Position numbers and translations under genes: made by a program
Notes under the pieces: generated by a model
Databases searched by the model: none
What the model saw: only the letters and a program-made list of their open reading frames with translations
Told to the model about the DNA's origin: nothing
Shown: positions 1 to 24,000 of the stretch, piece by piece
How the letters are laid out: each line of letters opens with the position of its first letter
How positions within the stretch are numbered: position 1 is the stretch's first letter
Assembly: GCA_048941015.1 (NCBI GenBank)
Contig: JBHLNZ010000021.1
Location: forward strand, 8,263 to 32,262
Direction of reading: 5' to 3'
Origin: Promethearchaeota archaeon
GTDB taxonomy: Archaea; Asgardarchaeota; Lokiarchaeia; Sigyniarchaeales; SOKP01
Length of the DNA: 24,000 bases

Positions 1-561
1 CCAAATATTTCGTTAATTGTTATGATCCTTGATACGTTTTACTTTTCCGAATTTTTAACAATAGAAAAAAGTTATGGATTAAATGCTACTGTCTTTGATT
101 TTTACTTTGAAGTTTTTATTGTTGCAAATAGTAGCGAAAATTCTGGTGAGATAGATCTTTCTTATAATGATCATTGGTATGCCGTCTTTATCAATATCGA
201 TGATAATATGAATACATCTCAAGTAGAATTTAGAGTAAATTTTGATGTGTATGAGGAAAAATATGTTTACGTGAATCCTATATCAATCATTTACTTGATT
301 TATGGAGTGGGTGTTTCATTAGTTATCATAGCTTTGGTTATTAGGGCTATTAGAAAGAGAAAAATATTAAACAAACCTATTCCAGTTGTTCCGTATCCTT
401 ACATGACTAAAGAGGAGACTATTCCAAAAAATTCTTATCTTAAACAAATAGAATTACAGAAAGTAGAGAGTGAACTGCCATTAGCTAAGTATTGTCCATA
501 TTGTGGAGAATATCTTGATCGAGACTCTATTTTCTGCCATCAATGTGGAAATAAAGTATAA
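1..561 (+). CDS. Membrane protein with C-terminal zinc-ribbon (5' partial, open at the window edge)
   Basis: The frame is open from nt 1 (PNISLIV precedes the listed M at 22). There is one strong TM helix (ISIIYLIYGVGVSLVIIALVI) followed by basic RAIRKRK. The C-terminus has CPYCG-x12-CHQCG, a 4-Cys zinc ribbon. The N-terminal part carries N-x-S/T sequons, consistent with an extracellular domain. Confidence 0.5.
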   Translation, partial: PNISLIVMILDTFYFSEFLTIEKSYGLNATVFDFYFEVFIVANSSENSGEIDLSYNDHWYAVFINIDDNMNTSQVEFRVNFDVYEEKYVYVNPISIIYLIYGVGVSLVIIALVIRAIRKRKILNKPIPVVPYPYMTKEETIPKNSYLKQIELQKVESELPLAKYCPYCGEYLDRDSIFCHQCGNKV

Positions 562-620
562 TAATTATTATTAAAATTAAAAAGAAAAAGTTCAAAAAGA
601 AAGAAGAAAAGTGAGAGAAA

Positions 621-836
621 GTGGATTTAGACATTGATTATGAGAGAAATGGGGCGGAATTCGACGTAGATGCAGATATCGACGTTGATCTCGATGCAGG
701 GGTAGATGTAGATGATAAGTTTGATATGAGTCTAGAAGCTGAAATTGAAATAGATGTCGATACAGATATAAATATCGATTCTAAAGTCGGGAAGGATTCG
801 CAAGAAATTGTTATTGCCACTACCCCTGCAACTTAA
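621..836 (+). CDS. Small, highly acidic Asp-rich protein (71 aa, GTG start), hypothetical
   Basis: The ORF begins at GTG 621, right after an in-frame TGA at 612. It has an alternating Asp-hydrophobic pattern (DVDADIDVDLDAGVDVDD ... EIEIDVDTDINID). It lies on the same strand as, and 50 nt upstream of, the NfeD-like gene. The antisense ORF 638-820 is the Ser/Thr/Ile mirror image of this repeat. Confidence 0.4.
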   Translation: MDLDIDYERNGAEFDVDADIDVDLDAGVDVDDKFDMSLEAEIEIDVDTDINIDSKVGKDSQEIVIATTPAT

Positions 837-886
837 TCTAAATTTAGAAAATATCAAAATATAATTATAAAAAATGAGGAAAATGT

Positions 887-1762
887 ATGGATATATATGA
901 TATATTTTTTAGTATATGTTTAGGATTATTTATAGGCGGAATTATTATGTCGATTATTTCGCTTATTCTTAGTGAAATGTCAACTCATGATCTTCAAGAT
1001 GCAGATCATATTGATCATTTTGACCATATCGATCACGTTGATCATATAGACCAGTTCGACCATATTGACCATGTGGATCATATAGACCAGTTCGACCATA
1101 TAGACCATGTAGATCATATTGACCATGTGGATCATATAGACCAGTTCGACCATATAGACCATGTAGATCACATTGACCATATGGATCACATAGACCAGTT
1201 TGATCATGTAGATCATGTAGACCACATTAACCATGTGGATCATTTTGATCATACTGATAATATCGATAATTTGGATAATTCTGACTATTCGGATCATTTA
1301 GATCATTATAGTGATACTACTCCTGCACCTTTTATGTTATTATTATCGTCATTTTTACTAATTTTTGGGATAACTGGCATTATTTTGTATTATTCAGTTT
1401 TTGGTGTAGCTAAATTTATTATTATTTTTGCAACTCCAATAATATCTTACGGTAGTACTAAATTAATATCTTATGTATGGAGAAAAATAGCAAAATCCAA
1501 ATATTACAATATCTCTGCAACATTGAATTTAATTGGGCGTGATGCGGAGGTTGTTTTAAAGGTAGATGAGATAGGAGGAGTAATAAAGATTCGCTCTGAA
1601 ACTCCAATGAAGTTCGAAAAATTGCATGCAAAACCCCTTAAAGAATCAAGTTCTTTTGAGAAGGGAACTAAAGTTTATATTTGTGATATTAAAGATGGTT
1701 ATTTATTAGTTGATAGTGATCAAAAACTAATTAAACATAGGACGATATATCGCAACAGATAA
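887..1762 (+). CDS. NfeD-like membrane protein with an inserted His/Asp tripeptide-repeat loop
   Basis: GAGGA lies 6 nt upstream of the ATG. The protein has an N-terminal TM helix, a repeat loop at aa 34-143, and two or more TM helices at aa 148-200. The C-terminal soluble segment (LIGRDAEVVLKVDEIGGVIKI...FEKGTKVYICDIKDGYLLV) matches the NfeD C-terminal OB-fold pattern. It sits directly upstream of an SPFH/flotillin gene, the classic NfeD-SPFH operon arrangement. Confidence 0.65.
   Translation: MDIYDIFFSICLGLFIGGIIMSIISLILSEMSTHDLQDADHIDHFDHIDHVDHIDQFDHIDHVDHIDQFDHIDHVDHIDHVDHIDQFDHIDHVDHIDHMDHIDQFDHVDHVDHINHVDHFDHTDNIDNLDNSDYSDHLDHYSDTTPAPFMLLLSSFLLIFGITGIILYYSVFGVAKFIIIFATPIISYGSTKLISYVWRKIAKSKYYNISATLNLIGRDAEVVLKVDEIGGVIKIRSETPMKFEKLHAKPLKESSSFEKGTKVYICDIKDGYLLVDSDQKLIKHRTIYRNR
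986..1315 (+). repeat. In-frame 9-bp (tripeptide) tandem repeat with 36/54-bp higher-order units
   Basis: Asp (once Asn) falls at every third residue from D40 to D139, giving 34 positions (HID/HVD/QFD/HFD/HMD...). The motif gatcatatagaccagttcgaccat recurs at 1040, 1076 and 1130, with a variant at 1184. The 54-bp units 1076-1129 and 1130-1183 differ at only 2 positions. Confidence 0.85.
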
Positions 1763-1868
1763 AAATCAAATTATTTTAAACAATCAGTTAAAAATGAAAG
1801 TTCAAAATCTAAAATAAAATGAATAGAGAATAAAAAAAAAATTAAAAAAAGGAGGTATTGAAAAGCAG

Positions 1869-3044
1869 ATGTTATTTCAACAGGTATATGGCTGGTTGGT
1901 AGGCGGAATTATAGCTGGAGTAATCGTATTTTTCTTATTTGTAATTTTTTTAGCTACAAGATATCGAAAATTTAAAACGAATCAATTTGTTATCCATTTA
2001 CGTAATGGTAAGGTAAAAAGTGCTGGACTTGGTGGCAGTATTTGGTTATTGCCATTAATAGATGAATATATTGTAATTCCTACTACAAGTATTCAAACAA
2101 TTTTAGAAGCCCACGAGCAAGTAGTTTCGATGGAATACCAAAATATTTCAATCGTCGGTATGTTGATTTGGAAAGTAATAGATCCTGAGAAAGCTTTTAG
2201 TGCAGTTTCCTGGGTAAATCGAGATGAACATTTCGTTGAAAAAATACTAAAGAATGCAGCAGAAGCAATTATAAGAACAACATGTGCAAATATGCCACTT
2301 GAAAAGATTATTAGAGAACGTCGAGAGATAATTGAACATGTAAGTAAAGAATTGCATGAACTTACTGCTGATTGGGGCTTAATAATTGAATCCATAGAAA
2401 TCCGAGAAGTAAATATATTAGAACCCGATCTGAAAAGGAATATGGAAGCTACTAAACAGGCAATAGAATTTCGAAAGGCCCGTATAGCTAAAGCTGAAGC
2501 AGAAAGGGAATCAAGAATGAGAGAATTAGAAGTTCAAAATGAAGTTGGGACACAGGAACAACTAGTACAAAGAGATATTGAAATACGCAGAAAAGAAAAA
2601 GAAATTGCGATAGCAGATCAAGAGCGAGAACGTAAAAAAATTGAGGCAGACGGAGACCGTCAGAAAAAAGTCATTGAAGCAGAAGCCGATGCAGCTTCTA
2701 TTAAGAAGAAATTAATAGCACAAGCTGAAGGTGAAGCTGAGACTATAAAACAGCAGATGTTAGCGCAAGCTGAGGGTTTTCAAAAACAAGTAGAAGCGAT
2801 GTCATCAGCGGATCAGAGATTTTTAGCTGTTCAGTTGACTAATATCTTACCCGAAATATTTAAAAATATTAATCCAGAGAAGATGTTTATTATGGGAACC
2901 GGCGATGAAGCTTTTAGTGCTTTATCAAGAGCAATACTCCCATTCTTACAGCTTGTGCCAGAGTATTCCGATAAAATAAAAAGATTTCTAGGAACTAGCG
3001 ATTTAACTAATATCAAAGAATTAGTAAGTAATATTTCAAAATAA
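1869..3044 (+). CDS. Flotillin-like SPFH/Band-7 domain protein
   Basis: GGAGGT lies 12 nt upstream of the ATG. The protein has an N-terminal TM anchor, then an SPFH core (IIESIEIREVNI...), then a long Ala/Glu-rich coiled coil (AKAEAERE..., IEAEADAASIKKKLIAQAEGEAETIKQQMLAQAEGF) typical of flotillins. Confidence 0.85.
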   Translation: MLFQQVYGWLVGGIIAGVIVFFLFVIFLATRYRKFKTNQFVIHLRNGKVKSAGLGGSIWLLPLIDEYIVIPTTSIQTILEAHEQVVSMEYQNISIVGMLIWKVIDPEKAFSAVSWVNRDEHFVEKILKNAAEAIIRTTCANMPLEKIIRERREIIEHVSKELHELTADWGLIIESIEIREVNILEPDLKRNMEATKQAIEFRKARIAKAEAERESRMRELEVQNEVGTQEQLVQRDIEIRRKEKEIAIADQERERKKIEADGDRQKKVIEAEADAASIKKKLIAQAEGEAETIKQQMLAQAEGFQKQVEAMSSADQRFLAVQLTNILPEIFKNINPEKMFIMGTGDEAFSALSRAILPFLQLVPEYSDKIKRFLGTSDLTNIKELVSNISK

Positions 3045-3050
3045 TCAATA

Positions 3051-3060
3051 TTTTTTTTTT
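3051..3060 (+). terminator. Oligo-T tract (T10), candidate archaeal terminator after the flotillin gene
   Basis: Ten consecutive T start 7 nt after the stop codon. Archaeal RNA polymerase terminates at oligo-T. The genome is AT-rich, so specificity is low. Confidence 0.35.
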
Positions 3061-3114
3061 AAATTTATTTATTAAAAAGTTCTTTTTTATTAACAAGAAC
3101 AAAGAAAAAGGTGA

Positions 3115-4056
3115 ATGAACTTGGTTGAAAAATTTGAAGAGTTATTAATTAAAGGGAATATGGAATTTCAATGGAAGATAAAGCAAGAAACAGAAGATAT
3201 GAAATTAATTTCAAAAAAAATTCCAAAATATCCGGTGTTAATACTAACTTGTATGGACCCTCGAATTGATGTTCATCGCATCTTTCAGTTAAAGCCAGGT
3301 GATGTTTTTGTGTTGAGAAATGCAGGAAATGGCTTCACAGACGACGTGTTAAGATCTATTTTAATTGCAATTCATGAATATAATGTTAGGAATATCATTA
3401 TTTTAGGACATATTGATTGTGGAATGACTAAAATAAATCTAATTCAATTAGGCCAGAAATTATCAAAACCAGCCTTAGCAAGAATTCTTCGTGATGGTAC
3501 AAATATTCAAATTGAGTTGCAGAAGTATTTTAAAACTTTTATCGATGAGATACAGAATATAAAAATTCAGGTTGAAAGAATAAGAAAAGCGCCTGAAATT
3601 CCTTCAGGTATATTGGTAACTGGAATGCTATATGATGTGAATTCACATTGGGTATTTGAATATGAGAAATTTAGTAAATATACTTTGATTGAGAATTTTA
3701 TGCGAAACTATAAAGAATTTGTAGAAGCAAAGAAGTATGATTTTATTGATTATATTGAGTCGATTGAAGGGGAAATTGTTGGAAAGAAAGAACTTCAGAA
3801 TTATAAAGATAGAATGCCTGAAAGTATAGAAATTGAAAAGGACCAAATTAAGAATGAATTAATTAATAAAGCATCAGAGACAATTGAAATATCAGAAATA
3901 TTGCCTGAGGAACAAAAATCCTTTAAAGAATTTGATGAATTAGTTGAAATAGTTCAAAAGCAACTTACTTCTATTCCAAAAATCCAAATTCCAAAAATAA
4001 TTATCCCTAAAGTTAAAGTCTATATACCAGAAATTTATAAGAAAAAAGAAGATTAA
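3115..4056 (+). CDS. Beta-class carbonic anhydrase with a ~125-aa low-complexity C-terminal extension
   Basis: The zinc-ligand motifs of beta-CA are present: C-M-D-P-R (CxDxR), GDVFVLRNAGN, and GHIDCGM (HxxC). After about aa 190 the sequence becomes Glu/Lys/Ile-rich and ends in PKIQIPKIIIPKVKVYIPEIYKKKED. Confidence 0.75.
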   Translation: MNLVEKFEELLIKGNMEFQWKIKQETEDMKLISKKIPKYPVLILTCMDPRIDVHRIFQLKPGDVFVLRNAGNGFTDDVLRSILIAIHEYNVRNIIILGHIDCGMTKINLIQLGQKLSKPALARILRDGTNIQIELQKYFKTFIDEIQNIKIQVERIRKAPEIPSGILVTGMLYDVNSHWVFEYEKFSKYTLIENFMRNYKEFVEAKKYDFIDYIESIEGEIVGKKELQNYKDRMPESIEIEKDQIKNELINKASETIEISEILPEEQKSFKEFDELVEIVQKQLTSIPKIQIPKIIIPKVKVYIPEIYKKKED

Positions 4057-4215
4057 AGAATTAAACCGATATGGTTAAGGTTATCAAGTTATAATACTTT
4101 TTCTATAGAAGTAATTTCAGTAGAAAGCAACAAGATTTCTCGAATTTTAGAATTCTTTAATTAAATATTATAATTATTATTTTATATTTCTAAATTAAAA
4201 ATTAAATGAAATGCA

Positions 4216-4884
4216 TTGATTCAATATATATTTTTAACGCTGTTTTTCTTATTTGGAATTATAGAAATCTATGGTGAAGTTAAAAACATCTTTAAAATTA
4301 CAATCTCACTTAGATGTGTAATGATGCCTTTACTTATTCTCTTTTATTTTTTTGCAGTACCATTTAATATCGACTGGTTCATTGTTATCGCTTTACTTTT
4401 TGGTCTTGGAGGGGATATTTTTTTAGGACTTAGAAATAAGGAAAAGTGGTTTATATTTGGGATGGTATCGTTTCTTTTTAATCAGGTATTTTATATTATC
4501 TCCTTTTTCTTATCTATAACCGATATTACAGATTTTCCACTAGAAGGCTTGTTTCTAATTATACCTGTAATGCTGATATTGTTCATCAATTTACCTAAGT
4601 TTATAAATAAGACAGCAGAAATGAAAATTCCTGTATTGGTATATATGGCGACAATTTTATTGATGCACATAGCAGCTTTATTAAGATTAGCAGATTATTC
4701 AGGGCTATCTTTTATTTTAATATATTTAGGGTCATTATTTTTTATTTTATCTGATTCTTTTGTCGCAATGGAAACATTCGGTGAGAAGTTTCCAAGAATT
4801 GAGGTTGTAAGTATGTCAACATACTTCTTAGCACAATTTTATATAACACTGGGTGCAGTGATGACAAGTTTGTTGATACTTTAA
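4216..4884 (+). CDS. YhhN-family (lysoplasmalogenase-like) polytopic membrane protein
   Basis: TTG start. About 7-8 hydrophobic helices. It contains LLFGLGGDIFL and the FFILSD motif characteristic of the YhhN/TMEM86 family. Confidence 0.65.
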   Translation: MIQYIFLTLFFLFGIIEIYGEVKNIFKITISLRCVMMPLLILFYFFAVPFNIDWFIVIALLFGLGGDIFLGLRNKEKWFIFGMVSFLFNQVFYIISFFLSITDITDFPLEGLFLIIPVMLILFINLPKFINKTAEMKIPVLVYMATILLMHIAALLRLADYSGLSFILIYLGSLFFILSDSFVAMETFGEKFPRIEVVSMSTYFLAQFYITLGAVMTSLLIL

Positions 4885-4991
4885 TTTAAATAAAACACAT
4901 TTTTTTTTAATTTTAAAATAAAATTTTTCAATAACTAAAAATTTCAAAAGTTATAAGTGATTTTTATTAATAATTAAATTAATTAAAACCC

Positions 4992-5064
4992 GCCTCTGTT
5001 GCTTAGCAGGTAGAGCGTTGCCTTGGTAAGGCAAAGGTCGGGGGTTCAAATCCCCCCAGGGGCT
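4992..5064 (+). tRNA. tRNA-Thr(GGU): tRNA-Thr (anticodon GGU), intron-less, no encoded CCA
   Basis: Hand-folded cloverleaf. Acceptor GCCTCTG/CAGGGGC, D arm GCTT-AGCAGGTA-GAGC, anticodon arm TTGCC-TTGGTAA-GGCAA, variable AGGTC, T arm GGGGG-TTCAAAT-CCCCC, discriminator T. Confidence 0.9.
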
Positions 5065-5089
5065 AAAAATTAAGTATGTGTAAAATGGA

Positions 5090-5222
5090 GCCGGTGTGGC
5101 TTAGTTGGTTATAAAGTCTATTTGAAATTAGACTTAATAGGCACCAGACTCATAATCCATCTGAAAAATTGGGTCAGAAAGATGAACTCTGGAGGTCGTG
5201 GGCTCATATCCCACCACCGGCA
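5090..5222 (+). tRNA. tRNA-Met/Ile2(CAU): tRNA with CAU anticodon (elongator Met or Ile2) interrupted by two introns
   Basis: Acceptor GCCGGTG/CACCGGC. The D stem GCTT...AAG|C is split by a ~25-nt insert (about 5117-5141) containing the hairpin GTCTA-N8-TAGAC. The anticodon arm CCAGA-CTCATAA-TCTGG is split by a ~32-nt insert (about 5156-5187) at or next to the canonical 37/38 site. T arm GTGGG-CTCATAT-CCCAC, discriminator A. Removing 57 nt gives a 76-nt cloverleaf. A G1-C72 pair and no GGG/CCC in the anticodon stem argue against an initiator. Confidence 0.65.
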
Positions 5223-5326
5223 TTATTCCTTTAAATTTTTTTTAATATTATTGTAAACTTTTAAATAGGATGCTCACACTAATTGATTTACTTCAAATCC
5301 AATTTTTAAAAAAAAAATAGAGGTAA

Positions 5327-5656
5327 TTGATTATGGTAATATTAATTTCAACTACTAAATTTCCTCTTTCTAAAGCAAAAGCGGTAGCAGAAAGATATAT
5401 TGAGGTTTCAAAAAAGTATCCTCCTGATAAGTCCTTAGAGAAGCATATTCTCCGTATGGCTGCAAGGATTAGAGGAGATGAAGTTGAGTCTATCACTGTT
5501 TCAGAAGTGAAGGAGGGTAAATTAGCAGAAGTATTAAAAAGAGGAATAGAACAACAACTATTATACTCTGATATTGAGGGAATGAAATTTAAAGTAGACA
5601 CTTACTTCTCAGGGACAGAAGCTTTAGCAATGGTGGGCCTTAAAATGCCTGAATAA
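5327..5656 (+). CDS. Hypothetical small soluble protein (109 aa; more likely starts at ATG 5333)
   Basis: GAGGT at 5320-5324 precedes ATG 5333. The composition is balanced and charged, unlike the overlapping antisense ORF 5293-5601. No motif was recognised. Confidence 0.45.
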   Translation: MIMVILISTTKFPLSKAKAVAERYIEVSKKYPPDKSLEKHILRMAARIRGDEVESITVSEVKEGKLAEVLKRGIEQQLLYSDIEGMKFKVDTYFSGTEALAMVGLKMPE

Positions 5657-5733
5657 TATTTTAATTTTAATAACTATTTTTTTTCCTATAAATCTAATTT
5701 AAGAGAATTAAATTTCTGTTAAGAGCATTTTTA

Positions 5734-6732
5734 TCAAAAATTGAAGTTACCATTTCTAATCAAGGTTTTTTGTGAACCATCTTTATAAGTAACTTTCATT
5801 GTTGGTTTATAAAATAAGAAATCCCTATGAGTACGAGATTTATTTTGTCCCCCGTCCATTTCTTCATTATTACCGAAGGCGATATGAGCCGTTTGAAGAG
5901 CTTTTTCATCCTCAAGCAAAATCCCACGTATTTTAGCACCCGGGTTAAGTCCAATCCCTAGTTCTCCAATTATTTTTGCTTCTTCATCCAAATTAATTAG
6001 TTTTTCAACAATTCTAACCAATTCTTTATTATCACTTTCAAGATCTATAATTTTTCCATTTTTTACTTGAATTTTTAGAGGTTTCTTAATTTTACCTAAA
6101 TCACCTATAGAACCATCACAAACAATAATACCATCACCTTTTGATTCAATAGGTCCACACCATATTTCTCCACAAGGTAAATTAGCAAAGTATGGTAATT
6201 TAGTAATTTTAGTATCGGTAGAAAAAGCTCGATCTTCTATACATAAAACGATGTCAGTTCCTCCTGGTGCTAAAATGTGTACATTTTTAGCATTTTCAAA
6301 ATTTTTAATTAACCTATGTCCTGTGTCTACCATCATTTCATAATCAACATCCATAGGGCCATCTATCATCATTGATTTAGTAATCCCTGCTCCATGTCCT
6401 AATCGAATTTTATTAGTAGCAAGAACTTTTTTTCCCCATTTGAGTCGAAATGGAGTTTCATCACTTAATCCTTTAAAAACATTAATAACAATTGTTTTTC
6501 CTAATAGTAACTCATCCATTTCTTTAGGTATTTCTGATAAAGGTCGCTTATTTTCGGGTAAGAGATATAACTGTGCTGGACAGCCAAATTCAGTTGCTGC
6601 ACTATAAAAAGCATCTCCAACATTTTTAGTTGATTGATCAGACACAACTAAAACCGCATCTTGTTCATTCAAGTTCAATACATGAATCATAGCATTCAGA
6701 GCGGAAGTTATCATTTTTAGGATTTCACTCAT
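5734..6732 (-). CDS. Aminopeptidase, M29 (AmpS/PepS-like, COG2309) family
   Basis: The length (332 aa) and the C-terminal pattern GELGIGLNPGA...LEDEKALQTAHIAFGNN resemble the thermophilic metallo-aminopeptidase family. The assignment rests on remembered motifs only. Confidence 0.65.
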   Translation of the reverse strand: MSEILKMITSALNAMIHVLNLNEQDAVLVVSDQSTKNVGDAFYSAATEFGCPAQLYLLPENKRPLSEIPKEMDELLLGKTIVINVFKGLSDETPFRLKWGKKVLATNKIRLGHGAGITKSMMIDGPMDVDYEMMVDTGHRLIKNFENAKNVHILAPGGTDIVLCIEDRAFSTDTKITKLPYFANLPCGEIWCGPIESKGDGIIVCDGSIGDLGKIKKPLKIQVKNGKIIDLESDNKELVRIVEKLINLDEEAKIIGELGIGLNPGAKIRGILLEDEKALQTAHIAFGNNEEMDGGQNKSRTHRDFLFYKPTMKVTYKDGSQKTLIRNGNFNF

Positions 6733-6837
6733 TATAATGTTATCACTTTAACAATAATAGATTAAATGAAAATATATTTCACTATTGGATGAAATTAGAG
6801 ATTATACTTAATTCTTTCTAGAACCACGGAATAATCT

Positions 6838-7134
6838 TTATATACTCATATCTTCTTTTTTACGTTTCCAATGAACTCGATTCATAATTGGTATATTAAG
6901 TTTGATAGCTCCCTGCTTTGGACATTCAGCAACACAGCAACCACAATACCAACATTCTCCAGGATAAAGTACGATAGGAGGTTCGCTTTTTTCGGGATTT
7001 GGAATAAAAACATCTACTTGGCATATATCTATGCACTTATTACATCCAATACATATATCCGGATTGAATGCTATTGGATTCGTAATTCTTGATTCCAGAA
7101 TAGCATATATCTTTTTATTATGCATCAGTATCAC
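6838..7134 (-). CDS. 2x[4Fe-4S] ferredoxin-domain protein (electron-transfer subunit of the upstream flavoprotein)
   Basis: Two Cys clusters are present: CIGCNKCIDIC and CWYCGCCVAECP. Its start overlaps the stop of the flavoprotein gene by 4 nt (ATGA, 7131-7134), implying translational coupling. Confidence 0.85.
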   Translation of the reverse strand: MILMHNKKIYAILESRITNPIAFNPDICIGCNKCIDICQVDVFIPNPEKSEPPIVLYPGECWYCGCCVAECPKQGAIKLNIPIMNRVHWKRKKEDMSI

Positions 7135-9074
7135 CCTTTTATATAATACTCGTTATATTTTTCATAATTTTCTTTAAGTGAACCATAATAATCGATTGAT
7201 TTTTCACCAACCTTTACTTCATTATTCTCAAGTTTTATGGTGATAAATTTATGCCATTCAGGTGGTTCATTTTTAGGATAATCTGATCGGGTAAAATATA
7301 AATGCTTTGAGCTCGCTTTTCGTGCTAAACAGGAAAAGATTATTATTTTTGCATTAGTTATGATATTTAAAACTTCTAAAGAACGAATTAATTCATGTGG
7401 ATTCTGAGCATATAGTCTTTGCACTTCATTATCTTCCATATTTTCTAATAATCTCAATCCAATTTTTAATAATTCATCACTTTTTACTTTACCACAATAA
7501 TTCTGCATGATTCTTGAAACAGCCATATTAAATTCCTTCCATCCTAATCCATCGCTTCGATTGACGAGTGAATAAATGCGATCTTTTTCAGTCCTGACCT
7601 GTTGAGAATTTATTATCGATTCAGTAGTTTTCATGGCATAATCAGTAGCATGTCTCCCAGCATAATAGCCTGTAGCAGCAGCGTGACCATTACAATCTGA
7701 AGCGAATAATTGATCACCTGCAGCATAAAGACCTTCAAGGTTTGTCCTAAGGTTCCAATCATTTATAATTCCCCCTGGGAGCCCAAAAAGTTGGCGTTCT
7801 CGAGGGAGAAAAGCAGCGGACGTCCATCCTTCTCCATAACTTTGGAGTAAATCTTTATTAGGATCAAATCCAGCATCTGTATAATTCTGAAATATCGGAA
7901 TCTTTGATTTCCCTTCTTCTCCAACCATTAAATCCCAAATTGCTTTCCGTTCAAGTTCGGGCATATTTGGTAAATCTGCATAGAAAGGCAATTTGTATCC
8001 TTTCTTTAGAAGTTCTTCGAAAGGAATAATATCAGGTCCCTGAAATTCATATAAATGAAATTCGGATTCTCCTCCGCCTTTTAGAAAGAATTTTTGTCCT
8101 GGTGCAGGGTAATATCTTAAAGAAACAGTATTAAGAATATTACCGTCCCTATCAATCCAAGGTATTTCTTTACCATTTGCATCAACCATAGAGCAAGCAT
8201 ACCAAGTATTATGAGTATTACCGGTTCCATATGGTGGATAACTGCGTTCGCCTGACCATTGCCCCCTAATAGATTTCTCCATCATTGTGAACTCAACACC
8301 AGCTTTCCAACCCATTGCATGACCATCTCCTGTACATTGTAGTGGTCGAAATTCTGAAATTCCAGGTAATCCAGGAGAAAAGAGCCAAACTCGAGCCGGA
8401 CGAGCCATACATAATATTGTTGCTTTGGCTTTAAATATAAAAAACTCACCTGTTCTGCCATTTACACCTGTAGCTCCAATAACTTTTGCTCCTTGCTTAC
8501 CTGCTTCTGTTAATAAACTTGTTGCCATTGTTCTATCATATATTTCTACACCCAAACGTTTACATTCCTTATAAAGAGCAGGTTTAAAAGTTGATCCCCA
8601 TACTCGCAATGTAAATTTATTTTTATAATCATAAGCAAATAGAAATTTAGTTTTTTCATCTCTAAACTCAGCTGTTTTAAAAGTATCTTCTATATCCCTG
8701 ATTTTTCCACCCATTTTCTCCAAATCTAAAAGTCTTTCATAACCTTCTCGACATTCAATATAATGTGAAATTCCATTATTATAGCCATTATGATCTTTTA
8801 TCATTGCTAAAGTTAATTCTTCAGGGGAAATCAGTGAACATGGATTAGTAGCGGCTGATTCCCAGTGATCACAGCCTGATCCTCCAGCTCCACTTCTTTT
8901 TGTTGCTCCTTTTTCGACTAATAGTACTTTCACTCCTTTTCTGGCTGCTGCAATTGCAGCCCAACAACCTGCTATACCGCCTCCTAAAACTAATATGTCT
9001 GTATTTACCTCACTCTCTTGATAATACTTTATGGGATATGGCCATTCAAGTTTTTGAAAAAGATTTTTTTCCAC
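7131..9074 (-). CDS. FAD-dependent oxidoreductase of the SdhA/FrdA/AprA flavoprotein superfamily
   Basis: The N-terminal dinucleotide-binding motif is DILVLGGGIAGCWAAIAAARKGVKVLLVEKG. The C-terminal FAD motif is LYAAGDQLFA...GHAAATGYYAGRHA. At 647 aa and paired with a small ferredoxin, it resembles AprA/AprB-like pairs. Confidence 0.8.
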   Translation of the reverse strand: MEKNLFQKLEWPYPIKYYQESEVNTDILVLGGGIAGCWAAIAAARKGVKVLLVEKGATKRSGAGGSGCDHWESAATNPCSLISPEELTLAMIKDHNGYNNGISHYIECREGYERLLDLEKMGGKIRDIEDTFKTAEFRDEKTKFLFAYDYKNKFTLRVWGSTFKPALYKECKRLGVEIYDRTMATSLLTEAGKQGAKVIGATGVNGRTGEFFIFKAKATILCMARPARVWLFSPGLPGISEFRPLQCTGDGHAMGWKAGVEFTMMEKSIRGQWSGERSYPPYGTGNTHNTWYACSMVDANGKEIPWIDRDGNILNTVSLRYYPAPGQKFFLKGGGESEFHLYEFQGPDIIPFEELLKKGYKLPFYADLPNMPELERKAIWDLMVGEEGKSKIPIFQNYTDAGFDPNKDLLQSYGEGWTSAAFLPRERQLFGLPGGIINDWNLRTNLEGLYAAGDQLFASDCNGHAAATGYYAGRHATDYAMKTTESIINSQQVRTEKDRIYSLVNRSDGLGWKEFNMAVSRIMQNYCGKVKSDELLKIGLRLLENMEDNEVQRLYAQNPHELIRSLEVLNIITNAKIIIFSCLARKASSKHLYFTRSDYPKNEPPEWHKFITIKLENNEVKVGEKSIDYYGSLKENYEKYNEYYIKG

Positions 9075-9128
9075 TTCTAGTTTCTCCTCATCTTAAATTT
9101 TTTTAGATTCTATTAATACCCTTAAATT

Positions 9129-9965
9129 TTACTTTACGATGGTTCCACCGGCTCGTTTAAGGGCTTTGTTCAAAAATTCGGATTGAAACCCAGGTGTGTA
9201 ATTCATATATTTTGGTATTGGATATCTTAATCCAGCATTATGAGTTGATTCCAATCCTTCAATCATAATTTCTAATTTGCTGTTTGGAATAGAGAACATA
9301 ACTTCTGAATCTTCAGCTCCACCCCAAACTCTATCACCATTTCCTAAAATTACTAATTGCGGTTCATTGGTCAAAAATGGCTTAATAACCCCCTCATGGC
9401 ATGATCCTGCTCTTCCAGCAGCAGTAAACTCGAATATTCCTCCTTTTAAATAGAGATATGATTGGATTAACCGCATTGCTTGAGCTGGGTTGCAATAAAT
9501 TTGGACTACATCTGGCTCGATTTTGGTTCTGGTCAATGGTGATATAACCAAACCTAAAAATTCGTTATTTAGCAAGTATAAAGTCTTATTCCATTTCTCT
9601 GCTGTTTCAAGATCTTTTGTATACAAACCAACATTAAATTGATTTGAAAAATTTTGAGATTCTTCAGTAATTTGATCCCACCCATATACGCCCCGAGCTA
9701 ATTTGCATACACAATCTTCCTCTGTGATTGCCAATGTCCAACCATAAGAACGAACCATTTTAAAATTTTGACATAAAAAATTCTTTAATTTTAAATCTTT
9801 ACTTAGTCTTTTGCATCCTTCTGGGATTTCGTCTTTTTCTTTAATTAACTTTATAGCAATAGGGAAACTACTCGGTCTTATTAATCTTTCAATTTTTAAA
9901 CCGTATTCTTTAAATTTCGATAACTTTTTACTCATTAAATTACTCAACTCGAATTTAAAATTCAA
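9129..9965 (-). CDS. DUF169 (COG2043)-like protein
   Basis: The N-terminal FPIAIKLIK...C...C...G pattern and the size resemble DUF169 family proteins. It is first in the minus-strand operon with the flavoprotein and ferredoxin. Family assignment is from memory only. Confidence 0.45.
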   Translation of the reverse strand: MNFKFELSNLMSKKLSKFKEYGLKIERLIRPSSFPIAIKLIKEKDEIPEGCKRLSKDLKLKNFLCQNFKMVRSYGWTLAITEEDCVCKLARGVYGWDQITEESQNFSNQFNVGLYTKDLETAEKWNKTLYLLNNEFLGLVISPLTRTKIEPDVVQIYCNPAQAMRLIQSYLYLKGGIFEFTAAGRAGSCHEGVIKPFLTNEPQLVILGNGDRVWGGAEDSEVMFSIPNSKLEIMIEGLESTHNAGLRYPIPKYMNYTPGFQSEFLNKALKRAGGTIVK

Positions 9966-9989
9966 TTAATAAAGAGTATATGTATAAAT

Positions 9990-10025
9990 TAATTTAATTT
10001 ATTGAATTATAATTTAATTTATTGA
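9990..10025. promoter_or_regulatory. Two perfect 16-bp direct repeats (TAATTTAATTTATTGA) spaced 20 bp apart in a divergent intergenic region
   Basis: The copies lie at 9990-10005 and 10010-10025, between the divergently transcribed DUF169 operon (-) and nnr (+). The phasing is about two helical turns. They could be duplicated TATA-like elements or an operator. Confidence 0.3.
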
Positions 10026-10072
10026 CTAAAATCTAAAAGAATTTTTATAACAATGGTTTAAAATTAATTGTT

Positions 10073-11638
10073 ATGGAAAGATTTATTTCAGAAAGGATTT
10101 CATCTCAGGAAATGGCTATCTTAGATAATAATTCTGAGTGGTTAGGAATACCAAAAAGTCATTTAATGGAGTGCGCAGGATACTCTTTTGCTACTGAAAT
10201 TTATAAAAAGTTCAATTTAGACTCTTATTCAAAAGTTATTATATTTTGTGGAACAGGTAATAATGGAGGGGATGGTTTCGTAGTTGCTCGTCATTTAAAT
10301 TCATATGGAATAAAATCGATAGTGGTTCTAGTTGGTTCTCCTGAAAAAATTAGAACGGATGAAGCAAGACTAAATTGGGAGATTATTTCAGAAAGTCTAG
10401 AAAGTTTAATAGAAATTATAATAATTCATGATTCAACAGATTTTGAAGGGCTTTATAATTTAATCGAGTTGGATAAAAATATTAAATTATTCGTTGATGG
10501 ATTATTGGGAACAGGAATAAAAGGAATGATTAGGGAACCAATTGCCTCAGCGATAGAGTTTATTAATAAAGTTAAGGAAAAAGGTAATATAAAGGTTATC
10601 TCAATCGATATTCCTTCTGGTTTGGATCCAAATACAGGAAATGTTTCAGATAAAGCAATTAAAGCTGACTTAGTAATAACCTTTCATAAATCTAAATATG
10701 GTTTACATCCGAAAACAGAATATGTTAAAGAAATTATTATAAAATCCATAGGTATTCCTCAAGAAGCAAGTTTATTTGTAGGAAAAGGAGATTTATTGCC
10801 AACTTTAAAAGAAAGAAAAGTAGACAATCATAAAGGTCAATTTGGTAGAGTTTTAGTAATAGGAGGATCAAAAAATTACTCTGGAGCACCCGCATATTCT
10901 TCTCTTACTGGGATTCATTTTGGATGTGATTTAGTTATAACATATGTTCCTGAAGTAGTGGGAGATGTTATACGAAGTTATTCTCCAAATATGATCGTTA
11001 GAACAAGTCCAGGAGATTTTTTAGGTACATCTGCATTTGAAGAACTTAAAGAATTAATAGATTGGTCGAATACAATAGTAATAGGTCCCGGGTTAGGAAC
11101 TGAAAAAAAGACTGAAGAATTAATGGTAATGATCTTAGAAAAACTCAAGAAGGATAAAAAATCTTTCGTTTTAGATGCGGATGCCTTAAAATTAGTCAAG
11201 AATCATTTAGAATTAATTAAAAATCAAAATGTAATTTTGACTCCACATGAGGGAGAATTTAAAATAATGATGGATATAGCCTTGCCACCTTTTATTAATA
11301 TAGAGGAAAGGGGGAATATTATTTTCGAGACAGCAAAAAAATATGATCTTACTCTTCTTGTAAAAGGACCTTATGATTACATAAGTAATGGCAAAAAGTT
11401 AAAGATCAATCGAACTGGATGCCCTGAGATGGCTATTGGAGGAACTGGAGATGTTTTAGCAGGATTGTGTGGCTGTTTTTTAACAATTGAAAATGGGAGT
11501 TTTGAATCCGCTTGTTCTGCTGCTTTTCTAAATGGTTATATTGGAGAATTTTGTAAGAATAATATCGGTAATCGTTTTACCACAATGGATTTAATAGCGA
11601 ACATCAATGAAAGTATTTTGAACATTAAAAAAATGTAA
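10073..11638 (+). CDS. nnr: Bifunctional NAD(P)H-hydrate repair enzyme (N-terminal epimerase YjeF_N + C-terminal ADP-dependent dehydratase)
   Basis: The N-terminal half has GTGNNGGDGFVVARHL. The C-terminal half has HKGQFGRVLVIGGSKNYSGAPAYS and GGTGDVLAG. The length of 521 aa is typical of the fused form. Confidence 0.9.
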   Translation: MERFISERISSQEMAILDNNSEWLGIPKSHLMECAGYSFATEIYKKFNLDSYSKVIIFCGTGNNGGDGFVVARHLNSYGIKSIVVLVGSPEKIRTDEARLNWEIISESLESLIEIIIIHDSTDFEGLYNLIELDKNIKLFVDGLLGTGIKGMIREPIASAIEFINKVKEKGNIKVISIDIPSGLDPNTGNVSDKAIKADLVITFHKSKYGLHPKTEYVKEIIIKSIGIPQEASLFVGKGDLLPTLKERKVDNHKGQFGRVLVIGGSKNYSGAPAYSSLTGIHFGCDLVITYVPEVVGDVIRSYSPNMIVRTSPGDFLGTSAFEELKELIDWSNTIVIGPGLGTEKKTEELMVMILEKLKKDKKSFVLDADALKLVKNHLELIKNQNVILTPHEGEFKIMMDIALPPFINIEERGNIIFETAKKYDLTLLVKGPYDYISNGKKLKINRTGCPEMAIGGTGDVLAGLCGCFLTIENGSFESACSAAFLNGYIGEFCKNNIGNRFTTMDLIANINESILNIKKM

Positions 11639-11779
11639 ATTATCTTTTTTGTAAATCATTAGTATAAAACGTTGTACCCATAATTTGCACAAATTAATTT
11701 TTTAGATAAAAATTTATTAACATTTAACCTATTATTATAGTAAAGTTACTTTCAATATAATCACTGAGAAAATTTTTGG

Positions 11780-12643
11780 TTGAGAATATATATGGGTACT
11801 CAAGTTTTTCTTATAAATCCAGATGGAACCACAACTGAAATAAAATCTGAAGGGTCAATTAAAGATGTTTTAAAAACTGAAGATTGCTATGTTCTAGTTT
11901 CTGATGATATTAGGAAGGTATATCTATGGAAAGGATTGGAGAGCAATGTGAGATCAAAGTTTATTGGTGCCAAAAGGAGCCAAGAAATACGTGGACAAGT
12001 CGGTATGCATTATGCAGTTGTTCCCCAGGATGAAGGGGATGAAGAAGCTGAATTTTTAAAATTAATAGGCGGGAAGACAGAAGGAGGTATAGCTAAAGAA
12101 ATAAAAGCAGAACAAGCGTCTGTTGCTAAACCTGCCCCATCAGTTCACCCACTGAGGGAAAAGGATACTTTTGGAGCTCCAAAGCCAGCCCAAGGTATGA
12201 ATATTGCTGGAAGTAGAGATCGTATTGCTCAAAATACAGGCCCCTTATATAGAGGACAAGAATCTATGTCTATGCTCATGGAGGACGAGGTTAAAATAAA
12301 TTTTGAACAAATAATGCAAAAATTGGAAGAAATTAAAATGCCTGATGGATTTGAAAGGGAATTAATAATTATTGGAAATCATGCTTATTCAGTTGTAGAG
12401 AGAGTACAGACCTTCTTAGGAGAGAAACAAGTAACTAAAGAAATATCGAAGGTAGGAGCTGTCCCTGAGGGAATCTTTTTTGCTGAAGATTATTCTCCAA
12501 GAATTTTATCAGAAAATGGTAAAATTCTAGCTATAGAATTCTTAAAACGGACAACTGGACCAAAAGATACTACAGTTGAATTCAAATCTAAAAAAGAAAT
12601 TTTAAAAGATCAAATAAAAACTCAGCTTGAAGGTAAAAAATAG
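11780..12643 (+). CDS. Gelsolin/cofilin-fold domain protein with an uncharacterised C-terminal domain (1DGelX-like architecture); probable start at ATG 11792
   Basis: The N-terminal ~100 aa follow the gelsolin-repeat pattern: DCYVLVSDD-IRKVYLWKGLESNVRSKFIGAKRSQEIRGQ...VVPQDEGDEEAEFLKLIGG (compare gelsolin DxYIL / IYxWxG / xxE...A / EG-E-x-F). A ~60-aa linker of disordered appearance and a ~125-aa domain without a recognised motif follow. Confidence 0.7.
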   Translation: MRIYMGTQVFLINPDGTTTEIKSEGSIKDVLKTEDCYVLVSDDIRKVYLWKGLESNVRSKFIGAKRSQEIRGQVGMHYAVVPQDEGDEEAEFLKLIGGKTEGGIAKEIKAEQASVAKPAPSVHPLREKDTFGAPKPAQGMNIAGSRDRIAQNTGPLYRGQESMSMLMEDEVKINFEQIMQKLEEIKMPDGFERELIIIGNHAYSVVERVQTFLGEKQVTKEISKVGAVPEGIFFAEDYSPRILSENGKILAIEFLKRTTGPKDTTVEFKSKKEILKDQIKTQLEGKK

Positions 12644-12860
12644 TTCCATATTTTAATCCTTCTTTTATTTATTAAGTCAATACATGTTATTAATTCATAT
12701 AGATACATATGAACCACAAATCTTTTCATTATAAAAATAGCTAAACTTTAAAACACCTTAACCTATTAGAGGTATAAATATAAGTTTTTATATCTAAAAC
12801 TTTTATTTAATATTAATTGTAAAAAAAAATGATATTAATTAATAGCTAAGGACGCGTATT

Positions 12861-13250
12861 ATGAGCGATTTAACTCCAGAAGAAGCACATTCATTATCAA
12901 AATTTCTTGGGAATATTACTGAACATACTGAACTGGAGGCTCTTGCCTTAGTGACACGTGATGGTTTACGTCTTGCTTTTTCTTGCATTCCAGATTATGA
13001 AGTCGATCCGGATCTATTTTCAAGTCTAAGTGCTGTAGTAATGCAAAGCGGACAGGATGCTATTGATTCTCTGGGTTATACTCATTTATTGGAAGTAGTT
13101 TTAAGAGGCGCAGATGCTTTTATTATTTTGAGTGCTGCTGGGAGATTCTTCTTAATGGGTGCAAGTAGAAAAATTGAAGATTTAGGTAAAATTGTAACGG
13201 TTTTTAGATATTATGCTGGAGAAATCGGGAAACGCTACCCTCTAACATAA
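12861..13250 (+). CDS. Roadblock/LC7 (MglB-like) domain protein
   Basis: A 129-aa single domain. LEALALVTRDGLRLA, an acidic loop, LLEVVLRGADAFIILSAAGRFFLMG and LGKIV follow the Roadblock/LC7 longin-like pattern. Confidence 0.75.
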   Translation: MSDLTPEEAHSLSKFLGNITEHTELEALALVTRDGLRLAFSCIPDYEVDPDLFSSLSAVVMQSGQDAIDSLGYTHLLEVVLRGADAFIILSAAGRFFLMGASRKIEDLGKIVTVFRYYAGEIGKRYPLT

Positions 13251-13364
13251 GATTTGAATTAAATGCTAATCAATCTGAATTAAGTGATTTTGAAGATATA
13301 ATAATGCTAAAAAATAAATAATACAAATTTTTAAATTGATAATTAAAAAATATAGTGACGTGAC

Positions 13365-15557
13365 ATGAGCGAAATCAAAATTTTTGTTGATGTAAATGAA
13401 GGTACCTCAAATAAAGTTGTTATTTGCCAAGAGAACGCAAACAAGTTAGGACTTTCCGAAGGTGCTTCAGTTGAAGTTGAAAATCCTGATAATAATAAAA
13501 AAGCCACTGCAACTATAGAAATTTCGAATATGGTTTTAGATTTTGCGGGACAGGTTTCAAAGAATGTTGTTGACGAATTGGAATTTGATGGTATTGAATT
13601 AATTATTCGTCCTGTTAGTAGTACTGGTCTAGCAGCTCCTAAATTACAGATACCGAAAGTTCCAACACCCAGACCGATTCCTACAACCCAACCAGGAATT
13701 TCCCAACAATCATCATTAACTCCATTACCCACACCTCCGCCTCAACCTATGCCAACTAGGCCAACACCTCAACCTAAACCGGCACCTACACCACAAGCAA
13801 CACCTATACCTGCTCATCAACCAGTTCCAAAACCTATTCCTCAACCTATGCCTATGCCTACTCCAACACCTCCACCACAGTATACTCCAGCACCTCCAGC
13901 ACCTACACCAGCACCTATCCCTCGAGTTGCTCCAATACCACCACCCCAACCAACGTATGATCAAGCTCCTACACAAGACTATAGTGTATCTTCTGTTCCT
14001 GCAGAACCATACCCTAATAAAATAGATGTCTATATGTTGCAAACTCAAAAGAATGGTATTGTTCTTAAACCCGTTGTTGATGATAATCTTGAAGGAGGAA
14101 GAGTACAAGTGAGTTCTTCCGTTATTCAACAATTAGGACTTGCTCCAGGATTACTAATTGCCTGGGAAGATCCTTTAACTCGTTCTATAGGCTCTGCTAG
14201 AATAGATCAAGCAATGGTTAATCCAGGTGAGATAAGAATGAGTAGAGATACAAAAGAAGATACAAATATCCAAGCTCAACAAATTGTAATTTATTCGACT
14301 GAACCTCCAATTCATAAAGCATCAGAATTAATGCTTGAAGTTCAATCTCAACCAAATTTAATGGGTTATTGTTTAGTTGGGCCTCGTACAATGTATACAC
14401 TATCTATTAAACAAGATGATGTTCTTGCATTTGAGGATGAACTTACAGGGGCTATAGGCGCTGGTAAAGTGGAAATTTCGGATGCCGTTCCACCTAATAG
14501 TATTGTTATCGATAGTGAGATATTAGAAGCATCTGGTATAGGAAGCTTTGAAGTTAAAGTTTCTAAAAATCTCCGTCCTATTATTCCATTACAAAATATT
14601 GCTCTTGGTATTTCTCCAATTTCAGGAGAAAATATGTGGGAAATCATAAGTACTGCTCGACAAAATGTGGATTCGTTAAAAGGATGGTTATCAAATTATA
14701 TCATCTTTAAAGGAATCAAGTTGAGATGGAATGCGGTAAACATAGCATGTTCAATAATCAGAACGGTTCCAGACTTGACTGGGGATGTCTTTGCCCAAAT
14801 TACACCAAATACCGCAATAAATTTAACGCCCACCGGATTAATACCCTTTAATGCAATTCTTATTATTGATATTAGTAGGAGCATGATGGCAAGAGATGTT
14901 TATGTGACTAATATTGCTCCTGCAATAGAAGGAATAAAAGCAGCTATGGAATCTCGAGAAATTCAAGAATTTCTAAAACATTTCAAAGCTGGAATCAATA
15001 TCCCAAGAAGAATTTCAGCAGCTTTTGCAGCGGTTTTGTTTTTAAGTGAAAAAGTTGGGAGAGGTTTTGGTGAAAAGGTCTCAATTATAAGATTTGCAGA
15101 TGAAGCACAAGTATTACCTTTTGGTGGTGGTTTCTATATGGATTCTGCTAGTGGAAAGAAAGGAATTCTTGAAGATGCAGCACGTATGATCGTTGATCGA
15201 ATAGGAAATGCTTATGGACAAGCTACCAATATGGGTCAAGCTATGATTAAAGCTCATCAAGTTTTAGCTGAGTTTGAAAAGATGAGTCCGGATCAGCCAA
15301 CAATGATCGTACTCTTAACGGATGGGATCCCTACGGATGGAGATGATTTCTTCAAATCAGTTAAAGGTTTTGCTGAGAATCCGAATGTGGTCATTTATAT
15401 AGTTGGACTAGGAAATCCTGATGATGAATTAATGATTAGAGCAGCATCGTTATGTGGTGGAGAATACTTTAAACCGGAGGATGCAGGTGAACTATTGATA
15501 TGGTATTCTAAACGAGCAAGAGATCTTACAGTTAAGTTGAAGGCGCATAAAGGTTAA
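13365..15557 (+). CDS. Multidomain protein: Cdc48-N-like barrel, Pro-rich tract, two more Cdc48-N-like barrels (+ beta-clam), C-terminal vWA domain with intact MIDAS
   Basis: vWA lies at aa ~496-715: ILIIDISRSMM (DxSxS), QATNMG (Thr) and IVLLTDGIPTDG (Asp). There are three segments of the pattern xxVxVxxxxxxxLGLxxGxxVxx...G.A.I (aa 5-85, 233-312, 323-402). They are followed by LKGWLSNYIIFKGIKLRW...IIRTVPDLTGDVFAQITPNTAINL, which resembles the Cdc48 domain-2 beta-clam. Confidence 0.8.
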   Translation: MSEIKIFVDVNEGTSNKVVICQENANKLGLSEGASVEVENPDNNKKATATIEISNMVLDFAGQVSKNVVDELEFDGIELIIRPVSSTGLAAPKLQIPKVPTPRPIPTTQPGISQQSSLTPLPTPPPQPMPTRPTPQPKPAPTPQATPIPAHQPVPKPIPQPMPMPTPTPPPQYTPAPPAPTPAPIPRVAPIPPPQPTYDQAPTQDYSVSSVPAEPYPNKIDVYMLQTQKNGIVLKPVVDDNLEGGRVQVSSSVIQQLGLAPGLLIAWEDPLTRSIGSARIDQAMVNPGEIRMSRDTKEDTNIQAQQIVIYSTEPPIHKASELMLEVQSQPNLMGYCLVGPRTMYTLSIKQDDVLAFEDELTGAIGAGKVEISDAVPPNSIVIDSEILEASGIGSFEVKVSKNLRPIIPLQNIALGISPISGENMWEIISTARQNVDSLKGWLSNYIIFKGIKLRWNAVNIACSIIRTVPDLTGDVFAQITPNTAINLTPTGLIPFNAILIIDISRSMMARDVYVTNIAPAIEGIKAAMESREIQEFLKHFKAGINIPRRISAAFAAVLFLSEKVGRGFGEKVSIIRFADEAQVLPFGGGFYMDSASGKKGILEDAARMIVDRIGNAYGQATNMGQAMIKAHQVLAEFEKMSPDQPTMIVLLTDGIPTDGDDFFKSVKGFAENPNVVIYIVGLGNPDDELMIRAASLCGGEYFKPEDAGELLIWYSKRARDLTVKLKAHKG
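13635..14015 (+). other. Proline-rich low-complexity tract (aa ~91-217) inside the vWA protein
   Basis: The stretch reads PKVPTPRPIPTTQP...PTPPPQPMPTRPTPQPKPAPTPQATPIPAHQPVPKPIPQPMPMPTPTPPPQYTPAPPAPTPAPIPRVAPIPPPQPTY. It forms a local GC-rich island (CCA/CCT codons) that generates the spurious Trp/Arg-rich antisense ORFs 13343-13732 and 13725-14132. Confidence 0.85.
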
Positions 15558-15561
15558 AGCG

Positions 15562-15569
15562 TTTTTTTT
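15562..15569 (+). terminator. Oligo-T tract (T8), candidate terminator after the vWA gene
   Basis: The T8 run begins 5 nt after the stop codon and closes the gelsolin-Roadblock-vWA gene run. Confidence 0.35.
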
Positions 15570-15687
15570 ATTTTATCAATAATTTATGAATACGAGATTT
15601 AAATCTTCTAAATCCCTCAATTTAATTATTTTAAGAACCTAGAAGTCTAGTCCTTTATTTAGGAATGGTGCATAAAAATAAAATAAT

Positions 15688-16098
15688 ATGAAATCAATAT
15701 TACATCATGCTCATCTTTTTGCGTCTAATCTTGATGAGAGTATCAGATTTTACCAACAAATGTTTGGAGCAGAAATTCTTTTTGATCTAGAGTTAGCAGG
15801 GGCTAGAAATGTGATGATTGCTATTGGTCCTTCAAAAATTAACTTCTACGACCAACCTCCTAGAGACAATGGTAAGGGGGCGGTCCACCATCTCGGGATC
15901 GAAACAGACGATTTAGAAGAACTCGTTGAACATATGAAAAGTAAGGGATATCAATTCAGGAAATCAATTAAACATTTAGGTGTTTTGAAGTATACTATAG
16001 CAGAAGCACCAGATCACGTACTTCTAGAACTTTTTGAAGTTGTTAAAGAAAAACTCCCTGAAGATCAATATAAATTGATCTCTAACTTTAAAACTTAA
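15688..16098 (+). CDS. VOC-family (glyoxalase / bleomycin-resistance / dioxygenase fold) protein
   Basis: The motifs HHAHLFASNLDESIRFYQQMFGAE and VHHLGIETDDLEELVEHMKSKGYQF are typical paired beta-alpha-beta-beta-beta modules with metal-ligand His/Glu. Confidence 0.8.
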   Translation: MKSILHHAHLFASNLDESIRFYQQMFGAEILFDLELAGARNVMIAIGPSKINFYDQPPRDNGKGAVHHLGIETDDLEELVEHMKSKGYQFRKSIKHLGVLKYTIAEAPDHVLLELFEVVKEKLPEDQYKLISNFKT

Positions 16099-16248
16099 AG
16101 TTATTTTAAATTAAATCGATTTACATAAATAACTCAAATTAGTTTTTAATTTTTTTATTGATTGCTTTTAGAAGAATATTGTTTATATAAAATTTTTATA
16201 CTTAAATTTTGATAATAATTATAAGTAAAACTAACAAATTTTATTACT

Positions 16249-16650
16249 ATGAAGGAAGTAAAAGTACTATCGATAGACGATCGTGGCAGGATCGTAATTC
16301 CTCAAATAATAAGAAAATCTCTCGGTCTAACCACAAACTCTCAATTAATAATGGTAAGCGATTCAGAAACAAAAGAAATAAAAATCACTCCTATAGGATT
16401 AGGTGGAGAGAAAATTCCAATTAAATTAAGAATTACTATGAAAGATATACCGGGAGCTCTAGCTAAACTTGCGACAACTTTCGGAGAGCATGGTCTAAGT
16501 ATGATGTATAGTGAAGCTGTAATAGTAGAGAAGGATAAGAAAGCTGTATGGACTGTTATTTCTGAAAGCCCCAGCAATTTAAATGAATTAAAAGAAACTT
16601 TAAAAGAGAAGGGAGAAGCAATAGAAGTTGAAGTTTTACCTTTAGAATAG
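16249..16650 (+). CDS. AbrB/SpoVT-type DNA-binding domain fused to an ACT domain (putative ligand-responsive regulator)
   Basis: The N-terminus SIDDRGRIVIPQIIRKSLGL is the swapped-hairpin AbrB/SpoVT signature. The C-terminus LRITMKDIPGALAKLATTFGEHGLSM...AVWTVISE follows the ACT pattern. Confidence 0.65.
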   Translation: MKEVKVLSIDDRGRIVIPQIIRKSLGLTTNSQLIMVSDSETKEIKITPIGLGGEKIPIKLRITMKDIPGALAKLATTFGEHGLSMMYSEAVIVEKDKKAVWTVISESPSNLNELKETLKEKGEAIEVEVLPLE

Positions 16651-16682
16651 TATAAAAAAATAATAAAAACAACCGCAATTTA

Positions 16683-17411
16683 ATGGCAAAAAAAAAAAAG
16701 AAGGATAAAGAAAAAGATCCTATTTCAGAATATTCATTAGACAGTACATTAAAATCCTCGAAAAAAACCAAAACAGATTTACAGGGATTATTAAGAGGAT
16801 TTTCTGAAGAGAAAGGATTTGGAGCACCGAAAGAAGAAGAAAGAATAAAGCCCCAATTATCATATGAGAGTAAGAAACAAATTGCTGAAGATTATATAAT
16901 GGAAGATATTCCTCTCAGTGAGAGAGAGAAGATAAAAGAAGAAAAAATTAAATTAGAGTCCGTAGAAGAAAAAGTAGTAGAGCTTAAGAAAGATGAAGAA
17001 TCTTCTTCCAAACCAATAAGTACTAAAGAAAAACCTTCTTTTTCGAAGAAAGATGATATCTATTTAAAGTTATCAAATTTTTTTGAAGAACTTTTTGTGG
17101 GTTATAATGAACGTTATGACAGATGGGAGAACTCAGTTTCAGCGTTACTTGCAATTTTAAGAAAAATGAGAAAAATAACTAAAAAAAATACTGAAGATTT
17201 AGTCTCAACAATCAATAATCAATATGAAAAAATACAAAAGAACCTTGAAGAATTTAAAATTAAGCGAGATGAGATAGAAAAAATCTCAGATGTAGATATC
17301 GAAATAATGTCAAGTGAATTTAAAAAAGTTTTGGGGTTATTAGAACTTCAAGTCAAAGAATACCAATTAAAGAAATTAACTGATGAGTATATTCATCAAT
17401 ATAAACTATAA
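16683..17411 (+). CDS. Lys/Glu-rich protein with a C-terminal helical/coiled-coil domain, hypothetical
   Basis: It starts MAKKKKKDKEKD, encoded by an A12 run. Residues ~1-125 are low-complexity K/E/S-rich. Residues ~125-242 look helical with heptad-like spacing. It lies 55 nt upstream of the actin-related gene on the same strand. Confidence 0.5.
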   Translation: MAKKKKKDKEKDPISEYSLDSTLKSSKKTKTDLQGLLRGFSEEKGFGAPKEEERIKPQLSYESKKQIAEDYIMEDIPLSEREKIKEEKIKLESVEEKVVELKKDEESSSKPISTKEKPSFSKKDDIYLKLSNFFEELFVGYNERYDRWENSVSALLAILRKMRKITKKNTEDLVSTINNQYEKIQKNLEEFKIKRDEIEKISDVDIEIMSSEFKKVLGLLELQVKEYQLKKLTDEYIHQYKL

Positions 17412-17466
17412 GCTTCTAGTAATAGGATAAGTTCGGTTTTATAAACAAGTTAATAGAAGTATTATT

Positions 17467-18621
17467 ATGAGTTTCCCCAATAAAGATCAGTTACGTCCTT
17501 TAATTCTTAATATCGGAAGTAATACTTTCAAAATGGGTTGGGCAGGAGATGATTTTCCCGATATTATCGCTCCAAGCATATATGTTGATGTTTCTGATTA
17601 CCTATATACTTCAGATGTAATTGACGGCTTAGAAGAGATTTATATTAATGAGGAAACTCAAAACCATTTGGTTGGACATCAAGCATTAAAATATCAAGAT
17701 ATCTTAAAAATTCACGAATTTAAAAAAGAAAAGAATTATAATTTGCTTACTAAATTTTTTTATTATTATTATAACCAATTAAAAATATCTTTAGAATTAC
17801 AATATAGGCAGCCACTAATTATACTTTTACCTTTTTTTAGTTCAGAATTAGAAAAAACTAAATTACAAGAAATTTTTTTCGAATCCTGTAATTTTCCAGC
17901 TATTTTATTTTTAGATGAAGCTCAAGCTATATTATCTACATTAGACAAGTCTAGTGGAGTGATTATAAATATTGGAGAATCAAATACGTATATCTCTACA
18001 ATATTTCATGGTTTTACGAATATAATGGCCCGAGATCTTTTTCCTGTAGCTGGGAAGGAATTAACAAATTATCTATTAAATTTAATTTTAGCAAGGAAAA
18101 GTTTAGTAAAAAATGTACATGTTGATAAAACTATAGCAAAAGAAGTTAAAGAAAAGTTATCTTTATGTCTTATAGATCCAGATACTGAAAAAAAAAGAGT
18201 TAAAGAAGGTTTAACTAAATATGATCGTACTATAGATCTACCAGATGGTTCTAGTTTAAAAATAAATTTAGAACGTTTTTTATTGGCAGAACCCCTATTT
18301 AATCCAAAACTTATACATATCGATTATATTGGATTAGCGGAAGCAGTATCTAAAGTGGTAAAATCCTGGGAGAGAGAAAACTGGGAAGATTTAGTGTCTA
18401 ATGTTATTTTAGCAGGTGGAGGAAGTTTAATATCTGGTCTTGATCGAAGATTAGAATTGGAATTAAAAAATTTCTTTTCAGAAAGATTAAAGCCAAAAAT
18501 AAAAGTAGTTGCTGCTTCAGGTCGAGAGAATATGGGTTGGATTGGAGCATCAATTCTTTATTCGAAGGGGCAATTACAAAAAGGTTGGGTTAAAAATCCT
18601 AATTTAGAAAATACAATTTAG
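17467..18621 (+). CDS. Actin-related protein (divergent member of the actin/Arp clade)
   Basis: The protein is colinear with eukaryotic actin throughout. [16 protein letters not shown] matches [42 protein letters not shown] matches [46 protein letters not shown] matches [21 protein letters not shown], and [10 protein letters not shown] matches VWIGGSILAS. Confidence 0.9.
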   Translation: [384 protein letters not shown]

Positions 18622-18684
18622 TAAGAAGAAAAATGAGAGAATTATTTAAATAATTATTAAAAAATGAATAGATAATGCTTTAAA

Positions 18685-21273
18685 ATGACTGTTGATTTAG
18701 AGAGAAAAAAAGATTTTTTAGAAAATTTTCAAAAATATGTTATTCAAGGTAGGAAGTTATTACAATCTGCTAATCATAGATGGGCAGATCGATTATTCAC
18801 AGAATTATATTTCGAAATTGAAAAGAATGAATGGCTCGGTATACAAAGAAAGCATCAATTGATAATGATTATCTCTAACTCGTGGTGGATGTATATAAAT
18901 TCGTTAACTAAAGGAATCAATAGTCAAGCAGAAATGGATATTATTCGTTATATTGATGCGTATAAAAGATTTTTTTCTTTCTTATCGAGATTAGATGATT
19001 TCTATTTATTTAATAATTTTGCTACTAATCTTTTGAGATCATTTATTGGTTTTGAAAATTTATCTCAAAAAGGAATCACTAAATTCATTAATTCTTTTTG
19101 TGCTAAAGTTAGTGAAAGAGGAGAGTATCTTAAATTAATTGAATTGCAACTATTGTTGATGTTTTTAAGGAAATCTGTAATCCCTCAAGAGTTTTTTCAT
19201 TTTAGTATGGAGACTCTTGGAAGGACACTTTTTAAATTAGAACCGGCAAAGAGAGCTCTATTTTTATATATATTTTTGGAAAATGTTAATATTAATTATC
19301 AGCTTATTGATGACTCAGATGAATTCATCAAAATTATGAGTAAAATTTTAGTAAATCGAATTCCTAGTTATTTAAAAACTGAATTTAGCAATTTAGGTAG
19401 AATTACTATAAATCAGAGAAATTTTAATTTCATTTTAAATGATTTAGAAGATCTAATCCAATATTTAAATTATATTGGAGAAAATGTCTGGATTGCTGTT
19501 ATTATAAAAAACTTATTTTATAAAATTGAGCGATTTCAGTCGTTCGGAGATGCTGTGACATACATAAGAAAATTTATAGATTATGCAATAGCTAGAAATA
19601 GGTTTGAAATTGCCTTTGAGATATATGATTTTTTAGAAGATATTTTCTTGTCTAAAACTGATTTAGGATACGATAATATTTTAATTGAGTTATGGGTTGA
19701 AGCATGCAAGAAATTCGTAGAAATGAAAGAAAAAAAATATTTATTACAATCTCTAGAAAAATTAAATACTCATTTAAAAACGCCACAGACAAATGCACAA
19801 ATATTTCATTATTTTTATACCTGTAATTTATTATGGAAGTTTAAATCTATGTTCTTTTCTTTGGAACAAAGAGATTTTTGGCGAATGATGTTTTATCGAG
19901 CTCTTTTTGAAGAAAAAGACTATGATTTAGCAAGAAAAATATGTCCATATCTTGATAAGAATATTGGGTCTCAAATAGTTGATCCATCTATATTATTCCG
20001 GGAAAGCCAGGAGTTGCAAAAAGAGATATATTCCTTTAAAAATGAGGAGAATTTTTCTGAATTAGAGACTATGGCTTTTATTATAAAACAAATTATATTT
20101 CGAATAAATTCAGATGGGTTAATTTCATTTAGGATGATTTCTCAAGATAATGCTATGTTAGAAGGTAAAATTTCTGATGAGTTTTGGAATGATGCTCAAA
20201 TAAATGAAATATATTACGATCTTTTTAACCTTAATGAAGTAAAAAAGTTTGATTTTACATTGAAAGAATTTGGAAAATTACTATATATCTTTTTACCAAA
20301 AAAGATAAGGTATTTTTTCAAACATTTTGAGATTAAAGCACTTGATTTTGTACCGGAAATATATTTTATATTGGATCAGATGGCTGTGCCATTTGAAATG
20401 ATTTATGATAATAATTTTTTTTTGTTAAAATATTCTATAGGGTATATAATTGGGGAACCTCCTTTAGGTGGAGTCACTTTTGGATATGAAGACTCCTTAG
20501 AAGAACAAGCGGCTGTGAAAAAAAATAAATTCAATGTGCTAATTATTGAATGCACTAATTCCAAAAATCCTTTAAAATGGAATGAAGAGTCAAAATCAAA
20601 AGAAATTGTTTTTCCTTTCACGGCAGGCATTAATGAATTAAACTATATTATTGAATTTTTTAATAATAGGGAAGAAATAGATCAATTCACCATACTCTCT
20701 GGAGATTACTCTACTAAGGAAAACATTTTATCCAAAATTTTAGAAAGTAATAATCATATAATTCATTTTGTTGGTAATATATTTTATTCAAAATGGAATC
20801 CACAAGATAGCTTTATGATTACAAATGATAATGAAATATTAACATTTAGGAGCATAAATAAGGCAATTGAACAAAATCAATATATAAATGAAACACTTCT
20901 GTTTTTCAATTCTCAGGTGTTCGATGTAAAAGGAGAAAAATTACAGAATGTCTTGAGACCATTTGGAGAAATTGCCCAAAATTTTAATTATAATAAAATA
21001 ACAGGAATAATTTCACGAAATTATCCTATTTTCGATGATGAAACTAAAGAGATTAGTGCTAACTTTTATATACACTTATTCAAGAATTATAGTCAAGGAA
21101 TTGCTCTTTTGAAAGCAAGACAAGAATGCATGGCTAAAAAGATGACTAAACTTGTCGAGGAAAAATTTCAAACTCTAAGTGAAGAAGAAGGAATTATTAA
21201 CATTGATTTAGAGAGCTCTTTAGCAATTTCAAGTTACATACTCTTTGGAAAACCTTGGAAAACTATCATTTGA
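18685..21273 (+). CDS. Large helical-repeat (TPR-like) protein with a C-terminal CHAT (caspase-like, clan CD) domain lacking the canonical His/Cys dyad
   Basis: The C-terminal ~340 aa follow the CHAT profile. LGKLLYIFLPKKIRYFF...ALDFVPEIYFILDQMAVPFEMIY and NHIIHFVGNIFYS match the position of the xHxaxHG motif. NETLLFFNSQVFD matches the position of vvLsaCxs. YPIFDDETKEISANFYIHLFKNYSQGIALLKARQ matches WpvdDxxaxxlmxxFYxxLxxGxsxaeALrxAq. The N-terminal ~520 aa are all-helical and repeat-like. Confidence 0.7.
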   Translation: MTVDLERKKDFLENFQKYVIQGRKLLQSANHRWADRLFTELYFEIEKNEWLGIQRKHQLIMIISNSWWMYINSLTKGINSQAEMDIIRYIDAYKRFFSFLSRLDDFYLFNNFATNLLRSFIGFENLSQKGITKFINSFCAKVSERGEYLKLIELQLLLMFLRKSVIPQEFFHFSMETLGRTLFKLEPAKRALFLYIFLENVNINYQLIDDSDEFIKIMSKILVNRIPSYLKTEFSNLGRITINQRNFNFILNDLEDLIQYLNYIGENVWIAVIIKNLFYKIERFQSFGDAVTYIRKFIDYAIARNRFEIAFEIYDFLEDIFLSKTDLGYDNILIELWVEACKKFVEMKEKKYLLQSLEKLNTHLKTPQTNAQIFHYFYTCNLLWKFKSMFFSLEQRDFWRMMFYRALFEEKDYDLARKICPYLDKNIGSQIVDPSILFRESQELQKEIYSFKNEENFSELETMAFIIKQIIFRINSDGLISFRMISQDNAMLEGKISDEFWNDAQINEIYYDLFNLNEVKKFDFTLKEFGKLLYIFLPKKIRYFFKHFEIKALDFVPEIYFILDQMAVPFEMIYDNNFFLLKYSIGYIIGEPPLGGVTFGYEDSLEEQAAVKKNKFNVLIIECTNSKNPLKWNEESKSKEIVFPFTAGINELNYIIEFFNNREEIDQFTILSGDYSTKENILSKILESNNHIIHFVGNIFYSKWNPQDSFMITNDNEILTFRSINKAIEQNQYINETLLFFNSQVFDVKGEKLQNVLRPFGEIAQNFNYNKITGIISRNYPIFDDETKEISANFYIHLFKNYSQGIALLKARQECMAKKMTKLVEEKFQTLSEEEGIINIDLESSLAISSYILFGKPWKTII

Positions 21274-21357
21274 TATAAAAAATTTGAATATAAATTAATA
21301 AAAATATATTAAAAATGATTATTAGTATTAGAATTTAAAGCAATAGGTTGAATTATC

Positions 21358-21897
21358 TTGTCAGATAGATTATTAGAACTTAGGATAGAAAATCAAAGAT
21401 TAAAAGAACAAGTTCAAGATTTAGAATCGAAAGTATTATCTTTAGTTGGTATGACTCATTTAGAATCCTCTGGGGGCCAGCAAAAGAAAGATATATTAAA
21501 TCAACACATCATTGAGTTGATTTATTCAACAAATACACAATTAAATATAGTTTCTCCAAAAATTGATAAATTTTATGCTACTGAAATCAAGAATTTAGTA
21601 CAAAAAGGGATTCCTGTTTTAATTATTACAAATGATAGAGGCTCCATTCCAAAAGGATACCAAGAAATTTATGATGAAATTAAGTTGTTTCAATCAGTTA
21701 AAATAATAAATAATCCAAATGTTAGATATTTATTAGTTTTTAACTCTAAAGAAGCAATTTATTCTGGAGGTTCATTAGATAAAGAAGAGTTAGAGAAAAC
21801 AATATTAATTATGACAAAAGTAAAAGAATCCACTCAATTAAGAAAAATTGCTGAAATATTTAGTCAAATGTTACCCTCTTTTATGAGAAAAGGATAG
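21358..21897 (+). CDS. Small protein: N-terminal coiled coil + degenerate PLD/TrmB-C-like domain, hypothetical
   Basis: TTG start. The N-terminus LLELRIENQRLKEQVQDLESKVLSL looks like a leucine-zipper. LNIVSPKIDKFYATEIKNLVQKGIPVLIITN ... VRYLLVFNSKEAIYSGGSLD parallels the PLD repeat (i.i.sPy...l..a..rGV.V.il ... HxKxxxxD...a.iGS.N), but the H, K, D and N positions are substituted. Confidence 0.35.
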   Translation: MSDRLLELRIENQRLKEQVQDLESKVLSLVGMTHLESSGGQQKKDILNQHIIELIYSTNTQLNIVSPKIDKFYATEIKNLVQKGIPVLIITNDRGSIPKGYQEIYDEIKLFQSVKIINNPNVRYLLVFNSKEAIYSGGSLDKEELEKTILIMTKVKESTQLRKIAEIFSQMLPSFMRKG

Positions 21898-21980
21898 TAT
21901 TTATATAATTATTTCATGTTTTTAAAATACAATTTAAACTTTTAATTTATTAGTTTATATCTTTTGCTAAAGTTATTGAT

Positions 21981-22118
21981 ATGGTGGAAAATTCTGTAAA
22001 AAAAGAAAAACAAAAGAAGAAGAATAAGATAGAAGAAGATGAGAAAAATACAAATTCTGATCATGATTTTGATTGGGATTGGATCTTTGATAAAGAATGG
22101 TTGAGAACAAAAAAGTAA
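21981..22118 (+). CDS. Possible 45-aa ORF (Lys/Glu-rich N-terminus, acidic-aromatic DHDFDWDWIFDKEW C-terminus) overlapping the methyltransferase start
   Basis: The ORF runs from ATG 21981 to TAA 22116-22118 and is below the ORF-track size cut-off. Its 3' end overlaps the next ORF (ATG 22097) by 22 nt. There is no family assignment, and it could be non-coding. Confidence 0.25.
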   Translation: MVENSVKKEKQKKKNKIEEDEKNTNSDHDFDWDWIFDKEWLRTKK

Positions 22119-24000
22119 TAAATTCGGAAAGAATTACAGAAATTTTTGGCCTAAAGTCTGAAATCTATAATGAAATAATGAAATCTTTTGAAAAAGAACT
22201 CGTTAATGAAAAAGATCTATTTCTAAAGAAATATAATAATTGGAATTTGTTATTTAAAAATATTTTTGGAAGCCAAATTGAAAGAACGCTATTTCTAAAA
22301 CAAACCTATCTTTCTCAGATATTGAAAATTTTAATATTATTTAAATTAAAAAATGATACAGATGTGAATCAATTTTGTGATGCCTATAAATTCTATAACT
22401 TAGAAGAGTATGGTTTAATTGAGTTAAAGTACTTTAATTGGATTGAAATAAATGAACAAATTATAAAAAAGATCTATAATATTTTAAACAAATCGGATTT
22501 CTCTAACGAAGATTTATTTCATGAAGTATACCAAGATATCTTTTCTTCCAAAATACGTCATAAAGCTGGAGAGTTTTATACGATTCCTCTTTTGGTCAAT
22601 AAAATGGTCAATGATGTTTATAAGTTTGGAATGAGAGTATTAGATCCTTCCTGTGGTTCAGGAAGCTTCTTAATACAAATAATAATAAGTATTTTAAAAT
22701 CTCAAATGCCATTTAAGGACAAAATTGATGCGATTAATAATGTTTATGGTTTCGATGTTAATCCTTTAGCAATATTAACAGCGAAATCAAATATTCTTTT
22801 ATTTTTTTTAAGTCAATTTGATCTAAAAAGTAATTCAATCCCTAAAATCAATATATTTTTACTTGATTCTCTTTTTCCTGAAGATTTTGAAAAAAATTCT
22901 TCAATAAATCTGAAAAAATTATATTCGAGTTTTGATCTCGCAATAGGGAACCCTCCTTGGTTAACTTATAAAGATATTAATAATTCGAATTATCAAAAAA
23001 AAATTAGATTATTAGCTGAATCTTTAAATATTAAACCTCGTAGTCAATATATCACCCATATTGAATTAGCATCAATTTTTTTTTATGCTATCCCTTTAAA
23101 ATTTTTAAAAATGGGGGGAGAAATATTATTCGTCATAACGAAAAGTGTATTGAATGGGGATCATTGCTTTAAATTCAGGAGTTTTTCTATATTTGAAAAC
23201 TTAGAAATTTGGGATTTCCCCAAGAATTATTTTTTTAATGTCGATCATATTTGCTTGAAAGCAAAGTTTGTTGGAGCTGGAAAGAGACAGTCAATTTCAT
23301 CCAAATACCCGATTAACTCTAAAATTTTTAATGATAAACTCGAATTACAAAATACTATCAAATATACAAGTATAAAATGTGAAGAGGATGGAGCAAAAAT
23401 TATTCTTCCCGAATATGAAGTTAAAAGATTAAATGAACTTAGAAAAAGTCCTTATAAGGAAAAGTTTCTCCAAGGAGCTACTTTAGTTCCAAGAACTCTC
23501 GTTTTCTTCGAAATAAATGATAAAAATAATCAATATCTAAAAATTTCTTCTGATAGTGATATTCTTTTACGTGCTAAAAAAAAATGGAAGTTCACTTTTA
23601 AAAACGTTGAGATTGAAAATAGATTTAGATTTAAATCCTTTTTAAATATGGATTTAATTCCTTTTCTTATAAAAAAATATCGAAATGTTTTTTTACCTAT
23701 TAATTCTGAATTTGAGTTTAAAATTGAGTTTCTTAAAAAAAATCCAAAAGCATTTATATTCTATAATAAATTGAATGATTTTTATAAAAGAAACAAAAAA
23801 AGCACAAGTAATATCAATACATTATTTGAAAATTTGAACTATTGGAATAAACTTACAAAACAATTTAAGAATAAGAAATATATTGTTGTATATAATGCTA
23901 GTGGTTCAAATTTAAAAGCTGCTGTAATAAATAATGAAAAAAAAAATATTGTTATTGACTCAGAAAATTATTATCTCTCAACAGATTCTTTAAATGAAGC
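22097..24000 (+). CDS. N6-adenine DNA methyltransferase, Eco57I/TaqI-like gamma class (possibly type IIG/IIL or BREX PglX-like); 3' partial, runs off the window
   Basis: This ORF was hand-translated and is not in the supplied track. It is uninterrupted from ATG 22097 (in-frame TAA at 22091) to the window end, more than 634 codons. It has motif X/AdoMet region AGEFYTIPLLVNKMV, motif I VLDPSCGSGSFL and motif IV FDLAIGNPPW. The N-terminal ~150 aa is a helical domain, and the long C-terminal region is consistent with a target-recognition domain. Confidence 0.85.
   Translation, partial: MVENKKVINSERITEIFGLKSEIYNEIMKSFEKELVNEKDLFLKKYNNWNLLFKNIFGSQIERTLFLKQTYLSQILKILILFKLKNDTDVNQFCDAYKFYNLEEYGLIELKYFNWIEINEQIIKKIYNILNKSDFSNEDLFHEVYQDIFSSKIRHKAGEFYTIPLLVNKMVNDVYKFGMRVLDPSCGSGSFLIQIIISILKSQMPFKDKIDAINNVYGFDVNPLAILTAKSNILLFFLSQFDLKSNSIPKINIFLLDSLFPEDFEKNSSINLKKLYSSFDLAIGNPPWLTYKDINNSNYQKKIRLLAESLNIKPRSQYITHIELASIFFYAIPLKFLKMGGEILFVITKSVLNGDHCFKFRSFSIFENLEIWDFPKNYFFNVDHICLKAKFVGAGKRQSISSKYPINSKIFNDKLELQNTIKYTSIKCEEDGAKIILPEYEVKRLNELRKSPYKEKFLQGATLVPRTLVFFEINDKNNQYLKISSDSDILLRAKKKWKFTFKNVEIENRFRFKSFLNMDLIPFLIKKYRNVFLPINSEFEFKIEFLKKNPKAFIFYNKLNDFYKRNKKSTSNINTLFENLNYWNKLTKQFKNKKYIVVYNASGSNLKAAVINNEKKNIVIDSENYYLSTDSLNE

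Follow-up and report, generated by a model that had tools for sequence, protein, structure and literature searches.

NfeD proteins are universal yet functionally obscure partners of prokaryotic SPFH/flotillin scaffolds, and the locus described here raises the question of what such a partner would do with a loop in which almost every third residue is aspartate. The gene lies near the beginning of the 24,000-nt stretch of DNA analyzed (“the window”), which comes from a Promethearchaeota archaeon, a member of the Asgard archaea, the closest archaeal relatives of eukaryotes. Our overall reading, with a probability of roughly 0.5, is that the gene encodes a YqiJ-type NfeD partner whose loop was built up by duplication and serves as a disordered, cytoplasmic, multivalent cation binder. 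The exact protein has no record among known proteins. The features on which the argument draws are as follows.

22-561, forward strand: upstream gene of the cluster, for a membrane protein with a C-terminal zinc ribbon (Pfam Zn_ribbon).
621-836, forward strand: relic of a (φ-D)n tandem paralogue, 71 codons, of which nothing is left but the latter half of the loop as far as the TTPA motif.
887-1762, forward strand: gene whose 291-aa product is NfeD-like, a short-form membrane protein of the YqiJ type (ORF, homologues, AF2 model, and Foldseek).
893-1003, forward strand: first transmembrane helix (TM1), residues 3-39 with a hydrophobic core at about 6-29, YDIFFSICLGLFIGG; AF2 pLDDT > 90 and the best-conserved N-terminal element.
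998-1303, forward strand: 34 (H/Q/N)-hydrophobic-D tripeptides, residues 38-139, within a 113-aa loop (residues 33-145) free of Lys and Arg.
1061-1170, forward strand: most recent segment of the array, where 56 nt are directly repeated without mismatch (1061-1116 and 1115-1170) at an offset of 54 nt, equal to 6 tripeptides.
1322-1501, forward strand: helical hairpin of TM2 (residues 146-170) and TM3 (residues 173-205) in the AF2 model, with a conserved TTPAPFMLL before it and RKIAKSK after it.
1541-1714, forward strand: predicted NfeD-type five-stranded OB-like β-barrel, residues 219-276 (AF2 pLDDT about 90 or higher; Foldseek).
1869-3044, forward strand: gene for a flotillin-like SPFH protein of 391 aa (Pfam Band_7, 8e-27; weak Flot match).
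3115-4056, forward strand: third gene of the cluster, for a β-carbonic anhydrase (Pfam Pro_CA, 5.7e-22, residues 41-175) with a C-terminal extension of about 110 aa.

As assembled, the array comprises 34 successive x-x-D triplets in one register, of which 25 end in Asp, the next in Asn, and the last eight again in Asp. The first position is occupied by His in 25 of the 34 triplets, Gln in four, Asn in three, and Tyr and Asp in one each; the second by Ile (13), Val (8), Phe (6), Leu (2), Met (1), Ala (1), Ser (2), and Thr (1); and the third by Asp in 33 and Asn in one. The entire TM1-TM2 loop contains 36 Asp and 27 His residues. The initial annotation had described about 34 such triplets and two 54-nt units (1076-1129 and 1130-1183) identical at 52 of 54 positions, and the ORF, the register, and the unit identity were all confirmed when re-derived. 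Tandem Repeats Finder gave the array a score of 313, with a period of 54, 4.5 copies, and 84% matches. The longest sequence directly repeated without mismatch is the 56-nt one found at 1061 and 1115, and the GC content is 36% in the array vs. 28% elsewhere in the ORF. An antisense ORF (980-1297, 105 aa) was dismissed as a by-product of the stop-free repeat.

Repetition in the array is far beyond chance, because the longest exact repeats in control coding DNA, taken from the same genes of relatives, are only about 8 nt long (median 8 nt in control DNA vs. 35 nt in loop DNA), and the unit length is lineage-specific. The residues Gln, Asn, Tyr, and Asp at the first position are each one nucleotide step away from CAT/CAC, and degenerate units are present at the 3′ edge of the array. 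The analysis showed that the array grew from a short acidic His/Asp loop motif of the family as 9-nt-based units were repeatedly duplicated in tandem and in frame, the latest such unit being 54 nt long. It also showed that selection kept the composition of the loop (Asp recurring every three residues, a preceding His, and neither Lys nor Arg) and not its length or exact sequence. Recent expansion and variable copy number, as had been proposed from the near-identical units, were borne out by the 56-nt exact duplicate, by two related proteins (P0012 and P0061) that are identical save for one 24-aa repeat indel, and by a higher-order unit that differs by lineage.

It is highly unlikely that the array length in the window is partly an artefact in which the repeat was collapsed or expanded by a short-read assembler. 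Such assemblers do struggle here, as 11 of the 13 100-N scaffold gaps in 70 related loci fall inside the loop, and apparent strain indels such as that between P0012 and P0061 could be collapses as well. However, the array is in frame between the conserved TM1 and TTPAP motifs, over 70 independent assemblies contain it, and its length in the window is within the range of 58-140 aa that they span. Doubt is therefore limited to the exact count, while the existence of the array is secure. In two metagenome scans for the same species, the exact 36-mer was unmatched and the closest relative was 73% identical. The array is a hotspot of assembly gaps and apparent strain-level length variation, and copy numbers taken from short-read MAGs are not trustworthy.

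The identity of the protein carrying the array was approached through homologues, predicted structure, and profiles. Homologue searches returned 137 proteins, every one from Asgard MAGs, which are named NfeD family or DUF1449 by NCBI. In the AF2 model, three hydrophobic helices (residues 3-39, 146-170, and 173-205) precede the barrel and form an N-terminal membrane anchor. Gly13, Leu14, Phe15, Gly17, and Gly18 in TM1 are invariant among 66 sequences, as are Pro146, Pro148, and Trp198. A Foldseek search of this model against the PDB gave three best matches that are all NfeD proteins (3cp0, YuaF 2k14, and YbbJ 8z5g_AA), led by 3cp0 with an E-value of 8.8e-4, a probability of 1.00, a TM-score on the target of 0.77, and an rmsd of 2.3, whereas all further matches had E-values of 0.6 or more. 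A profile search of the PDB also ranked 3cp0 first, but with an E-value of 0.37, and phmmer with the window protein against the PDB gave no meaningful match.

The initial annotation had called the protein NfeD-like and had suggested that its C-terminal domain be scored with an NfeD HMM. The family name was upheld by the match of the barrel to solved NfeD domains and by the Band_7/flotillin gene downstream, but not by the HMM score, as Pfam NfeD (PF01957) reached 15.2 bits, under its cut-off of 29.1. Six of 19 relatives matched the same model at E < 0.1 (best 1.5e-4). Pfam YqiJ_N (PF21001) came closer, with 22.6 bits vs. a cut-off of 23.0 (E = 1.3e-4) over residues 119-173, which cover the end of the loop and TM2, and Pfam YqiJ_OB (PF07290) did not match the window protein and matched two of 19 relatives (best E = 0.045). 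A profile of the Asgard C-terminal region (143 positions), searched against 1.84 billion proteins, recovered bacterial proteins P0198, P0206, P0210, P0221, P0237, and P0238 at E-values from 5e-6 to 8e-4. Five of them pass both YqiJ_N and YqiJ_OB, P0221 passes YqiJ_N only, and the best (P0198, E = 5e-6) bears the NCBI name “YqiJ family protein.” It took this large profile search to establish the link to YqiJ, since the phmmer comparison was uninformative and so was hhalign of the Asgard C-terminal alignment with E. coli YqiJ alone, which gave a probability of only 4%. On the basis of predicted structure, synteny, and the profile link to YqiJ proteins, it is well supported that the gene product is a YqiJ/DUF1449-type NfeD protein of the short form, the small membrane partner of a flotillin-type SPFH scaffold. 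Its C-terminal OB barrel would dock on the SPFH partner by analogy with characterized NfeD proteins.

Among known systems, E. coli YqiJ-YqiK shares both the gene order, with the NfeD-like gene directly upstream of a flotillin-family SPFH2 gene, and the protein architecture of TM1, acidic loop, TM2-TM3, and OB domain. E. coli YqiJ even carries a His/Asp motif (LDAHLDHYD) between TM1 and TM2, at the same loop site as the Asgard array. On the other hand, its loop of about 30 aa has two H-x-D units, and that of the window protein, at 113 aa and 34 units, is about four times longer; the archaeal host and the additional conserved cluster members (the zinc-ribbon protein and β-carbonic anhydrase) are further differences. 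The Bacillus subtilis YuaF (NfeD2)-FloT and Staphylococcus aureus NfeD-FloA pairs likewise consist of a flotillin and a short NfeD protein that is anchored in the membrane and has its five-stranded OB-like barrel in the cytoplasm, and YuaF (2k14) is the second-best structural match of the window protein. To our knowledge, neither pair has been described as having a large His/Asp repeat loop. In S. aureus, the OB domain of NfeD binds flotillin (PMC11222466). E. coli YbbJ (8z5g), the third-best structural match, aligns over 138 columns covering TM helices and OB domain and, in a 1:1 ratio with QmcA, makes up a 26-mer SPFH cage in the cytoplasm (PMC13086221; PDB 8z5g, Tan et al., 2024), although QmcA is stomatin-like rather than flotillin-like and YbbJ lacks a repeat loop.

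The genomic context is consistent with this assignment. The flotillin-like gene starts 107 nt 3′ of the NfeD-like gene on the same strand, and its product has an N-terminal TM helix followed by RYRKFK, with human flotillin-1 as the best sequence match in the PDB (1.8e-11). Among clearly typed Asgard loci, 62 of 64 have a flotillin gene directly 3′ of the NfeD-like gene, 42 of 50 have the zinc-ribbon gene upstream, and 51 of 56 have a β-carbonic anhydrase gene no more than 3 kb beyond the flotillin gene. In five homologues (P0024, P0032, P0083, P0060, and P0066), the zinc ribbon is fused to the C-terminus of the NfeD-like protein. The four-gene locus (zinc-ribbon, NfeD-like, flotillin, and β-carbonic anhydrase) was found in about 70 Asgard species, and conservation of such a tight cluster across Asgard lineages suggests a defined membrane module.

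The loop is probably cytoplasmic, as judged from the sequence by the positive-inside rule only. The flank after TM3 (RKIAKSK) contains four Lys/Arg residues, and long-form homologues possess a Lys/Arg-rich N-terminus and one extra TM helix, so that loop and C-terminus come to lie on the same side of the membrane. Long acidic loops free of Lys and Arg are typical of translocated segments, and the membrane potential favors export of acidic segments. With 36 acidic residues and no Lys or Arg, the loop could accordingly be imagined outside the cell, binding Ca2+/Mg2+ or surface-layer components, but this is very unlikely, because the opposite topology with three TM helices would also place the OB domain and the RKIAKSK flank outside, apart from the flotillin SPFH domain that follows RYRKFK, and the four-TM long forms with Lys/Arg-rich N-termini favor a cytoplasmic loop. 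In bacteria, the OB domain of NfeD lies in the cytoplasm, as does the QmcA-YbbJ cage (PMC11222466, PMC13086221).

With regard to function, it is plausible from the composition of the loop that it binds metal ions or protons, and the initial annotation had likewise put forward a divalent-metal binder or a pH switch as possibilities. On the cytoplasmic side, beside the OB domain and the flotillin assembly, the intrinsically disordered loop (AF2 pLDDT about 42 for the H-type loop) could act as a multivalent cation binder in which each H-x-D unit would offer one imidazole and one carboxylate. The net charge of the loop would change from about -36 towards about -9 upon His protonation near neutral pH. 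Many loops clustered on an oligomeric flotillin scaffold would form a dense membrane-attached patch with metal-binding and proton-buffering capacity. In Shewanella, iron homeostasis changed when the YqiK-type flotillin SO1377, whose gene is in one operon with that of the DUF1449 protein SO1376, was deleted (PMC1468410).

The initial annotation knew of no described NfeD protein with such a loop; the loop turned out to be no peculiarity of this protein and instead a family-wide trait that extends over about 70 Asgard species and distant relatives, down to the “HLDHYD” of E. coli YqiJ. The YqiJ branch thus carries an acidic, often His-rich, and fast-evolving repeat loop that exceeds 100 residues in Asgard archaea. 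At least nine Asp/Glu residues occur in some 30-aa window of 71 of 100 full-length relatives, usually in the N-terminal loop, and 34 of the 71 are also His-rich; distant relatives show other repeat periods (DHDF, SGHDA, and DHDLSVD). A protein-database search with the loop alone returned 12 short domain-less ORFs that resemble translated microsatellites and did not inform on other contexts of (H-φ-D)n, and a search of the literature for NfeD together with “histidine-rich” found no such paper. Asgard loops are of two kinds at the same position in the same operon, either (H-φ-D)n (H-type) or His-free (φ-D)n (D-type), and about half of the orthologous Asgard loci have the D-type. This weakens a strictly His-dependent transition-metal reading, since the property shared by the loops is polyanionic, with Asp alternating with hydrophobic residues, and is not His. 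Asp-only loops favor hard cations (Mg2+, Ca2+) or no specific ligand.

These observations give weight to the most serious alternative, namely a loop that works as a generic spacer or brush, polyanionic and disordered, in which length, charge, and flexibility count, His is a lineage-specific extra, and copy number drifts by slippage. It might hold adjacent NfeD-flotillin protomers at a distance, bar anionic lipids, nucleic acids, or proteins from the scaffold, or work like a holdase as an acidic tentacle; S. aureus FloA-NfeD has been reported to stabilize unfolded proteins (PMC11222466), which we counted in favor of this explanation. The exchange of H-type and D-type loops within a conserved operon, the wide range of loop lengths with lineage-specific repeat units, and the predicted disorder of both types agree with a spacer. 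For the D-type paralogue, AF2 gave a pLDDT of 33-38, and the idea that its (φ-D)n loop folds as β-structure was dropped. However, His at about 75% of first positions and Asp at over 95% of third positions, as seen in H-type lineages across many species, represent more order than a charge-only spacer needs, and the regular hydrophobic residue is left without explanation. We consider such a spacer somewhat unlikely. The conserved hydrophobic residue in each unit is superfluous for chelation as well and hints at adsorption to the membrane surface or a latent fold. Whether cation/proton binding or a polyanionic brush applies, the loop offers a testable handle on what NfeD partners add.

Besides cation binding, the neighboring β-carbonic anhydrase gene brings in a further, improbable explanation in which the loop serves as a proton-collecting antenna or local pH buffer for that enzyme. 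Clustered carboxylates, alone or together with imidazoles, would pass protons on at the membrane surface such that CO2/HCO3– interconversion, or an associated transporter, would not be proton-limited. As general chemistry has it, the pKa of Asp is raised in dense arrays, and the titration range of His is close to neutrality. The carbonic anhydrase gene accompanies both loop types (26 of 28 H-type and 25 of 28 D-type loci), as this explanation would have it, and the same counts led us to reject a tie between the enzyme and His-type loops only. In animals, surface acidic and His residues are documented as proton antennae in carbonic anhydrase-transporter pairs (PMC5986270). Nevertheless, the connection is one of synteny alone, with no interaction or transporter evident in the cluster, and bacterial YqiJ-YqiK loci, e.g., that of E. 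coli, have no adjoining carbonic anhydrase.

Returning to cation binding, a more elaborate form of the proposal may be considered, speculative and with little chance of being correct, in which tens of loops on a flotillin scaffold would constitute a membrane-attached, protein-bounded ion-exchange compartment, from which the zinc-ribbon protein and the β-carbonic anhydrase of the operon would be served with stored or buffered divalent metals (Zn/Fe), protons, or both. If subunits are assumed to number a few tens, the 26-mer QmcA-YbbJ cage being the model, each compartment would hold on the order of a thousand carboxylates and imidazoles. If true, this would be a previously unrecognized function of SPFH-NfeD systems across Asgard archaea.

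A parallel for the binding loop is found in the Ni/Co protein RcnA, whose cytoplasmic His-rich loops have grown to 100-123 aa in cable bacteria and are thought to chelate metal (PMC11247825). The RcnA loop is likewise long, of low complexity, rich in His and acidic residues, and located between TM helices of a small membrane protein. RcnA has an unrelated NicO-type transporter fold, however, and its loop is His-dominated without a strict three-residue Asp periodicity. The resemblance is one of function by analogy and is not homology, as the two share no sequence homology.

The window also preserves a trace of the second loop type. The relic at 621-836 has 62% identity over 71 aa to residues 87-157 encoded by the intact D-type gene of locus L055. 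A similar relic is present in L006. A 66-aa ORF in L006 (630-830) was considered as a decayed OB domain, a reading rejected once L008 and L078 proved to have the same small, conserved tail-anchored protein. In L059, intact D-type and H-type genes stand in tandem.

The His/Asp array lies in the product of the second of four clustered genes:

22–561, + strand: membrane protein ending in a zinc ribbon, upstream of the NfeD-like gene
887–1762, + strand: confirmed ORF of the NfeD-like gene, product 291 aa
1869–3044, + strand: flotillin-like SPFH protein
3115–4056, + strand: beta-carbonic anhydrase, with Pro_CA at residues 41–175 followed by a charged extension of >110 aa

The approximately 34 successive tripeptide repeats reported in the initial annotation are confirmed. 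Residues 40–139 hold 34 triplets in one register, of which 25 end in Asp, the next in Asn, and the last eight again in Asp (33 Asp and one Asn). The first position of the triplet is occupied by His in 25 units, Gln in four, Asn in three, Tyr in one, and Asp in one, and the codons of these non-His residues are a single nucleotide step away from His codons. At the second position, 30 of the 34 units carry I, V, F, L, or M. Altogether, the 113-aa stretch between hydrophobic helices 1 and 2 contains 36 Asp and 27 His and is devoid of Lys and Arg.

At the DNA level, positions 1076–1129 and 1130–1183 are identical at 52 of 54 nt, exactly as first noted, and the recent expansion proposed on that basis is supported by a longest exact direct repeat of 56 nt (copies at 1061 and 1115) and a Tandem Repeats Finder period of 54 nt with 4.5 copies. 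The most degenerate units (NID, NLD, NSD, and YSD) are located at the 3' edge, the usual picture for an array growing from its centre. The GC content of the repeat (998–1303) is 36% compared to 28% across the remaining ORF, and its Asp codons comprise 15 GAC and 19 GAT (44% GAC), compared to 14 and 104 (12%) in five other genes of the window. This excess probably derives from a founder unit that chanced to carry GAC and was then amplified. A 105-aa antisense ORF (980–1297, − strand) lying wholly inside the repeat was rejected as a gene and is a by-product of the stop-free periodic sequence.

The window protein falls below threshold in every curated HMM. Pfam YqiJ_N, which spans the end of the loop and TM2, is near threshold (22.6 bits against a cut-off of 23.0), and the C-terminal part gives a sub-threshold Pfam NfeD match (15.2 bits against the required 29.1). 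An AlphaFold2 model built from 66 homologues predicts the following architecture:

residues 3–39: TM1 helix, confident
residues 40–144: loop, low confidence (pLDDT about 42)
residues 146–170 and 173–205: TM2-TM3 hairpin
residues 219–276: five-stranded barrel, confident

The best three Foldseek matches in the PDB are all NfeD proteins, namely 3cp0 (a soluble domain; TM-score on target 0.77), 2k14 (B. subtilis YuaF), and 8z5g (E. coli YbbJ within the QmcA-YbbJ cage), and every later match has E ≥ 0.6. A profile of the 143 conserved C-terminal positions, searched against 1.84 billion representative proteins, retrieved 123 relatives, including bacterial proteins that score above threshold in the YqiJ_N as well as the YqiJ_OB model of Pfam; NCBI calls one of them a “YqiJ family protein”. 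Because of these structural matches, the neighbouring flotillin gene, and the profile link to YqiJ proteins, the original NfeD-like assignment is supported, and the protein is filed as a short-form NfeD of the YqiJ/DUF1449 type. Short NfeD proteins of this type are partners of YqiK/FloT-type flotillins (Hinderhofer et al., PMC2636767).

The array is not a one-off. The 137 homologues identified in a database search all belong to Asgard MAGs (Promethearchaeota/Loki, Thor, Hel, Hermod, Hod, and Odin) and are named “NfeD family protein” or “DUF1449 family protein” by NCBI, and these split into two loop types. The H-type loop is (H-phi-D)n, where phi is a hydrophobic residue, at times broken by “ADLG” or “GDFG”, and the D-type loop consists of (phi-D)n dipeptide repeats (e.g., DVDIDADVDVD) without any His. 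Among 70 species-representative genome loci, 26 complete H-type loops measure 58–140 aa, with period-3 acidic runs of median 15.5 and maximum 30 units, and 30 complete D-type loops measure 59–124 aa, with period-2 runs reaching 49 units. Both loop types have a median of zero K+R residues. The uninterrupted run of the window protein, 25 Asp positions or 34 allowing one Asn, ranks among the longest.

Remoter relatives, Sigyn-, Njord-, and Lokiarchaeia proteins and bacterial ones among them, carry different His/Asp repeats at this position, including DHDF/DHDV (period 4), SGHDA (period 5), DHDLSVD, HDHDHDxSG, and TTDVHGDI. At least nine D/E within some 30-aa window occur in 71 of 100 full-length relatives, usually in the N-terminal loop, and 34 of the 71 are also His-rich. 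Even E. coli YqiJ has “LDAHLDHYD” between TM1 and TM2, which BLASTP pairs with “DADHIDHFD” of the window protein. Since relatives including YqiJ carry such motifs in the corresponding loop, sequence comparison identifies the window array as an extreme expansion of an ancestral motif. The earlier view that the loop is undescribed holds: no publication describing it was found, none in the searched literature pairs NfeD with “histidine-rich”, and acidic or histidine features go unmentioned in the main evolutionary paper on NfeD/YqiJ. The loop is thus widespread among YqiJ-type NfeD proteins and annotated in databases yet undescribed, and Asgard archaea show it in particularly exaggerated form. 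One contig labelled Candidatus Deferrimicrobium, a bacterium (DATKTP010000246.1), harbours a flotillin and NfeD-like locus of the Asgard Hel type, with >16 perfect HID repeats, and is probably mis-binned.

The gene order of zinc-ribbon membrane protein, NfeD-like protein, flotillin, and beta-carbonic anhydrase is kept across Asgard loci. In the window, the Band_7/SPFH gene starts 107 nt 3' of the NfeD-like gene on the shared strand; its product has a weak Pfam Flot match and, among solved structures, is closest in sequence to human flotillin-1. The next gene downstream is flotillin in 32/32 D-type loci and in 30/32 H-type loci, and the zinc-ribbon protein is upstream in 24/25 and 18/25, respectively. 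Carbonic anhydrase follows flotillin within 3 kb in 25/28 D-type and 26/28 H-type loci, and this total of 51 among the 56 Asgard loci that could be assessed makes it look like a constant part of the cluster. In five Hel-type homologues (P0024, P0032, P0060, P0066, and P0083), the zinc ribbon is fused to the NfeD-like C-terminus and the flotillin gene is located upstream; the fusion hints that the two proteins act together. Closest relatives of the window also encode a small, conserved tail-anchored protein of 64–71 aa (..MYFHGKDIxSKKFxKxIHKK.. and then a TM helix) between the zinc-ribbon and H-type NfeD genes (L006, 630–830; L008, 1465–1659; L078, about 1644–1835), which the window lacks.

The loop is likely cytoplasmic according to the positive-inside rule. 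RKIAKSK after TM3 holds four K/R residues, and RYRKFK comes after the TM helix of flotillin itself. With three TM helices, a cytoplasmic C-terminus would place the loop on the same side. Long-form homologues, in which a K/R-rich N-terminus (e.g., MIRKSTINRFRNIRWKKK) precedes one added TM helix, independently point to a cytoplasmic loop. Bacterial SPFH cages, like the OB domain of bacterial NfeD, lie in the cytoplasm (PMC11222466; PMC13086221, citing Tan et al., 2024).

Loops of both types are predicted to be disordered, and the metal-binding or pH-responsive function first proposed is plausible. In our view, the most likely role would be to bind cations multivalently where the flotillin assembly faces the cytoplasm. 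Each H-x-D supplies the classic pairing of an imidazole with a carboxylate, and His protonation would move the loop, otherwise a strong polyanion (about −36), nearer to neutral. Indirect support comes from Shewanella, where the YqiK-type flotillin SO1377 shares an operon with the DUF1449 protein SO1376 and loss of SO1377 disturbed iron homeostasis (PMC1468410), and from cable bacteria, in which the His-rich loop of RcnA, also cytoplasmic, shows an analogous expansion (PMC11247825). The strongest objection is that about half of the species have a His-free D-type loop in the same operon, which argues that the common requirement would be a K/R-free array alternating Asp with hydrophobic residues rather than His. 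Such an array would be equally compatible with transition metals, with hard cations, with protons, and with a polyanionic brush of purely physical function. The strong carbonic-anhydrase synteny also lends interest to a possible role as proton antenna or buffer (comparison case, PMC5986270).

Long exact direct repeats occur in the loop DNA of most species (median longest repeat 35 nt, compared to 8 nt for the neighbouring sequence that encodes the C-terminal part). Unit length is lineage-specific (24, 36, 42, 54, 90 nt, and others, in every case a multiple of 3), and even the proteins closest to that of the window have another higher-order unit, for example the 15-aa DHFDHADHIDHVDHV in L004 (about six copies) and L008 (about four copies). 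These differences indicate that the arrays are repeatedly rebuilt and not inherited unit by unit. The predicted copy-number variability is supported by P0012 (244 aa) and P0061 (220 aa), whose sole difference is a 24-aa repeat block, and by P0067, P0075, and P0078, which differ mutually by 2- and 6-aa repeat indels. Part of the apparent length variation could be assembly collapse because 11 of 13 100-N scaffold gaps in related loci lie inside the His/Asp or Asp repeat (L012, L017, L024, L031, L033, L042, L047, L050, L054, L060, and L072). Short-read assemblies are unreliable across loop arrays and routinely break there. Database and metagenome scans found no same-species sequence for testing the repeat number of the window array.

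The window also contains the following features:

621–836, + strand: 71-codon ORF (DLDIDYERNGAEFDVDADIDVDLDAGVDVDD...ATTPAT, then stop), 62% identical to residues 87–157 of the intact D-type gene in the related locus L055
11780–12643, + strand: gelsolin-like protein, sub-threshold
12861–13250, + strand: Roadblock/LC7 protein
13365–15557, + strand: VWA protein, 730 aa, with a long Pro-rich low-complexity stretch
17467–18621, + strand: actin, 1.6e-50

In L055, the 71-codon ORF matches the latter half of the D-type loop up to the TTPA motif, and the ORF lacks TM1 and anything beyond that motif. Intact D-type and H-type genes are located in tandem upstream of flotillin in L059, and the ORF is thus the remnant of a paralogue with a (phi-D)n loop that stood in tandem with the NfeD-like gene. 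Since a comparable 88-aa relic upstream of the H-type gene in L006 (363–629) is kept open, the relic might still give rise to a small acidic protein. The gelsolin-like, Roadblock/LC7, VWA, and actin genes are all of the eukaryote-signature type that typifies Asgard archaea, and the actin, Roadblock/LC7, and gelsolin-like genes agree with an Asgard origin.

Follow-up and report, generated by a model that had tools for sequence, protein, structure and literature searches.

A gelsolin-X and Roadblock gene pair shared by Asgard archaea, with a neighbouring vWA gene in Lokiarchaeia, as a candidate module for actin control

Among described proteins, the closest to the first gene considered here is the Thor 1DGelX protein, which Akil et al. 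(2020, PNAS; PMC7444086) found to sever and nucleate actin in vitro in a Ca-independent manner and to bind rabbit actin with a Kd of 7.7 uM. In human cells, a GFP-1DGelX fusion was enriched at the ER and nuclear-envelope regions, and its association with filaments was weak (PMC7444086). The same paper states that 1DGelX-like architectures occur in Lokiarchaeota; neither its main text nor the preprint version mentions an adjacent Roadblock gene.

A second point of comparison is provided by the MglA-MglB system of bacteria and the Rag-Ragulator/LAMTOR system of eukaryotes, where, as may be the case at the present locus, a Roadblock/LC7 protein is encoded with a functional partner. MglA also connects to MreB, an actin homologue.

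The locus lies within a 24,000-nt window (the whole stretch of DNA analysed, from contig JBHLNZ010000021.1 of a Promethearchaeota archaeon), in which the listing of open reading frames (ORFs) gives three consecutive ones on the plus strand (11780/11792-12643, 12861-13250, and 13365-15557). The initial annotation had described these as a gelsolin/Roadblock/vWA trio and interpreted them as a cytoskeleton-regulation cluster; the ORFs and their domain matches confirm the trio, and the interpretation is partly supported overall. The features, all on the plus strand, are as follows:

10073-11638, plus strand: Nnr/YjeF (NAD(P)HX epimerase/dehydratase) gene (Pfam YjeF_N 8e-41, Carb_kinase 2.5e-49)
11792-12643, plus strand: GelX, a 283-aa 1DGelX-type gelsolin (gelsolin domain, disordered linker, domain X)
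12644-12860, plus strand: GelX-Robl spacer, 217 nt, AT-rich
12861-13250, plus strand: Robl, the GelX-associated Roadblock/LC7 protein, 129 aa (Pfam Robl_LC7)
13251-13364, plus strand: Robl-vWA spacer, 114 nt, with a TATA-like element
13365-15557, plus strand: vWA protein, 730 aa, cytoplasmic (Pfam VWA, MIDAS residues)
15562-15569, plus strand: T8 run at the end of the trio, probably an archaeal oligo-T terminator that closes it
16249-21273, plus strand: downstream block of four tightly packed genes (Pfam; PDB actin matches), namely the next four
16249-16650, plus strand: putative AbrB/MazE-ACT regulator (Pfam)
16683-17411, plus strand: coiled-coil protein, 242 aa
17467-18621, plus strand: actin-related protein (Pfam Actin 1.6e-50; PDB actin matches around 1e-41)
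18685-21273, plus strand: 862-aa protein with a weak CHAT match

Both intergenic gaps have the lengths given in the initial annotation, and the T8 run lies where it had been reported, 5 nt past the TAA stop of the vWA gene (15555-15557). A domain search of the window's ORFs found no small GTPase gene. The actin-family gene, 1.9 kb downstream of the trio, had been overlooked.

Read from the ATG at 11792, the first gene yields a 283-aa product with 100% identity to the NCBI protein ACFFC9_07580, so this ATG is the likely start; the ORF that had been annotated from the TTG at 11780 is real, but that codon is probably not the start. The Pfam Gelsolin score of GelX (19.7 bits) falls just below the gathering cut-off of 21. 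Nevertheless, the gelsolin domain can be regarded as confirmed on sequence and model grounds, since phmmer matches GelX to solved Asgard gelsolins (7whg, 1.7e-8; 7c2f, 4.7e-7) and the N-terminal domain of its AlphaFold model aligns structurally with Thor ProGel 7c2f_B (TM 0.93, rmsd 1.6 A), which bears out the original identification of a gelsolin-X protein. Foldseek matches the model to gelsolin, adseverin, villin, and fragmin domains with a probability of 1.0, and in a 91-sequence alignment W46-K47-G48 and F57 are invariant. The protein is divided as follows:

11792-12076, plus strand: gelsolin domain, aa 1-95 (AlphaFold pLDDT about 90)
12077-12295, plus strand: disordered linker, aa 96-168, with the Loki-specific motif NTGPLYxG (pLDDT below 50)
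12296-12640, plus strand: domain X, aa 169-283 (sheet pLDDT 75-91)

Architecture and the HMM family (P0437), which also contains Thor-labelled proteins, place GelX in the family of Thor 1DGelX; the two are similar in total size, and each has a single gelsolin/cofilin-type domain, followed by a linker and, at the C-terminus, an 'unknown domain X'. For domain X, the paper predicted a coiled coil (I-TASSER), whereas the deep-alignment AlphaFold model shows a five-stranded antiparallel sheet between an initial helix and a C-terminal one. No homologue of this domain was detected in Pfam or the PDB, and homology to Roadblock was undetectable by hhalign (probability 0.8%). With eukaryotic gelsolin, villin, and CapG, GelX has in common the gelsolin fold and the actin-binding helix; it differs from them in that it has a single gelsolin domain rather than three to six, ends in a domain X unrelated to them, and has a Roadblock gene of its own as neighbour. 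By analogy with 1DGelX, it probably also lacks the Ca regulation of the eukaryotic proteins. The prediction for GelX is that it attaches to actin by its N-terminal domain and severs, caps, or nucleates filaments, as Thor 1DGelX does in vitro.

The second gene had been assigned to Roadblock/LC7, and this assignment stands: Robl scores 27.5 bits with Pfam Robl_LC7 (gathering cut-off 23) and matches the Robl in PDB 7f8m at 8.6e-4. The third gene is indeed a vWA protein with a Pro-rich tract (Pfam VWA, 36.1 bits against a cut-off of 23.8), and its intact MIDAS residues are invariant among orthologues. Its regions are:

13365-13619, plus strand: small beta-barrel repeat N1, aa 1-85
13620-14003, plus strand: Pro-rich spacer, aa 86-213
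14004-14570, plus strand: beta-barrel repeats N2 and N3, aa 214-402
14571-14849, plus strand: conserved middle region, aa 403-495
14850-15554, plus strand: vWA domain, aa 496-730, MIDAS D502/S504/S506, T621, D653

Inspected by eye, the sequence of this protein shows neither a signal peptide nor a membrane segment, and the adhesion role proposed for its vWA domain is therefore unlikely. In this respect, and in its complete DxSxS...T...D MIDAS site, it resembles the cytoplasmic MIDAS vWA scaffolds (MoxR-associated and BatA-type). On the other hand, it has no AAA+ MoxR partner nearby, and its N-terminal part, with three small beta-barrel repeats (weak CDC48_N-like matches) and a 128-aa Pro-rich spacer, is unusual; with the BatA model it scores 17 bits, far below the cut-off of 380.

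Conservation of the arrangement was assessed in the informative orthologous loci of 80 species-level Lokiarchaeial genomes. In 72/72 loci Robl is found downstream of GelX at no more than 1.3 kb, in 69/69 vWA is no more than 2.5 kb away from Robl, and in 49/52 the actin-related-protein block lies downstream of vWA; the sole gene insertion seen within the trio is between Robl and vWA (locus L073). Since the trio is kept together in every informative locus, it is not a chance adjacency, and the possibility, raised at the outset, that the three genes are never co-localised in related genomes does not hold. However, adjacency alone is no proof of a functional link, since Nnr, a metabolite-repair enzyme that is probably unrelated in function to GelX, is almost as syntenic with GelX as Robl is in Loki, in Odin, and in one Hod-labelled lineage; it precedes GelX in almost every Loki locus and also in L085, L086, and L122.

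In Lokiarchaeia, the three genes are probably separate transcription units, to judge from the sequence of the spacers between them, which are long (roughly 170-220 nt; median 169 nt between GelX and Robl in orthologous loci), AT-rich, and provided with TATA-like elements, and from the T5+ runs found after GelX in 69% of Loki loci and after Robl in 52%. In the window, the element TTTAAATT (13330-13337) precedes the vWA start codon by 28-35 nt, and across the orthologous loci the -40 to -31 bin is where TATA-like matches are most frequent (30/70). Within 60 nt past the stop, T6+ runs occur in 59% of orthologous loci for vWA, 36% for GelX, and 31% for Robl, as against 11% for the control. The window's own GelX-Robl spacer lacks any run of five or more Ts after the GelX stop, and no Rfam RNA was found there.

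Outside Lokiarchaeia, the GelX-Robl pair is present in Odin LCB4 and Baldr (gap of 2 nt in each), in a Hod-labelled locus, and in L091 and L125, and in 18 further metagenome loci from Thor- and Baldr-type clades the ORF adjoining GelX scores 146-179 bits with an HMM of the Robl partner. The Robl proteins encoded directly 3' of GelX in the Odin, Baldr, and Thor-type clades are 40-46% identical to Loki Robl and, judged by sequence, are its orthologues. Several GelX clades have no Robl beside GelX, namely the Jord-type and Heimdall ones and Loki paralogues, one of which is in the same MAG. Of all gene pairs, GelX and Robl show the highest correlation between their pairwise-distance matrices (r = 0.80; partial r = 0.70 controlling for Nnr; 0.62 for Nnr-GelX), and mean p-distances are 0.21-0.27 for GelX, Robl, and vWA versus 0.34 for the neighbouring housekeeping Nnr. 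As to vWA, Jord-type loci have a 496-aa homologue, 36% identical over 425 aa (E 2e-71), at a distance of about 2.5 kb from GelX. The three genes, among which a functional link had initially been proposed, are unequally linked: GelX-Robl is the ancient core and the deeply conserved unit, whereas vWA is mainly a Loki addition.

Ras/Arf-like GTPase genes take Robl's place in other GelX clades. In one paralogue clade (L106, L114), a Ras-family GTPase gene begins about 9 nt after GelX and is followed by a second GTPase-like gene, and in L120 a GTPase match begins about 35 nt after GelX. In Odin, a GTPase gene accompanies Robl (GTPase-Nnr-GelX-Robl), and the order GTPase-Nnr-GelX(-Robl) is shared by Odin, L086, and L122. 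Two singleton fusion proteins, gelsolin-wHTH-Robl and Ras-gelsolin, sit on contigs of 1.4-2.1 kb and may be assembly chimeras. The GTPase genes near GelX recall MglA-MglB and Rag-Ragulator and lend support to the idea, already present in the initial annotation, of Roadblock as a GTPase regulatory platform; the difference is that the constant partner of Robl is a gelsolin and not a GTPase.

Other explanations of the locus concern the vWA protein. According to one, its Pro-rich tract recruits profilin-actin in the manner of formins, VASP, or WASP and works with GelX in filament turnover. The tract, annotated as polyproline-type with about 125 aa, is real (128 aa, 37% Pro, rich in PxP/PT/PQ) but is not polyproline, its longest Pro run being 3. 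It has the high Pro content and long low-complexity character of the formin FH1, VASP, and WASP regions, and all 20 Loki orthologues examined keep it (112-192 aa, 31-40% Pro, one to four PPP(P) motifs each); moreover, the Heimdall LC3 profilin and one Thor profilin bind polyproline weakly (PMC8410842). Loki profilin-1, profilin-2, and Odin profilin, however, are reported not to bind VASP polyproline (PMC8410842), Pro runs among the Loki orthologues reach at most 3-4 without conserved motif positions, tract length and sequence vary, the Jord-type homologue lacks the tract, and Pfam finds no FH2, WH2, or EVH domain (EVH2 included). The P/T/Q/A/S composition with few charged residues is that of a typical extended flexible spacer, so that profilin recruitment, as originally proposed, is improbable. 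According to another explanation, vWA, GelX, and a GTPase regulator are the unfused parts of a Sec23/24-like GTPase-binding trafficking coat. In Sec23, the vWA-like trunk is combined with a beta-barrel and with a gelsolin-like domain that contributes to Sar1 GAP activity; it is exactly the gelsolin domain that Asgard Sec23-like proteins are reported to be without (PMC11914678), and the ER localisation of GFP-1DGelX and the linkage of GelX-family genes to Arf/Ras-like GTPases would fit. Yet the domain order is unlike that of Sec23, the vWA protein has no Pfam matches to Sec23_trunk, the zinc finger, or the helical domain and, on inspection, no CxxC motifs, a profile search of PDB sequences returned no Sec23/24, and Thor 1DGelX is a potent direct severer of actin (PMC7444086), which makes a coat precursor highly improbable.

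A further explanation, rather unlikely but to be taken more seriously, is inherited synteny without coupling: GelX would act on actin, Robl with an unlinked GTPase, and vWA in another complex, the ancestral order simply never having been broken. The long spacers, the TATA-like elements upstream of Robl and vWA, and the T5+ runs after each gene in many loci favour it, as does the comparable synteny of the unrelated Nnr; Tran et al. remark that in MK-D1 the genes for Roadblock proteins and GTPases are as a rule not organised in operons, and Liu et al. place most of the eukaryotic signature proteins of Asgard archaea outside conserved neighbourhoods. Against it, the GelX-Robl pair recurs in at least five sequence clades from several Asgard classes with flanking genes that differ each time, its spacing outside Loki is often an operon-like 2-35 nt, its distance correlation exceeds that of either gene with Nnr, and GTPase genes fill the Robl position in another clade.

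The best reading, in which confidence is evenly balanced, is that an actin-severing GelX and a Roadblock partner linked to a GTPase switch constitute a two-gene module conserved across Asgard archaea; it builds on the domain identities, the gelsolin fold, the MIDAS site, the conserved gene order, and the alternation of Robl with GTPase genes. From gene context, GelX and Robl might interact physically, Robl most likely being a dimeric regulatory or localising partner that would act on domain X or the linker and, as in MglA-MglB or Rag-Ragulator, might subject severing to a small Ras/Arf-like GTPase switch. The adjacency of the pair in at least five Asgard lineages suggests a form of control over the actin skeleton, previously unreported, in the relatives of eukaryotes. 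In Lokiarchaeia, this GelX-Robl module would have gained the vWA protein, perhaps a cytoplasmic MIDAS scaffold in which three small beta-barrels are joined by a Pro-rich spacer that is long and flexible, and the downstream operon, whose four genes code for a putative regulator, for one coiled-coil and one actin-related protein, and for a large protein; together, they may form a cytoskeleton-regulation neighbourhood. Median gaps within the downstream block are 47, 50, and 18 nt in Loki orthologous loci.

The three consecutive plus-strand genes, together with the T8 run that closes them, are present as the initial annotation claimed, both in the ORF calls and in the sequence. They encode GelX (a gelsolin domain, a linker and a domain X), Robl (a 129-aa Roadblock/LC7 protein) and a 730-aa vWA protein; the G+C content of the window is about 30%. 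The features of this region are:

11780/11792-12643, plus strand: GelX ORF
12077-12295 (aa 96-168 of GelX): linker with the short, strongly conserved motifs HPLREKDxFG, GMNIAGS and NTGPLYxG
12861-13250, plus strand: Robl ORF, after a spacer of 217 nt
13330-13337: TATA-like element TTTAAATT, upstream of the vWA gene
13365-15557, plus strand: vWA ORF, after a spacer of 114 nt
15562-15569: T8 run, directly 3' of the vWA stop codon
15688-16098, plus strand: glyoxalase/VOC-family gene, between the vWA gene and the block below
16249-21273, plus strand: four-gene block encoding an AbrB/MazE-ACT putative regulator, a 242-aa coiled-coil protein, an actin-family protein and an 862-aa protein

The most likely start codon of GelX is the ATG at 11792: translation from it yields 283 aa, as in the orthologues and in the deposited protein, NCBI ACFFC9_07580 of a 'Promethearchaeota' (Lokiarchaeial) MAG, with which the window GelX shares 100% identity.

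GelX scores 19.7 bits with the Gelsolin Pfam model (PF00626), for which the gathering cut-off is 21. Its assignment to the gelsolins is based on two independent results: phmmer matches to solved Asgard gelsolins (Loki 2DGel 7whg, 1.7e-8; Thor ProGel 7c2f, 4.7e-7) and the superposition of an AlphaFold model, in which residues 1-95 (pLDDT around 90) adopt a gelsolin fold with a central sheet, a long actin-binding helix and a short helix. This model was built on a 91-sequence alignment, an earlier one from 14 close orthologues (pLDDT 47) having been discarded. The top Foldseek match of the gelsolin domain is Thor ProGel 7c2f_B (TM 0.93, rmsd 1.6 Å), and there are 114 PDB matches at E≤1e-3, every one of those listed being a gelsolin domain. 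W46-K47-G48, the WxG core of the 'DWG' motif of Akil et al., and F57 are invariant across 91 members of the GelX family. At E≤1e-3 this family counts 374 representatives (50% clustering), and identity among its full-length members falls to about 23%. The MAGs of its named members are labelled Odin, Baldr, Jord, Thor, Hod, Heimdall, Hel and Loki; one such member is a Thor-labelled protein (P0437). The architecture of GelX is the same as that of 1DGelX, the Thorarchaeota protein of Akil et al., which bound rabbit actin with a Kd of 7.7 µM (PMC7444086). It was a nucleator at low ratios, an inhibitor of polymerisation at 1:1 and a robust filament-severing protein, and none of these activities depended on Ca2+.

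Alignments and the model divide GelX into the gelsolin domain (aa 1-95), the linker (aa 96-168), predicted by AlphaFold to be disordered (pLDDT below 50), and domain X (aa 169-283). A GP[LIV][YWF]xG motif in the linker is a candidate docking motif; of the Loki-clade GelX proteins, 21 of 22 have it, and all 61 members from seven other clades lack it. Domain X, which is kept in family members down to about 23% overall identity and is also found alone and in other architectures, is predicted to be an alpha/beta domain and not a coiled coil, a revision of the earlier picture; the model has a helix (171-180), five antiparallel strands (187-194, 197-208, 211-220, 234-241 and 244-253; pLDDT 75-91) and a C-terminal helix (267-280). 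A Roadblock-like nature and a second gelsolin-like domain were both rejected at the sequence level, hhalign giving probabilities of 0.8% against the profile of the Roadblock partners encoded beside GelX and 0.1% against the gelsolin-domain profile. A per-member Pfam scan of domain X gave nothing significant, and its profile had zero matches in the PDB at E≤10. The one recurring hint, below threshold, is of the encapsulin family-4 A-domain: PF08967 matches 2 of 29 members, at best with E 0.014, and NF041190 scores 21 bits for a cut-off of 90.

The Roadblock and vWA calls of the initial annotation hold at the Pfam cut-offs, and its gelsolin call holds through phmmer and AlphaFold; its 'polyproline-type' tract is not polyproline (see below). 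Robl scores 27.5 bits with Robl_LC7 (PF03259; cut-off 23) over aa 17-99 and matches Robl_LC7 proteins in the PDB (7f8m, 8.6e-4; 9jue, 6.4e-3), and the vWA protein scores 36.1 bits with PF00092 (cut-off 23.8) and 31.3 bits with PF13519 (VWA_2; cut-off 27).

In a synteny scan with each GTDB species represented by one genome, a relative turned up in 121 species, and the best 80 loci, all Lokiarchaeial and at 64-90% identity, were analysed. Among the informative loci, 72/72 have Robl downstream of GelX at a distance of at most 1.3 kb and 69/69 have the vWA gene within 2.5 kb of Robl, with median spacers of 169 nt (GelX-Robl) and 190 nt (Robl-vWA). Gene-order breaks fall around the trio, not within it: there are insertions between GelX and its upstream neighbour, the Nnr/YjeF gene (Nnr), in 5/76 loci, and insertions of more than 600 nt separate the vWA gene from the downstream block in 17/58. 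The trio itself is interrupted by genes in a single locus, L073, where they stand between Robl and the vWA gene. MAGs of a single submission batch (JBHL...) with labels such as Thor-, Odin-, Heimdall-, Hod- or Hermodarchaeota encode GelX proteins 74-98% identical to that of the window and share its Lokiarchaeial synteny; to judge from these sequences, their taxon labels look unreliable.

The block follows the trio in 49 of 52 informative Lokiarchaeial loci, with median internal spacers of 47, 50 and 18 nt; given these medians, packing is loose in the trio and operon-like in the actin-related block. The actin-family gene, 1.9 kb downstream of the trio and overlooked in the initial annotation, encodes a divergent protein (Pfam Actin 1.6e-50; about 1e-41 to PDB actins) that is not Lokiactin-like in conservation, and the 862-aa protein has a weak CHAT match only. 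The glyoxalase gene at the junction seems to have been inserted recently, at a breakpoint that recurs among the loci, as it is carried only by the window and its closest relative, L005.

Each trio gene probably has its own promoter in Lokiarchaeia, where the spacers are AT-rich; TATA-like matches and oligo-T runs were counted across orthologous loci. Upstream of the vWA ATG, TATA-like matches are concentrated at a distance of 31-40 nt (30 of 70 loci), and the share of loci with a run of T6 or more is 59% after the vWA gene, 36% after GelX and 31% after Robl (control 11%). In the window itself, GelX and Robl are followed by T4 runs only, so that read-through to the T8 after the vWA gene is possible. 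Rfam detected no RNA in the intergenic spacers. A scan with bacterial sigma-70 and hairpin-terminator models, which gave fewer promoter-like sites than shuffled sequences, is uninformative for an archaeon.

The layout of the vWA protein, drawn from alignments and weak profile matches, is as follows:

aa 1-85: small beta-barrel repeat N1
aa 86-213: Pro-rich spacer
aa 214-402: repeats N2 and N3
aa 403-495: middle region, very conserved
aa 496-730: vWA domain

The repeats N1-N3 have the common motif (A/W)(F/W)ED-LT---G; N2 aligns with N3 (hhalign E 3.5e-4), and a shorter, 496-aa vWA homologue has a single barrel with which both N1 and N2 can be aligned. The MIDAS residues (DxSxS...T...D) D502, S504, S506, T621 and D653 do not vary among 20 orthologues. 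An adhesion role for this protein is unlikely: inspection of the translation revealed neither a signal peptide nor a membrane anchor and no hydrophobic stretch of any length, and the N-terminus, MSEIKIFVDVNEGTSNK, is hydrophilic, so the protein may be read as cytoplasmic and an assembly or scaffold role is therefore more likely than adhesion. Two antisense ORFs, at 13343-13732 (minus strand, 129 aa) and 13725-14132 (minus strand, 135 aa; rich in Trp, Arg and Cys), overlap the Pro-rich coding region and look like shadow ORFs of the CCN-rich sense strand, not genes.

Co-localisation of the three genes, the synteny check suggested in the initial annotation, holds throughout the informative Lokiarchaeial loci; beyond Lokiarchaeia the trio dissolves, while the GelX-Robl pair alone persists:

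L085, Odinarchaeum yellowstonii LCB4: GTPase-Nnr-GelX-Robl, with 2 nt between GelX and Robl
L086, Hod-labelled MAG: GTPases-Nnr-GelX-Robl
L087, Baldr: Rpb6-GelX-Robl, with a gap of 2 nt
L091, Thor-type clade: SerRS-GelX-Robl-HD
L125, a further clade (G6): 341-aa unknown (opposite strand)-GelX-Robl-prenyltransferase, downstream of an ABC-transporter operon

Moreover, in 18 metagenome loci of Thor- and Baldr-type clades, the adjoining ORF scores 146-179 bits against the HMM of the Robl partners and mostly begins, by the ORF calls, 2-25 nt after GelX. The partners are 40-46% identical to the window Robl, with GelX at 27-35% in the same comparisons, and by these sequences they are clearly orthologues of it. 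Spacings of 2-35 nt in the Odin, Baldr and Thor-type clades imply co-transcription. No adjoining Robl was found in a Jord-type clade, in Heimdall or in Loki paralogues, one of which belongs to the same MAG as the window; in Heimdall, a homologue of the Robl partner lies 6 kb from GelX, and the 93-aa neighbour of GelX is not Robl: it ends in GG and looks ubiquitin-like. The linkage of the vWA gene to GelX is not purely Lokiarchaeial: in three Jord-type loci (L089, L092 and L093) the 496-aa vWA homologue lies on the other strand about 2.5 kb from GelX, and it is 36% identical to the vWA protein over 425 aa (E 2e-71); it comprises a single barrel, a middle region and a vWA domain but no Pro-rich tract. 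A published overview describes gelsolin across Asgard phyla 'except in Odin LCB_4' (PMC8813620). Contrary to this exception, OdinLCB4_005275, the GelX gene of L085 (CP091871.1, 946297-947157), encodes a clear GelX-family protein (gelsolin-domain HMM 1e-38, domain X HMM 2e-45), with the Roadblock gene 2 nt downstream.

Roadblock/LC7 proteins are partners of small GTPases, as MglB is of MglA and Ragulator is of Rag. The Asgard Roadblock structures have been reviewed (PMC10933270). The 24-kb window contains no GTPase ORF and so lacks a GTPase-Roadblock pairing of the MglA/MglB or Rag/Ragulator type. Related loci do have GTPases near GelX: an Arf/Ras-like GTPase lies directly upstream of Nnr-GelX in Odin (L085), L086 and L122, and in one clade of GelX paralogues an operon-like arrangement runs from GelX to a Ras-family GTPase and an Arf-like GTPase-like gene:

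L106, 3956-6246
L114, 3986-6409

Here some 9 nt separate GelX from the start of the Ras-family GTPase (Pfam Ras 6e-48 to 6e-50), which stands in Robl's place. L106 and L115 carry another Ras GTPase around 2 kb upstream, and L120 has a GTPase match about 35 nt after GelX, where the contig then ends. The region upstream in L106 also carries Trm56 and a SLOG-family gene. Two fusion proteins may be Rosetta-stone fusions: P0258 (383 aa) joins a gelsolin domain, 65% identical to that of the window, to a wHTH and a Roadblock/LC7 domain, and P0273 (429 aa) joins a Ras-family GTPase to a gelsolin domain (58% identical). They are weak leads, since each is a singleton on a contig of 1.4 or 2.1 kb and may be a chimeric assembly. 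Overall, GelX-family genes are repeatedly linked to either half of a GTPase/Roadblock switch. By analogy, the GTPases of the related loci support the idea that the window genes may work like a GTPase-Roadblock switch, not that they are members of one.

The best-supported interpretation is that of a conserved actin-regulatory module, the core of which is GelX and a dedicated Roadblock partner, and to which Lokiarchaeia would have added the vWA scaffold and the actin-related protein operon. Robl would bind GelX and couple it to a small GTPase, as gene context and knowledge of the family suggest. A bolder proposal, which we consider rather unlikely, is that Asgard small-GTPase/Roadblock switches might be wired directly to an actin-severing gelsolin, with GelX as effector, Robl as regulatory platform and neighbouring Ras/Arf-like GTPases as input; in Lokiarchaeia, the MIDAS vWA protein would then further scaffold the module, with a genomic link to the operon. 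The main rival to the module is that the synteny was simply inherited, without functional coupling, and the strongest argument in its favour is that Nnr, an unrelated gene, is nearly as syntenic with GelX. Within Lokiarchaeia, the distance matrices of GelX and Robl correlate (r = 0.80; partial r = 0.70 given Nnr) more strongly than those of any pair involving Nnr; this is suggestive of co-evolution, as a correlation and not a formal test.

Two further readings concern the vWA protein and are much less likely. In one, put forward in the initial annotation, the Pro-rich tract recruits profilin. The tract of the window protein is indeed 37% Pro, and among 20 orthologues it spans 112-192 aa with 31-40% Pro. 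Its longest Pro run is 3, the maximum runs in the orthologues are 3-4, there is little positional conservation among them, and neither the window protein nor the other 19 has some five or more consecutive Pro at conserved positions; no FH2, WH2 or EVH2 domain was matched by Pfam at E≤0.1. Furthermore, no binding to VASP polyproline was reported for Odin profilin or for the Loki profilins 1 and 2 (PMC8410842). As the tract is variable, its Pro runs short and the profilins reported as non-binding, it is read as a flexible, extended spacer and not as a profilin-recruiting element. In the other reading, the combination of vWA and gelsolin domains marks a Sec23/24 precursor. The domains of a Sec23/Sec24-like coat protein (trunk, zinc finger, beta-sandwich and helical) were sought, but there was no Sec23-family Pfam match, and Sec23/24 was absent from a profile search of PDB sequences; this reading is without sequence support.

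Gelsolins, profilins and Lokiactin demonstrate a regulated actin cytoskeleton in Asgard archaea. The GelX-Roadblock pair and the GTPase genes that take or share the Robl position in other clades provide specific candidate partners for switching archaeal actin severing, so that the question of how it is switched, which is relevant to the Asgard cytoskeleton field, is now open to direct experiment. If the direct wiring proposed above were true, it would count as a forerunner, in prokaryotes, of GTPase control over actin dynamics, following the logic of the Rho family, and would explain the regulation of the calcium-insensitive 1DGelX. At the window locus, most of the published Asgard 'eukaryotic signature' toolkit sits in a conserved neighbourhood. 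This is unusual, since in the asCOG analysis of Liu et al. most Asgard signature proteins lie outside such neighbourhoods, only the ESCRT and LAMTOR1-Rab-DENN operons being listed. The trio proteins individually belong to known families; what sets the locus apart would be a GTPase/Roadblock-type switch module with gelsolin as the linked component. No description of a gelsolin-Roadblock or gelsolin-GTPase neighbourhood was found in the literature searchable here (on 1DGelX, Asgard Roadblock/GTPase proteins, asCOG neighbourhoods, a structural-modelling survey and Arf, with keyword searches), the coverage of which is incomplete, so an earlier description is possible.

Elsewhere in the window, an NfeD/YqiJ-like membrane protein gene with an SPFH/Band-7 (flotillin-like) gene after it lies upstream (887-3044, plus strand). 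A tRNA-Thr(GGT) gene (4992-5064, plus strand) is followed, 26 nt on, by a second Rfam tRNA match (5090-5222, plus strand; 43.8 bits), which, being 133 nt long and without an ARAGORN call, probably contains an intron. At the 3' end, a long ORF (22095-24000, plus strand) with the NPPW motif of N6-adenine methyltransferases, resembling type IIG restriction-modification enzymes, runs off the window.

What the first reader, a model, noticed from the sequence alone, without database searches (positions are those of the whole stretch)
13365..15557. Unusual architecture: Cdc48-N-type substrate-binding domains without an AAA ATPase, split by a polyproline tract and fused to a MIDAS-intact vWA domain
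Three segments look like the double-psi-barrel N-domain of Cdc48/VAT. The third is followed by a beta-clam-like segment, yet no Walker motifs exist anywhere in the 730 aa. Instead the C-terminus is a vWA domain with the DxSxS...T...D metal-site residues all present. The first barrel is separated from the rest by the Pro-rich linker (nt 13635-14015). The combination suggests an adaptor that couples a protein ligand (barrels) to a metal-dependent partner (vWA) over a long, stiff PPII spacer. No signal peptide or TM helix is evident, so it is probably cytoplasmic. That would be atypical for a prokaryotic vWA protein with Pro-rich tracts, which are often cell-surface proteins.
Basis: partly seen in the sequence, partly recalled or inferred. 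Interest (0 to 1): 0.68.

Follow-up and report, generated by a model that had tools for sequence, protein, structure and literature searches.

The report
Asgard Cdc48-N barrels fused to vWA
This is a real, very highly conserved cytoplasmic protein of Lokiarchaeia-type Asgard archaea that joins three Cdc48-type barrels to a metal-binding vWA domain without any ATPase. Its two-domain core looks most like the scaffold part of the eukaryotic nutrient-signalling protein DEPDC5/Iml1.

Summary
ORF 13365-15557 (+) encodes 730 aa:
- a double-psi beta-barrel (DPBB)
- a disordered linker of about 130 aa with 38% proline
- a second DPBB
- a complete Cdc48/NSF-type N domain (DPBB plus beta-clam)
- a vWA domain with an intact metal-binding site (MIDAS: D502, S504, S506, T621, D653)

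There are no Walker motifs, no signal peptide and no TM helix. AlphaFold2 models are confident. Foldseek assigns the barrel region to p97/NSF/Pex N domains.

It is not a one-off. At least 228 GTDB species genomes encode a relative. The 80 best loci are 77-94% identical over 505 aa (median 81%), more conserved than every neighbouring gene. Shorter N-domain+vWA forms occur in Heimdall-labelled MAGs.

The gene always follows a Roadblock/LC7 gene (67/67 loci). It lies in a fixed block: YjeF, gelsolin-domain protein, Roadblock, this gene, AbrB-ACT, coiled-coil, actin-related protein, 862-aa protein, 179-aa protein.

The full-length model's best PDB matches are DEPDC5 and yeast Iml1 (GATOR1/SEACIT), whose NTD-SABA module has the same N-domain then vWA-like order. 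Profile comparison supports homology through the N domain into the first vWA strand (93%, E 3e-7), but not for the rest of the vWA domain.

Best reading: an ATPase-independent scaffold working with the Roadblock partner. The mechanism is inferred, not shown. I found no description of the family in the searched literature.

The parts
13365..15557 (+). Complete ORF, 730 aa: DPBB1, Pro-rich linker, DPBB2, Cdc48-type N domain (DPBB3 + beta-clam), vWA
13365..13628 (+). DPBB1 (aa 1-88), the first double-psi beta-barrel
   Evidence: AF2 pLDDT 93-97 with a bbab-bbab pattern. hhalign to barrel 3: prob 98%, E 1.6e-14. Weak Pfam Molydop_binding and MazE hits.
13629..14018 (+). Pro/Thr/Gln-rich disordered linker (aa 89-218; 38% Pro, longest run PPP)
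   Evidence: pLDDT at or below about 53. Composition. Length and sequence vary among orthologues. Only weak short DNA repeats.
13716..13745 (+). Conserved LTPLPTPPPQ motif inside the linker (aa 118-127), a candidate short linear motif
   Evidence: L121 and P122 are invariant and P120 and P125 nearly invariant in 16 orthologues, while the rest of the linker is not conserved.
14019..14306 (+). DPBB2 (aa 219-314, including a short leading helix at 222-229)
   Evidence: AF2. hhalign to barrels 1 and 3: prob 95-98%. Weak Pfam CDC48_N hit at aa 243-308.
14316..14576 (+). DPBB3 (aa 318-404), the Nn lobe of the Cdc48/NSF-type N domain
   Evidence: Foldseek top 50 hits are all AAA+ N domains. hhalign to the DEPDC5 NTD barrel: prob 91%, E 1e-6.
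14577..14840 (+). Beta-clam-like Nc lobe (aa 405-492)
   Evidence: Foldseek alignments cover the whole p97 N domain (TMt 0.70-0.74). hhalign of the N-domain profile to p97-N and to DEPDC5 runs through this lobe in register.
14841..15530 (+). vWA domain (aa 493-722) of the prokaryotic VWA_2/BatA type. A helical insert of about 33 aa lies between D511 and R548.
   Evidence: Pfam VWA and VWA_2 above threshold. AF2 shows alternating beta/alpha elements. The profile hits solved vWA structures 4cn8, 4rck, 8s05 and 5a8j.
14868..14882 (+). MIDAS loop 1, D502-I-S504-R-S506
   Evidence: D in 49/49 members; each S in 47/49, with T in the other 2.
15225..15227 (+). MIDAS Thr621
   Evidence: T in 46/49 members. 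Aligned to the Thr of 5a8j VWA2.
15321..15323 (+). MIDAS Asp653, in LLTDG
   Evidence: D in 49/49 members. Aligned to the Asp of LLSDG in 5a8j.
12861..13250 (+). Roadblock/LC7 gene (129 aa), the invariant upstream neighbour and candidate partner
   Evidence: Pfam Robl_LC7 E 2.6e-6. Immediately upstream in 67/67 loci. Median identity 80%. 57% identical in the divergent L089 locus.
11780..12643 (+). Gelsolin-domain protein (287 aa) with a conserved C-terminal domain; part of the conserved block
   Evidence: Pfam Gelsolin E 7.8e-4, just below threshold. Syntenic. 38% identical in L089.
16249..16650 (+). AbrB/SpoVT + ACT protein (133 aa); conserved downstream member of the block
16683..17411 (+). 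242-aa Lys/Glu-rich, probably coiled-coil protein (coiled coil not tested); conserved downstream member of the block
17467..18621 (+). Actin-family protein (384 aa), divergent and ARP-like rather than Lokiactin; conserved member of the block
   Evidence: Pfam Actin E 1.6e-50. Only about 130-146 bits to solved actins. Synteny. Ca. L. ossiferum is reported to have one Lokiactin plus three ARPs (PMC9834061).

Best explanation
The gene encodes a cytoplasmic scaffold or adaptor protein that has no ATPase. It belongs to a family found so far only in Asgard-labelled genomes, and the family is undescribed in the searched literature.

The family's core is a Cdc48/NSF-type N domain (double-psi barrel plus beta-clam) fused directly to a vWA domain with a complete metal-ion-dependent adhesion site (MIDAS). 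The Lokiarchaeial long form adds two further paralogous barrels. The first of these is tethered by a flexible Pro-rich linker of about 130 aa.

Proposed mechanism (inferred):
- The vWA MIDAS holds Mg2+ or Mn2+ and captures an acidic side chain of a partner protein, as other MIDAS vWA domains do.
- The N domain and the extra barrels bind peptide motifs or small beta-grasp-like domains in their grooves, as Cdc48/NSF/Ufd1 N domains do.
- The tethered first barrel reaches for a more distant ligand.

The most likely partner is the product of the invariantly adjacent Roadblock/LC7 gene. The gelsolin-domain protein and the actin-related protein of the same conserved block are further candidates. The N-domain+vWA core is built like the NTD-SABA module of DEPDC5/Iml1, which docks the longin subunits NPRL2/3 in GATOR1. 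By analogy, the protein probably serves as the docking platform of a Roadblock-based regulatory complex.

Shown here: the domain folds, the MIDAS conservation, the absence of an ATPase, the conservation level, the synteny, and the structural resemblance to DEPDC5/Iml1. Inferred: metal binding, the identity of the partners, and any link to a GTPase or to actin.
For: Folds: the AF2 model of aa 225-493 has pLDDT 91.5. All of its top 50 Foldseek hits are AAA+ N domains, with TMt 0.70-0.74 to isolated p97-N. The full-length model has pLDDT 83.5.

vWA and MIDAS: Pfam VWA and VWA_2 are above threshold. The MIDAS residues are conserved in 46-49 of 49 members down to about 20% identity.

No ATPase, no TM helix.

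Family breadth: long and short forms occur in Loki-, Sigyn- and Heimdall-labelled genomes. 228 GTDB species genomes hold a relative.

Strong constraint: the 505-aa C-terminal part has a median identity of 81% across 82 loci. The comparison values are 80% for Roadblock, 74% for gelsolin, 66% for YjeF and 65% for the actin-related protein.

Synteny: Roadblock is immediately upstream in 67/67 loci, and the nine-gene block is collinear wherever the contig is long enough. The YjeF-gelsolin-Roadblock-vWA quartet persists in a divergent lineage where the vWA protein is only 24-26% identical.

DEPDC5/Iml1 resemblance:
- The best full-length Foldseek hits are DEPDC5 and Iml1 (E about 2e-11, about 420-440 columns, rmsd 7.5-9 A, TMq 0.27-0.29). 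p97 and NSF give rmsd about 15-32 A and TMq about 0.19.
- hhalign of the Asgard core against a DEPDC5/Iml1 profile gives prob 93%, E 2.9e-7. The alignment runs from the barrel through the clam into the first vWA strand, pairing IDISxSM with IQMSxEM.
- Cross-domain negative controls are non-significant.
- The published description of DEPDC5 is an NTD similar to Sec18/NSF and a SABA domain similar to Sec23, with SABA binding NPRL2 (PMC8534245).
Against: No physical interaction has been tested, and no complex prediction was possible.

Intergenic gaps of 114-217 bp and an AT-rich upstream region suggest the genes may have separate promoters.

No small GTPase gene lies in the window or in the conserved block.

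By sequence, the vWA domain is an ordinary prokaryotic MIDAS vWA. It does not match Pfam IML1 or IML1_N. vWA against SABA alone is not significant (E 0.049).

The N domain resembles p97-N almost as well as it resembles the DEPDC5 NTD (E 1.8e-3 against 6.7e-4 in single-sequence controls). With the N region alone, DEPDC5 is not among the top 50 Foldseek hits.

The short-form paralogues in the Heimdall-labelled MAG sit next to GCS2-type ligase genes, not Roadblock genes. The Roadblock link may therefore be specific to the Loki-type long form.

The interdomain orientation comes from an AF2 model with an overall pTM of 0.55.
Confidence: 0.55

Rival explanations
1. It is a ubiquitin- or UBL-related receptor or adaptor. 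On this reading an Ufd1-like N domain binds ubiquitin-like proteins and an Rpn10-like vWA docks onto a proteasome or Cdc48 machine. It would then be a free-standing substrate-recruitment factor for the Asgard ubiquitin system.
For: The N domain has the same fold as the p97/Ufd1-type N domains that bind UBX, UBL and ubiquitin. The protein has a vWA domain, the domain type that Rpn10 uses in the proteasome (from my own knowledge). Weak Pfam hits to Ssl1 and Tfb4, which are cytoplasmic or nuclear eukaryotic vWA families, occur in a few members.
Against: No ubiquitin, E1/E2/E3, proteasome or Cdc48 gene lies in the conserved block. The intact MIDAS is unlike Rpn10 (from my own knowledge). No Foldseek hit to Ufd1 or Rpn10 appears among the top 50 matches.
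Confidence: 0.12
2. It is an actin-cytoskeleton accessory protein. On this reading the Pro-rich tract recruits profilin-actin, like an FH1 or VASP region. The barrels and vWA anchor the protein to the actin-related protein or to filaments, and it acts together with the neighbouring gelsolin-domain protein.
For: It lies in a conserved block with a gelsolin-domain protein and an actin-family protein. Asgard gelsolins and profilins regulate actin (PMC7444086; PMC9834061). The linker is proline-rich and contains a conserved LTPLPTPPP motif. Near-complete surface conservation is typical of cytoskeletal components.
Against: The longest proline run is three residues, far short of FH1-type poly-L-proline (comparison from my own knowledge). 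The linker is otherwise unconserved. In the divergent lineage the actin-family gene is not in the block, while gelsolin and Roadblock are. The short forms lack the linker altogether.
Confidence: 0.18
3. It is a generic prokaryotic vWA protein of the BatA/MoxR-partner or ArnB type, or a surface adhesin. On this reading the vWA domain acts with an AAA+ MoxR chaperone or with an FHA/kinase signalling pair, and the barrels are incidental.
For: The closest vWA matches by sequence are prokaryotic: 4rck, 8s05 and Sulfolobus VWA2 (5a8j, recalled to be an ArnB paralogue). There is a weak NCBIfam BatA hit. The SM..D..P.R signature is typical of VWA_2 (from the sequence and my own knowledge).
Against: No MoxR, FHA or kinase gene lies in the window or in the related loci inspected. 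The hydropathy scan shows no TM helix, which argues against a membrane-anchored surface protein. The barrels are as conserved as the vWA domain and belong to the family core in all 49 aligned members.
Confidence: 0.08

Closest known systems
DEPDC5 / Iml1 (Sea1) NTD-SABA module, the scaffold subunit of GATOR1/SEACIT
   Same: The domain order is the same: an NSF/Cdc48-type N domain (double-psi barrel plus second lobe) followed directly by a vWA/Sec23-trunk-like alpha/beta domain, with no ATPase. It is the best PDB match of the full-length model, with both domains superposed together. The profile alignment runs in register across the domain junction. DEPDC5 works with longin-domain partners in a pathway rich in Roadblock domains, and this gene is always next to a Roadblock gene.
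   Different: The Asgard protein keeps a full MIDAS. DEPDC5 has Q-x-S-x-E and T-P-G at the aligned positions. It lacks the SHEN, DEP and C-terminal domains. It has two extra barrels and a Pro-rich linker. Pfam IML1 and IML1_N do not match it. Homology of vWA and SABA is not shown by sequence.
N domains of type II AAA+ ATPases (Cdc48/p97/VAT, NSF/Sec18, Pex1/Pex6, SPATA5)
   Same: The fold is the same double-psi barrel plus beta-clam (TMt 0.70-0.74, E about 1e-9). Weak Pfam CDC48_N hits occur in 15 of 41 members. Tandem N-type domains also occur in Pex1/Pex6, which gave the top hit over 431 columns.
   Different: No D1 or D2 ATPase follows the N domain, and there are no Walker motifs. A vWA domain follows instead. 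The window protein scores below the Pfam CDC48_N threshold.
Ufd1 (UT3 domain)
   Same: It is a Cdc48-type N domain found outside an ATPase and used as a binding module (from my own knowledge, not tested here).
   Different: Ufd1 has a single N domain and no vWA, and it is a Cdc48 cofactor. No Ufd1 hit appears among the top 50 matches of either Foldseek search.
Prokaryotic MIDAS vWA proteins (VWA_2/BatA type; Sulfolobus ArnB paralogue VWA2, PDB 5a8j)
   Same: They are the best sequence matches of the vWA domain, and the DxSxS...T...D residues align.
   Different: None of the solved prokaryotic vWA matches is reported to carry Cdc48-type N domains (not checked here). This family has a helical insert of about 33 aa after MIDAS loop 1. 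Partner genes such as MoxR or FHA are absent.
Sec23/Sec24 (COPII)
   Same: They combine a vWA-fold trunk domain, a beta-barrel and a gelsolin-like domain. Here a vWA/barrel protein and a gelsolin-domain protein are encoded two genes apart. The similarity of the SABA domain to Sec23 is stated in PMC8534245.
   Different: In Sec23/24 these are domains of one polypeptide, in a different order and with a zinc finger. No Sec23/24 hit appears among the top 50 Foldseek matches. This is a resemblance in the list of parts only.

Membership tests
vWA domain with MIDAS (Pfam PF00092 / PF13519) | Profile match above the curated threshold | tested here: met
   VWA 36.1 bits (cut-off 23.8); VWA_2 31.3 bits (cut-off 27). 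VWA matches 40 of 41 family members.
vWA domain with MIDAS (Pfam PF00092 / PF13519) | DxSxS ... T ... D metal-site residues at the aligned positions | tested here: met
   D502, S504, S506, T621 and D653 are conserved in 49, 47, 47, 46 and 49 of 49 members. T and D align to those of 5a8j. VWA_2 profile positions 2-106 span aa 498-654.
vWA domain with MIDAS (Pfam PF00092 / PF13519) | Alternating beta/alpha (Rossmann-like) fold | tested here: met
   AF2 shows strands at 496-502, 571-577, 646-652 and 675-681 alternating with helices, at pLDDT about 85-95.
vWA domain with MIDAS (Pfam PF00092 / PF13519) | Binding of a divalent cation and an acidic ligand | not testable with these tools
   Needs biochemistry or an experimental structure.
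Cdc48/VAT/NSF-type N domain | Double-psi beta-barrel (beta-beta-alpha-beta x2) | tested here: met
   DSSP pattern of the AF2 models. Foldseek top 50 hits are all N domains. The profile hits Cdc48 and VAT-N sequences at E 2e-3 to 8e-3.
Cdc48/VAT/NSF-type N domain | C-terminal beta-clam lobe following the barrel | tested here: met
   About 175-190 aligned columns cover the whole p97-N domain, TMt 0.70-0.74. hhalign to p97-N spans both lobes.
Cdc48/VAT/NSF-type N domain | Pfam CDC48_N match above threshold | tested here: not met
   16.7 bits against a cut-off of 35.1 for the window protein. The best E among relatives is 1.1e-6.
Cdc48-family type II AAA+ ATPase | AAA+ D1/D2 modules with Walker A and Walker B motifs after the N domain | tested here: not met
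   No Walker A or B pattern. No AAA Pfam hit. It is therefore not a Cdc48-family ATPase.
DEPDC5/Iml1 (GATOR1/SEACIT scaffold) | N domain followed by a vWA/Sec23-trunk-like (SABA) domain in one rigid module | tested here: met
   The top Foldseek hits of the full model are DEPDC5 and Iml1, with about 420-440 columns, rmsd 7.5-9 A and TMq 0.27-0.29, against about 0.19 for p97. This rests on a predicted interdomain orientation.
DEPDC5/Iml1 (GATOR1/SEACIT scaffold) | Sequence match to Pfam IML1_N (PF23013) and IML1 (PF12257) | tested here: not met
   Neither family matches any of 41 members at E <= 10, although DEPDC5 itself matches them strongly. Profile-profile comparison gives prob 93% and E 2.9e-7, but only for the N domain plus the first vWA strand.
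DEPDC5/Iml1 (GATOR1/SEACIT scaffold) | SHEN, DEP and C-terminal domains | tested here: not met
   The protein ends 8 residues after the vWA domain.
DEPDC5/Iml1 (GATOR1/SEACIT scaffold) | Complex with longin/Roadblock-type subunits (NPRL2/3) and GAP activity toward Rag GTPases | tested here: inconclusive
   A Roadblock/LC7 gene is adjacent in 67/67 loci. No interaction was tested and no GTPase gene is in the block.
MoxR-vWA / BatA-type systems | Adjacent MoxR AAA+ ATPase or Bat operon genes | tested here: not met
   None in the window or in loci L001 and L002. The BatA NCBIfam score is 17 against a cut-off of 380.

The most novel reading that the evidence does not exclude
The Asgard N-domain+vWA family is the archaeal ancestor of the NTD-SABA scaffold of DEPDC5/Iml1. 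If so, it would be an Asgard counterpart for DEPDC5, the GATOR1 subunit for which the searched literature reports no Asgard homologue, whereas NPRL2-like longin proteins are reported. In Lokiarchaeia it would work with the invariantly adjacent Roadblock protein as a primordial Roadblock/longin-based GTPase-regulating platform. Through the co-conserved gelsolin-domain and actin-related genes, that platform would be wired to the cytoskeleton rather than to TOR.
Probability: 0.25. Interest if true: 0.85.

Novelty: new variant of a known kind. Interest (0 to 1): 0.66.

Why it matters
Asgard archaea are searched for precursors of eukaryotic machinery. Longin proteins resembling NPRL2 and FLCN, and Rag-like GTPases, have been reported there. 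The searched literature reports no counterpart of the GATOR1 scaffold DEPDC5/Iml1.

This protein gives a concrete and testable candidate. It has the same two-domain module and still carries a working-looking metal site. It sits next to a Roadblock gene.

Independently of that link, it is the most conserved protein of a nine-gene block present in essentially all sampled Lokiarchaeia. That block also encodes a gelsolin-domain protein and an actin-related protein. It is therefore likely to be a central and entirely uncharacterised component of Lokiarchaeial cell biology.

It also shows that the Cdc48-type N domain was used as an ATPase-free binding module in archaea.

Tried and rejected
1. Sequence search of the single protein against PDB. 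It gave only low-complexity proline hits and a weak 5a8j match.

2. Literature searches. Queries combined Asgard with vWA, von Willebrand, DEPDC5, GATOR1 or Iml1, and also covered Lokiactin gene neighbourhoods and double-psi barrel plus vWA. None describes this family or gene block.

3. The search for related loci with the 41-sequence alignment. It failed because the alignment was too divergent. It was repeated with 11 sequences, but only the 80 closest loci are returned, all Loki-type.

4. A homologue search with a profile of the short forms. It returned only 5 proteins, a limit of the word index. The taxonomic spread of the short forms therefore rests on the representative search and on a few names.

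5. Pfam IML1 and IML1_N do not match the family. hhalign of vWA against SABA alone is not significant. Specific DEPDC5 orthology is therefore not claimed.

6. Surface-adhesin reading. Rejected because the hydropathy scan shows no TM helix and the gene context is cytoplasmic.

7. MoxR/BatA, ArnB and defence-type readings. MoxR/BatA and ArnB are rejected because the partner genes are absent. No defence-system search was run; the gene's presence in at least 228 species genomes in one fixed block argues against a defence role.

8. Tandem-repeat origin of the linker. Only short, weak DNA repeats were found.

9. NCBIfam has no curated family for this protein or for the 862-aa neighbour. The PDB sequence search of the 862-aa neighbour found nothing.


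Full report
**What is there.** The window is low-GC (about 25-38%). ORF 13365..15557 (+) encodes 730 aa. Its neighbours are a gelsolin-domain protein, a Roadblock/LC7 protein and an actin-family protein. The closest database relatives are named only 'VWA domain-containing protein' and come from Promethearchaeota/Lokiarchaeota MAGs. The source is therefore an Asgard archaeon of the Lokiarchaeia type.

**Check of the observation: domain folds.**
- Pfam finds VWA (36.1 bits) and VWA_2 (31.3 bits) above threshold at the C-terminus.
- It finds sub-threshold CDC48_N (aa 243-308) and Molydop_binding (aa 16-51). Both are double-psi barrel families.
- I built an alignment of 31 diverse relatives for aa 225-493. 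The AlphaFold2 model from it has pLDDT 91.5. It shows two beta-beta-alpha-beta x2 units followed by a helix-plus-strand lobe.
- Foldseek against the PDB returns 380 matches at E <= 1e-3. All of the top 50 are N domains of Pex1/6, NSF, p97/Cdc48, SPATA5 or MSMEG_0858.
- About 175-190 columns align onto the whole 170-180 aa p97 N domain (TMt 0.70-0.74).
- The third barrel and the following segment are therefore a complete Cdc48-type N domain: DPBB plus beta-clam.

**Check of the observation: the rest of the protein.**
- The full-length model (pLDDT 83.5) adds a first barrel at aa 4-83 and a vWA fold at aa 496-719. In between, aa 89 to about 210 scores a pLDDT of about 53 or less.
- The three barrels are mutually homologous (hhalign prob 95-98%).
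- There is no Walker A or B motif. No 19-residue segment exceeds a hydropathy of 1.45.
- The MIDAS residues D502, S504, S506, T621 and D653 are conserved in 46-49 of 49 family members down to about 20% identity.
- D511 and R548 are also invariant. They correspond to the 'SM..D..P.R' signature of prokaryotic VWA_2-type domains, split here by a helical insert of about 33 aa (from the sequence and my own knowledge).

**The family.**
- A full scan of 1.84 billion representative proteins gave only 143 hits at E <= 1e-3.
- Long forms with several barrels come from genomes labelled Promethearchaeota and Sigynarchaeota.
- Many forms of about 410-550 aa begin at the third barrel. They consist of one N domain plus vWA, and two of them are labelled Heimdallarchaeota.
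- The minimal conserved unit is therefore N domain + vWA. The extra two barrels and the linker are additions of the Loki-type form.
- In the species-level genome collection, 228 stretches encode a relative. The best 80 are 77-94% identical over 505 aa.
- In a 16-sequence alignment the N-terminal barrel and aa 215-730 are highly conserved. The linker varies in length and sequence except for the motif LTPLPTPPP.

**Context and constraint.**
- Two long contigs show the order YjeF, gelsolin-domain protein, Roadblock, this gene, AbrB/ACT, coiled-coil, actin-family protein, protein of about 865 aa, protein of about 180 aa.
- By tblastn of the window's proteins against 82 related loci, the block is collinear wherever the contig reaches far enough. 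Roadblock is immediately upstream in 67 of 67 loci that have at least 1.5 kb of upstream sequence.
- Median identities to the window's proteins are below.

| Gene product | Median identity |
|---|---|
| C-terminal 505 aa of this protein | 81% |
| Roadblock | 80% |
| Gelsolin-domain protein | 74% |
| YjeF | 66% |
| AbrB/ACT | 66% |
| Actin-family protein | 65% |
| 179-aa protein | 64% |
| 862-aa protein | 62% |
| N-terminal barrel of this protein | 57% |
| Coiled-coil protein | 56% |

- This protein is the most conserved member of its block.
- In a divergent lineage (P0164, P0174) the positional orthologue is only 24-26% identical. Even so, the YjeF, gelsolin (38% identical) and Roadblock (57% identical) genes still precede it.
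- The neighbouring actin-family protein scores only about 130-146 bits against solved actins. It is probably one of the Asgard actin-related proteins rather than Lokiactin. Ca. L. ossiferum is reported to have one Lokiactin and three ARPs (PMC9834061).
- Thor 1DGelX, a single-gelsolin-domain protein, severs actin filaments in vitro (PMC7444086). The protein here has a different C-terminal domain.

**The DEPDC5/Iml1 lead: structure.**
- Foldseek with the full-length model puts human DEPDC5 (9o5e_H, 9xzy, 9o5a_B, 9v0j_C, 7t3a_A) and yeast Iml1 (8ae6_W, 8adl_W) at or near the top. These hits have E about 2e-11 to 6e-10, about 420-440 aligned columns, rmsd 7.5-9.4 A and TMq 0.27-0.29.
- p97 and NSF hits have similar E-values but rmsd about 15-32 A and TMq about 0.18-0.22, because only the N domain fits.
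- A review states that the DEPDC5 NTD resembles Sec18/NSF and that its SABA domain resembles Sec23. It also states that SABA binds NPRL2 (PMC8534245). From my own knowledge, the matching part of Sec23 is its vWA-fold trunk domain.
- Pfam now annotates DEPDC5 aa 5-89 as 'IML1 N-terminal double psi beta barrel'.
- DEPDC5/Iml1 therefore has the same N-domain then vWA-fold order without an ATPase.

**The DEPDC5/Iml1 lead: sequence.**
- I confirmed the DEPDC5 1-440 sequence against the PDB and collected 24 diverse metazoan DEPDC5/Iml1 N-terminal regions.
- hhalign of the Asgard core profile against that profile gives prob 93% and E 2.9e-7 over 160 columns. The alignment runs from the barrel through the clam into the first vWA strand. 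There the MIDAS loop IDISxSM..D aligns with IQMSxEM..D.
- N domain against NTD alone gives prob 96% and E 5.5e-9.
- vWA against SABA alone is not significant (E 0.049). Its best local match is the structurally equivalent LLTDG / VITPG strand.
- The cross-domain controls are non-significant.
- In single-sequence controls, the Asgard N profile matches p97-N at E 1.8e-3 and the DEPDC5 NTD at E 6.7e-4. The DEPDC5 NTD profile matches p97-N only at E 0.03.
- Pfam IML1 and IML1_N do not hit any family member.
- Conclusion: superfamily-level homology of the N domain is solid, and the two-domain architecture and its junction resemble DEPDC5/Iml1. A specific ancestor-descendant relationship is plausible but unproven.

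**How it most likely works.** The protein has no catalytic or ATPase motif, it has several binding modules, and almost its entire folded surface is conserved. This is the profile of a scaffold that contacts several partners or assembles into a larger structure.

I propose three binding functions. The MIDAS vWA captures an acidic residue of a partner through a bound cation. The N domain and the additional barrels bind peptide or small-domain ligands. The first barrel acts at a distance on its flexible tether.

The invariantly adjacent and equally conserved Roadblock protein is the prime candidate partner. This parallels SABA docking the longin subunit NPRL2 in GATOR1. All of these steps are inferences, and none could be tested with the tools available.

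**Rivals.** Three alternatives were considered:
- a ubiquitin/UBL receptor, like Ufd1 combined with Rpn10
- an actin-regulatory factor that uses the Pro-rich tract for profilin
- a generic BatA/MoxR- or ArnB-type vWA protein

The first lacks any supporting gene context. The second is weakened by the absence of poly-proline runs longer than three residues and by loss of the actin-family neighbour in the divergent lineage. It still cannot be excluded, given the gelsolin/ARP block. The third is contradicted by the absence of partner genes and by the conserved barrels.

**Novelty.** The domains are known, and an analogous two-domain module exists in DEPDC5/Iml1. Three things appear undescribed in the searched literature and curated family libraries:
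- this Asgard family with an intact MIDAS
- the multi-barrel Lokiarchaeial form
- its fixed Roadblock/gelsolin/ARP block

I rate it a new variant of a known kind, of good interest mainly for the testable link to the origin of the GATOR1 scaffold.

Noticed in passing
window 13343-13732 (-) and 13725-14132 (-): Two antisense ORFs of 129 and 135 aa overlap the Pro-rich linker. Their products are rich in Gly, Trp, Arg and Cys. They look like mirror images of the CCN proline codons rather than genes.
   Followed up: partly
window 15688-16098 (+): A glyoxalase/VOC-family gene sits between this gene and the AbrB/ACT gene. Only 1 of 82 related loci has it at this position, so it is a recent insertion into an otherwise fixed block.
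   Followed up: partly
window 17467-18621 (+): The actin-family gene of the block is divergent. It scores about 130-146 bits to solved actins, and its median identity among Lokiarchaeia is 65%. It is probably an Asgard actin-related protein rather than Lokiactin.
   Followed up: partly
window 11780-12643 (+): The gelsolin-domain ORF is listed with a TTG start (MRIYMGTQVF...). The orthologue in L089 starts at the position of the internal ATG (MQLFIV...), so the true start is probably the ATG at 11792. Its conserved C-terminal domain (aa about 175-260) has no family assignment.
   Followed up: partly
L084 (WJIK01000003.1, MAG labelled Heimdallarchaeota) and L083: Four short-form N-domain+vWA paralogues (431, 412, 422 and 461 aa) cluster together with coiled-coil proteins and a GCS2-type carboxylate-amine ligase gene. 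Another paralogue (P0128) is followed two genes later by a GCS2 gene. P0197 (962 aa) is a fusion of the module to a C-terminal region with a weak GCS2 hit (E 0.068). This suggests a different functional link for the short forms.
   Followed up: partly
L085 and L089 (P0174, P0164): In one divergent lineage the positional orthologue has dropped to 24-26% identity, with MIDAS changes (S to T; T621 to S or M). Meanwhile the adjacent Roadblock stays 57% identical. The two genes are therefore under very unequal constraint in that lineage.
   Followed up: partly
L049 and L055 (JAZGCJ010000095.1, JAZGCJ010000050.1): Two short contigs of a MAG labelled Thermodesulfobacteriota bacterium each carry a copy of this Asgard gene that is 80% identical. 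This is most likely binning contamination, or two Asgard strains binned together. Several loci labelled Hod-, Hermod-, Thor- or Odinarchaeota are 77-94% identical to the Loki-type gene, so those labels look unreliable.
   Followed up: no
window 18685-21273 (+) and 21358-21897 (+): The 862-aa protein has only a weak CHAT (caspase-like) Pfam hit, E 4.5e-4. The 179-aa protein has no Pfam match and only weak sub-threshold NCBIfam hits. Both are conserved members of the block.
   Followed up: partly
window 16249-16650 (+): The downstream AbrB/SpoVT + ACT fusion carries a swapped-hairpin barrel. That fold belongs to the same cradle-loop barrel group as the double-psi barrels of the protein under study (from my own knowledge). 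It matches NCBIfam PRK08577 at E 6e-26.
   Followed up: no

Follow-up and report, generated by a model that had tools for sequence, protein, structure and literature searches.

What do five closely spaced genes on the forward strand of a Promethearchaeota genome encode, given that one of them specifies an actin-related protein (ARP) and another a large protein with a caspase-like domain? The genes lie in a window of 24,000 nt (the whole stretch of DNA that was analysed), for which a preliminary description had proposed an undescribed module made up of an AbrB-ACT regulator, a 242-aa K/E-rich coiled-coil protein, a divergent ARP, an 862-aa protein with TPR repeats and a pseudo-CHAT domain, and a 179-aa degenerate PLD-like protein. 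The module is real and conserved, it is centred on the ARP and the TPR-like/pseudo-CHAT protein and it appears to be undescribed, but its deep core comprises four genes rather than five. The ORF coordinates (Table 1) agree with a five-gene run on the + strand over positions 16249-21897, in which the intergenic gaps measure 32, 55, 63 and 84 nt. It had also been remarked that these gaps are free of long oligo-T runs. Indeed, the four inner gaps (234 nt) contain no run of five or more T, but since the region has on average one such run per ~172 nt, the chance of finding none is ~0.26, and the lack is not significant. Start-anchored profiles of upstream motifs across ~75 loci gave a clear archaeal promoter signal for none of the genes.

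Table 1. Genes and protein features of the module and of its neighbourhood; nucleotide positions are those of the window.
Feature	Nucleotides	Residues	Strand	Remark
Gelsolin-like gene	11780-12643		+	context; Pfam
Roadblock/LC7 gene	12861-13250		+	context; Pfam
VWA gene	13365-15557		+	context; Pfam
AbrB-ACT regulator gene	16249-16650		+	133 aa
242-aa adaptor gene	16683-17411		+	242 aa
C-terminal helical domain of the 242-aa protein	17052-17408	124-242	+	conserved, ~115 aa
ARP gene	17467-18621		+	384 aa
862-aa scaffold gene	18685-21273		+	862 aa
Alpha-solenoid of the 862-aa protein	18697-20025	5-447	+	AlphaFold2 model, 22 helices
Middle beta/alpha region of the 862-aa protein		458-546	+	AlphaFold2 model
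Pseudo-CHAT caspase-like domain	20272-21174	~530-830	+	Pfam, phmmer, fold
Position of the CHAT catalytic His	20776-20778	N698	+	alignment to bona fide CHAT domains
Position of the CHAT catalytic Cys	20914-20916	Q744	+	alignment to bona fide CHAT domains
179-aa pseudo-PLD gene	21358-21897		+	179 aa, TTG start
N-terminal coiled-coil helix of the 179-aa protein		2-30	+	
Pseudo-PLD domain		35-171	+	PLDc_2 in orthologues, Foldseek
C-terminal tail LP[ST]FMR (LPSFMR in the window)	21871-21888	172-177	+	conserved
Type IIG-like N6-adenine DNA methyltransferase gene	22097-24000		+	context; continues past the window end

Conservation of the neighbourhood in related genomes, the lack of which would have refuted the preliminary description by its own terms, is strong and extends over ~75 close loci and nine deep lineages. 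A profile scan of genomes, built on an alignment of the closer 862-family members and sampling the close clade only, recovered the family in 80 species-level genome loci, all of them Loki-type and 48-84% identical, each assembly having a single locus whose position is stable. In the close loci the order AbrB-ACT, 242, ARP, 862, 179 is retained wherever the contig permits; the ARP gene is separated from the 862 gene by 1-45 nt in all 75 loci (median 24), and the AbrB-ACT gene lies 5' of the 242 gene in 73 close loci, with a median gap of 44 nt. One closed genome, L060, has a shortened 862 gene that ends after about residue 784, with no 179 gene close by. The five module genes diverge in a correlated manner, as judged from their identity profiles (r 0.74-0.84), compared with r 0.22-0.38 between these genes and the downstream methyltransferase.

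The deep lineages (L083, which is MK-D1, and L084, L085, L086, L087, L088, L089, L091 and L092) carry 862 homologues of 19-35% identity, and their GC content ranges from 30 to 67%. In all nine the ARP gene is found directly upstream of the 862 homologue, at distances from an 8-nt overlap to a 29-nt gap; the two genes abut or overlap in seven lineages and are 3-29 nt apart in the remainder. Nineteen genes of the window were checked in the nine deep loci: those for the 242-aa protein, the ARP and the 862-aa protein are present in 9/9 and that for the 179-aa protein in 7/9, while the remaining 15 are missing, except for AbrB-ACT in three loci (L085, L088 and L091) and four neighbours from the window's clade in L088, an intermediate lineage. 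From this distribution the core is therefore taken to consist of the 242, ARP, 862 and 179 families. The AbrB-ACT gene, initially counted as a full member, is absent from the five MK-D1-type loci examined and is better regarded as a frequent accessory gene. Order within the core can vary, since in L087 the 242 homologue is located downstream of the 862 gene with the neighbourhood retained; in L086 the 242 homologue is cut by the contig end. Two further candidates for core membership were rejected, namely the methyltransferase, which is missing from the deep lineages except L088 and does not follow the divergence of the module genes, and a 45-aa ORF. The gelsolin-like, Roadblock/LC7 and VWA genes are located upstream of the module in most close loci and are syntenic in the window's clade; they too are missing from the deep lineages except L088, where a HEPN and nucleotidyltransferase pair is also seen near the module.

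The module is present in the cultured Promethearchaeum syntrophicum MK-D1, in which the 862 homologue is an 853-aa gene (DSAG12_01480). NCBI labels of MAGs ('Hod-', 'Hermod-', 'Thor-', 'Odin-' and 'Heimdallarchaeota') that would suggest a wider spread among Asgard archaea were discounted: the 862 proteins of the MAGs so labelled are 57-84% identical to that of the window, and the 179-aa protein of a 'Heimdall'-labelled MAG 71%, whereas the homologue of MK-D1, a bona fide Loki, is only 25% identical, so that these labels are not evidence of a wider spread. The module appears, from the genomes scanned, to be restricted to Loki-type Asgard assemblies. A search of 1.84 billion cluster representatives gave only 70 matches to the 862 family, the weakest dozen or so being ordinary CHAT proteins.

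The ARP is a true member of the actin/Arp clade, as had been claimed: it matches Pfam Actin (PF00022) at 172.3 bits (cut-off 27) as against 26.3 bits for MreB_Mbl, and its top 60 relatives in the PDB are all actins (E 1e-36 to 1e-41). In an alignment to human beta-actin, which provides the residue numbers used here, G13, G156, G301 and K213 are invariant and D11 is kept in 72 of 78 loci. Across the family G15 is replaced by N, D, K, Q, F, Y, L or R and G158 by S, E, V, M, Y, F, R or K; D154 is changed to N in 64 of 78 loci, Q137 to E or D, and H161 to Y, S, T or N. The set of phosphate-1, phosphate-2 and catalytic residues of a functional ATPase (D11, G13, S14, G15, Q137, D154, G156, D157, G158 and H161) is accordingly not intact, and the C-terminal helix of actin is missing. 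Judged from these residues the nucleotide site is partly degenerate. Given the retention of D11, G13, G156, K213 and G301, the ARP may still bind nucleotide and polymerise; a role in making or capping filaments, as first proposed, cannot be assumed, however, because the glycines of the nucleotide site are replaced and the C-terminal helix is missing.

The partner of the ARP is predicted by AlphaFold2 (pLDDT 75, moderate confidence) to fold into an N-terminal solenoid, a middle region and a caspase-like domain. A Foldseek search with this model retrieved DdvA, a TPR and CHAT protein, as the best match (E 3e-7), followed by human and yeast separase (E 2e-5 to 1.4e-3) and the TPR domain of LGN/Pins (E ~1e-3), with low TM-scores of ~0.2 over the whole chain. 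Among 17 family members none is matched by the Pfam TPR models and none by Peptidase_C50 (PF03568). Of the TPR repeats that had been proposed, what stands is a predicted solenoid that is TPR-like by fold only and resembles that of LGN/Pins; the separase-like build is likewise apparent at the level of the fold, with DdvA ahead of the separases, and finds no counterpart in the C50 search or in the whole-chain TM-scores.

The 862-aa protein of the window reaches 20.2 bits with the Pfam CHAT model (PF12770), beneath the cut-off of 24 bits, but 9 of the 17 family members match it (best E 4.9e-7), and phmmer searches of the 1.84 billion-protein library lead from the family to bona fide CHAT proteins at E 1e-5. 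A profile of the family compared with PDB sequences found no CHAT or separase match, so that the assignment draws on Pfam, phmmer and fold evidence, by which homology to CHAT is credible. The loss of both catalytic residues, claimed from the window sequence, extends to every aligned member of the family. In the His motif 'IIHYAGH' has become 'IIHFVGN', with N, Y, S or T in distant members, and in the Cys motif 'NAC' has become 'NSQ', with Q, R, K or L in distant members, while the non-catalytic motifs PFE..D, LKY..G and FG.PW are retained.

The 179-aa protein shows the same pattern. PLDc_2 (PF13091) is matched by 8 of 10 orthologues (best E 2.5e-5), the window protein itself being unmatched, and the AlphaFold2 model (pLDDT 76.5) resembles NucT (Foldseek E 8e-8, TM 0.67/0.75), with further matches to TrmBL2, Zucchini, FAM83 DUF1669, Nuc and PssA. 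The HxK(x)4D motif occurs in no member of the family; its position reads V-R/K/G-Y/F/M-L-L, without a His or a Lys at the motif sites of any orthologue, and the protein is indeed a degenerate PLD-like one. No other family was seen to have the C-terminal tail, five residues of which (L, P, F, M and R) never vary, the Ser giving way to Thr in some orthologues.

The 242-aa protein has homologues in all nine deep lineages at 29-37% identity, and its standing as a constant third partner is borne out. The label of a K/E-rich coiled coil is not, since the K/E-rich half is not conserved: a polybasic N-terminus (MAKKKKKDKEK) is followed by a variable low-complexity linker, proline-rich in some lineages, and by the conserved helical domain. 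The protein is better described, from its sequence, as a polybasic and disordered adaptor with a new C-terminal domain. Searches of Pfam and the PDB with this domain gave no credible relative; weak matches to PBC, PhaP and SHE3 look like helical noise and were rejected. The accessory 133-aa protein fits the AbrB/SpoVT-ACT type, with an N-terminal swapped-hairpin AbrB/MazE domain and a C-terminal ACT domain; it scores 27 bits with MazE_antitoxin/AbrB (cut-off 24.7) and a marginal 26.5 bits with ACT (cut-off 27), and matches PRK08577 at E 6e-26, under the equivalog cut-off of that model.

Since three enzyme-like folds have catalytic residues that are lost or altered throughout their families, we propose that the module encodes a non-enzymatic ARP-scaffold complex with a structural or regulatory function, most likely in cell architecture or in the Lokiactin cytoskeleton, a reading to which we assign a probability of roughly 0.55. 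The ARP and the pseudo-CHAT protein would form its core, the coupling of their genes keeping the two at a constant ratio. Peptide ligands could dock to the solenoid and to the inactive protease groove of the 862-aa protein, candidates being the LP[ST]FMR tail of the 179-aa protein and the linker of the 242-aa adaptor, while the polybasic adaptor may tether the complex to an anionic surface, be it membrane or DNA. In its logic the module would parallel eukaryotic ARP-containing complexes. A bolder version can be put forward as a tentative possibility, doubtful in its entirety: the module would be the first prokaryotic ARP holo-complex, in which an ARP obligately bound to a separase-like scaffold, recruited to the membrane by the polybasic and, in some lineages, proline-rich adaptor and tuned by the pseudo-PLD protein, nucleates, caps or anchors Lokiactin filaments, as an independent, Loki-specific counterpart of Arp2/3 or dynactin-type complexes with three pseudo-enzymes in one cytoskeletal machine.

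The target of the complex is ambiguous by genomic context, in that methyltransferase and Hef/PHP neighbours and the TrmBL2 fold match stand alongside the cytoskeletal reading. The same complex might instead work on DNA or chromatin as an archaeal analogue of nuclear ARP modules, with the adaptor binding DNA and the pseudo-PLD protein the phosphodiester backbone. Near the top of the fold matches for the 179-aa protein stands TrmBL2, a chromatin protein of archaea that combines a coiled coil with a PLD-like domain, and the polybasic N-termini of the adaptors would be able to bind nucleic acid. Downstream of the module, the type IIG-like methyltransferase (N6_Mtase E 5e-11; PADLOC REase_MTase_IIG E 1e-32) has been conserved in the window's clade and occurs in L088 as well, yet it is displaced or absent in several close loci and missing from the other deep lineages, and its divergence does not track that of the module. 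Of the five MK-D1-type loci, three (L083, L089 and L092) have a gene for a Hef helicase-nuclease upstream, followed by a PHP-type gene directly upstream of the 242 homologue; for L083 and L092 Pfam bears out the PHP domain. Two of these three loci also have histone-fold genes in the vicinity. Hef and PHP are limited to this one clade, however. Moreover, a DNA-binding domain was detected in no core protein, and the gelsolin-like and Roadblock genes beside the module in the window's clade speak for the other reading. A role on DNA is unlikely.

A system directed against viruses or engaged in other conflicts, with the ARP as sensor or effector, is quite improbable and was set aside. Defence islands often contain TPR-CHAT, PLD and N6-methyltransferase domains, the 862-aa protein has DdvA as its best structural match, the 179-aa protein has a weak match to the PLD-fold protein DrmC in PADLOC (E 0.003), and L088 has the HEPN and nucleotidyltransferase pair mentioned above. 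DdvA regulates a CRISPR-associated system. Against this, not one member retains the CHAT dyad or the PLD HxK motif, so that the usual effector chemistry is lacking. In PADLOC-DB 2.0 the AbrB-ACT, 242-aa, ARP and 862-aa proteins are unmatched, and of the neighbours only the methyltransferase matches restriction-modification models; the window contains no CRISPR array. Furthermore, the single, stably positioned locus in each of the 80 species-level genomes, the deep divergence and the correlated rates look like those of a vertically inherited housekeeping module.

More improbable still is the view that the 862-aa or the 179-aa protein has remained an enzyme that uses non-canonical residues, with the ARP as regulator or substrate of a proteolytic switch. 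Apart from the catalytic residues the CHAT and PLD folds have been well preserved, including the three non-catalytic CHAT motifs, and the distant 862-family member P0137 has a Cys one position ahead of the canonical site, but across the family neither a conserved His nor a conserved Cys is present at the dyad positions or close to them. The replacements vary at both of its positions, which argues against a shared alternative chemistry, and the PLD motif varies likewise (R/K/G and L). Finally, that the adjacency merely reflects inherited gene order in related genomes is close to refuted, because, even though all loci come from one archaeal class and synteny in the window's clade extends over the wider region between the gelsolin-like gene and the methyltransferase, the four core genes are together at an 862 identity of 19-25% and a GC difference of 37 points, the other window genes are gone from the deep lineages bar L088 except for AbrB-ACT in two loci, the ARP gene directly meets or overlaps the 862 gene in 7/9, and the shuffled locus of L087 still keeps the neighbourhood.

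To our knowledge, Asgard ARPs have been known since 2015 without assigned partners or functions. According to a comparative study, most Asgard eukaryotic-signature genes lie outside conserved neighbourhoods; the module by comparison represents a deeply conserved, tightly coupled partner set for one ARP subfamily. Nothing relevant emerged from a literature search that covered the module, its MK-D1 locus tags, the ARP accessions of L. ossiferum, and CHAT or separase among Asgard archaea, in line with the initial statement that no described system is known to pair the actin family with a TPR-CHAT protein, and the ARP/862 module is apparently undescribed. Its presence in MK-D1 turns the function of archaeal ARPs into a question that is directly testable in a cultured strain. 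A scaffold of the caspase fold/CHAT type, the fold class of separase, that is apparently without catalysis and stands beside an actin-family protein also bears on the origin of large pseudo-enzyme scaffolds.

Among known systems, the 179-aa protein shares a PLD fold without HxK with FAM83 DUF1669 and with the C-terminal domain of TrmB/TrmBL2, and like TrmBL2 it has an N-terminal coiled-coil helix; by contrast, it is without the winged-helix DNA-binding domain of TrmBL2 and without the kinase-anchoring context of human FAM83. For the 862-aa protein, separase (peptidase C50) with securin offers a similar layout, with a large helical solenoid ahead of a C-terminal region of caspase fold. Separase also has a non-catalytic caspase-like domain and is held by a pseudosubstrate. 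The 862-aa protein differs in that it is about half the size and without a C50 match or the catalytic His and Cys, and DdvA is closer to it. The TPR-CHAT proteins (Csx29 of the type III-E CRISPR 'Craspase' and the anti-sigma factor DdvA) combine a TPR-like solenoid with CHAT, and sequence homology of the 862 family to bona fide CHAT is significant; however, the dyad is lost throughout the 862 family, which is paired with an actin-family gene instead. No repeat array was found in the window, and no CRISPR-associated or sigma-factor domain is present among the Pfam matches and called genes of the window and the related loci.

At the level of organisation the module resembles the crenarchaeal 'arcade' cluster of Ettema, Lindas and Bernander (2011), in which crenactin is reportedly grouped with arcadins; in both an archaeal actin-family gene is clustered with lineage-specific, mostly helical partners, the likeness being one of organisation only. 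Crenactin is an active filament-forming ATPase, whereas the phosphate-loop glycines of the module's ARP are replaced and its partners include two pseudo-enzymes. The eukaryotic ARP complexes (Arp2/3, dynactin with Arp1/Arp11, and the INO80/SWR1-type remodellers with Arp4/5/8) share with the module a divergent actin fold that is nearer to actin than to MreB, and an ARP that appears to act via fixed non-actin partners and not alone. Some nuclear ARPs have a partly degenerate nucleotide site, as does the ARP of the module, and the layout of the adaptor, with a basic region, a disordered linker that is proline-rich in some lineages and a C-terminal domain that would bind a partner, generally recalls that of nucleation-promoting factors. 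The partners themselves are unrelated to subunits of Arp2/3 or dynactin or to HSA-domain subunits; in their place the module has a TPR-like/pseudo-CHAT protein, a pseudo-PLD protein and a new helical domain, known here from genes and predicted folds, and, unlike the eukaryotic complexes, the module is found only in Loki-type assemblies.

The module lies in the genome of a Loki-type Asgard archaeon (the record identical to its 862-aa protein is Promethearchaeota archaeon ACFFBW_07550), within an AT-rich window of 25-38% GC. The spacing of 32, 55, 63 and 84 nt between its five same-strand genes, as given in the preliminary description, was measured again with the same values, and the four gaps indeed contain no run of five or more T. 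This carries little weight, since the module region has about one such run every 172 nt, so that the chance expectation of finding none in 234 nt of gaps is roughly one in four. Oligo-T runs flank the module on both sides.

Positions of features in the window and in related loci
Sequence	Positions	Strand	Feature
Window	887-1762		ORF with 18-nt tandem repeat
Window	999-1243		18-nt tandem repeat, about 13 copies
Window	4992-5064		tRNA-Thr (GGT)
Window	5090-5222		second Rfam tRNA match, spanning 133 nt
Window	11780-15557		conserved block: gelsolin-like (287 aa), Roadblock/LC7 (129 aa), VWA protein (730 aa)
Window	15688-16098		glyoxalase-family gene, between VWA gene and module
Window	16143-16156		oligo-T upstream of module
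Window	16249-16650	+	AbrB/SpoVT-ACT fusion regulator (AbrB-ACT), 133 aa
Window	16683-17411	+	242-aa adaptor
Window	17467-18621	+	actin-related protein (ARP), 384 aa
Window	18685-21273	+	862-aa protein
Window	21358-21897	+	179-aa protein, TTG start
Window	21919-21923		oligo-T downstream of module
Window	21981-22118		45-aa ORF (MVENSVKKEKQKKK...DFDWDWIFDKEW...), overlapping the methyltransferase start in another frame
Window	22097-24000		type IIG-like N6-adenine DNA methyltransferase (N6_Mtase + Eco57I; about 730 aa in orthologues)
L060	7977-10475		832-aa ORF, 862 homologue
L083	4839-8159; 13195-14400		flanks of the module
L083	8184-8801		adaptor
L084	6126-6959		adaptor
L086	1-545		adaptor

A scan of one genome per species yielded 98 stretches encoding relatives of the 862-aa protein, of which 80 loci were retained, all Loki-type and with 862 proteins 48-84% identical. 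As judged by tblastn, the gene order is constant wherever the contig permits: the gelsolin-like, Roadblock and VWA genes are followed by a variable gap and then by AbrB-ACT, 242, ARP, 862 and 179, with the methyltransferase usually next. In 75 loci, the ARP and 862 genes are 1-45 nt apart (median 24). The five module genes diverge in a correlated manner (r 0.74-0.84), whereas the methyltransferase does not follow them (r 0.22-0.38), so that this gene was rejected as a module member. It is syntenic with the module across the clade; such synteny is unusual for a restriction-modification-type gene. The 45-aa ORF overlapping its start has tblastn matches at the equivalent position in about 10 loci, and in L002 a 49-aa gene is called at this place.

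Since synteny within one clade is weak evidence, deeper lineages were examined. In a phmmer search of 1.84 billion proteins, relatives of the 862-aa protein made up only 70 representative clusters, including full-length relatives at 19-45% identity, and nine lineages were fetched from this set.

Module genes in nine deep lineages
Locus	Source	Genes	Spacing
L083	Promethearchaeum syntrophicum MK-D1	205 aa, ARP, 853 aa, 172 aa	gap 3 nt
L084	JGI metagenome contig	277 aa, ARP, 871 aa, 171 aa	gap 5 nt
L085	61% GC	AbrB-ACT, 277 aa, ARP, 844 aa, 167 aa	
L086	67% GC	ARP, 833 aa	4-nt overlap of the two
L087		ARP, 862 aa; 242 homologue downstream	ARP abuts 862-aa gene
L088	intermediate lineage	order as in window	
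L089		core as elsewhere; opposite-strand glycosidase gene between 843-aa and 172-aa genes	ARP abuts 843-aa gene
L091		core as elsewhere	8-nt overlap
L092		core as elsewhere	genes abut

As a control, the nine loci were searched for 19 window genes. All nine contain the 242, ARP and 862 genes, seven the 179 gene and three AbrB-ACT, while the remaining 14 are absent except for four clade neighbours in the intermediate lineage. Plain inherited gene order is thereby ruled out, as the core is kept where the other window genes are missing, and the core consists of four genes with an obligate ARP-862 pair, which is probably translationally coupled. Thus, the proposed module and its linkage are borne out by both close and deep lineages, but the boundaries drawn around five genes are not, as AbrB-ACT falls outside the deep core. 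The module appears to be confined to Loki-type lineages.

The ARP is a true actin-family member, as had been suggested: it scores 172 bits with Pfam Actin against 26 bits with MreB, and its nearest solved structures are actins (E 1e-41). Its nucleotide site is partly degenerate, as seen when 78 orthologues and five more distant homologues are aligned with beta-actin. G13, G156, G301 and K213 are invariant, while assorted bulky residues stand in place of the phosphate-contacting glycines G15 and G158, 64 of the 78 sequences have Asn for D154, and Q137 and H161 are both substituted. Furthermore, the last helix of actin is missing. In the AlphaFold2 model of the 862-aa protein (pLDDT 75), residues 5-447 form 22 helices and the C-terminal half is mixed alpha/beta. 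The top Foldseek match is DdvA, a TPR+CHAT anti-sigma factor (E 3e-7), followed by human and yeast separase (E 2e-5 to 1e-3) and the LGN/Pins TPR domain (E about 1e-3). The model is consistent with the previously proposed TPR-like/CHAT architecture and with the general build of separase. The window protein scores 20.2 bits with Pfam CHAT, just under the 24-bit threshold; nine of 17 family members match (best E 4.9e-7), and a full phmmer scan links the family to bona fide CHAT proteins. Alignment with the latter places N698 at the catalytic His and Q744 at the catalytic Cys, and both catalytic residues, already described as lost, are absent from every family member, even distant ones. By the defining tests, the 862-aa protein qualifies neither as an active CHAT protease nor as a peptidase C50.

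The 179-aa protein comprises a long N-terminal helix and a PLD fold, with PLDc_2 matched by eight of 10 orthologues and Foldseek matches to NucT (TM 0.67/0.75), Nuc, Zucchini, the pseudo-PLD FAM83 domain and archaeal TrmBL2. It lacks the HxK motif, and a conserved LP[ST]FMR tail forms its C-terminus. The 242-aa protein had been described as a K/E-rich coiled coil, which fits it poorly: its conserved parts are a polybasic N-terminus, MA(K/R)KKKK, and a C-terminal helical domain of roughly 115 aa, for which searches of Pfam and the PDB returned no relative. The disordered, low-complexity linker between them shifts in composition by lineage, being K/E/S-rich and free of poly-proline tracts in the window. 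Several deep lineages (L083, L084, L086) carry such tracts, with eight consecutive prolines in MK-D1 and (AAPPG)x7 plus PPPP in the GC-rich L086; poly-proline tracts are the type of motif that recruits profilin in eukaryotes.

Some loci depart from the common pattern. In L060, from a closed genome (CP070831.1), the 862 homologue can be aligned no further than about residue 784 and is followed by unrelated genes (Snf7, DHQS, GH57); neither a 179-aa nor a methyltransferase gene is present within 8 kb. The 3' end of the 862 gene seems to contain a rearrangement breakpoint, and the ARP-862 junction is intact. L076 (DATKTW010000028.1), with the module at 68% identity, was deposited as 'Candidatus Nanopelagicaceae bacterium' and is probably mis-binned. 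Among MAGs with Hod-, Hermod-, Thor- or Odinarchaeota labels, several encode 862 proteins of 57-84% identity, and a 179-aa homologue (P0260) bears a 'Heimdallarchaeota' label; these labels look unreliable, since identity is just 25% for the bona fide Loki MK-D1 (doubtful loci besides L076: L003, L022, L029, L032, L045, L049, L054, L056, L061, L063, L072). Within the window, the glyoxalase-family gene looks like a recent insertion, with no counterpart at the equivalent position in roughly 80 related loci. The second Rfam tRNA match, not reported by ARAGORN, is presumably an intron-containing tRNA. The 18-nt repeat lies in the gene for a predicted membrane protein that weakly matches YqiJ_N. The His/Asp-rich hexapeptide array encoded by the repeat (HIDHVD/HIDQFD...) might serve as a metal-binding tract.

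Actin ATPase, CHAT protease and PLD phosphodiesterase are normally enzymatic folds. Since catalytic residues are lost or altered family-wide in the ARP, 862-aa and 179-aa proteins, and the module proteins are still clearly constrained, they are most simply interpreted as forming a non-catalytic assembly. Its core would consist of the ARP and the solenoid/pseudo-CHAT protein, peptide ligands such as the LP[ST]FMR tail or the adaptor's linker might be held by the solenoid or the dead protease groove, and the polybasic adaptor may tether the assembly to an anionic surface. As to the site of action, the evidence is mixed. Cytoskeleton or cell architecture is favoured by the gelsolin-like and Roadblock genes as clade-level neighbours. 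With the VWA gene, whose product combines an extended Pro-rich linker with a VWA domain at its C-terminus, they form a block just ahead of the module in most loci of the close clade. In L088 (35% identity), too, the module is preceded by the gelsolin-like and Roadblock genes. Together, block and module look like a cytoskeleton-related gene island. The module may instead act on chromatin, in line with the TrmBL2-like fold of the 179-aa protein, the methyltransferase as clade-level neighbour, and the Hef-type helicase-nuclease and PHP-type genes upstream in three of five MK-D1-type loci. The flanks of MK-D1-type loci (L083, L084, L089, L092) are unlike those of the window's clade: in L083, L089 and L092 the Hef-type gene and one for a 280-316-aa protein (a weak Pfam PHP domain in L083 and L092; 39% identity between L089 and L083) precede the 242 homologue at the place of AbrB-ACT, and in L083 and L084 a conserved gene for a ~400-aa multipass membrane protein follows the 172-aa gene. 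A defence system is unlikely, as effector chemistry is missing, the four core proteins match no PADLOC model bar a weak match of the 179-aa protein to DrmC (PLD-fold), the window contains no repeat array, and each assembly carries a single stable module locus.

Literature searches for the module, MK-D1 locus tags, L. ossiferum ARP accessions and CHAT or separase proteins in Asgard archaea, with incomplete coverage, found nothing, and the module is apparently without prior description. Asgard ARPs are known as a class, with three listed for L. ossiferum without partners or functions. An Asgard genome survey places most eukaryotic-signature genes outside conserved neighbourhoods, naming only ESCRT and LAMTOR-Rab-DENN clusters as conserved. 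The present module is deeply conserved and testable in at least one cultured Asgard strain (MK-D1). Its functional near analogues are eukaryotic ARP complexes and the crenarchaeal arcade cluster, in which an actin-family protein likewise has dedicated partners. The 862-aa protein resembles separase in general build but fails the peptidase C50 test, and the 179-aa protein can be grouped with PLD-fold pseudo-enzymes such as FAM83 DUF1669 and the TrmB C-terminal domain. An actin-family protein with dedicated partners is a known type, and what is unusual here are the pseudo-enzyme components.

Follow-up and report, generated by a model that had tools for sequence, protein, structure and literature searches.

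Lokiarchaeia have actin homologues other than lokiactin ("ARPs") that are patchily distributed and functionally uncharacterized (Rodrigues-Oliveira et al. 2022, PMC9834061, citing Spang et al. 2015). The locus studied here raises the question of what such a protein might do once the residues that actin uses to hydrolyze ATP have been replaced: build a filament of its own, act on the filaments of lokiactin, or serve as a subunit of another assembly. The gene lies in the window, by which we mean the whole stretch of 24,000 nucleotides that was analyzed:

17467..18621, plus strand: actin-related protein (Arp), ATG start, 384 amino acids

An actin-fold protein and its family

Residues 7-376 of the Arp match the Pfam Actin profile PF00022 over profile positions 2-393 of 410 (E=1.6e-50), and the score of 172 bits against a cut-off of 27 bits excludes a chance match to Actin. 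The clear colinearity with actin that had been noted in a preliminary description of the locus was borne out over approximately 370 residues by phmmer and BLASTP, and both alignments also reproduced the match of its LPDG...ERF...EPLF.P segment to actin. When solved structures in the PDB were searched with phmmer, the top match was 9wc4_A, "HC1 actin" (E=1.1e-41), followed by eukaryotic actins. The best 60 matches were actins without exception, with no crenactin, ParM or MreB-type protein among them, and Plasmodium actin II was among the closest solved structures. The MreB_Mbl profile reached only 26 bits, and the MreB, MamK, FtsA and BeeR models scored 15-30 bits, far under their cut-offs. An AlphaFold2 model of the Arp has the four-subdomain actin fold and superposes on actins with TM-scores of 0.64-0.70; it is a moderate model (pLDDT, 68.8; pTM, 0.67), with subdomain 4 (residues 189-286) at low confidence (pLDDT <50). 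Judged by its sequence, this Asgard protein has the actin fold over its full length.

The protein is much more divergent than the lokiactins, as the preliminary description had proposed, with 26% identity to beta-actin in BLASTP versus approximately 58% reported for lokiactin (PMC12050087). A lokiactin gene was found neither within the window nor in the flanks of 49 loci that carry the Arp. In being a PF00022 paralogue of a Lokiarchaeial genome that is more divergent than lokiactin, the Arp resembles the known Asgard ARPs. Three ARPs of L. ossiferum could be compared through the peptides encoded by RT-qPCR primers only (PMC9834061), and at this resolution UYP44126.1, which lacks the subdomain-2 insertion described below, does not fit the Arp family, while UYP44711.1 is ambiguous.

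At least 369 homologues of the Arp were found, the best 120 of them at 63-99% identity and, where source labels were given, nearly all from Asgard metagenome-assembled genomes (MAGs). Mean column identity is 72% across at least 121 family sequences, indicating that the gene is not decaying. This tight family was found only in Promethearchaeota (Loki) genomes; its next relatives are at most 32% identical, and no intermediates lead to other actins. In an unrooted neighbor-joining tree, the module-linked Arps (see below) separated from every other actin-family sequence in the sample in 200/200 bootstraps. Of 1.84 billion proteins, the best 150 representatives included a single named Arp, one centractin (Arp1), from which, as from the actins, the Arp clade was split in 100% of the neighbor-joining bootstraps. 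This tree lends no support to membership in a eukaryotic Arp subfamily, nor to a place within rather than next to the clade of actins and Arps. Cluster names, mostly empty for the 30 representatives for which they were sought, otherwise pointed to some divergent protist actins and to sequences with Asgard MAG labels. Tandem-actin proteins of Anaeramoeba were considered as the closest eukaryotic relatives and rejected, their high scores being the sum of two domains. A profile search with two GC-rich sister Arps matched only those same two sequences, and exact look-ups of the Arp and of the 862-residue partner 2 (see below) turned up no recorded contig.

The nucleotide site and the surface of the Arp

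The register of the nucleotide-binding motifs was checked in three ways: with phmmer alignments to PDB actins, with an HMM of 121 family sequences aligned to beta-actin, and with BLASTP. The segments concerned are the following:

17500..17538, plus strand: phosphate-1 loop, residues 12-24, with N15 (17509-17511, actin D11), S18 (S14), N19 (G15) and K22 (K18)
17923..17925, plus strand: Gln153, equivalent to actin Q137 and kept, placed by three alignments; Q in 120/121 family members
17956..17997, plus strand: phosphate-2 loop, residues 164-177, with N168 (17968-17970), G170 (G156), E171, S172 and Y175 (17989-17991)
18409..18426, plus strand: adenosine motif LAGGGS, residues 315-320, aligned to LSGGTT, with G317/G318 equivalent to actin G301/G302

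LNIGSN of the Arp stands opposite VDNGSG of actin, which pairs N15 with D11 and N19 with G15. The second phosphate loop stands opposite VMDSGDGVTH, so that N168 corresponds to D154, E171 to D157, S172 to G158 and Y175 to H161. Gln153 corresponds to Q137 in the HMMER and BLAST alignments, which agree; one large MAFFT alignment put this column two residues off. The codons at the substituted asparagine and tyrosine sites are AAT, AAT and TAT. All three alignments thus return the assignments of Asn15, Asn19, Asn168, Tyr175 and Gln153 that had been made by eye, and the profile alignment, which could have restored aspartate and histidine at the catalytic positions, left asparagine and tyrosine there.

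To what extent these substitutions are family traits differs from site to site (n=121). Position 168 is N in 104 members, S in 12 and D in 5 (N or S in 116/121), and position 175 is Y in 63, S in 27, T in 11, N in 10, F in 5 and H in a single one, leaving 120/121 without histidine. As aligned here, the family as a whole has lost D154 and H161. The lack of glycine at the G15 position and the glutamate at the D157 position are family traits as well. Position 15, by comparison, is D in 103 members, with 10 E, 6 N and 2 Q making up the rest. P0001, which comes from an independent assembly and is 99% identical to the Arp, shares its Asn15, which is therefore not a sequencing error; relatives at 81-90% identity (P0002-P0004) carry D. 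Read from these relatives, Asn15 is a recent change in the Arp and its 99% twin, not a family trait. The D11 position has been swapped independently in several lineages (to N, Q or E), once inside a group of >90% identity, a pattern expected where catalysis is not under selection.

Most of the phosphate, ribose and adenine contacts, on the other hand, are preserved. Relative to actin and lokiactin, which share its fold, the Arp differs by D154N, H161Y, G15N, G158S and the lineage-only D11N, and it retains the phosphate-loop glycines (G13 and G156), S14, K18 (as R/K), Q137, D157 (as E), K213, E214 and G301-G302, with K228/E229 of the Arp present among the backbone nucleotide motifs. Across the family, G17, G317 and G318 are invariant and S/T18 and R/K22 are conserved. 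Nucleotide-site positions are 40% identical to actin versus 26% overall, and no other part of the protein resembles actin as closely. With the catalytic constellation degraded and the contacts kept, it is reasonable to infer that the Arp binds nucleotide and hydrolyzes it poorly. The earlier suggestion that it resembles eukaryotic Arps that bind ATP but barely hydrolyze it is accordingly upheld as far as the residues go, with binding and hydrolysis themselves staying predictions. Residual or partner-stimulated hydrolysis is possible, since Q137 is kept and N or E could still coordinate the Mg-water.

The surface of the protein departs from actin most clearly in subdomain 2 and at the C terminus:

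17587..17667, plus strand: subdomain-2 segment, D-loop equivalent of different, acidic sequence, approximately 11 residues more than in actin

The extra residues appear as gaps of 2+9 in beta-actin in the family HMM alignment, and acidic residues take the place of the hydrophobic ones in the D-loop of actin. Four residues of this segment (D44, S49, G54 and L55) are invariant across the family, and Y45, D50, I52 and E56 are conserved at ≥90%. At the C terminus, where some 20 residues of actin had been thought missing, only about 9 (367-375) are gone and the Arp stops opposite approximately G366; most family members are 10-14 amino acids longer, with tails that are not conserved. At the F-actin contact positions, for which we used a list that we take to represent published F-actin structures, the Arp is 28% identical to actin over the pointed face, 21% over the barbed face and 16% over the lateral positions. 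These positions are no more actin-like than the whole Arp, yet members of the family agree well with one another there (0.84). Many prokaryotic actin-like proteins polymerize with unrelated contact residues (PMC12050087), and poor conservation of the contacts therefore does not exclude filaments.

A module of four co-conserved genes

The Arp gene is the second of four co-conserved genes. The other three, and the gene directly upstream of them, are as follows:

16249..16650, plus strand: protein with AbrB/MazE-type DNA-binding and ACT domains (Pfam), 133 amino acids
16683..17411, plus strand: partner 1, 242 amino acids, with a basic N terminus (MAKKKKK), a disordered region and a C-terminal helical domain
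18685..21273, plus strand: partner 2, 862 amino acids, with alpha-solenoid/TPR-like repeats (approximately residues 1-445), a small beta middle and a CHAT/caspase-like end
21358..21897, plus strand: partner 3, 179 amino acids, with an N-terminal coiled coil and a PLD-like domain

In Loki loci with sufficient contig room, partner 1 lies upstream of the Arp gene in 48/48, partner 2 downstream in 44/44 and partner 3 in 34/36, with all four genes on the same strand and separated by short gaps. Synteny across the 49 Loki loci reaches unrelated housekeeping genes as well (YjeF and a methyltransferase-like gene), so that only comparisons with the sister clades, at six loci, carry real weight. The sister-clade Arps, 29-31% identical to the Arp, are flanked by homologous partners at the loci L050, L051, L052, L053, L054 and L055, which differ in chromosomal neighborhood and come from genomes with a GC content of 33-68%. 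Partner 1 has a homologue of 35% identity in L050 (E=9e-25) and homologues in L052, L053, L054 and L055 by family HMM (E=2e-25 to 1.4e-36); homologues of partner 2 follow every sister-clade Arp examined; and those of partner 3 were found in L052, L054 and L055 (E=2e-53 to 2e-56). This conservation of the partners over deep divergence is the decisive point for the module. As far as a literature search showed, the four-gene module has not been described before; no description was found of an Asgard ARP linked to fixed partner genes, or of the loss of D154 and H161.

The AbrB/MazE+ACT gene keeps its position directly upstream of the module in 45 Loki loci, but no homologue stands beside the sister-clade modules, and its product is probably not a core member. 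A gelsolin-like gene lies approximately 5 kb upstream in conserved synteny in the Loki family; this linkage was not found at the sister-clade modules. Downstream of the module there is a methyltransferase-like ORF, and the stretches between the genes are AT-rich and full of TATA-like strings; we do not call the genes an operon.

In partner 1, the disordered region holds two conserved short motifs, and the helical domain (approximately residues 125-242, nucleotides 17055-17408) is conserved. Partner 2 (AlphaFold2 model, pLDDT 80.5) ends in a CHAT/caspase-like alpha/beta domain (approximately residues 615-862, nucleotides 20527-21270), and Pfam CHAT was found in 40/51 of its family members (best E=1.6e-8). 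Sequence searches of the PDB with the 862-residue protein and with its C-terminal domain gave nothing meaningful. By structure, Foldseek matched partner 2 to the TPR-CHAT anti-sigma factor DdvA, SAVED-CHAT proteins, separases, the TPR domain of LGN and caspase-9 (8rot, 8tl0, 9hms/9hma, 5u1s and 7nj1). Like TPR-CHAT proteins of the Csx29/DdvA type, SAVED-CHAT and separase, partner 2 combines an N-terminal helical-repeat solenoid with a clan-CD caspase-like domain behind it; it differs from them in lacking the His/Cys dyad, and global TM-scores are 0.11-0.18, low because only domains superpose. No histidine or cysteine is invariant in the CHAT-like domain, where N698 and N742/Q744 stand on the dyad strands, as located by strand pattern and not by residue-level structural alignment. 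The dyad is likewise missing in five sister-clade homologues, and without it in any clade examined partner 2 cannot be a cysteine protease. For partner 3, Pfam PLDc_2 was found in 9/13 family members (best E=7.2e-6), with the window's own copy under the threshold, and there were weak matches to DrmC and PssA. No histidine or lysine is invariant anywhere in the 13-sequence alignment, and partner 3 is thus without the HKD motif, HxK(x)4D. The domains of partners 2 and 3 therefore look like enzymes without their catalytic residues. Enzyme-like folds that lack catalytic residues are typical of scaffolds.

A possible role for the Arp and its partners

The co-conservation of the four genes, shared with sister Arps of approximately 30% identity, points to a regulatory or structural subunit of a complex. 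Our preferred reading, to which we assign a probability of roughly 0.5, is that the Arp is a nucleotide-binding, hydrolysis-impaired subunit of a four-protein complex and not a building block of dynamic filaments. The Arp would keep an actin-type nucleotide pocket, having lost the residues for efficient ATPase activity, and would sit in a hetero-oligomeric complex with its three co-inherited partners. Partner 1 would be an adaptor, part disordered and part helical, partner 2 a large TPR and pseudo-CHAT scaffold of separase-like architecture, and partner 3 a coiled-coil and pseudo-PLD protein. The nucleotide may serve as a structural cofactor or as a slow switch, in the manner of eukaryotic Arps of stable complexes. 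Arp4 and Arp8, which bind the HSA helix in INO80/SWR1, Arp7/9, and Arp1/Arp11 in dynactin are stable subunits that hydrolyze ATP poorly. They share with the Arp a divergent fold, a degraded catalytic constellation and helical or coiled-coil partners, but their complexes have no counterpart of the TPR and pseudo-CHAT or pseudo-PLD partners. That genes are neighbors is no proof that their products form a complex, and that the four proteins associate, that the Arp binds nucleotide without fast hydrolysis and that it does not polymerize like actin we infer from the sequences and the gene order. Of the roles proposed in the preliminary description, the module favors that of a regulatory subunit, and the role of capper or nucleator finds no direct support, the F-actin contacts being only 16-28% identical to those of actin.

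Two alternatives keep the Arp closer to actin. It might be the subunit of its own stable, slow or non-hydrolyzing filament, distinct from lokiactin, which the partners nucleate, anchor or regulate. The full four-subdomain fold and the strong conservation in the family of surface segments equivalent to the D-loop, W-loop and plug are consistent with such a filament, and loss of hydrolysis would make it stable. Against it, D11 has been replaced repeatedly, the tail that completes the barbed-end groove of actin is short and variable, and an actin-like hydrophobic D-loop is missing. In L. ossiferum, moreover, non-lokiactin homologues, which may or may not belong to the Arp family, are expressed several-fold below lokiactin, and only one type of actin-like filament was reported (PMC9834061); we regard a separate filament as possible but doubtful. 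Still less probable, in our estimation, is that the Arp stands in for an actin subunit at one end of lokiactin filaments and so caps or nucleates them, as Arp2/3 or Arp11 do in eukaryotes, perhaps with its partners. Among solved proteins the actins are the nearest to the Arp, which keeps the LPDG...ERF...EPLF segment of subdomain 4, and the gelsolin-like gene lies in its neighborhood in the Loki family. Partner 1 contains LKSSKKTE, which to us recalls the LKKT of WH2/thymosin proteins and stands in a lysine-rich, low-complexity context. However, the barbed and pointed faces are not more actin-like than the Arp average, and the gelsolin linkage is missing from the sister-clade modules. Co-immunoprecipitation of lokiactin from L. 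ossiferum significantly enriched lokiactin, an Arf GTPase, a profilin and gelsolin-homology proteins, with no Arp named in the main text (bioRxiv 10.1101/2025.11.30.690169).

The remaining readings deny the cluster a cytoskeletal character, or the substitutions a meaning, and we reject both. CHAT proteases, PLD nucleases and methyltransferases are common in defense and mobile systems, and the CHAT and PLD folds, together with the weak DrmC match and the methyltransferase-like ORF, could suggest a defense or mobile-element system with the actin-fold protein as its ATPase or sensor. PADLOC gave no significant match for the module proteins beyond a marginal one of partner 3 to DrmC (E=0.0032), and the dyad and the HKD motif are missing in every clade examined. 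The stable place of the module among housekeeping genes in 49 species-level genomes, a divergence that looks vertical, and the lack of any integrase or repeats seen at the locus also argue against this reading, which is very improbable. Scarcely credible is an alignment artefact or decaying pseudogene that would render the substitutions meaningless: the Q137 column did shift in the MAFFT alignment, but the register of both phosphate loops is the same by three methods, and the ORF is intact, nearly unchanged in the independent assembly and part of a conserved family.

Going beyond the preferred reading of a four-protein complex, one may imagine a dedicated Asgard "Arp complex", in which a scaffold holds a nucleotide-locked Arp together with the adaptor and a pseudo-PLD dimer, and which acts on the lokiactin cytoskeleton or tethers it to membranes; this picture is speculative, and we propose it only tentatively. 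If true, it would be a prokaryotic counterpart of the eukaryotic Arp machines, independent or ancestral, and older than the split of several Asgard lineages. Asgard ARPs were already known but uncharacterized; what appears to be new here, from comparison of the sequences, is the family-wide loss of D154 and H161 and the module of partners. The family offers a natural case in which an actin fold keeps its nucleotide pocket although constraint on the hydrolysis residues is relaxed, which bears on how eukaryotic Arps became structural subunits. An Arp clade that is co-encoded with the same three proteins also supplies concrete candidates for an archaeal Arp-containing complex, and the question of what Asgard Arps do thereby becomes experimentally addressable.

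Alignment of the Arp to actin

The open reading frame of the actin-related protein (Arp) under study agreed exactly with the position in the preliminary description:

17467..18621, + strand: Arp, ATG start, 384 aa

The Pfam Actin model (PF00022) matched the protein over its whole length (E=1.6e-50, 172 bits), and the MreB model gave only 26 bits. Actins were its closest relatives in the PDB, led by 9wc4_A 'HC1 actin' (E=1.1e-41) and followed by Plasmodium actin II and ~60 other actins (1e-36 to 1e-39). The alignment register was derived from three independent alignments: phmmer against PDB actins, a 121-sequence family HMM against beta-actin, and BLASTP, which gave 26% identity to beta-actin (the reference sequence used is 98.9% identical to database clusters). 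The register previously drawn by eye was reproduced by all three. They pair N15 with D11, S18 with S14, N19 with G15, and K22 with K18 in phosphate-1, and N168 with D154, G170 with G156, E171 with D157, S172 with G158, and Y175 with H161 in phosphate-2. As had been proposed, Q137 is kept (Q153); one large MAFFT alignment displaced this column by two residues, and Q153 is the better reading, since the other three alignments share a 'QA[IV]LS' match. The last ~20 residues of actin had been thought missing, but only ~9 are absent, the protein stopping opposite about actin G366.

The Arp family and its active site

At least 369 homologues were found in a search of 5.8 billion proteins, the best 120 being 63-99% identical and 380-401 aa long. 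The named sources are nearly all Asgard MAGs, mostly 'Promethearchaeota/Lokiarchaeota', and the annotations, where given, are hypothetical or 'actin-related protein'; one reads 'Bacterial actin-related protein [subsurface metagenome]'. When 1.84 billion representatives, clustered at 50% identity, were searched, a single full-length one, P0076 (597 bits), covered the whole family; below it lies a gap, the next relatives reaching at most 32% identity and ~200 bits or less. On these comparisons the family is tight and isolated. Its mean column identity is 72%, and the gene is therefore under strong constraint. By genome scan it occurs in 49 species-level genomes; all belong to Promethearchaeota, except for one contig (DATKTW010000028.1), which is labeled 'Candidatus Nanopelagicaceae bacterium', carries the complete Lokiarchaeial gene cluster, and is most likely mis-binned.

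Residues at actin active-site positions in 121 family members
Actin D11 (query 15): D 103, E 10, N 6, Q 2
Actin G15 (query 19): Gly in 0/121
Actin Q137 (query 153): Q in 120/121
Actin D154 (query 168): N 104, S 12, D 5
Actin D157 (query 171): E in 115/121
Actin H161 (query 175): Y/S/T/N/F; His in 1/121

The proposed substitutions of key hydrolysis residues hold for the query; D154 and H161 are lost family-wide, and D11N is not a family trait. At position 15, Asn occurs in the query and its 99%-identical twin, while relatives at 81-90% identity have Asp; D11N is therefore recent and lineage specific. Loss of D154 and H161 is the ancestral trait of the family. Non-Asp states at position 15 are spread across at least three separate family lineages, and such repeated replacement points to a relaxation of selection on catalysis. 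The sister clades likewise have no His at the H161 position (R or S instead); one of them retains D154, and the other has S there. The nucleotide-holding residues are retained (G13, S14, K18 as R/K, G156, K213/E214, G301-G302, and R335), and nowhere is the query more actin-like than at its nucleotide-site positions (40% identity). In established work on actin and on the equivalent Hsc70 Asp-to-Asn mutants, nucleotide binding usually survives such changes and hydrolysis is strongly slowed.

A module of the Arp and three partner proteins

The Arp gene stands with three others on the same strand, separated by gaps of 55-84 nt:

16683-17411, + strand: 242-aa protein, upstream of the Arp
18685-21273, + strand: 862-aa protein, downstream of the Arp
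21358-21897, + strand: 179-aa protein, downstream of the 862-aa gene

Among the 49 Loki loci, scoring only contigs with room, the 242-aa partner was found in 48/48, the 862-aa partner in 44/44, and the 179-aa partner in 34/36. This co-occurrence alone is weak evidence, because the synteny of these fairly close genomes also takes in YjeF, gelsolin-like, Roadblock, VWA, and methyltransferase-like genes. The closest genome, L001, whose Arp is 81% identical, yielded no 179-aa homologue after the 862-aa gene despite room (4338-5355), and in L041 the 862-aa gene is apparently truncated to 328 aa (11144-12130); gene loss or assembly problems could account for both.

Other genes of the window were as follows:

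887-1762 and 1869-3044, + strand: NfeD/YqiJ-like membrane protein, then SPFH/Band-7 protein, a common gene pair with no relation to the Arp finding
11780-12643, + strand: 287-aa protein whose N-terminal half carries a weak gelsolin repeat (Pfam Gelsolin E=7.8e-4, below cut-off) and whose C-terminal half has no domain assignment, in the same relative position in 32/49 Loki loci; a possible case of the 'GelX' type reported for L. ossiferum and Thor gelsolins
12861-13250, + strand: Roadblock/LC7 protein, 129 aa; in 32-37 of 49 loci it and the VWA gene of the next line stand together upstream of the module
13365-15557, + strand: 730-aa protein with a C-terminal VWA domain and no domain assignment for its N-terminal ~490 residues
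15688-16098, + strand: glyoxalase/VOC-family gene between the VWA and AbrB-ACT genes, with a counterpart in 0/49 related loci; it looks like a lineage-specific insertion
22097-24000, + strand, running past the window end: ORF of >634 aa carrying NPPW (AIGNPPWL), a motif that typifies N6-adenine methyltransferases; 29 loci have homologues (32-51% identity) downstream of the module, ~1 kb or more away

The strong evidence for the module is the sister-clade loci, not Loki synteny. The nearest relatives outside the family in the 1.84-billion search share 28-32% identity with the query and 22-27% with actin, and the same partners lie beside the Arp in every sister-clade contig examined.

Gene order at sister-clade loci
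L050 (Arp P0132, GC 68%): helical protein – Arp – 833 aa
L051 (P0126, GC 62%): Arp – large protein, cut at contig end
L052 (P0135, GC 40%): 210 aa – Arp – 889 aa – 173 aa
L053 (P0128, GC 39%): Arp – 862 aa – 237-aa helical protein
L054 (P0134, GC 33%): 230 aa – Arp – 858 aa – 173 aa
L055 (P0130, GC 35%): 266 aa – Arp – 867 aa – 172 aa

Homology across clades is clear for the helical partner (BLASTP 35% identity, E=9e-25; HMM E=2e-25 to 1e-36), the large partner (hhalign probability 98-99%; HMM E=1e-37 to 8e-78), and the small partner (HMM E=2e-53 to 2e-56). The surrounding genes differ between clades, with histone, Hef helicase-nuclease, and PHP genes preceding the module in L052, L054, and L055, and the module therefore moves as a unit. 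In a neighbor-joining tree, which is unrooted and open to long-branch attraction, the module-linked Arps split from all other sampled actin-family sequences in 200/200 bootstraps, a grouping independently supported by the shared gene context. The eukaryotic proteins P0125, P0127, P0129, and P0139, of which the named ones (P0125 and P0127) come from Anaeramoeba, were rejected as closest eukaryotic relatives; each has two complete actin domains in tandem on a single polypeptide, and only the summed domain scores rank them just below the family. In one sister clade, a multi-pass membrane protein of ~380-410 aa follows the module, in L052 (10482-11714), L054 (10387-11532), and L055 (10407-11642), and no homologue of it was found in the window.

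The 862-aa protein gave a good AlphaFold2 (AF2) model (pLDDT 80.5), in which an alpha-solenoid spans residues 1-445 and is followed by a small beta domain and then a C-terminal alpha/beta domain. Foldseek matched it to the TPR-CHAT anti-sigma factor DdvA, SAVED-CHAT, and human and yeast separase, as well as to LGN TPR domains and caspase-9. Pfam CHAT was detected in 40/51 family members (best E=1.6e-8). No His or Cys is invariant in their CHAT-like domain, and the His/Cys pair is absent from five sister-clade homologues; the strands equivalent to the CHAT/caspase dyad carriers read HFVGN and FFNSQ, with N698, N742, and Q744 invariant. The 862-aa protein is thus a predicted pseudoprotease with separase-like architecture. 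The 179-aa protein combines an N-terminal coiled coil with a PLD-like domain (PLDc_2 in 9/13 members, best E=7.2e-6); no His or Lys is invariant among the 13 sequences, so there is no HKD motif. The 242-aa protein starts with a basic N terminus and ends in a conserved helical domain of ~115 aa; its low-complexity region is variable apart from two short conserved motifs. Its residues ~15-45 (window 16683-16900) contain a conserved motif, sLDsALKSSKKTE..LQgLL, which we take to resemble the WH2/thymosin 'LKKT' actin-binding motif, possibly by chance in a lysine-rich low-complexity region. In the GC-rich L050 module, a proline-rich AAPPG repeat precedes the helical domain of the 242-aa homologue (L050 1-165), whose ORF is cut at the contig end.

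Possible roles of the Arp

The most economical reading, to which we assign a probability of about 0.5, is that the four proteins, enzyme-like with catalytic residues gone or degraded, would form a structural or regulatory complex in which the Arp is a nucleotide-binding, hydrolysis-impaired subunit. A stable homopolymeric Arp filament regulated by the partners is a possible, distinctly tentative alternative. The AF2 model of the Arp, computed with 55 family sequences, is of moderate quality (pLDDT 68.8, pTM 0.67, subdomain 4 <50) and superposes on actins with TM 0.64-0.70; in profile alignments, subdomain 2 has ~11 extra residues relative to actin, and the D-loop equivalent is acidic and conserved within the family. 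At positions that we take, from published filament structures, to be longitudinal and lateral F-actin contacts, identity to actin is 28% (pointed face), 21% (barbed face), and 16% (lateral). These positions are no more actin-like than the whole query, yet they are well conserved within the family.

That the Arp caps or nucleates lokiactin is doubtful, and this idea overlaps with the reading as a four-protein complex. A defense system is very improbable, as the module proteins had no significant match to anti-phage defense models. An artifact in the Arp observation is scarcely credible; N15, N168, and Y175 are encoded by AAT, AAT, and TAT, and the same residues occur in the 99%-identical protein, which comes from another assembly.

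ARP-like actin homologues besides lokiactin are known in Lokiarchaeia, and L. ossiferum has three, uncharacterized and expressed below lokiactin (PMC9834061). No published description of the module (Asgard with ARP, CHAT, or separase) was found in the literature covered, which was incomplete, and this absence is not proof. On this basis we regard the Arp as belonging to a known but little-studied kind of protein, and the module-linked Arp clade with its pseudoenzyme partners as the new element.

Follow-up and report, generated by a model that had tools for sequence, protein, structure and literature searches.

The window, that is, the whole stretch of 24,000 nucleotides of DNA analysed here, belongs to the genome of an Asgard archaeon (Promethearchaeota, Loki-type) and carries a block of four genes, which encode in this order a conserved 242-aa protein, an actin-related protein (ARP), a protein combining a TPR-like helical solenoid with a CHAT domain that is predicted to be catalytically dead, and a 179-aa PLD-like protein (Table 1). 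The ARP aligns over its full length with actins in the PDB, scoring 146 bits against HC1 actin and approximately 130 bits against eukaryotic actins, and it shows 57-81% identity among close loci; on these two grounds, its identification as a canonical Lokiactin was rejected. The protein is consistent with one of the groups of Asgard ARPs in the literature (PMC9834061). No Pfam family above threshold was found for the 242-aa protein, whose homologues lie upstream of the ARP gene in close loci as well as in the distant loci L082-L085 (E 1e-19 to 1e-25). The 179-aa protein begins with a coiled coil, continues as a PLD-like body in which the HKD motif is missing, and ends in an invariant LPSFMR tail, with weak PLDc_2 matches on record for its homologues. 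In addition, the Loki-type clade and one distant locus have kept a gene for a small AbrB/MazE-ACT regulator-like protein ahead of the block. The third gene of the block, hereafter the CHAT-like gene, had been singled out in a first-pass annotation of the DNA, and its reading frame and the codons for Asn698 and Ser743 lie exactly where that annotation had placed them.

Table 1. Features of the four-gene block and of the CHAT-like protein (positions in the window)
Feature	Position	Strand	Basis or details
AbrB/MazE-ACT small regulator-like protein, 133 aa, upstream of the block	16249..16650	+	homologues across loci
242-aa conserved protein, first gene of the core block	16683..17411	+	homologues upstream of ARP
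Actin-related protein (ARP), 384 aa, directly upstream of the CHAT-like gene	17467..18621	+	Pfam Actin, 172 bits
Full ORF, TPR-like solenoid and CHAT domain predicted to be catalytically dead	18685..21273	+	ATG start, 862 aa plus stop
Residues 1-445, all-alpha TPR-like solenoid, ~22 helices	18685..20019	+	AF2 model, Foldseek
Residues 467-568, CHAT N-terminal lobe, beta-meander and helices	20083..20388	+	model, profile alignment
Residues 569-611, variable loop between CHAT N-lobe and caspase-like core	20389..20517	+	pLDDT <50 in both models
Residues 612-862, caspase-hemoglobinase-fold core of CHAT	20518..21270	+	Foldseek, hhalign
Asn698 (aat), catalytic His column	20776..20778	+	profile alignment
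Ser743 (tct), small residue preceding the Cys column	20911..20913	+	profile alignment
Gln744 (cag), catalytic Cys column	20914..20916	+	profile alignment
179-aa conserved PLD-like protein, last gene of the core block	21358..21897	+	homologues across loci

The CHAT homology claimed in the first-pass annotation proved to be real. In Pfam, PF12770 matches residues 567-819 of the window copy at E 4.5e-4 and 20.2 bits, under the gathering score of 24, and CHAT is matched by 34 of the 43 family members, with a best E of 1.6e-8. In hhalign, the C-terminal half of the family aligns with 45 canonical CHAT domains over 309 columns (probability 99.9%, E 5e-34), and the family profile recovers approximately 60 canonical CHAT proteins from the 1.84 billion sequences searched. 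PDB sequences queried with the single protein and with the family profile yielded no CHAT, Csx29, or separase match (for separase with the family profile, none at E<=10); the CHAT link required profile-profile comparison together with the canonical CHAT profile, and the latter reaches yeast separase at E 1.7e-5. Motifs common to the family and canonical CHAT domains comprise hhhHhxG-x, NPxxS (which includes P706 and S709), PhhFhN-x-x, the FY..L and AL..AR helices, and the W..F.L.GdP end, while the N-terminal lobe carries the conserved motifs FGxLLYxFLPxxIR and PFExIYD and aligns with the N-terminal part of canonical CHAT domains. Judged from these alignments, the domain in the C-terminal half genuinely belongs to the CHAT/caspase fold.

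Structure prediction points in the same direction. Two predicted models (pLDDT 80.7 and 72.0) display the caspase-hemoglobinase fold that characterises the CHAT family, and Foldseek relates the caspase-like core to SAVED-CHAT (8tl0, E 2e-5), Csx29, caspase-9, metacaspases, and caspase-3, an assignment that concerns predicted structure only, with Foldseek probabilities of 0.9-1.0 and modest TM-scores of 0.26-0.46 on the target. The loop in front of the core, whose columns are unconserved in the close-family alignment, is probably disordered according to the models. The solenoid is modelled by AF2 with a pLDDT of mostly 85-95 and resembles the TPR proteins LGN/Pins, KLC2 (KLC), and Rap (Foldseek probability 0.7-1.0), as well as DdvA, Csx29, and separase in their helical regions. 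The initial designation as a TPR protein is supported only at the level of the predicted fold; in the sequence, no TPR family of Pfam matches the window protein at E<=10.

The catalytic columns of canonical CHAT domains were anchored on the validated dyad of Csx29, H585/C627, in whose place the Asgard protein has Asn698 (mapping to H585) and Gln744 (mapping to C627). The earlier placement of Asn698 in the His column is borne out by the alignment of IIHFVGN in the family with IIHYAGH in canonical domains. For the Cys column, however, Ser743 had been proposed, at a spacing of 45 residues; since the canonical motif P-L-V-F-L-N-A-C aligns without gaps with P-F-L-F-F-N-S-Q, the dyad columns are Asn698/Gln744, with a spacing of 46. 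All 120 database proteins have Asn698, 119 of them have Gln744, and both residues are invariant in the 78 species-level loci, which shows that they matter in the Loki-type clade. The His-Cys dyad of active CHAT proteases (G-H ... N/S-A-C) is absent family-wide: both His and Cys are missing in all 15 distant full-length relatives, whose identity extends down to 17% (17-25%) and which have N, Y, V, S, or T in column 698 and Q, R, K, or L in column 744. Residues of the CHAT half that are invariant in the wider family (N625, P629, W632, P706, G805, A811, and G855) are of structural types and do not include a set of His, Cys, Ser, or Asp. His691, His694, and Cys815 were considered as alternative catalytic residues and rejected because of their poor conservation across the family.

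Members of the family occur only in contigs labelled Promethearchaeota, the one exception being a contig with an evidently wrong label, and at least one homologue has a database record already titled 'CHAT domain-containing protein'. Word-indexed protein searches for more members of the distant clades returned two proteins and one protein, respectively. A locus scan, in which the close-family alignment was compared with GTDB species-representative genomes, found 88 relatives, and 80 loci were kept. Purifying selection on the gene is strong: dN/dS is 0.064 overall, 0.056 in the solenoid half (the more conserved of the two), and 0.068 in the CHAT half, mean column identity reaches 71% across 43 members, and all 78 species-level loci have a reading frame that is intact over its whole length, apart from a single in-frame stop in one tblastn match. 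Such selection, together with non-catalytic residues in both dyad columns and the family-wide extent of their loss, supports the view that the protein is a pseudo-protease, which appears to have kept the CHAT fold and its structural motifs while losing cysteine-protease chemistry. This agrees with the reading as a binding module that the first-pass annotation had offered as one of two possibilities.

Coupling to the ARP gene is the most informative feature of the locus. In every locus with enough upstream flank, 79 of 79 close and 9 of 9 distant ones, an ARP gene is present directly upstream of the CHAT-like gene, and the distant loci span 30-67% GC. The two genes are separated by 1-51 nt in close relatives and by at most 5 nt in distant loci, unless they overlap there by 4-11 nt, and stop and start codons frequently abut or overlap; in the window copy, the distance is 63 nt, so that a separate promoter is possible for the CHAT-like gene. 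All four block proteins are homologous between the window and the distant loci, where the ARPs score 158-198 bits against the window ARP, and only the ARP, 242-aa, and 179-aa genes stay linked to the CHAT-like gene in distant lineages.

Several known systems invite comparison. Csx29 (TPR-CHAT), a component of the type III-E CRISPR system Craspase, has the layout also predicted here, an N-terminal TPR-type helical repeat followed by a C-terminal CHAT domain, and its structures 8d9f, 8eey, and 7y84 are matched by Foldseek. Csx29 is linked to CRISPR, whereas the Asgard protein is encoded by a core gene coupled to ARP and shows no TPR at the level of the sequence; no cas genes (Cas7-11, Csx30/31 context) were found beside the CHAT-like gene in approximately 90 loci. 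Separase (peptidase family C50) likewise places a large helical solenoid before a caspase-like domain, and full-length Foldseek comparisons with the human and yeast proteins give E values of 6e-5 to 1e-3 with low TM-scores of 0.1-0.2. However, neither the sequence of family C50 nor an active His/Cys domain behind a pseudo-protease domain was found in the Asgard protein, which has 862 aa against the 1400-2100 aa of separase, is predicted to have no active domain, and shows no gene linkage to cohesin or kleisin. In separase, one domain is itself a non-catalytic pseudo-protease, and the pseudosubstrate securin is bound in the groove of the enzyme; by analogy, the separase-securin pair is a plausible model for how the groove of a dead CHAT domain may be used.

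The best full-length structural match is DdvA, a transmembrane anti-sigma factor with a CHAT domain (PDB 8rot/8rw5), and the best domain-level match is SAVED-CHAT (8tl0). In contrast to the Asgard protein, both still have the catalytic His-Cys pair in the profile alignment, and they also differ from it in their partner domains (transmembrane and SAVED, respectively) and in their biology (sigma-factor release and CBASS). Clan-CD pseudo-proteases, such as the cFLIP pseudo-caspase and the pseudo-protease domain of separase, keep the caspase fold, have lost catalytic residues, and serve as regulators or binding partners. The Asgard protein represents the same concept, but the lineages are unrelated within the clan. 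Moreover, both of these examples pair with an active paralogue, whereas no active paralogue is linked to the Asgard gene, whose gene-order partner is an actin-family ATPase.

Given the loss of the dyad, the strong conservation, and the invariant place behind the ARP gene, the protein is most likely a non-cutting scaffold or regulator, composed of a solenoid and a dead caspase-like domain, that acts together with the ARP; this reading is assigned a probability of roughly 70%, the partnership being inferred only from gene order and probable co-translation. The protein would be a stoichiometric, non-catalytic component acting on the ARP or on an ARP-containing complex. Its solenoid and vestigial substrate groove would provide protein- or peptide-binding surfaces, comparable to the contacts of separase with securin or to the docking of Csx29 on Cas7-11. 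The protein would be expected to bind the ARP or other block proteins physically, a cytoskeletal role is conceivable, and the absence of any catalysis is predicted from the sequence.

It is rather unlikely that such a scaffold serves a partner other than the ARP, for example in small GTPase/Roadblock-type signalling or in a different pathway, with the adjacency to the ARP gene reflecting shared regulation or history. Such a partner is suggested by the Roadblock/LC7, gelsolin-like, and VWA genes that the Loki-type clade carries upstream and by a gene for an Arf-family GTPase near the distant L082 block, but none of these belongs to the gene set that stays attached in distant lineages, and the tight or overlapping junctions between the ARP and CHAT-like genes in 9 of 9 distant loci are typical of co-translated subunits. 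Retention of enzymatic activity, whether through a relocated or different active site or through unusual chemistry of Asn and Gln, is distinctly improbable. Although the invariance of Asn698 and Gln744 in the Loki-type clade exceeds what would be expected of merely tolerated substitutions, and several further polar residues are invariant in the same clade, both columns vary in distant relatives and the residues conserved across the wider family are structural.

A function in antiviral defence, as for many CHAT proteins (Craspase and SAVED-CHAT), has a very low probability. The closest solved folds are those of defence-linked CHAT proteins, a gene for an N6-adenine methyltransferase (type IIG/MAD2-like) lies downstream of the block, and the 179-aa protein shows a weak DrmC-like PLD match (E 0.003). 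However, the products of the first three genes of the block, including the CHAT-like protein, have no match among the PADLOC models, the methyltransferase is unlinked in distant lineages, and the effector protease would be dead. Presence in the 88 relatives, with synteny to housekeeping genes (YjeF etc.) fixed in the 80 loci kept, is also unlike the patchy occurrence of defence islands.

The other possibility raised in the first-pass annotation, an active clan-CD protease with Ser743 as nucleophile and Asn698 or a nearby His as helper, is scarcely credible. Ser743 adjoins the Cys column, and two His residues, His691 and His694, precede Asn698 at a short distance, but in the alignments Ser743 sits one residue ahead of that column, and T, A, C, G, or V replaces it in approximately one-third of close homologues (S78/T20/A15/C3/G3 among database proteins; S47/A17/T12/V1/G1 among species-level loci). 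The two His columns are not conserved either (H94/Q15/other at 691 and H66/V29/I24 at 694 among database proteins), and in Csx29 activity is abolished even when the true nucleophile itself is changed from Cys to Ser (C627S; PMC9729208). Of the Asn/Ser pair proposed at first, only Asn698 is thus conserved among homologues, and with residue 743 being a variable position (S/T/A/C/G/V) before the Cys column, the Ser-nucleophile reading fails and that of a pseudo-protease holds. Decay of a former protease gene into a functionless one, suggested by the loss of both catalytic residues, is a negligible prospect in view of the intact frames, the dN/dS of approximately 0.06, and the high column identity.

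Beyond the preferred reading of a non-catalytic scaffold acting with the ARP, it can be suggested only tentatively that the four-gene block encodes an unrecognised, Asgard-specific ARP complex, in which a dead-caspase scaffold similar to separase or Csx29 holds or regulates the ARP. Such a scaffold might control the nucleotide state, polymerisation, or attachment of the ARP. If this were true, archaea would in principle possess a counterpart of the ARP complexes of eukaryotes, and the CHAT-like protein would be the first pseudo-protease of clan CD to be drawn into the actin cytoskeleton. A literature search on Asgard CHAT proteins with actin, Asgard separase, and inactive archaeal CHAT proteins returned nothing relevant, and no description of such a protein was found.

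To our knowledge, Asgard archaea possess, apart from Lokiactin, profilin, and gelsolin, several actin-related proteins without known roles. For one ARP group, the invariant partner described here, which is probably co-translated, offers a concrete experimental handle on a defined set of four proteins. With regard to annotation, the proteins of this family should not be named proteases. The family adds an ancient, selectively maintained branch of pseudo-enzymes to the CHAT/separase/caspase clan, and its separase-like architecture bears on the use of solenoid-plus-caspase scaffolds before or outside proteolysis.

The gene at 18685-21273 encodes a CHAT-fold protein that lacks both a nucleophile and a general base, is kept by selection and forms an invariant pair with an actin-related protein (ARP) gene within a four-gene block. 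The preferred reading, a pseudo-protease whose dyad columns hold Asn and Gln and which acts in complex with the adjacent ARP, is given a probability of roughly 0.7; of its parts, the family-wide pseudo-protease is very probable, and the complex with the ARP is somewhat favoured.

Coordinates of genes and RNA features (nucleotides of the window) and of segments of the CHAT-like protein in the AlphaFold2 model (residues)
Feature	Position	Strand	Remarks
Membrane protein, then SPFH/Band 7 (flotillin-like) protein	887-3044	+	sub-threshold YqiJ N-terminal match (membrane protein)
tRNA-Thr(GGT)	4992-5064	+	
Rfam tRNA match	5090-5222	+	133 nt, follows after 26 nt; not called by ARAGORN
YjeF			
Gelsolin-like, Roadblock/LC7 and VWA (730 aa) genes	11780-15557	+	clustered behind YjeF; Pfam Gelsolin sub-threshold
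Glyoxalase-family gene	15688-16098	+	
AbrB/MazE-ACT gene			
242-aa gene	16683-17411	+	
ARP gene	17467-18621	+	384 aa; Pfam Actin 172 bits; 63-nt gap before CHAT-like gene
CHAT-like gene	18685-21273	+	ATG start; 862 residues
179-aa gene	21358-21897	+	N-terminal coiled coil
N6-adenine DNA methyltransferase	22094->24000	+	type IIG / MmeI / MAD2-like; ORF past window end
Helical-repeat solenoid, ~22 helices	residues 1-~445		
CHAT N-lobe, beta-meander + helices	residues 467-568		
Low-confidence segment	residues 569-611		
Alternating beta/alpha core	residues 612-862		

In 79 of 79 close (Loki-type) loci with enough flank, the 242-aa, ARP and CHAT-like genes follow one another on one strand, with 1-51 nt between the ARP stop and the CHAT-like start; wherever flanks reach, the MazE/ACT gene precedes this group and the 179-aa gene follows it, the sole exception being locus L002, where the 179-aa gene was not detected. 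The pairing extends to all nine distant relatives examined, which represent well-separated lineages since their contigs span 30-67% G+C: an Actin-family gene immediately precedes the CHAT-like gene, the two being separated by at most 5 nt or overlapping by 4-11 nt, and a 213-277-aa gene is found upstream in eight of the loci and a ~170-aa gene nearby downstream in seven. Sequence comparison of five such loci (L082-L086) shows homology to the window for ARP and CHAT-like protein in all five, and for the 242-aa and 179-aa proteins in the four carrying them (E 1e-19 to 1e-61). The CHAT-like gene and the ARP are probably co-translated, and ARP identity among close loci (57-81%) indicates a divergence equal to that of the CHAT-like protein. 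Beside this constant pairing, a scaffold whose partner is not the ARP appears improbable. A defence role is also unlikely, as PADLOC gave no match, all 80 species-level loci kept have the gene at one fixed syntenic position and the methyltransferase is unlinked in distant lineages.

Against HC1 actin the window's actin-family gene scores 146 bits, against eukaryotic actins ~130 bits, and a canonical Lokiactin was rejected for it on these low scores. Its sequence fits the ARP type; 'Ca. L. ossiferum' carries Lokiactin plus three ARP-group homologues (PMC9834061). ARPs of the distant loci score 158-198 bits against the window's, above its own score to actin, and therefore form an orthologous group with it, whose members always stand upstream of a dead-CHAT gene. 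Linkage of the methyltransferase, gelsolin-like, Roadblock and VWA genes is confined to the Loki-type clade, where the latter three are kept upstream of the ARP block and the methyltransferase lies downstream in most loci, two copies (~31% identical) being on the opposite strand. The glyoxalase-family gene has a counterpart in 0 of 80 related loci, and the stretch between the VWA and MazE/ACT genes is a variable insertion point, because spacing there differs by several kb among loci. In L082, L084, L087 and L089, a 409-417-aa protein without a Pfam match, absent from the window, follows the ~170-aa gene and may be a fifth block member in those distant lineages.

Within the window, whose G+C is 25-38%, the CHAT-like protein is identical (100%) to a deposited hypothetical protein from a Promethearchaeota (Asgard) MAG. 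Pfam CHAT (PF12770) matches the single protein at residues 567-819 (profile positions 37-270; E 4.5e-4) with 20.2 bits, below the gathering score of 24, and a search of PDB sequences with the single sequence and a 43-member family profile matched no CHAT protein. Despite the sub-threshold score, CHAT homology of the family is secure, because 34 of the 43 members match Pfam CHAT (best E 1.6e-8), the family profile retrieves ~60 canonical CHAT proteins from 1.84 billion representative proteins (E 1e-8 to 1e-3, profile positions ~650-820), and the C-terminal half of the family, compared by hhalign with 45 canonical domains drawn from these, gives a probability of 99.9% (E 5e-34, 309 aligned columns). 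An AlphaFold2 model based on the alignment of the family (mean pLDDT 80.7, pTM 0.64) matches, over the whole chain and with modest TM-scores, DdvA (8rot, E 7e-7), Csx29/TPR-CHAT (8d9f), SAVED-CHAT (8tl0), caspase-9 and human and yeast separase (9hma, 5u1s, 7nj1) in a Foldseek search of the PDB; residues 460-862, modelled separately (pLDDT 72), match SAVED-CHAT, Csx29, caspase-9, metacaspases and caspase-3, again with modest TM-scores. The N-terminal half matches many TPR proteins, so that the earlier label 'TPR' holds at the fold level of the predicted model only; Pfam TPR finds no match in the sequence.

The first-pass annotation had read the His/Cys dyad as Asn698/Ser743, proposing either a pseudo-protease or a Ser-nucleophile variant, and had placed both codons correctly (aat 20776-20778, tct 20911-20913). 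In HMM and profile-profile alignments, which agree and are gap-free near either motif, I-I-H-F-V-G-N aligns with canonical I-I-H-Y-A-G-H and P-F-L-F-F-N-S-Q with P-L-V-F-L-N-A-C. Since G-H aligns with G-N, the catalytic His column is indeed Asn698; since N-A-C aligns with N-S-Q, the Cys column is Gln744 (cag 20914-20916), the codon directly after Ser743, which is thus off by one and corresponds to the small residue (A/S/G) preceding Cys in canonical domains. For anchoring to experiment, profile A5, built from 20 canonical CHAT matches with invariant His and Cys, was searched against PDB sequences and matched SAVED-CHAT, DdvA, Csx29 and yeast separase. In the Csx29 alignment (8d9g_A), the aligned stretch opens with the profile His, and Cys lies 42 residues further on; the same stretch starts at residue 585 in full-length chains (7x8a_D, 7y83_D), so the profile residues are 585 and 627, and the catalytic dyad of Csx29 is H585 and C627 (PMC9729208).

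Among 263 homologous proteins, the best 120 (full length, 60-100% identical) carry Asn698 in 120 and Gln744 in 119, with S78/T20/A15/C3/G3 at position 743. Scanning a single genome for each GTDB species yielded 88 relatives, and both residues are present in 78/78 loci covering the region, where position 743 reads S47/A17/T12/V1/G1; of the Asn/Ser pair, Asn698 is therefore invariant and Ser743 variable in both samples. The dyad is also absent from 15 full-length relatives at greater distance (830-911 aa, 17-45% identity), with N, Y, V, S or T in the His column and Q, R, K or L in the Cys column. As close and distant relatives alike lack it, the loss is old and family-wide rather than sporadic. 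For a relocated active site, conserved candidate residues are lacking: those invariant across the deep family in the CHAT half (N625, P629, W632, P706, G805, A811, G855) are of structural types, and no alternative catalytic set is visible among them. Ser743 as the nucleophile of an active protease is contradicted by its place before the Cys column, its variability and the finding that C627S, like C627A, abolishes Csx30 cleavage by Csx29 (PMC9729208). Gene decay is excluded by family conservation, dyad-column invariance in 78/78 loci and a dN/dS of 0.079/1.24 = 0.064 against an 84%-identical homologue, an approximate value as dS is high; the halves give 0.056 (residues 1-460) and 0.068 (residues 461-862), and both are clearly under purifying selection. 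The pseudo-protease alternative thus stands.

The protein is best classed as a pseudo-protease of the CHAT superfamily rather than as a protease, being homologous to CHAT proteases but without their defining catalytic feature. It shares the solenoid-plus-CHAT layout with Csx29 but not a CRISPR or defence context, and more loosely with separase, to which the family profile has no sequence-level affinity in the PDB search. TPR-type repeats usually bind peptides or C-terminal tails, and separase binds securin at its substrate groove. The CHAT-like protein most likely acts as a non-catalytic scaffold or regulator that would bind the ARP, the two small proteins of the block or all three, via the solenoid and via a vestigial substrate groove, as in separase-securin. 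The 179-aa protein weakly resembles PLD-like proteins (DrmC at E 0.003, with weak PLDc_2 matches for its homologues); among nine homologues compared (window, L001, L082-L085, L087-L089), the HxKxxxxD motif is absent from all, which makes it a possible second pseudo-enzyme of the block, and its C-terminal tail LPSFMR, invariant in 9/9, could, as an idea rather than a result, be a docking peptide and thus a ligand for the solenoid or groove.

Several further observations concern labels and neighbouring features. Contig DATKTW010000028.1 (L070) bears the name of an actinobacterium, 'Candidatus Nanopelagicaceae bacterium', yet contains the Asgard block from gelsolin-like gene to methyltransferase, and its CHAT-like protein shares 68% identity with that of the window; it is probably mis-binned. 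Doubtful, too, look the labels of several Odin-, Thor-, Hod- or Hermodarchaeota MAGs, whose copies are 57-84% identical and share this synteny. The Rfam tRNA match behind tRNA-Thr(GGT) is probably an intron-containing archaeal tRNA. The membrane protein preceding the SPFH/Band 7 protein is possibly NfeD-like; the two form a classic membrane-scaffold gene pair and bear no relation to the CHAT-like finding.

A literature search that covered few subscription journals found no paper on the CHAT-like family or its ARP link. The coupling to an ARP lay outside the frame of the first-pass annotation, and the family, which occurs in Asgard contigs only, would represent an ancient dead-CHAT scaffold coupled to an ARP.
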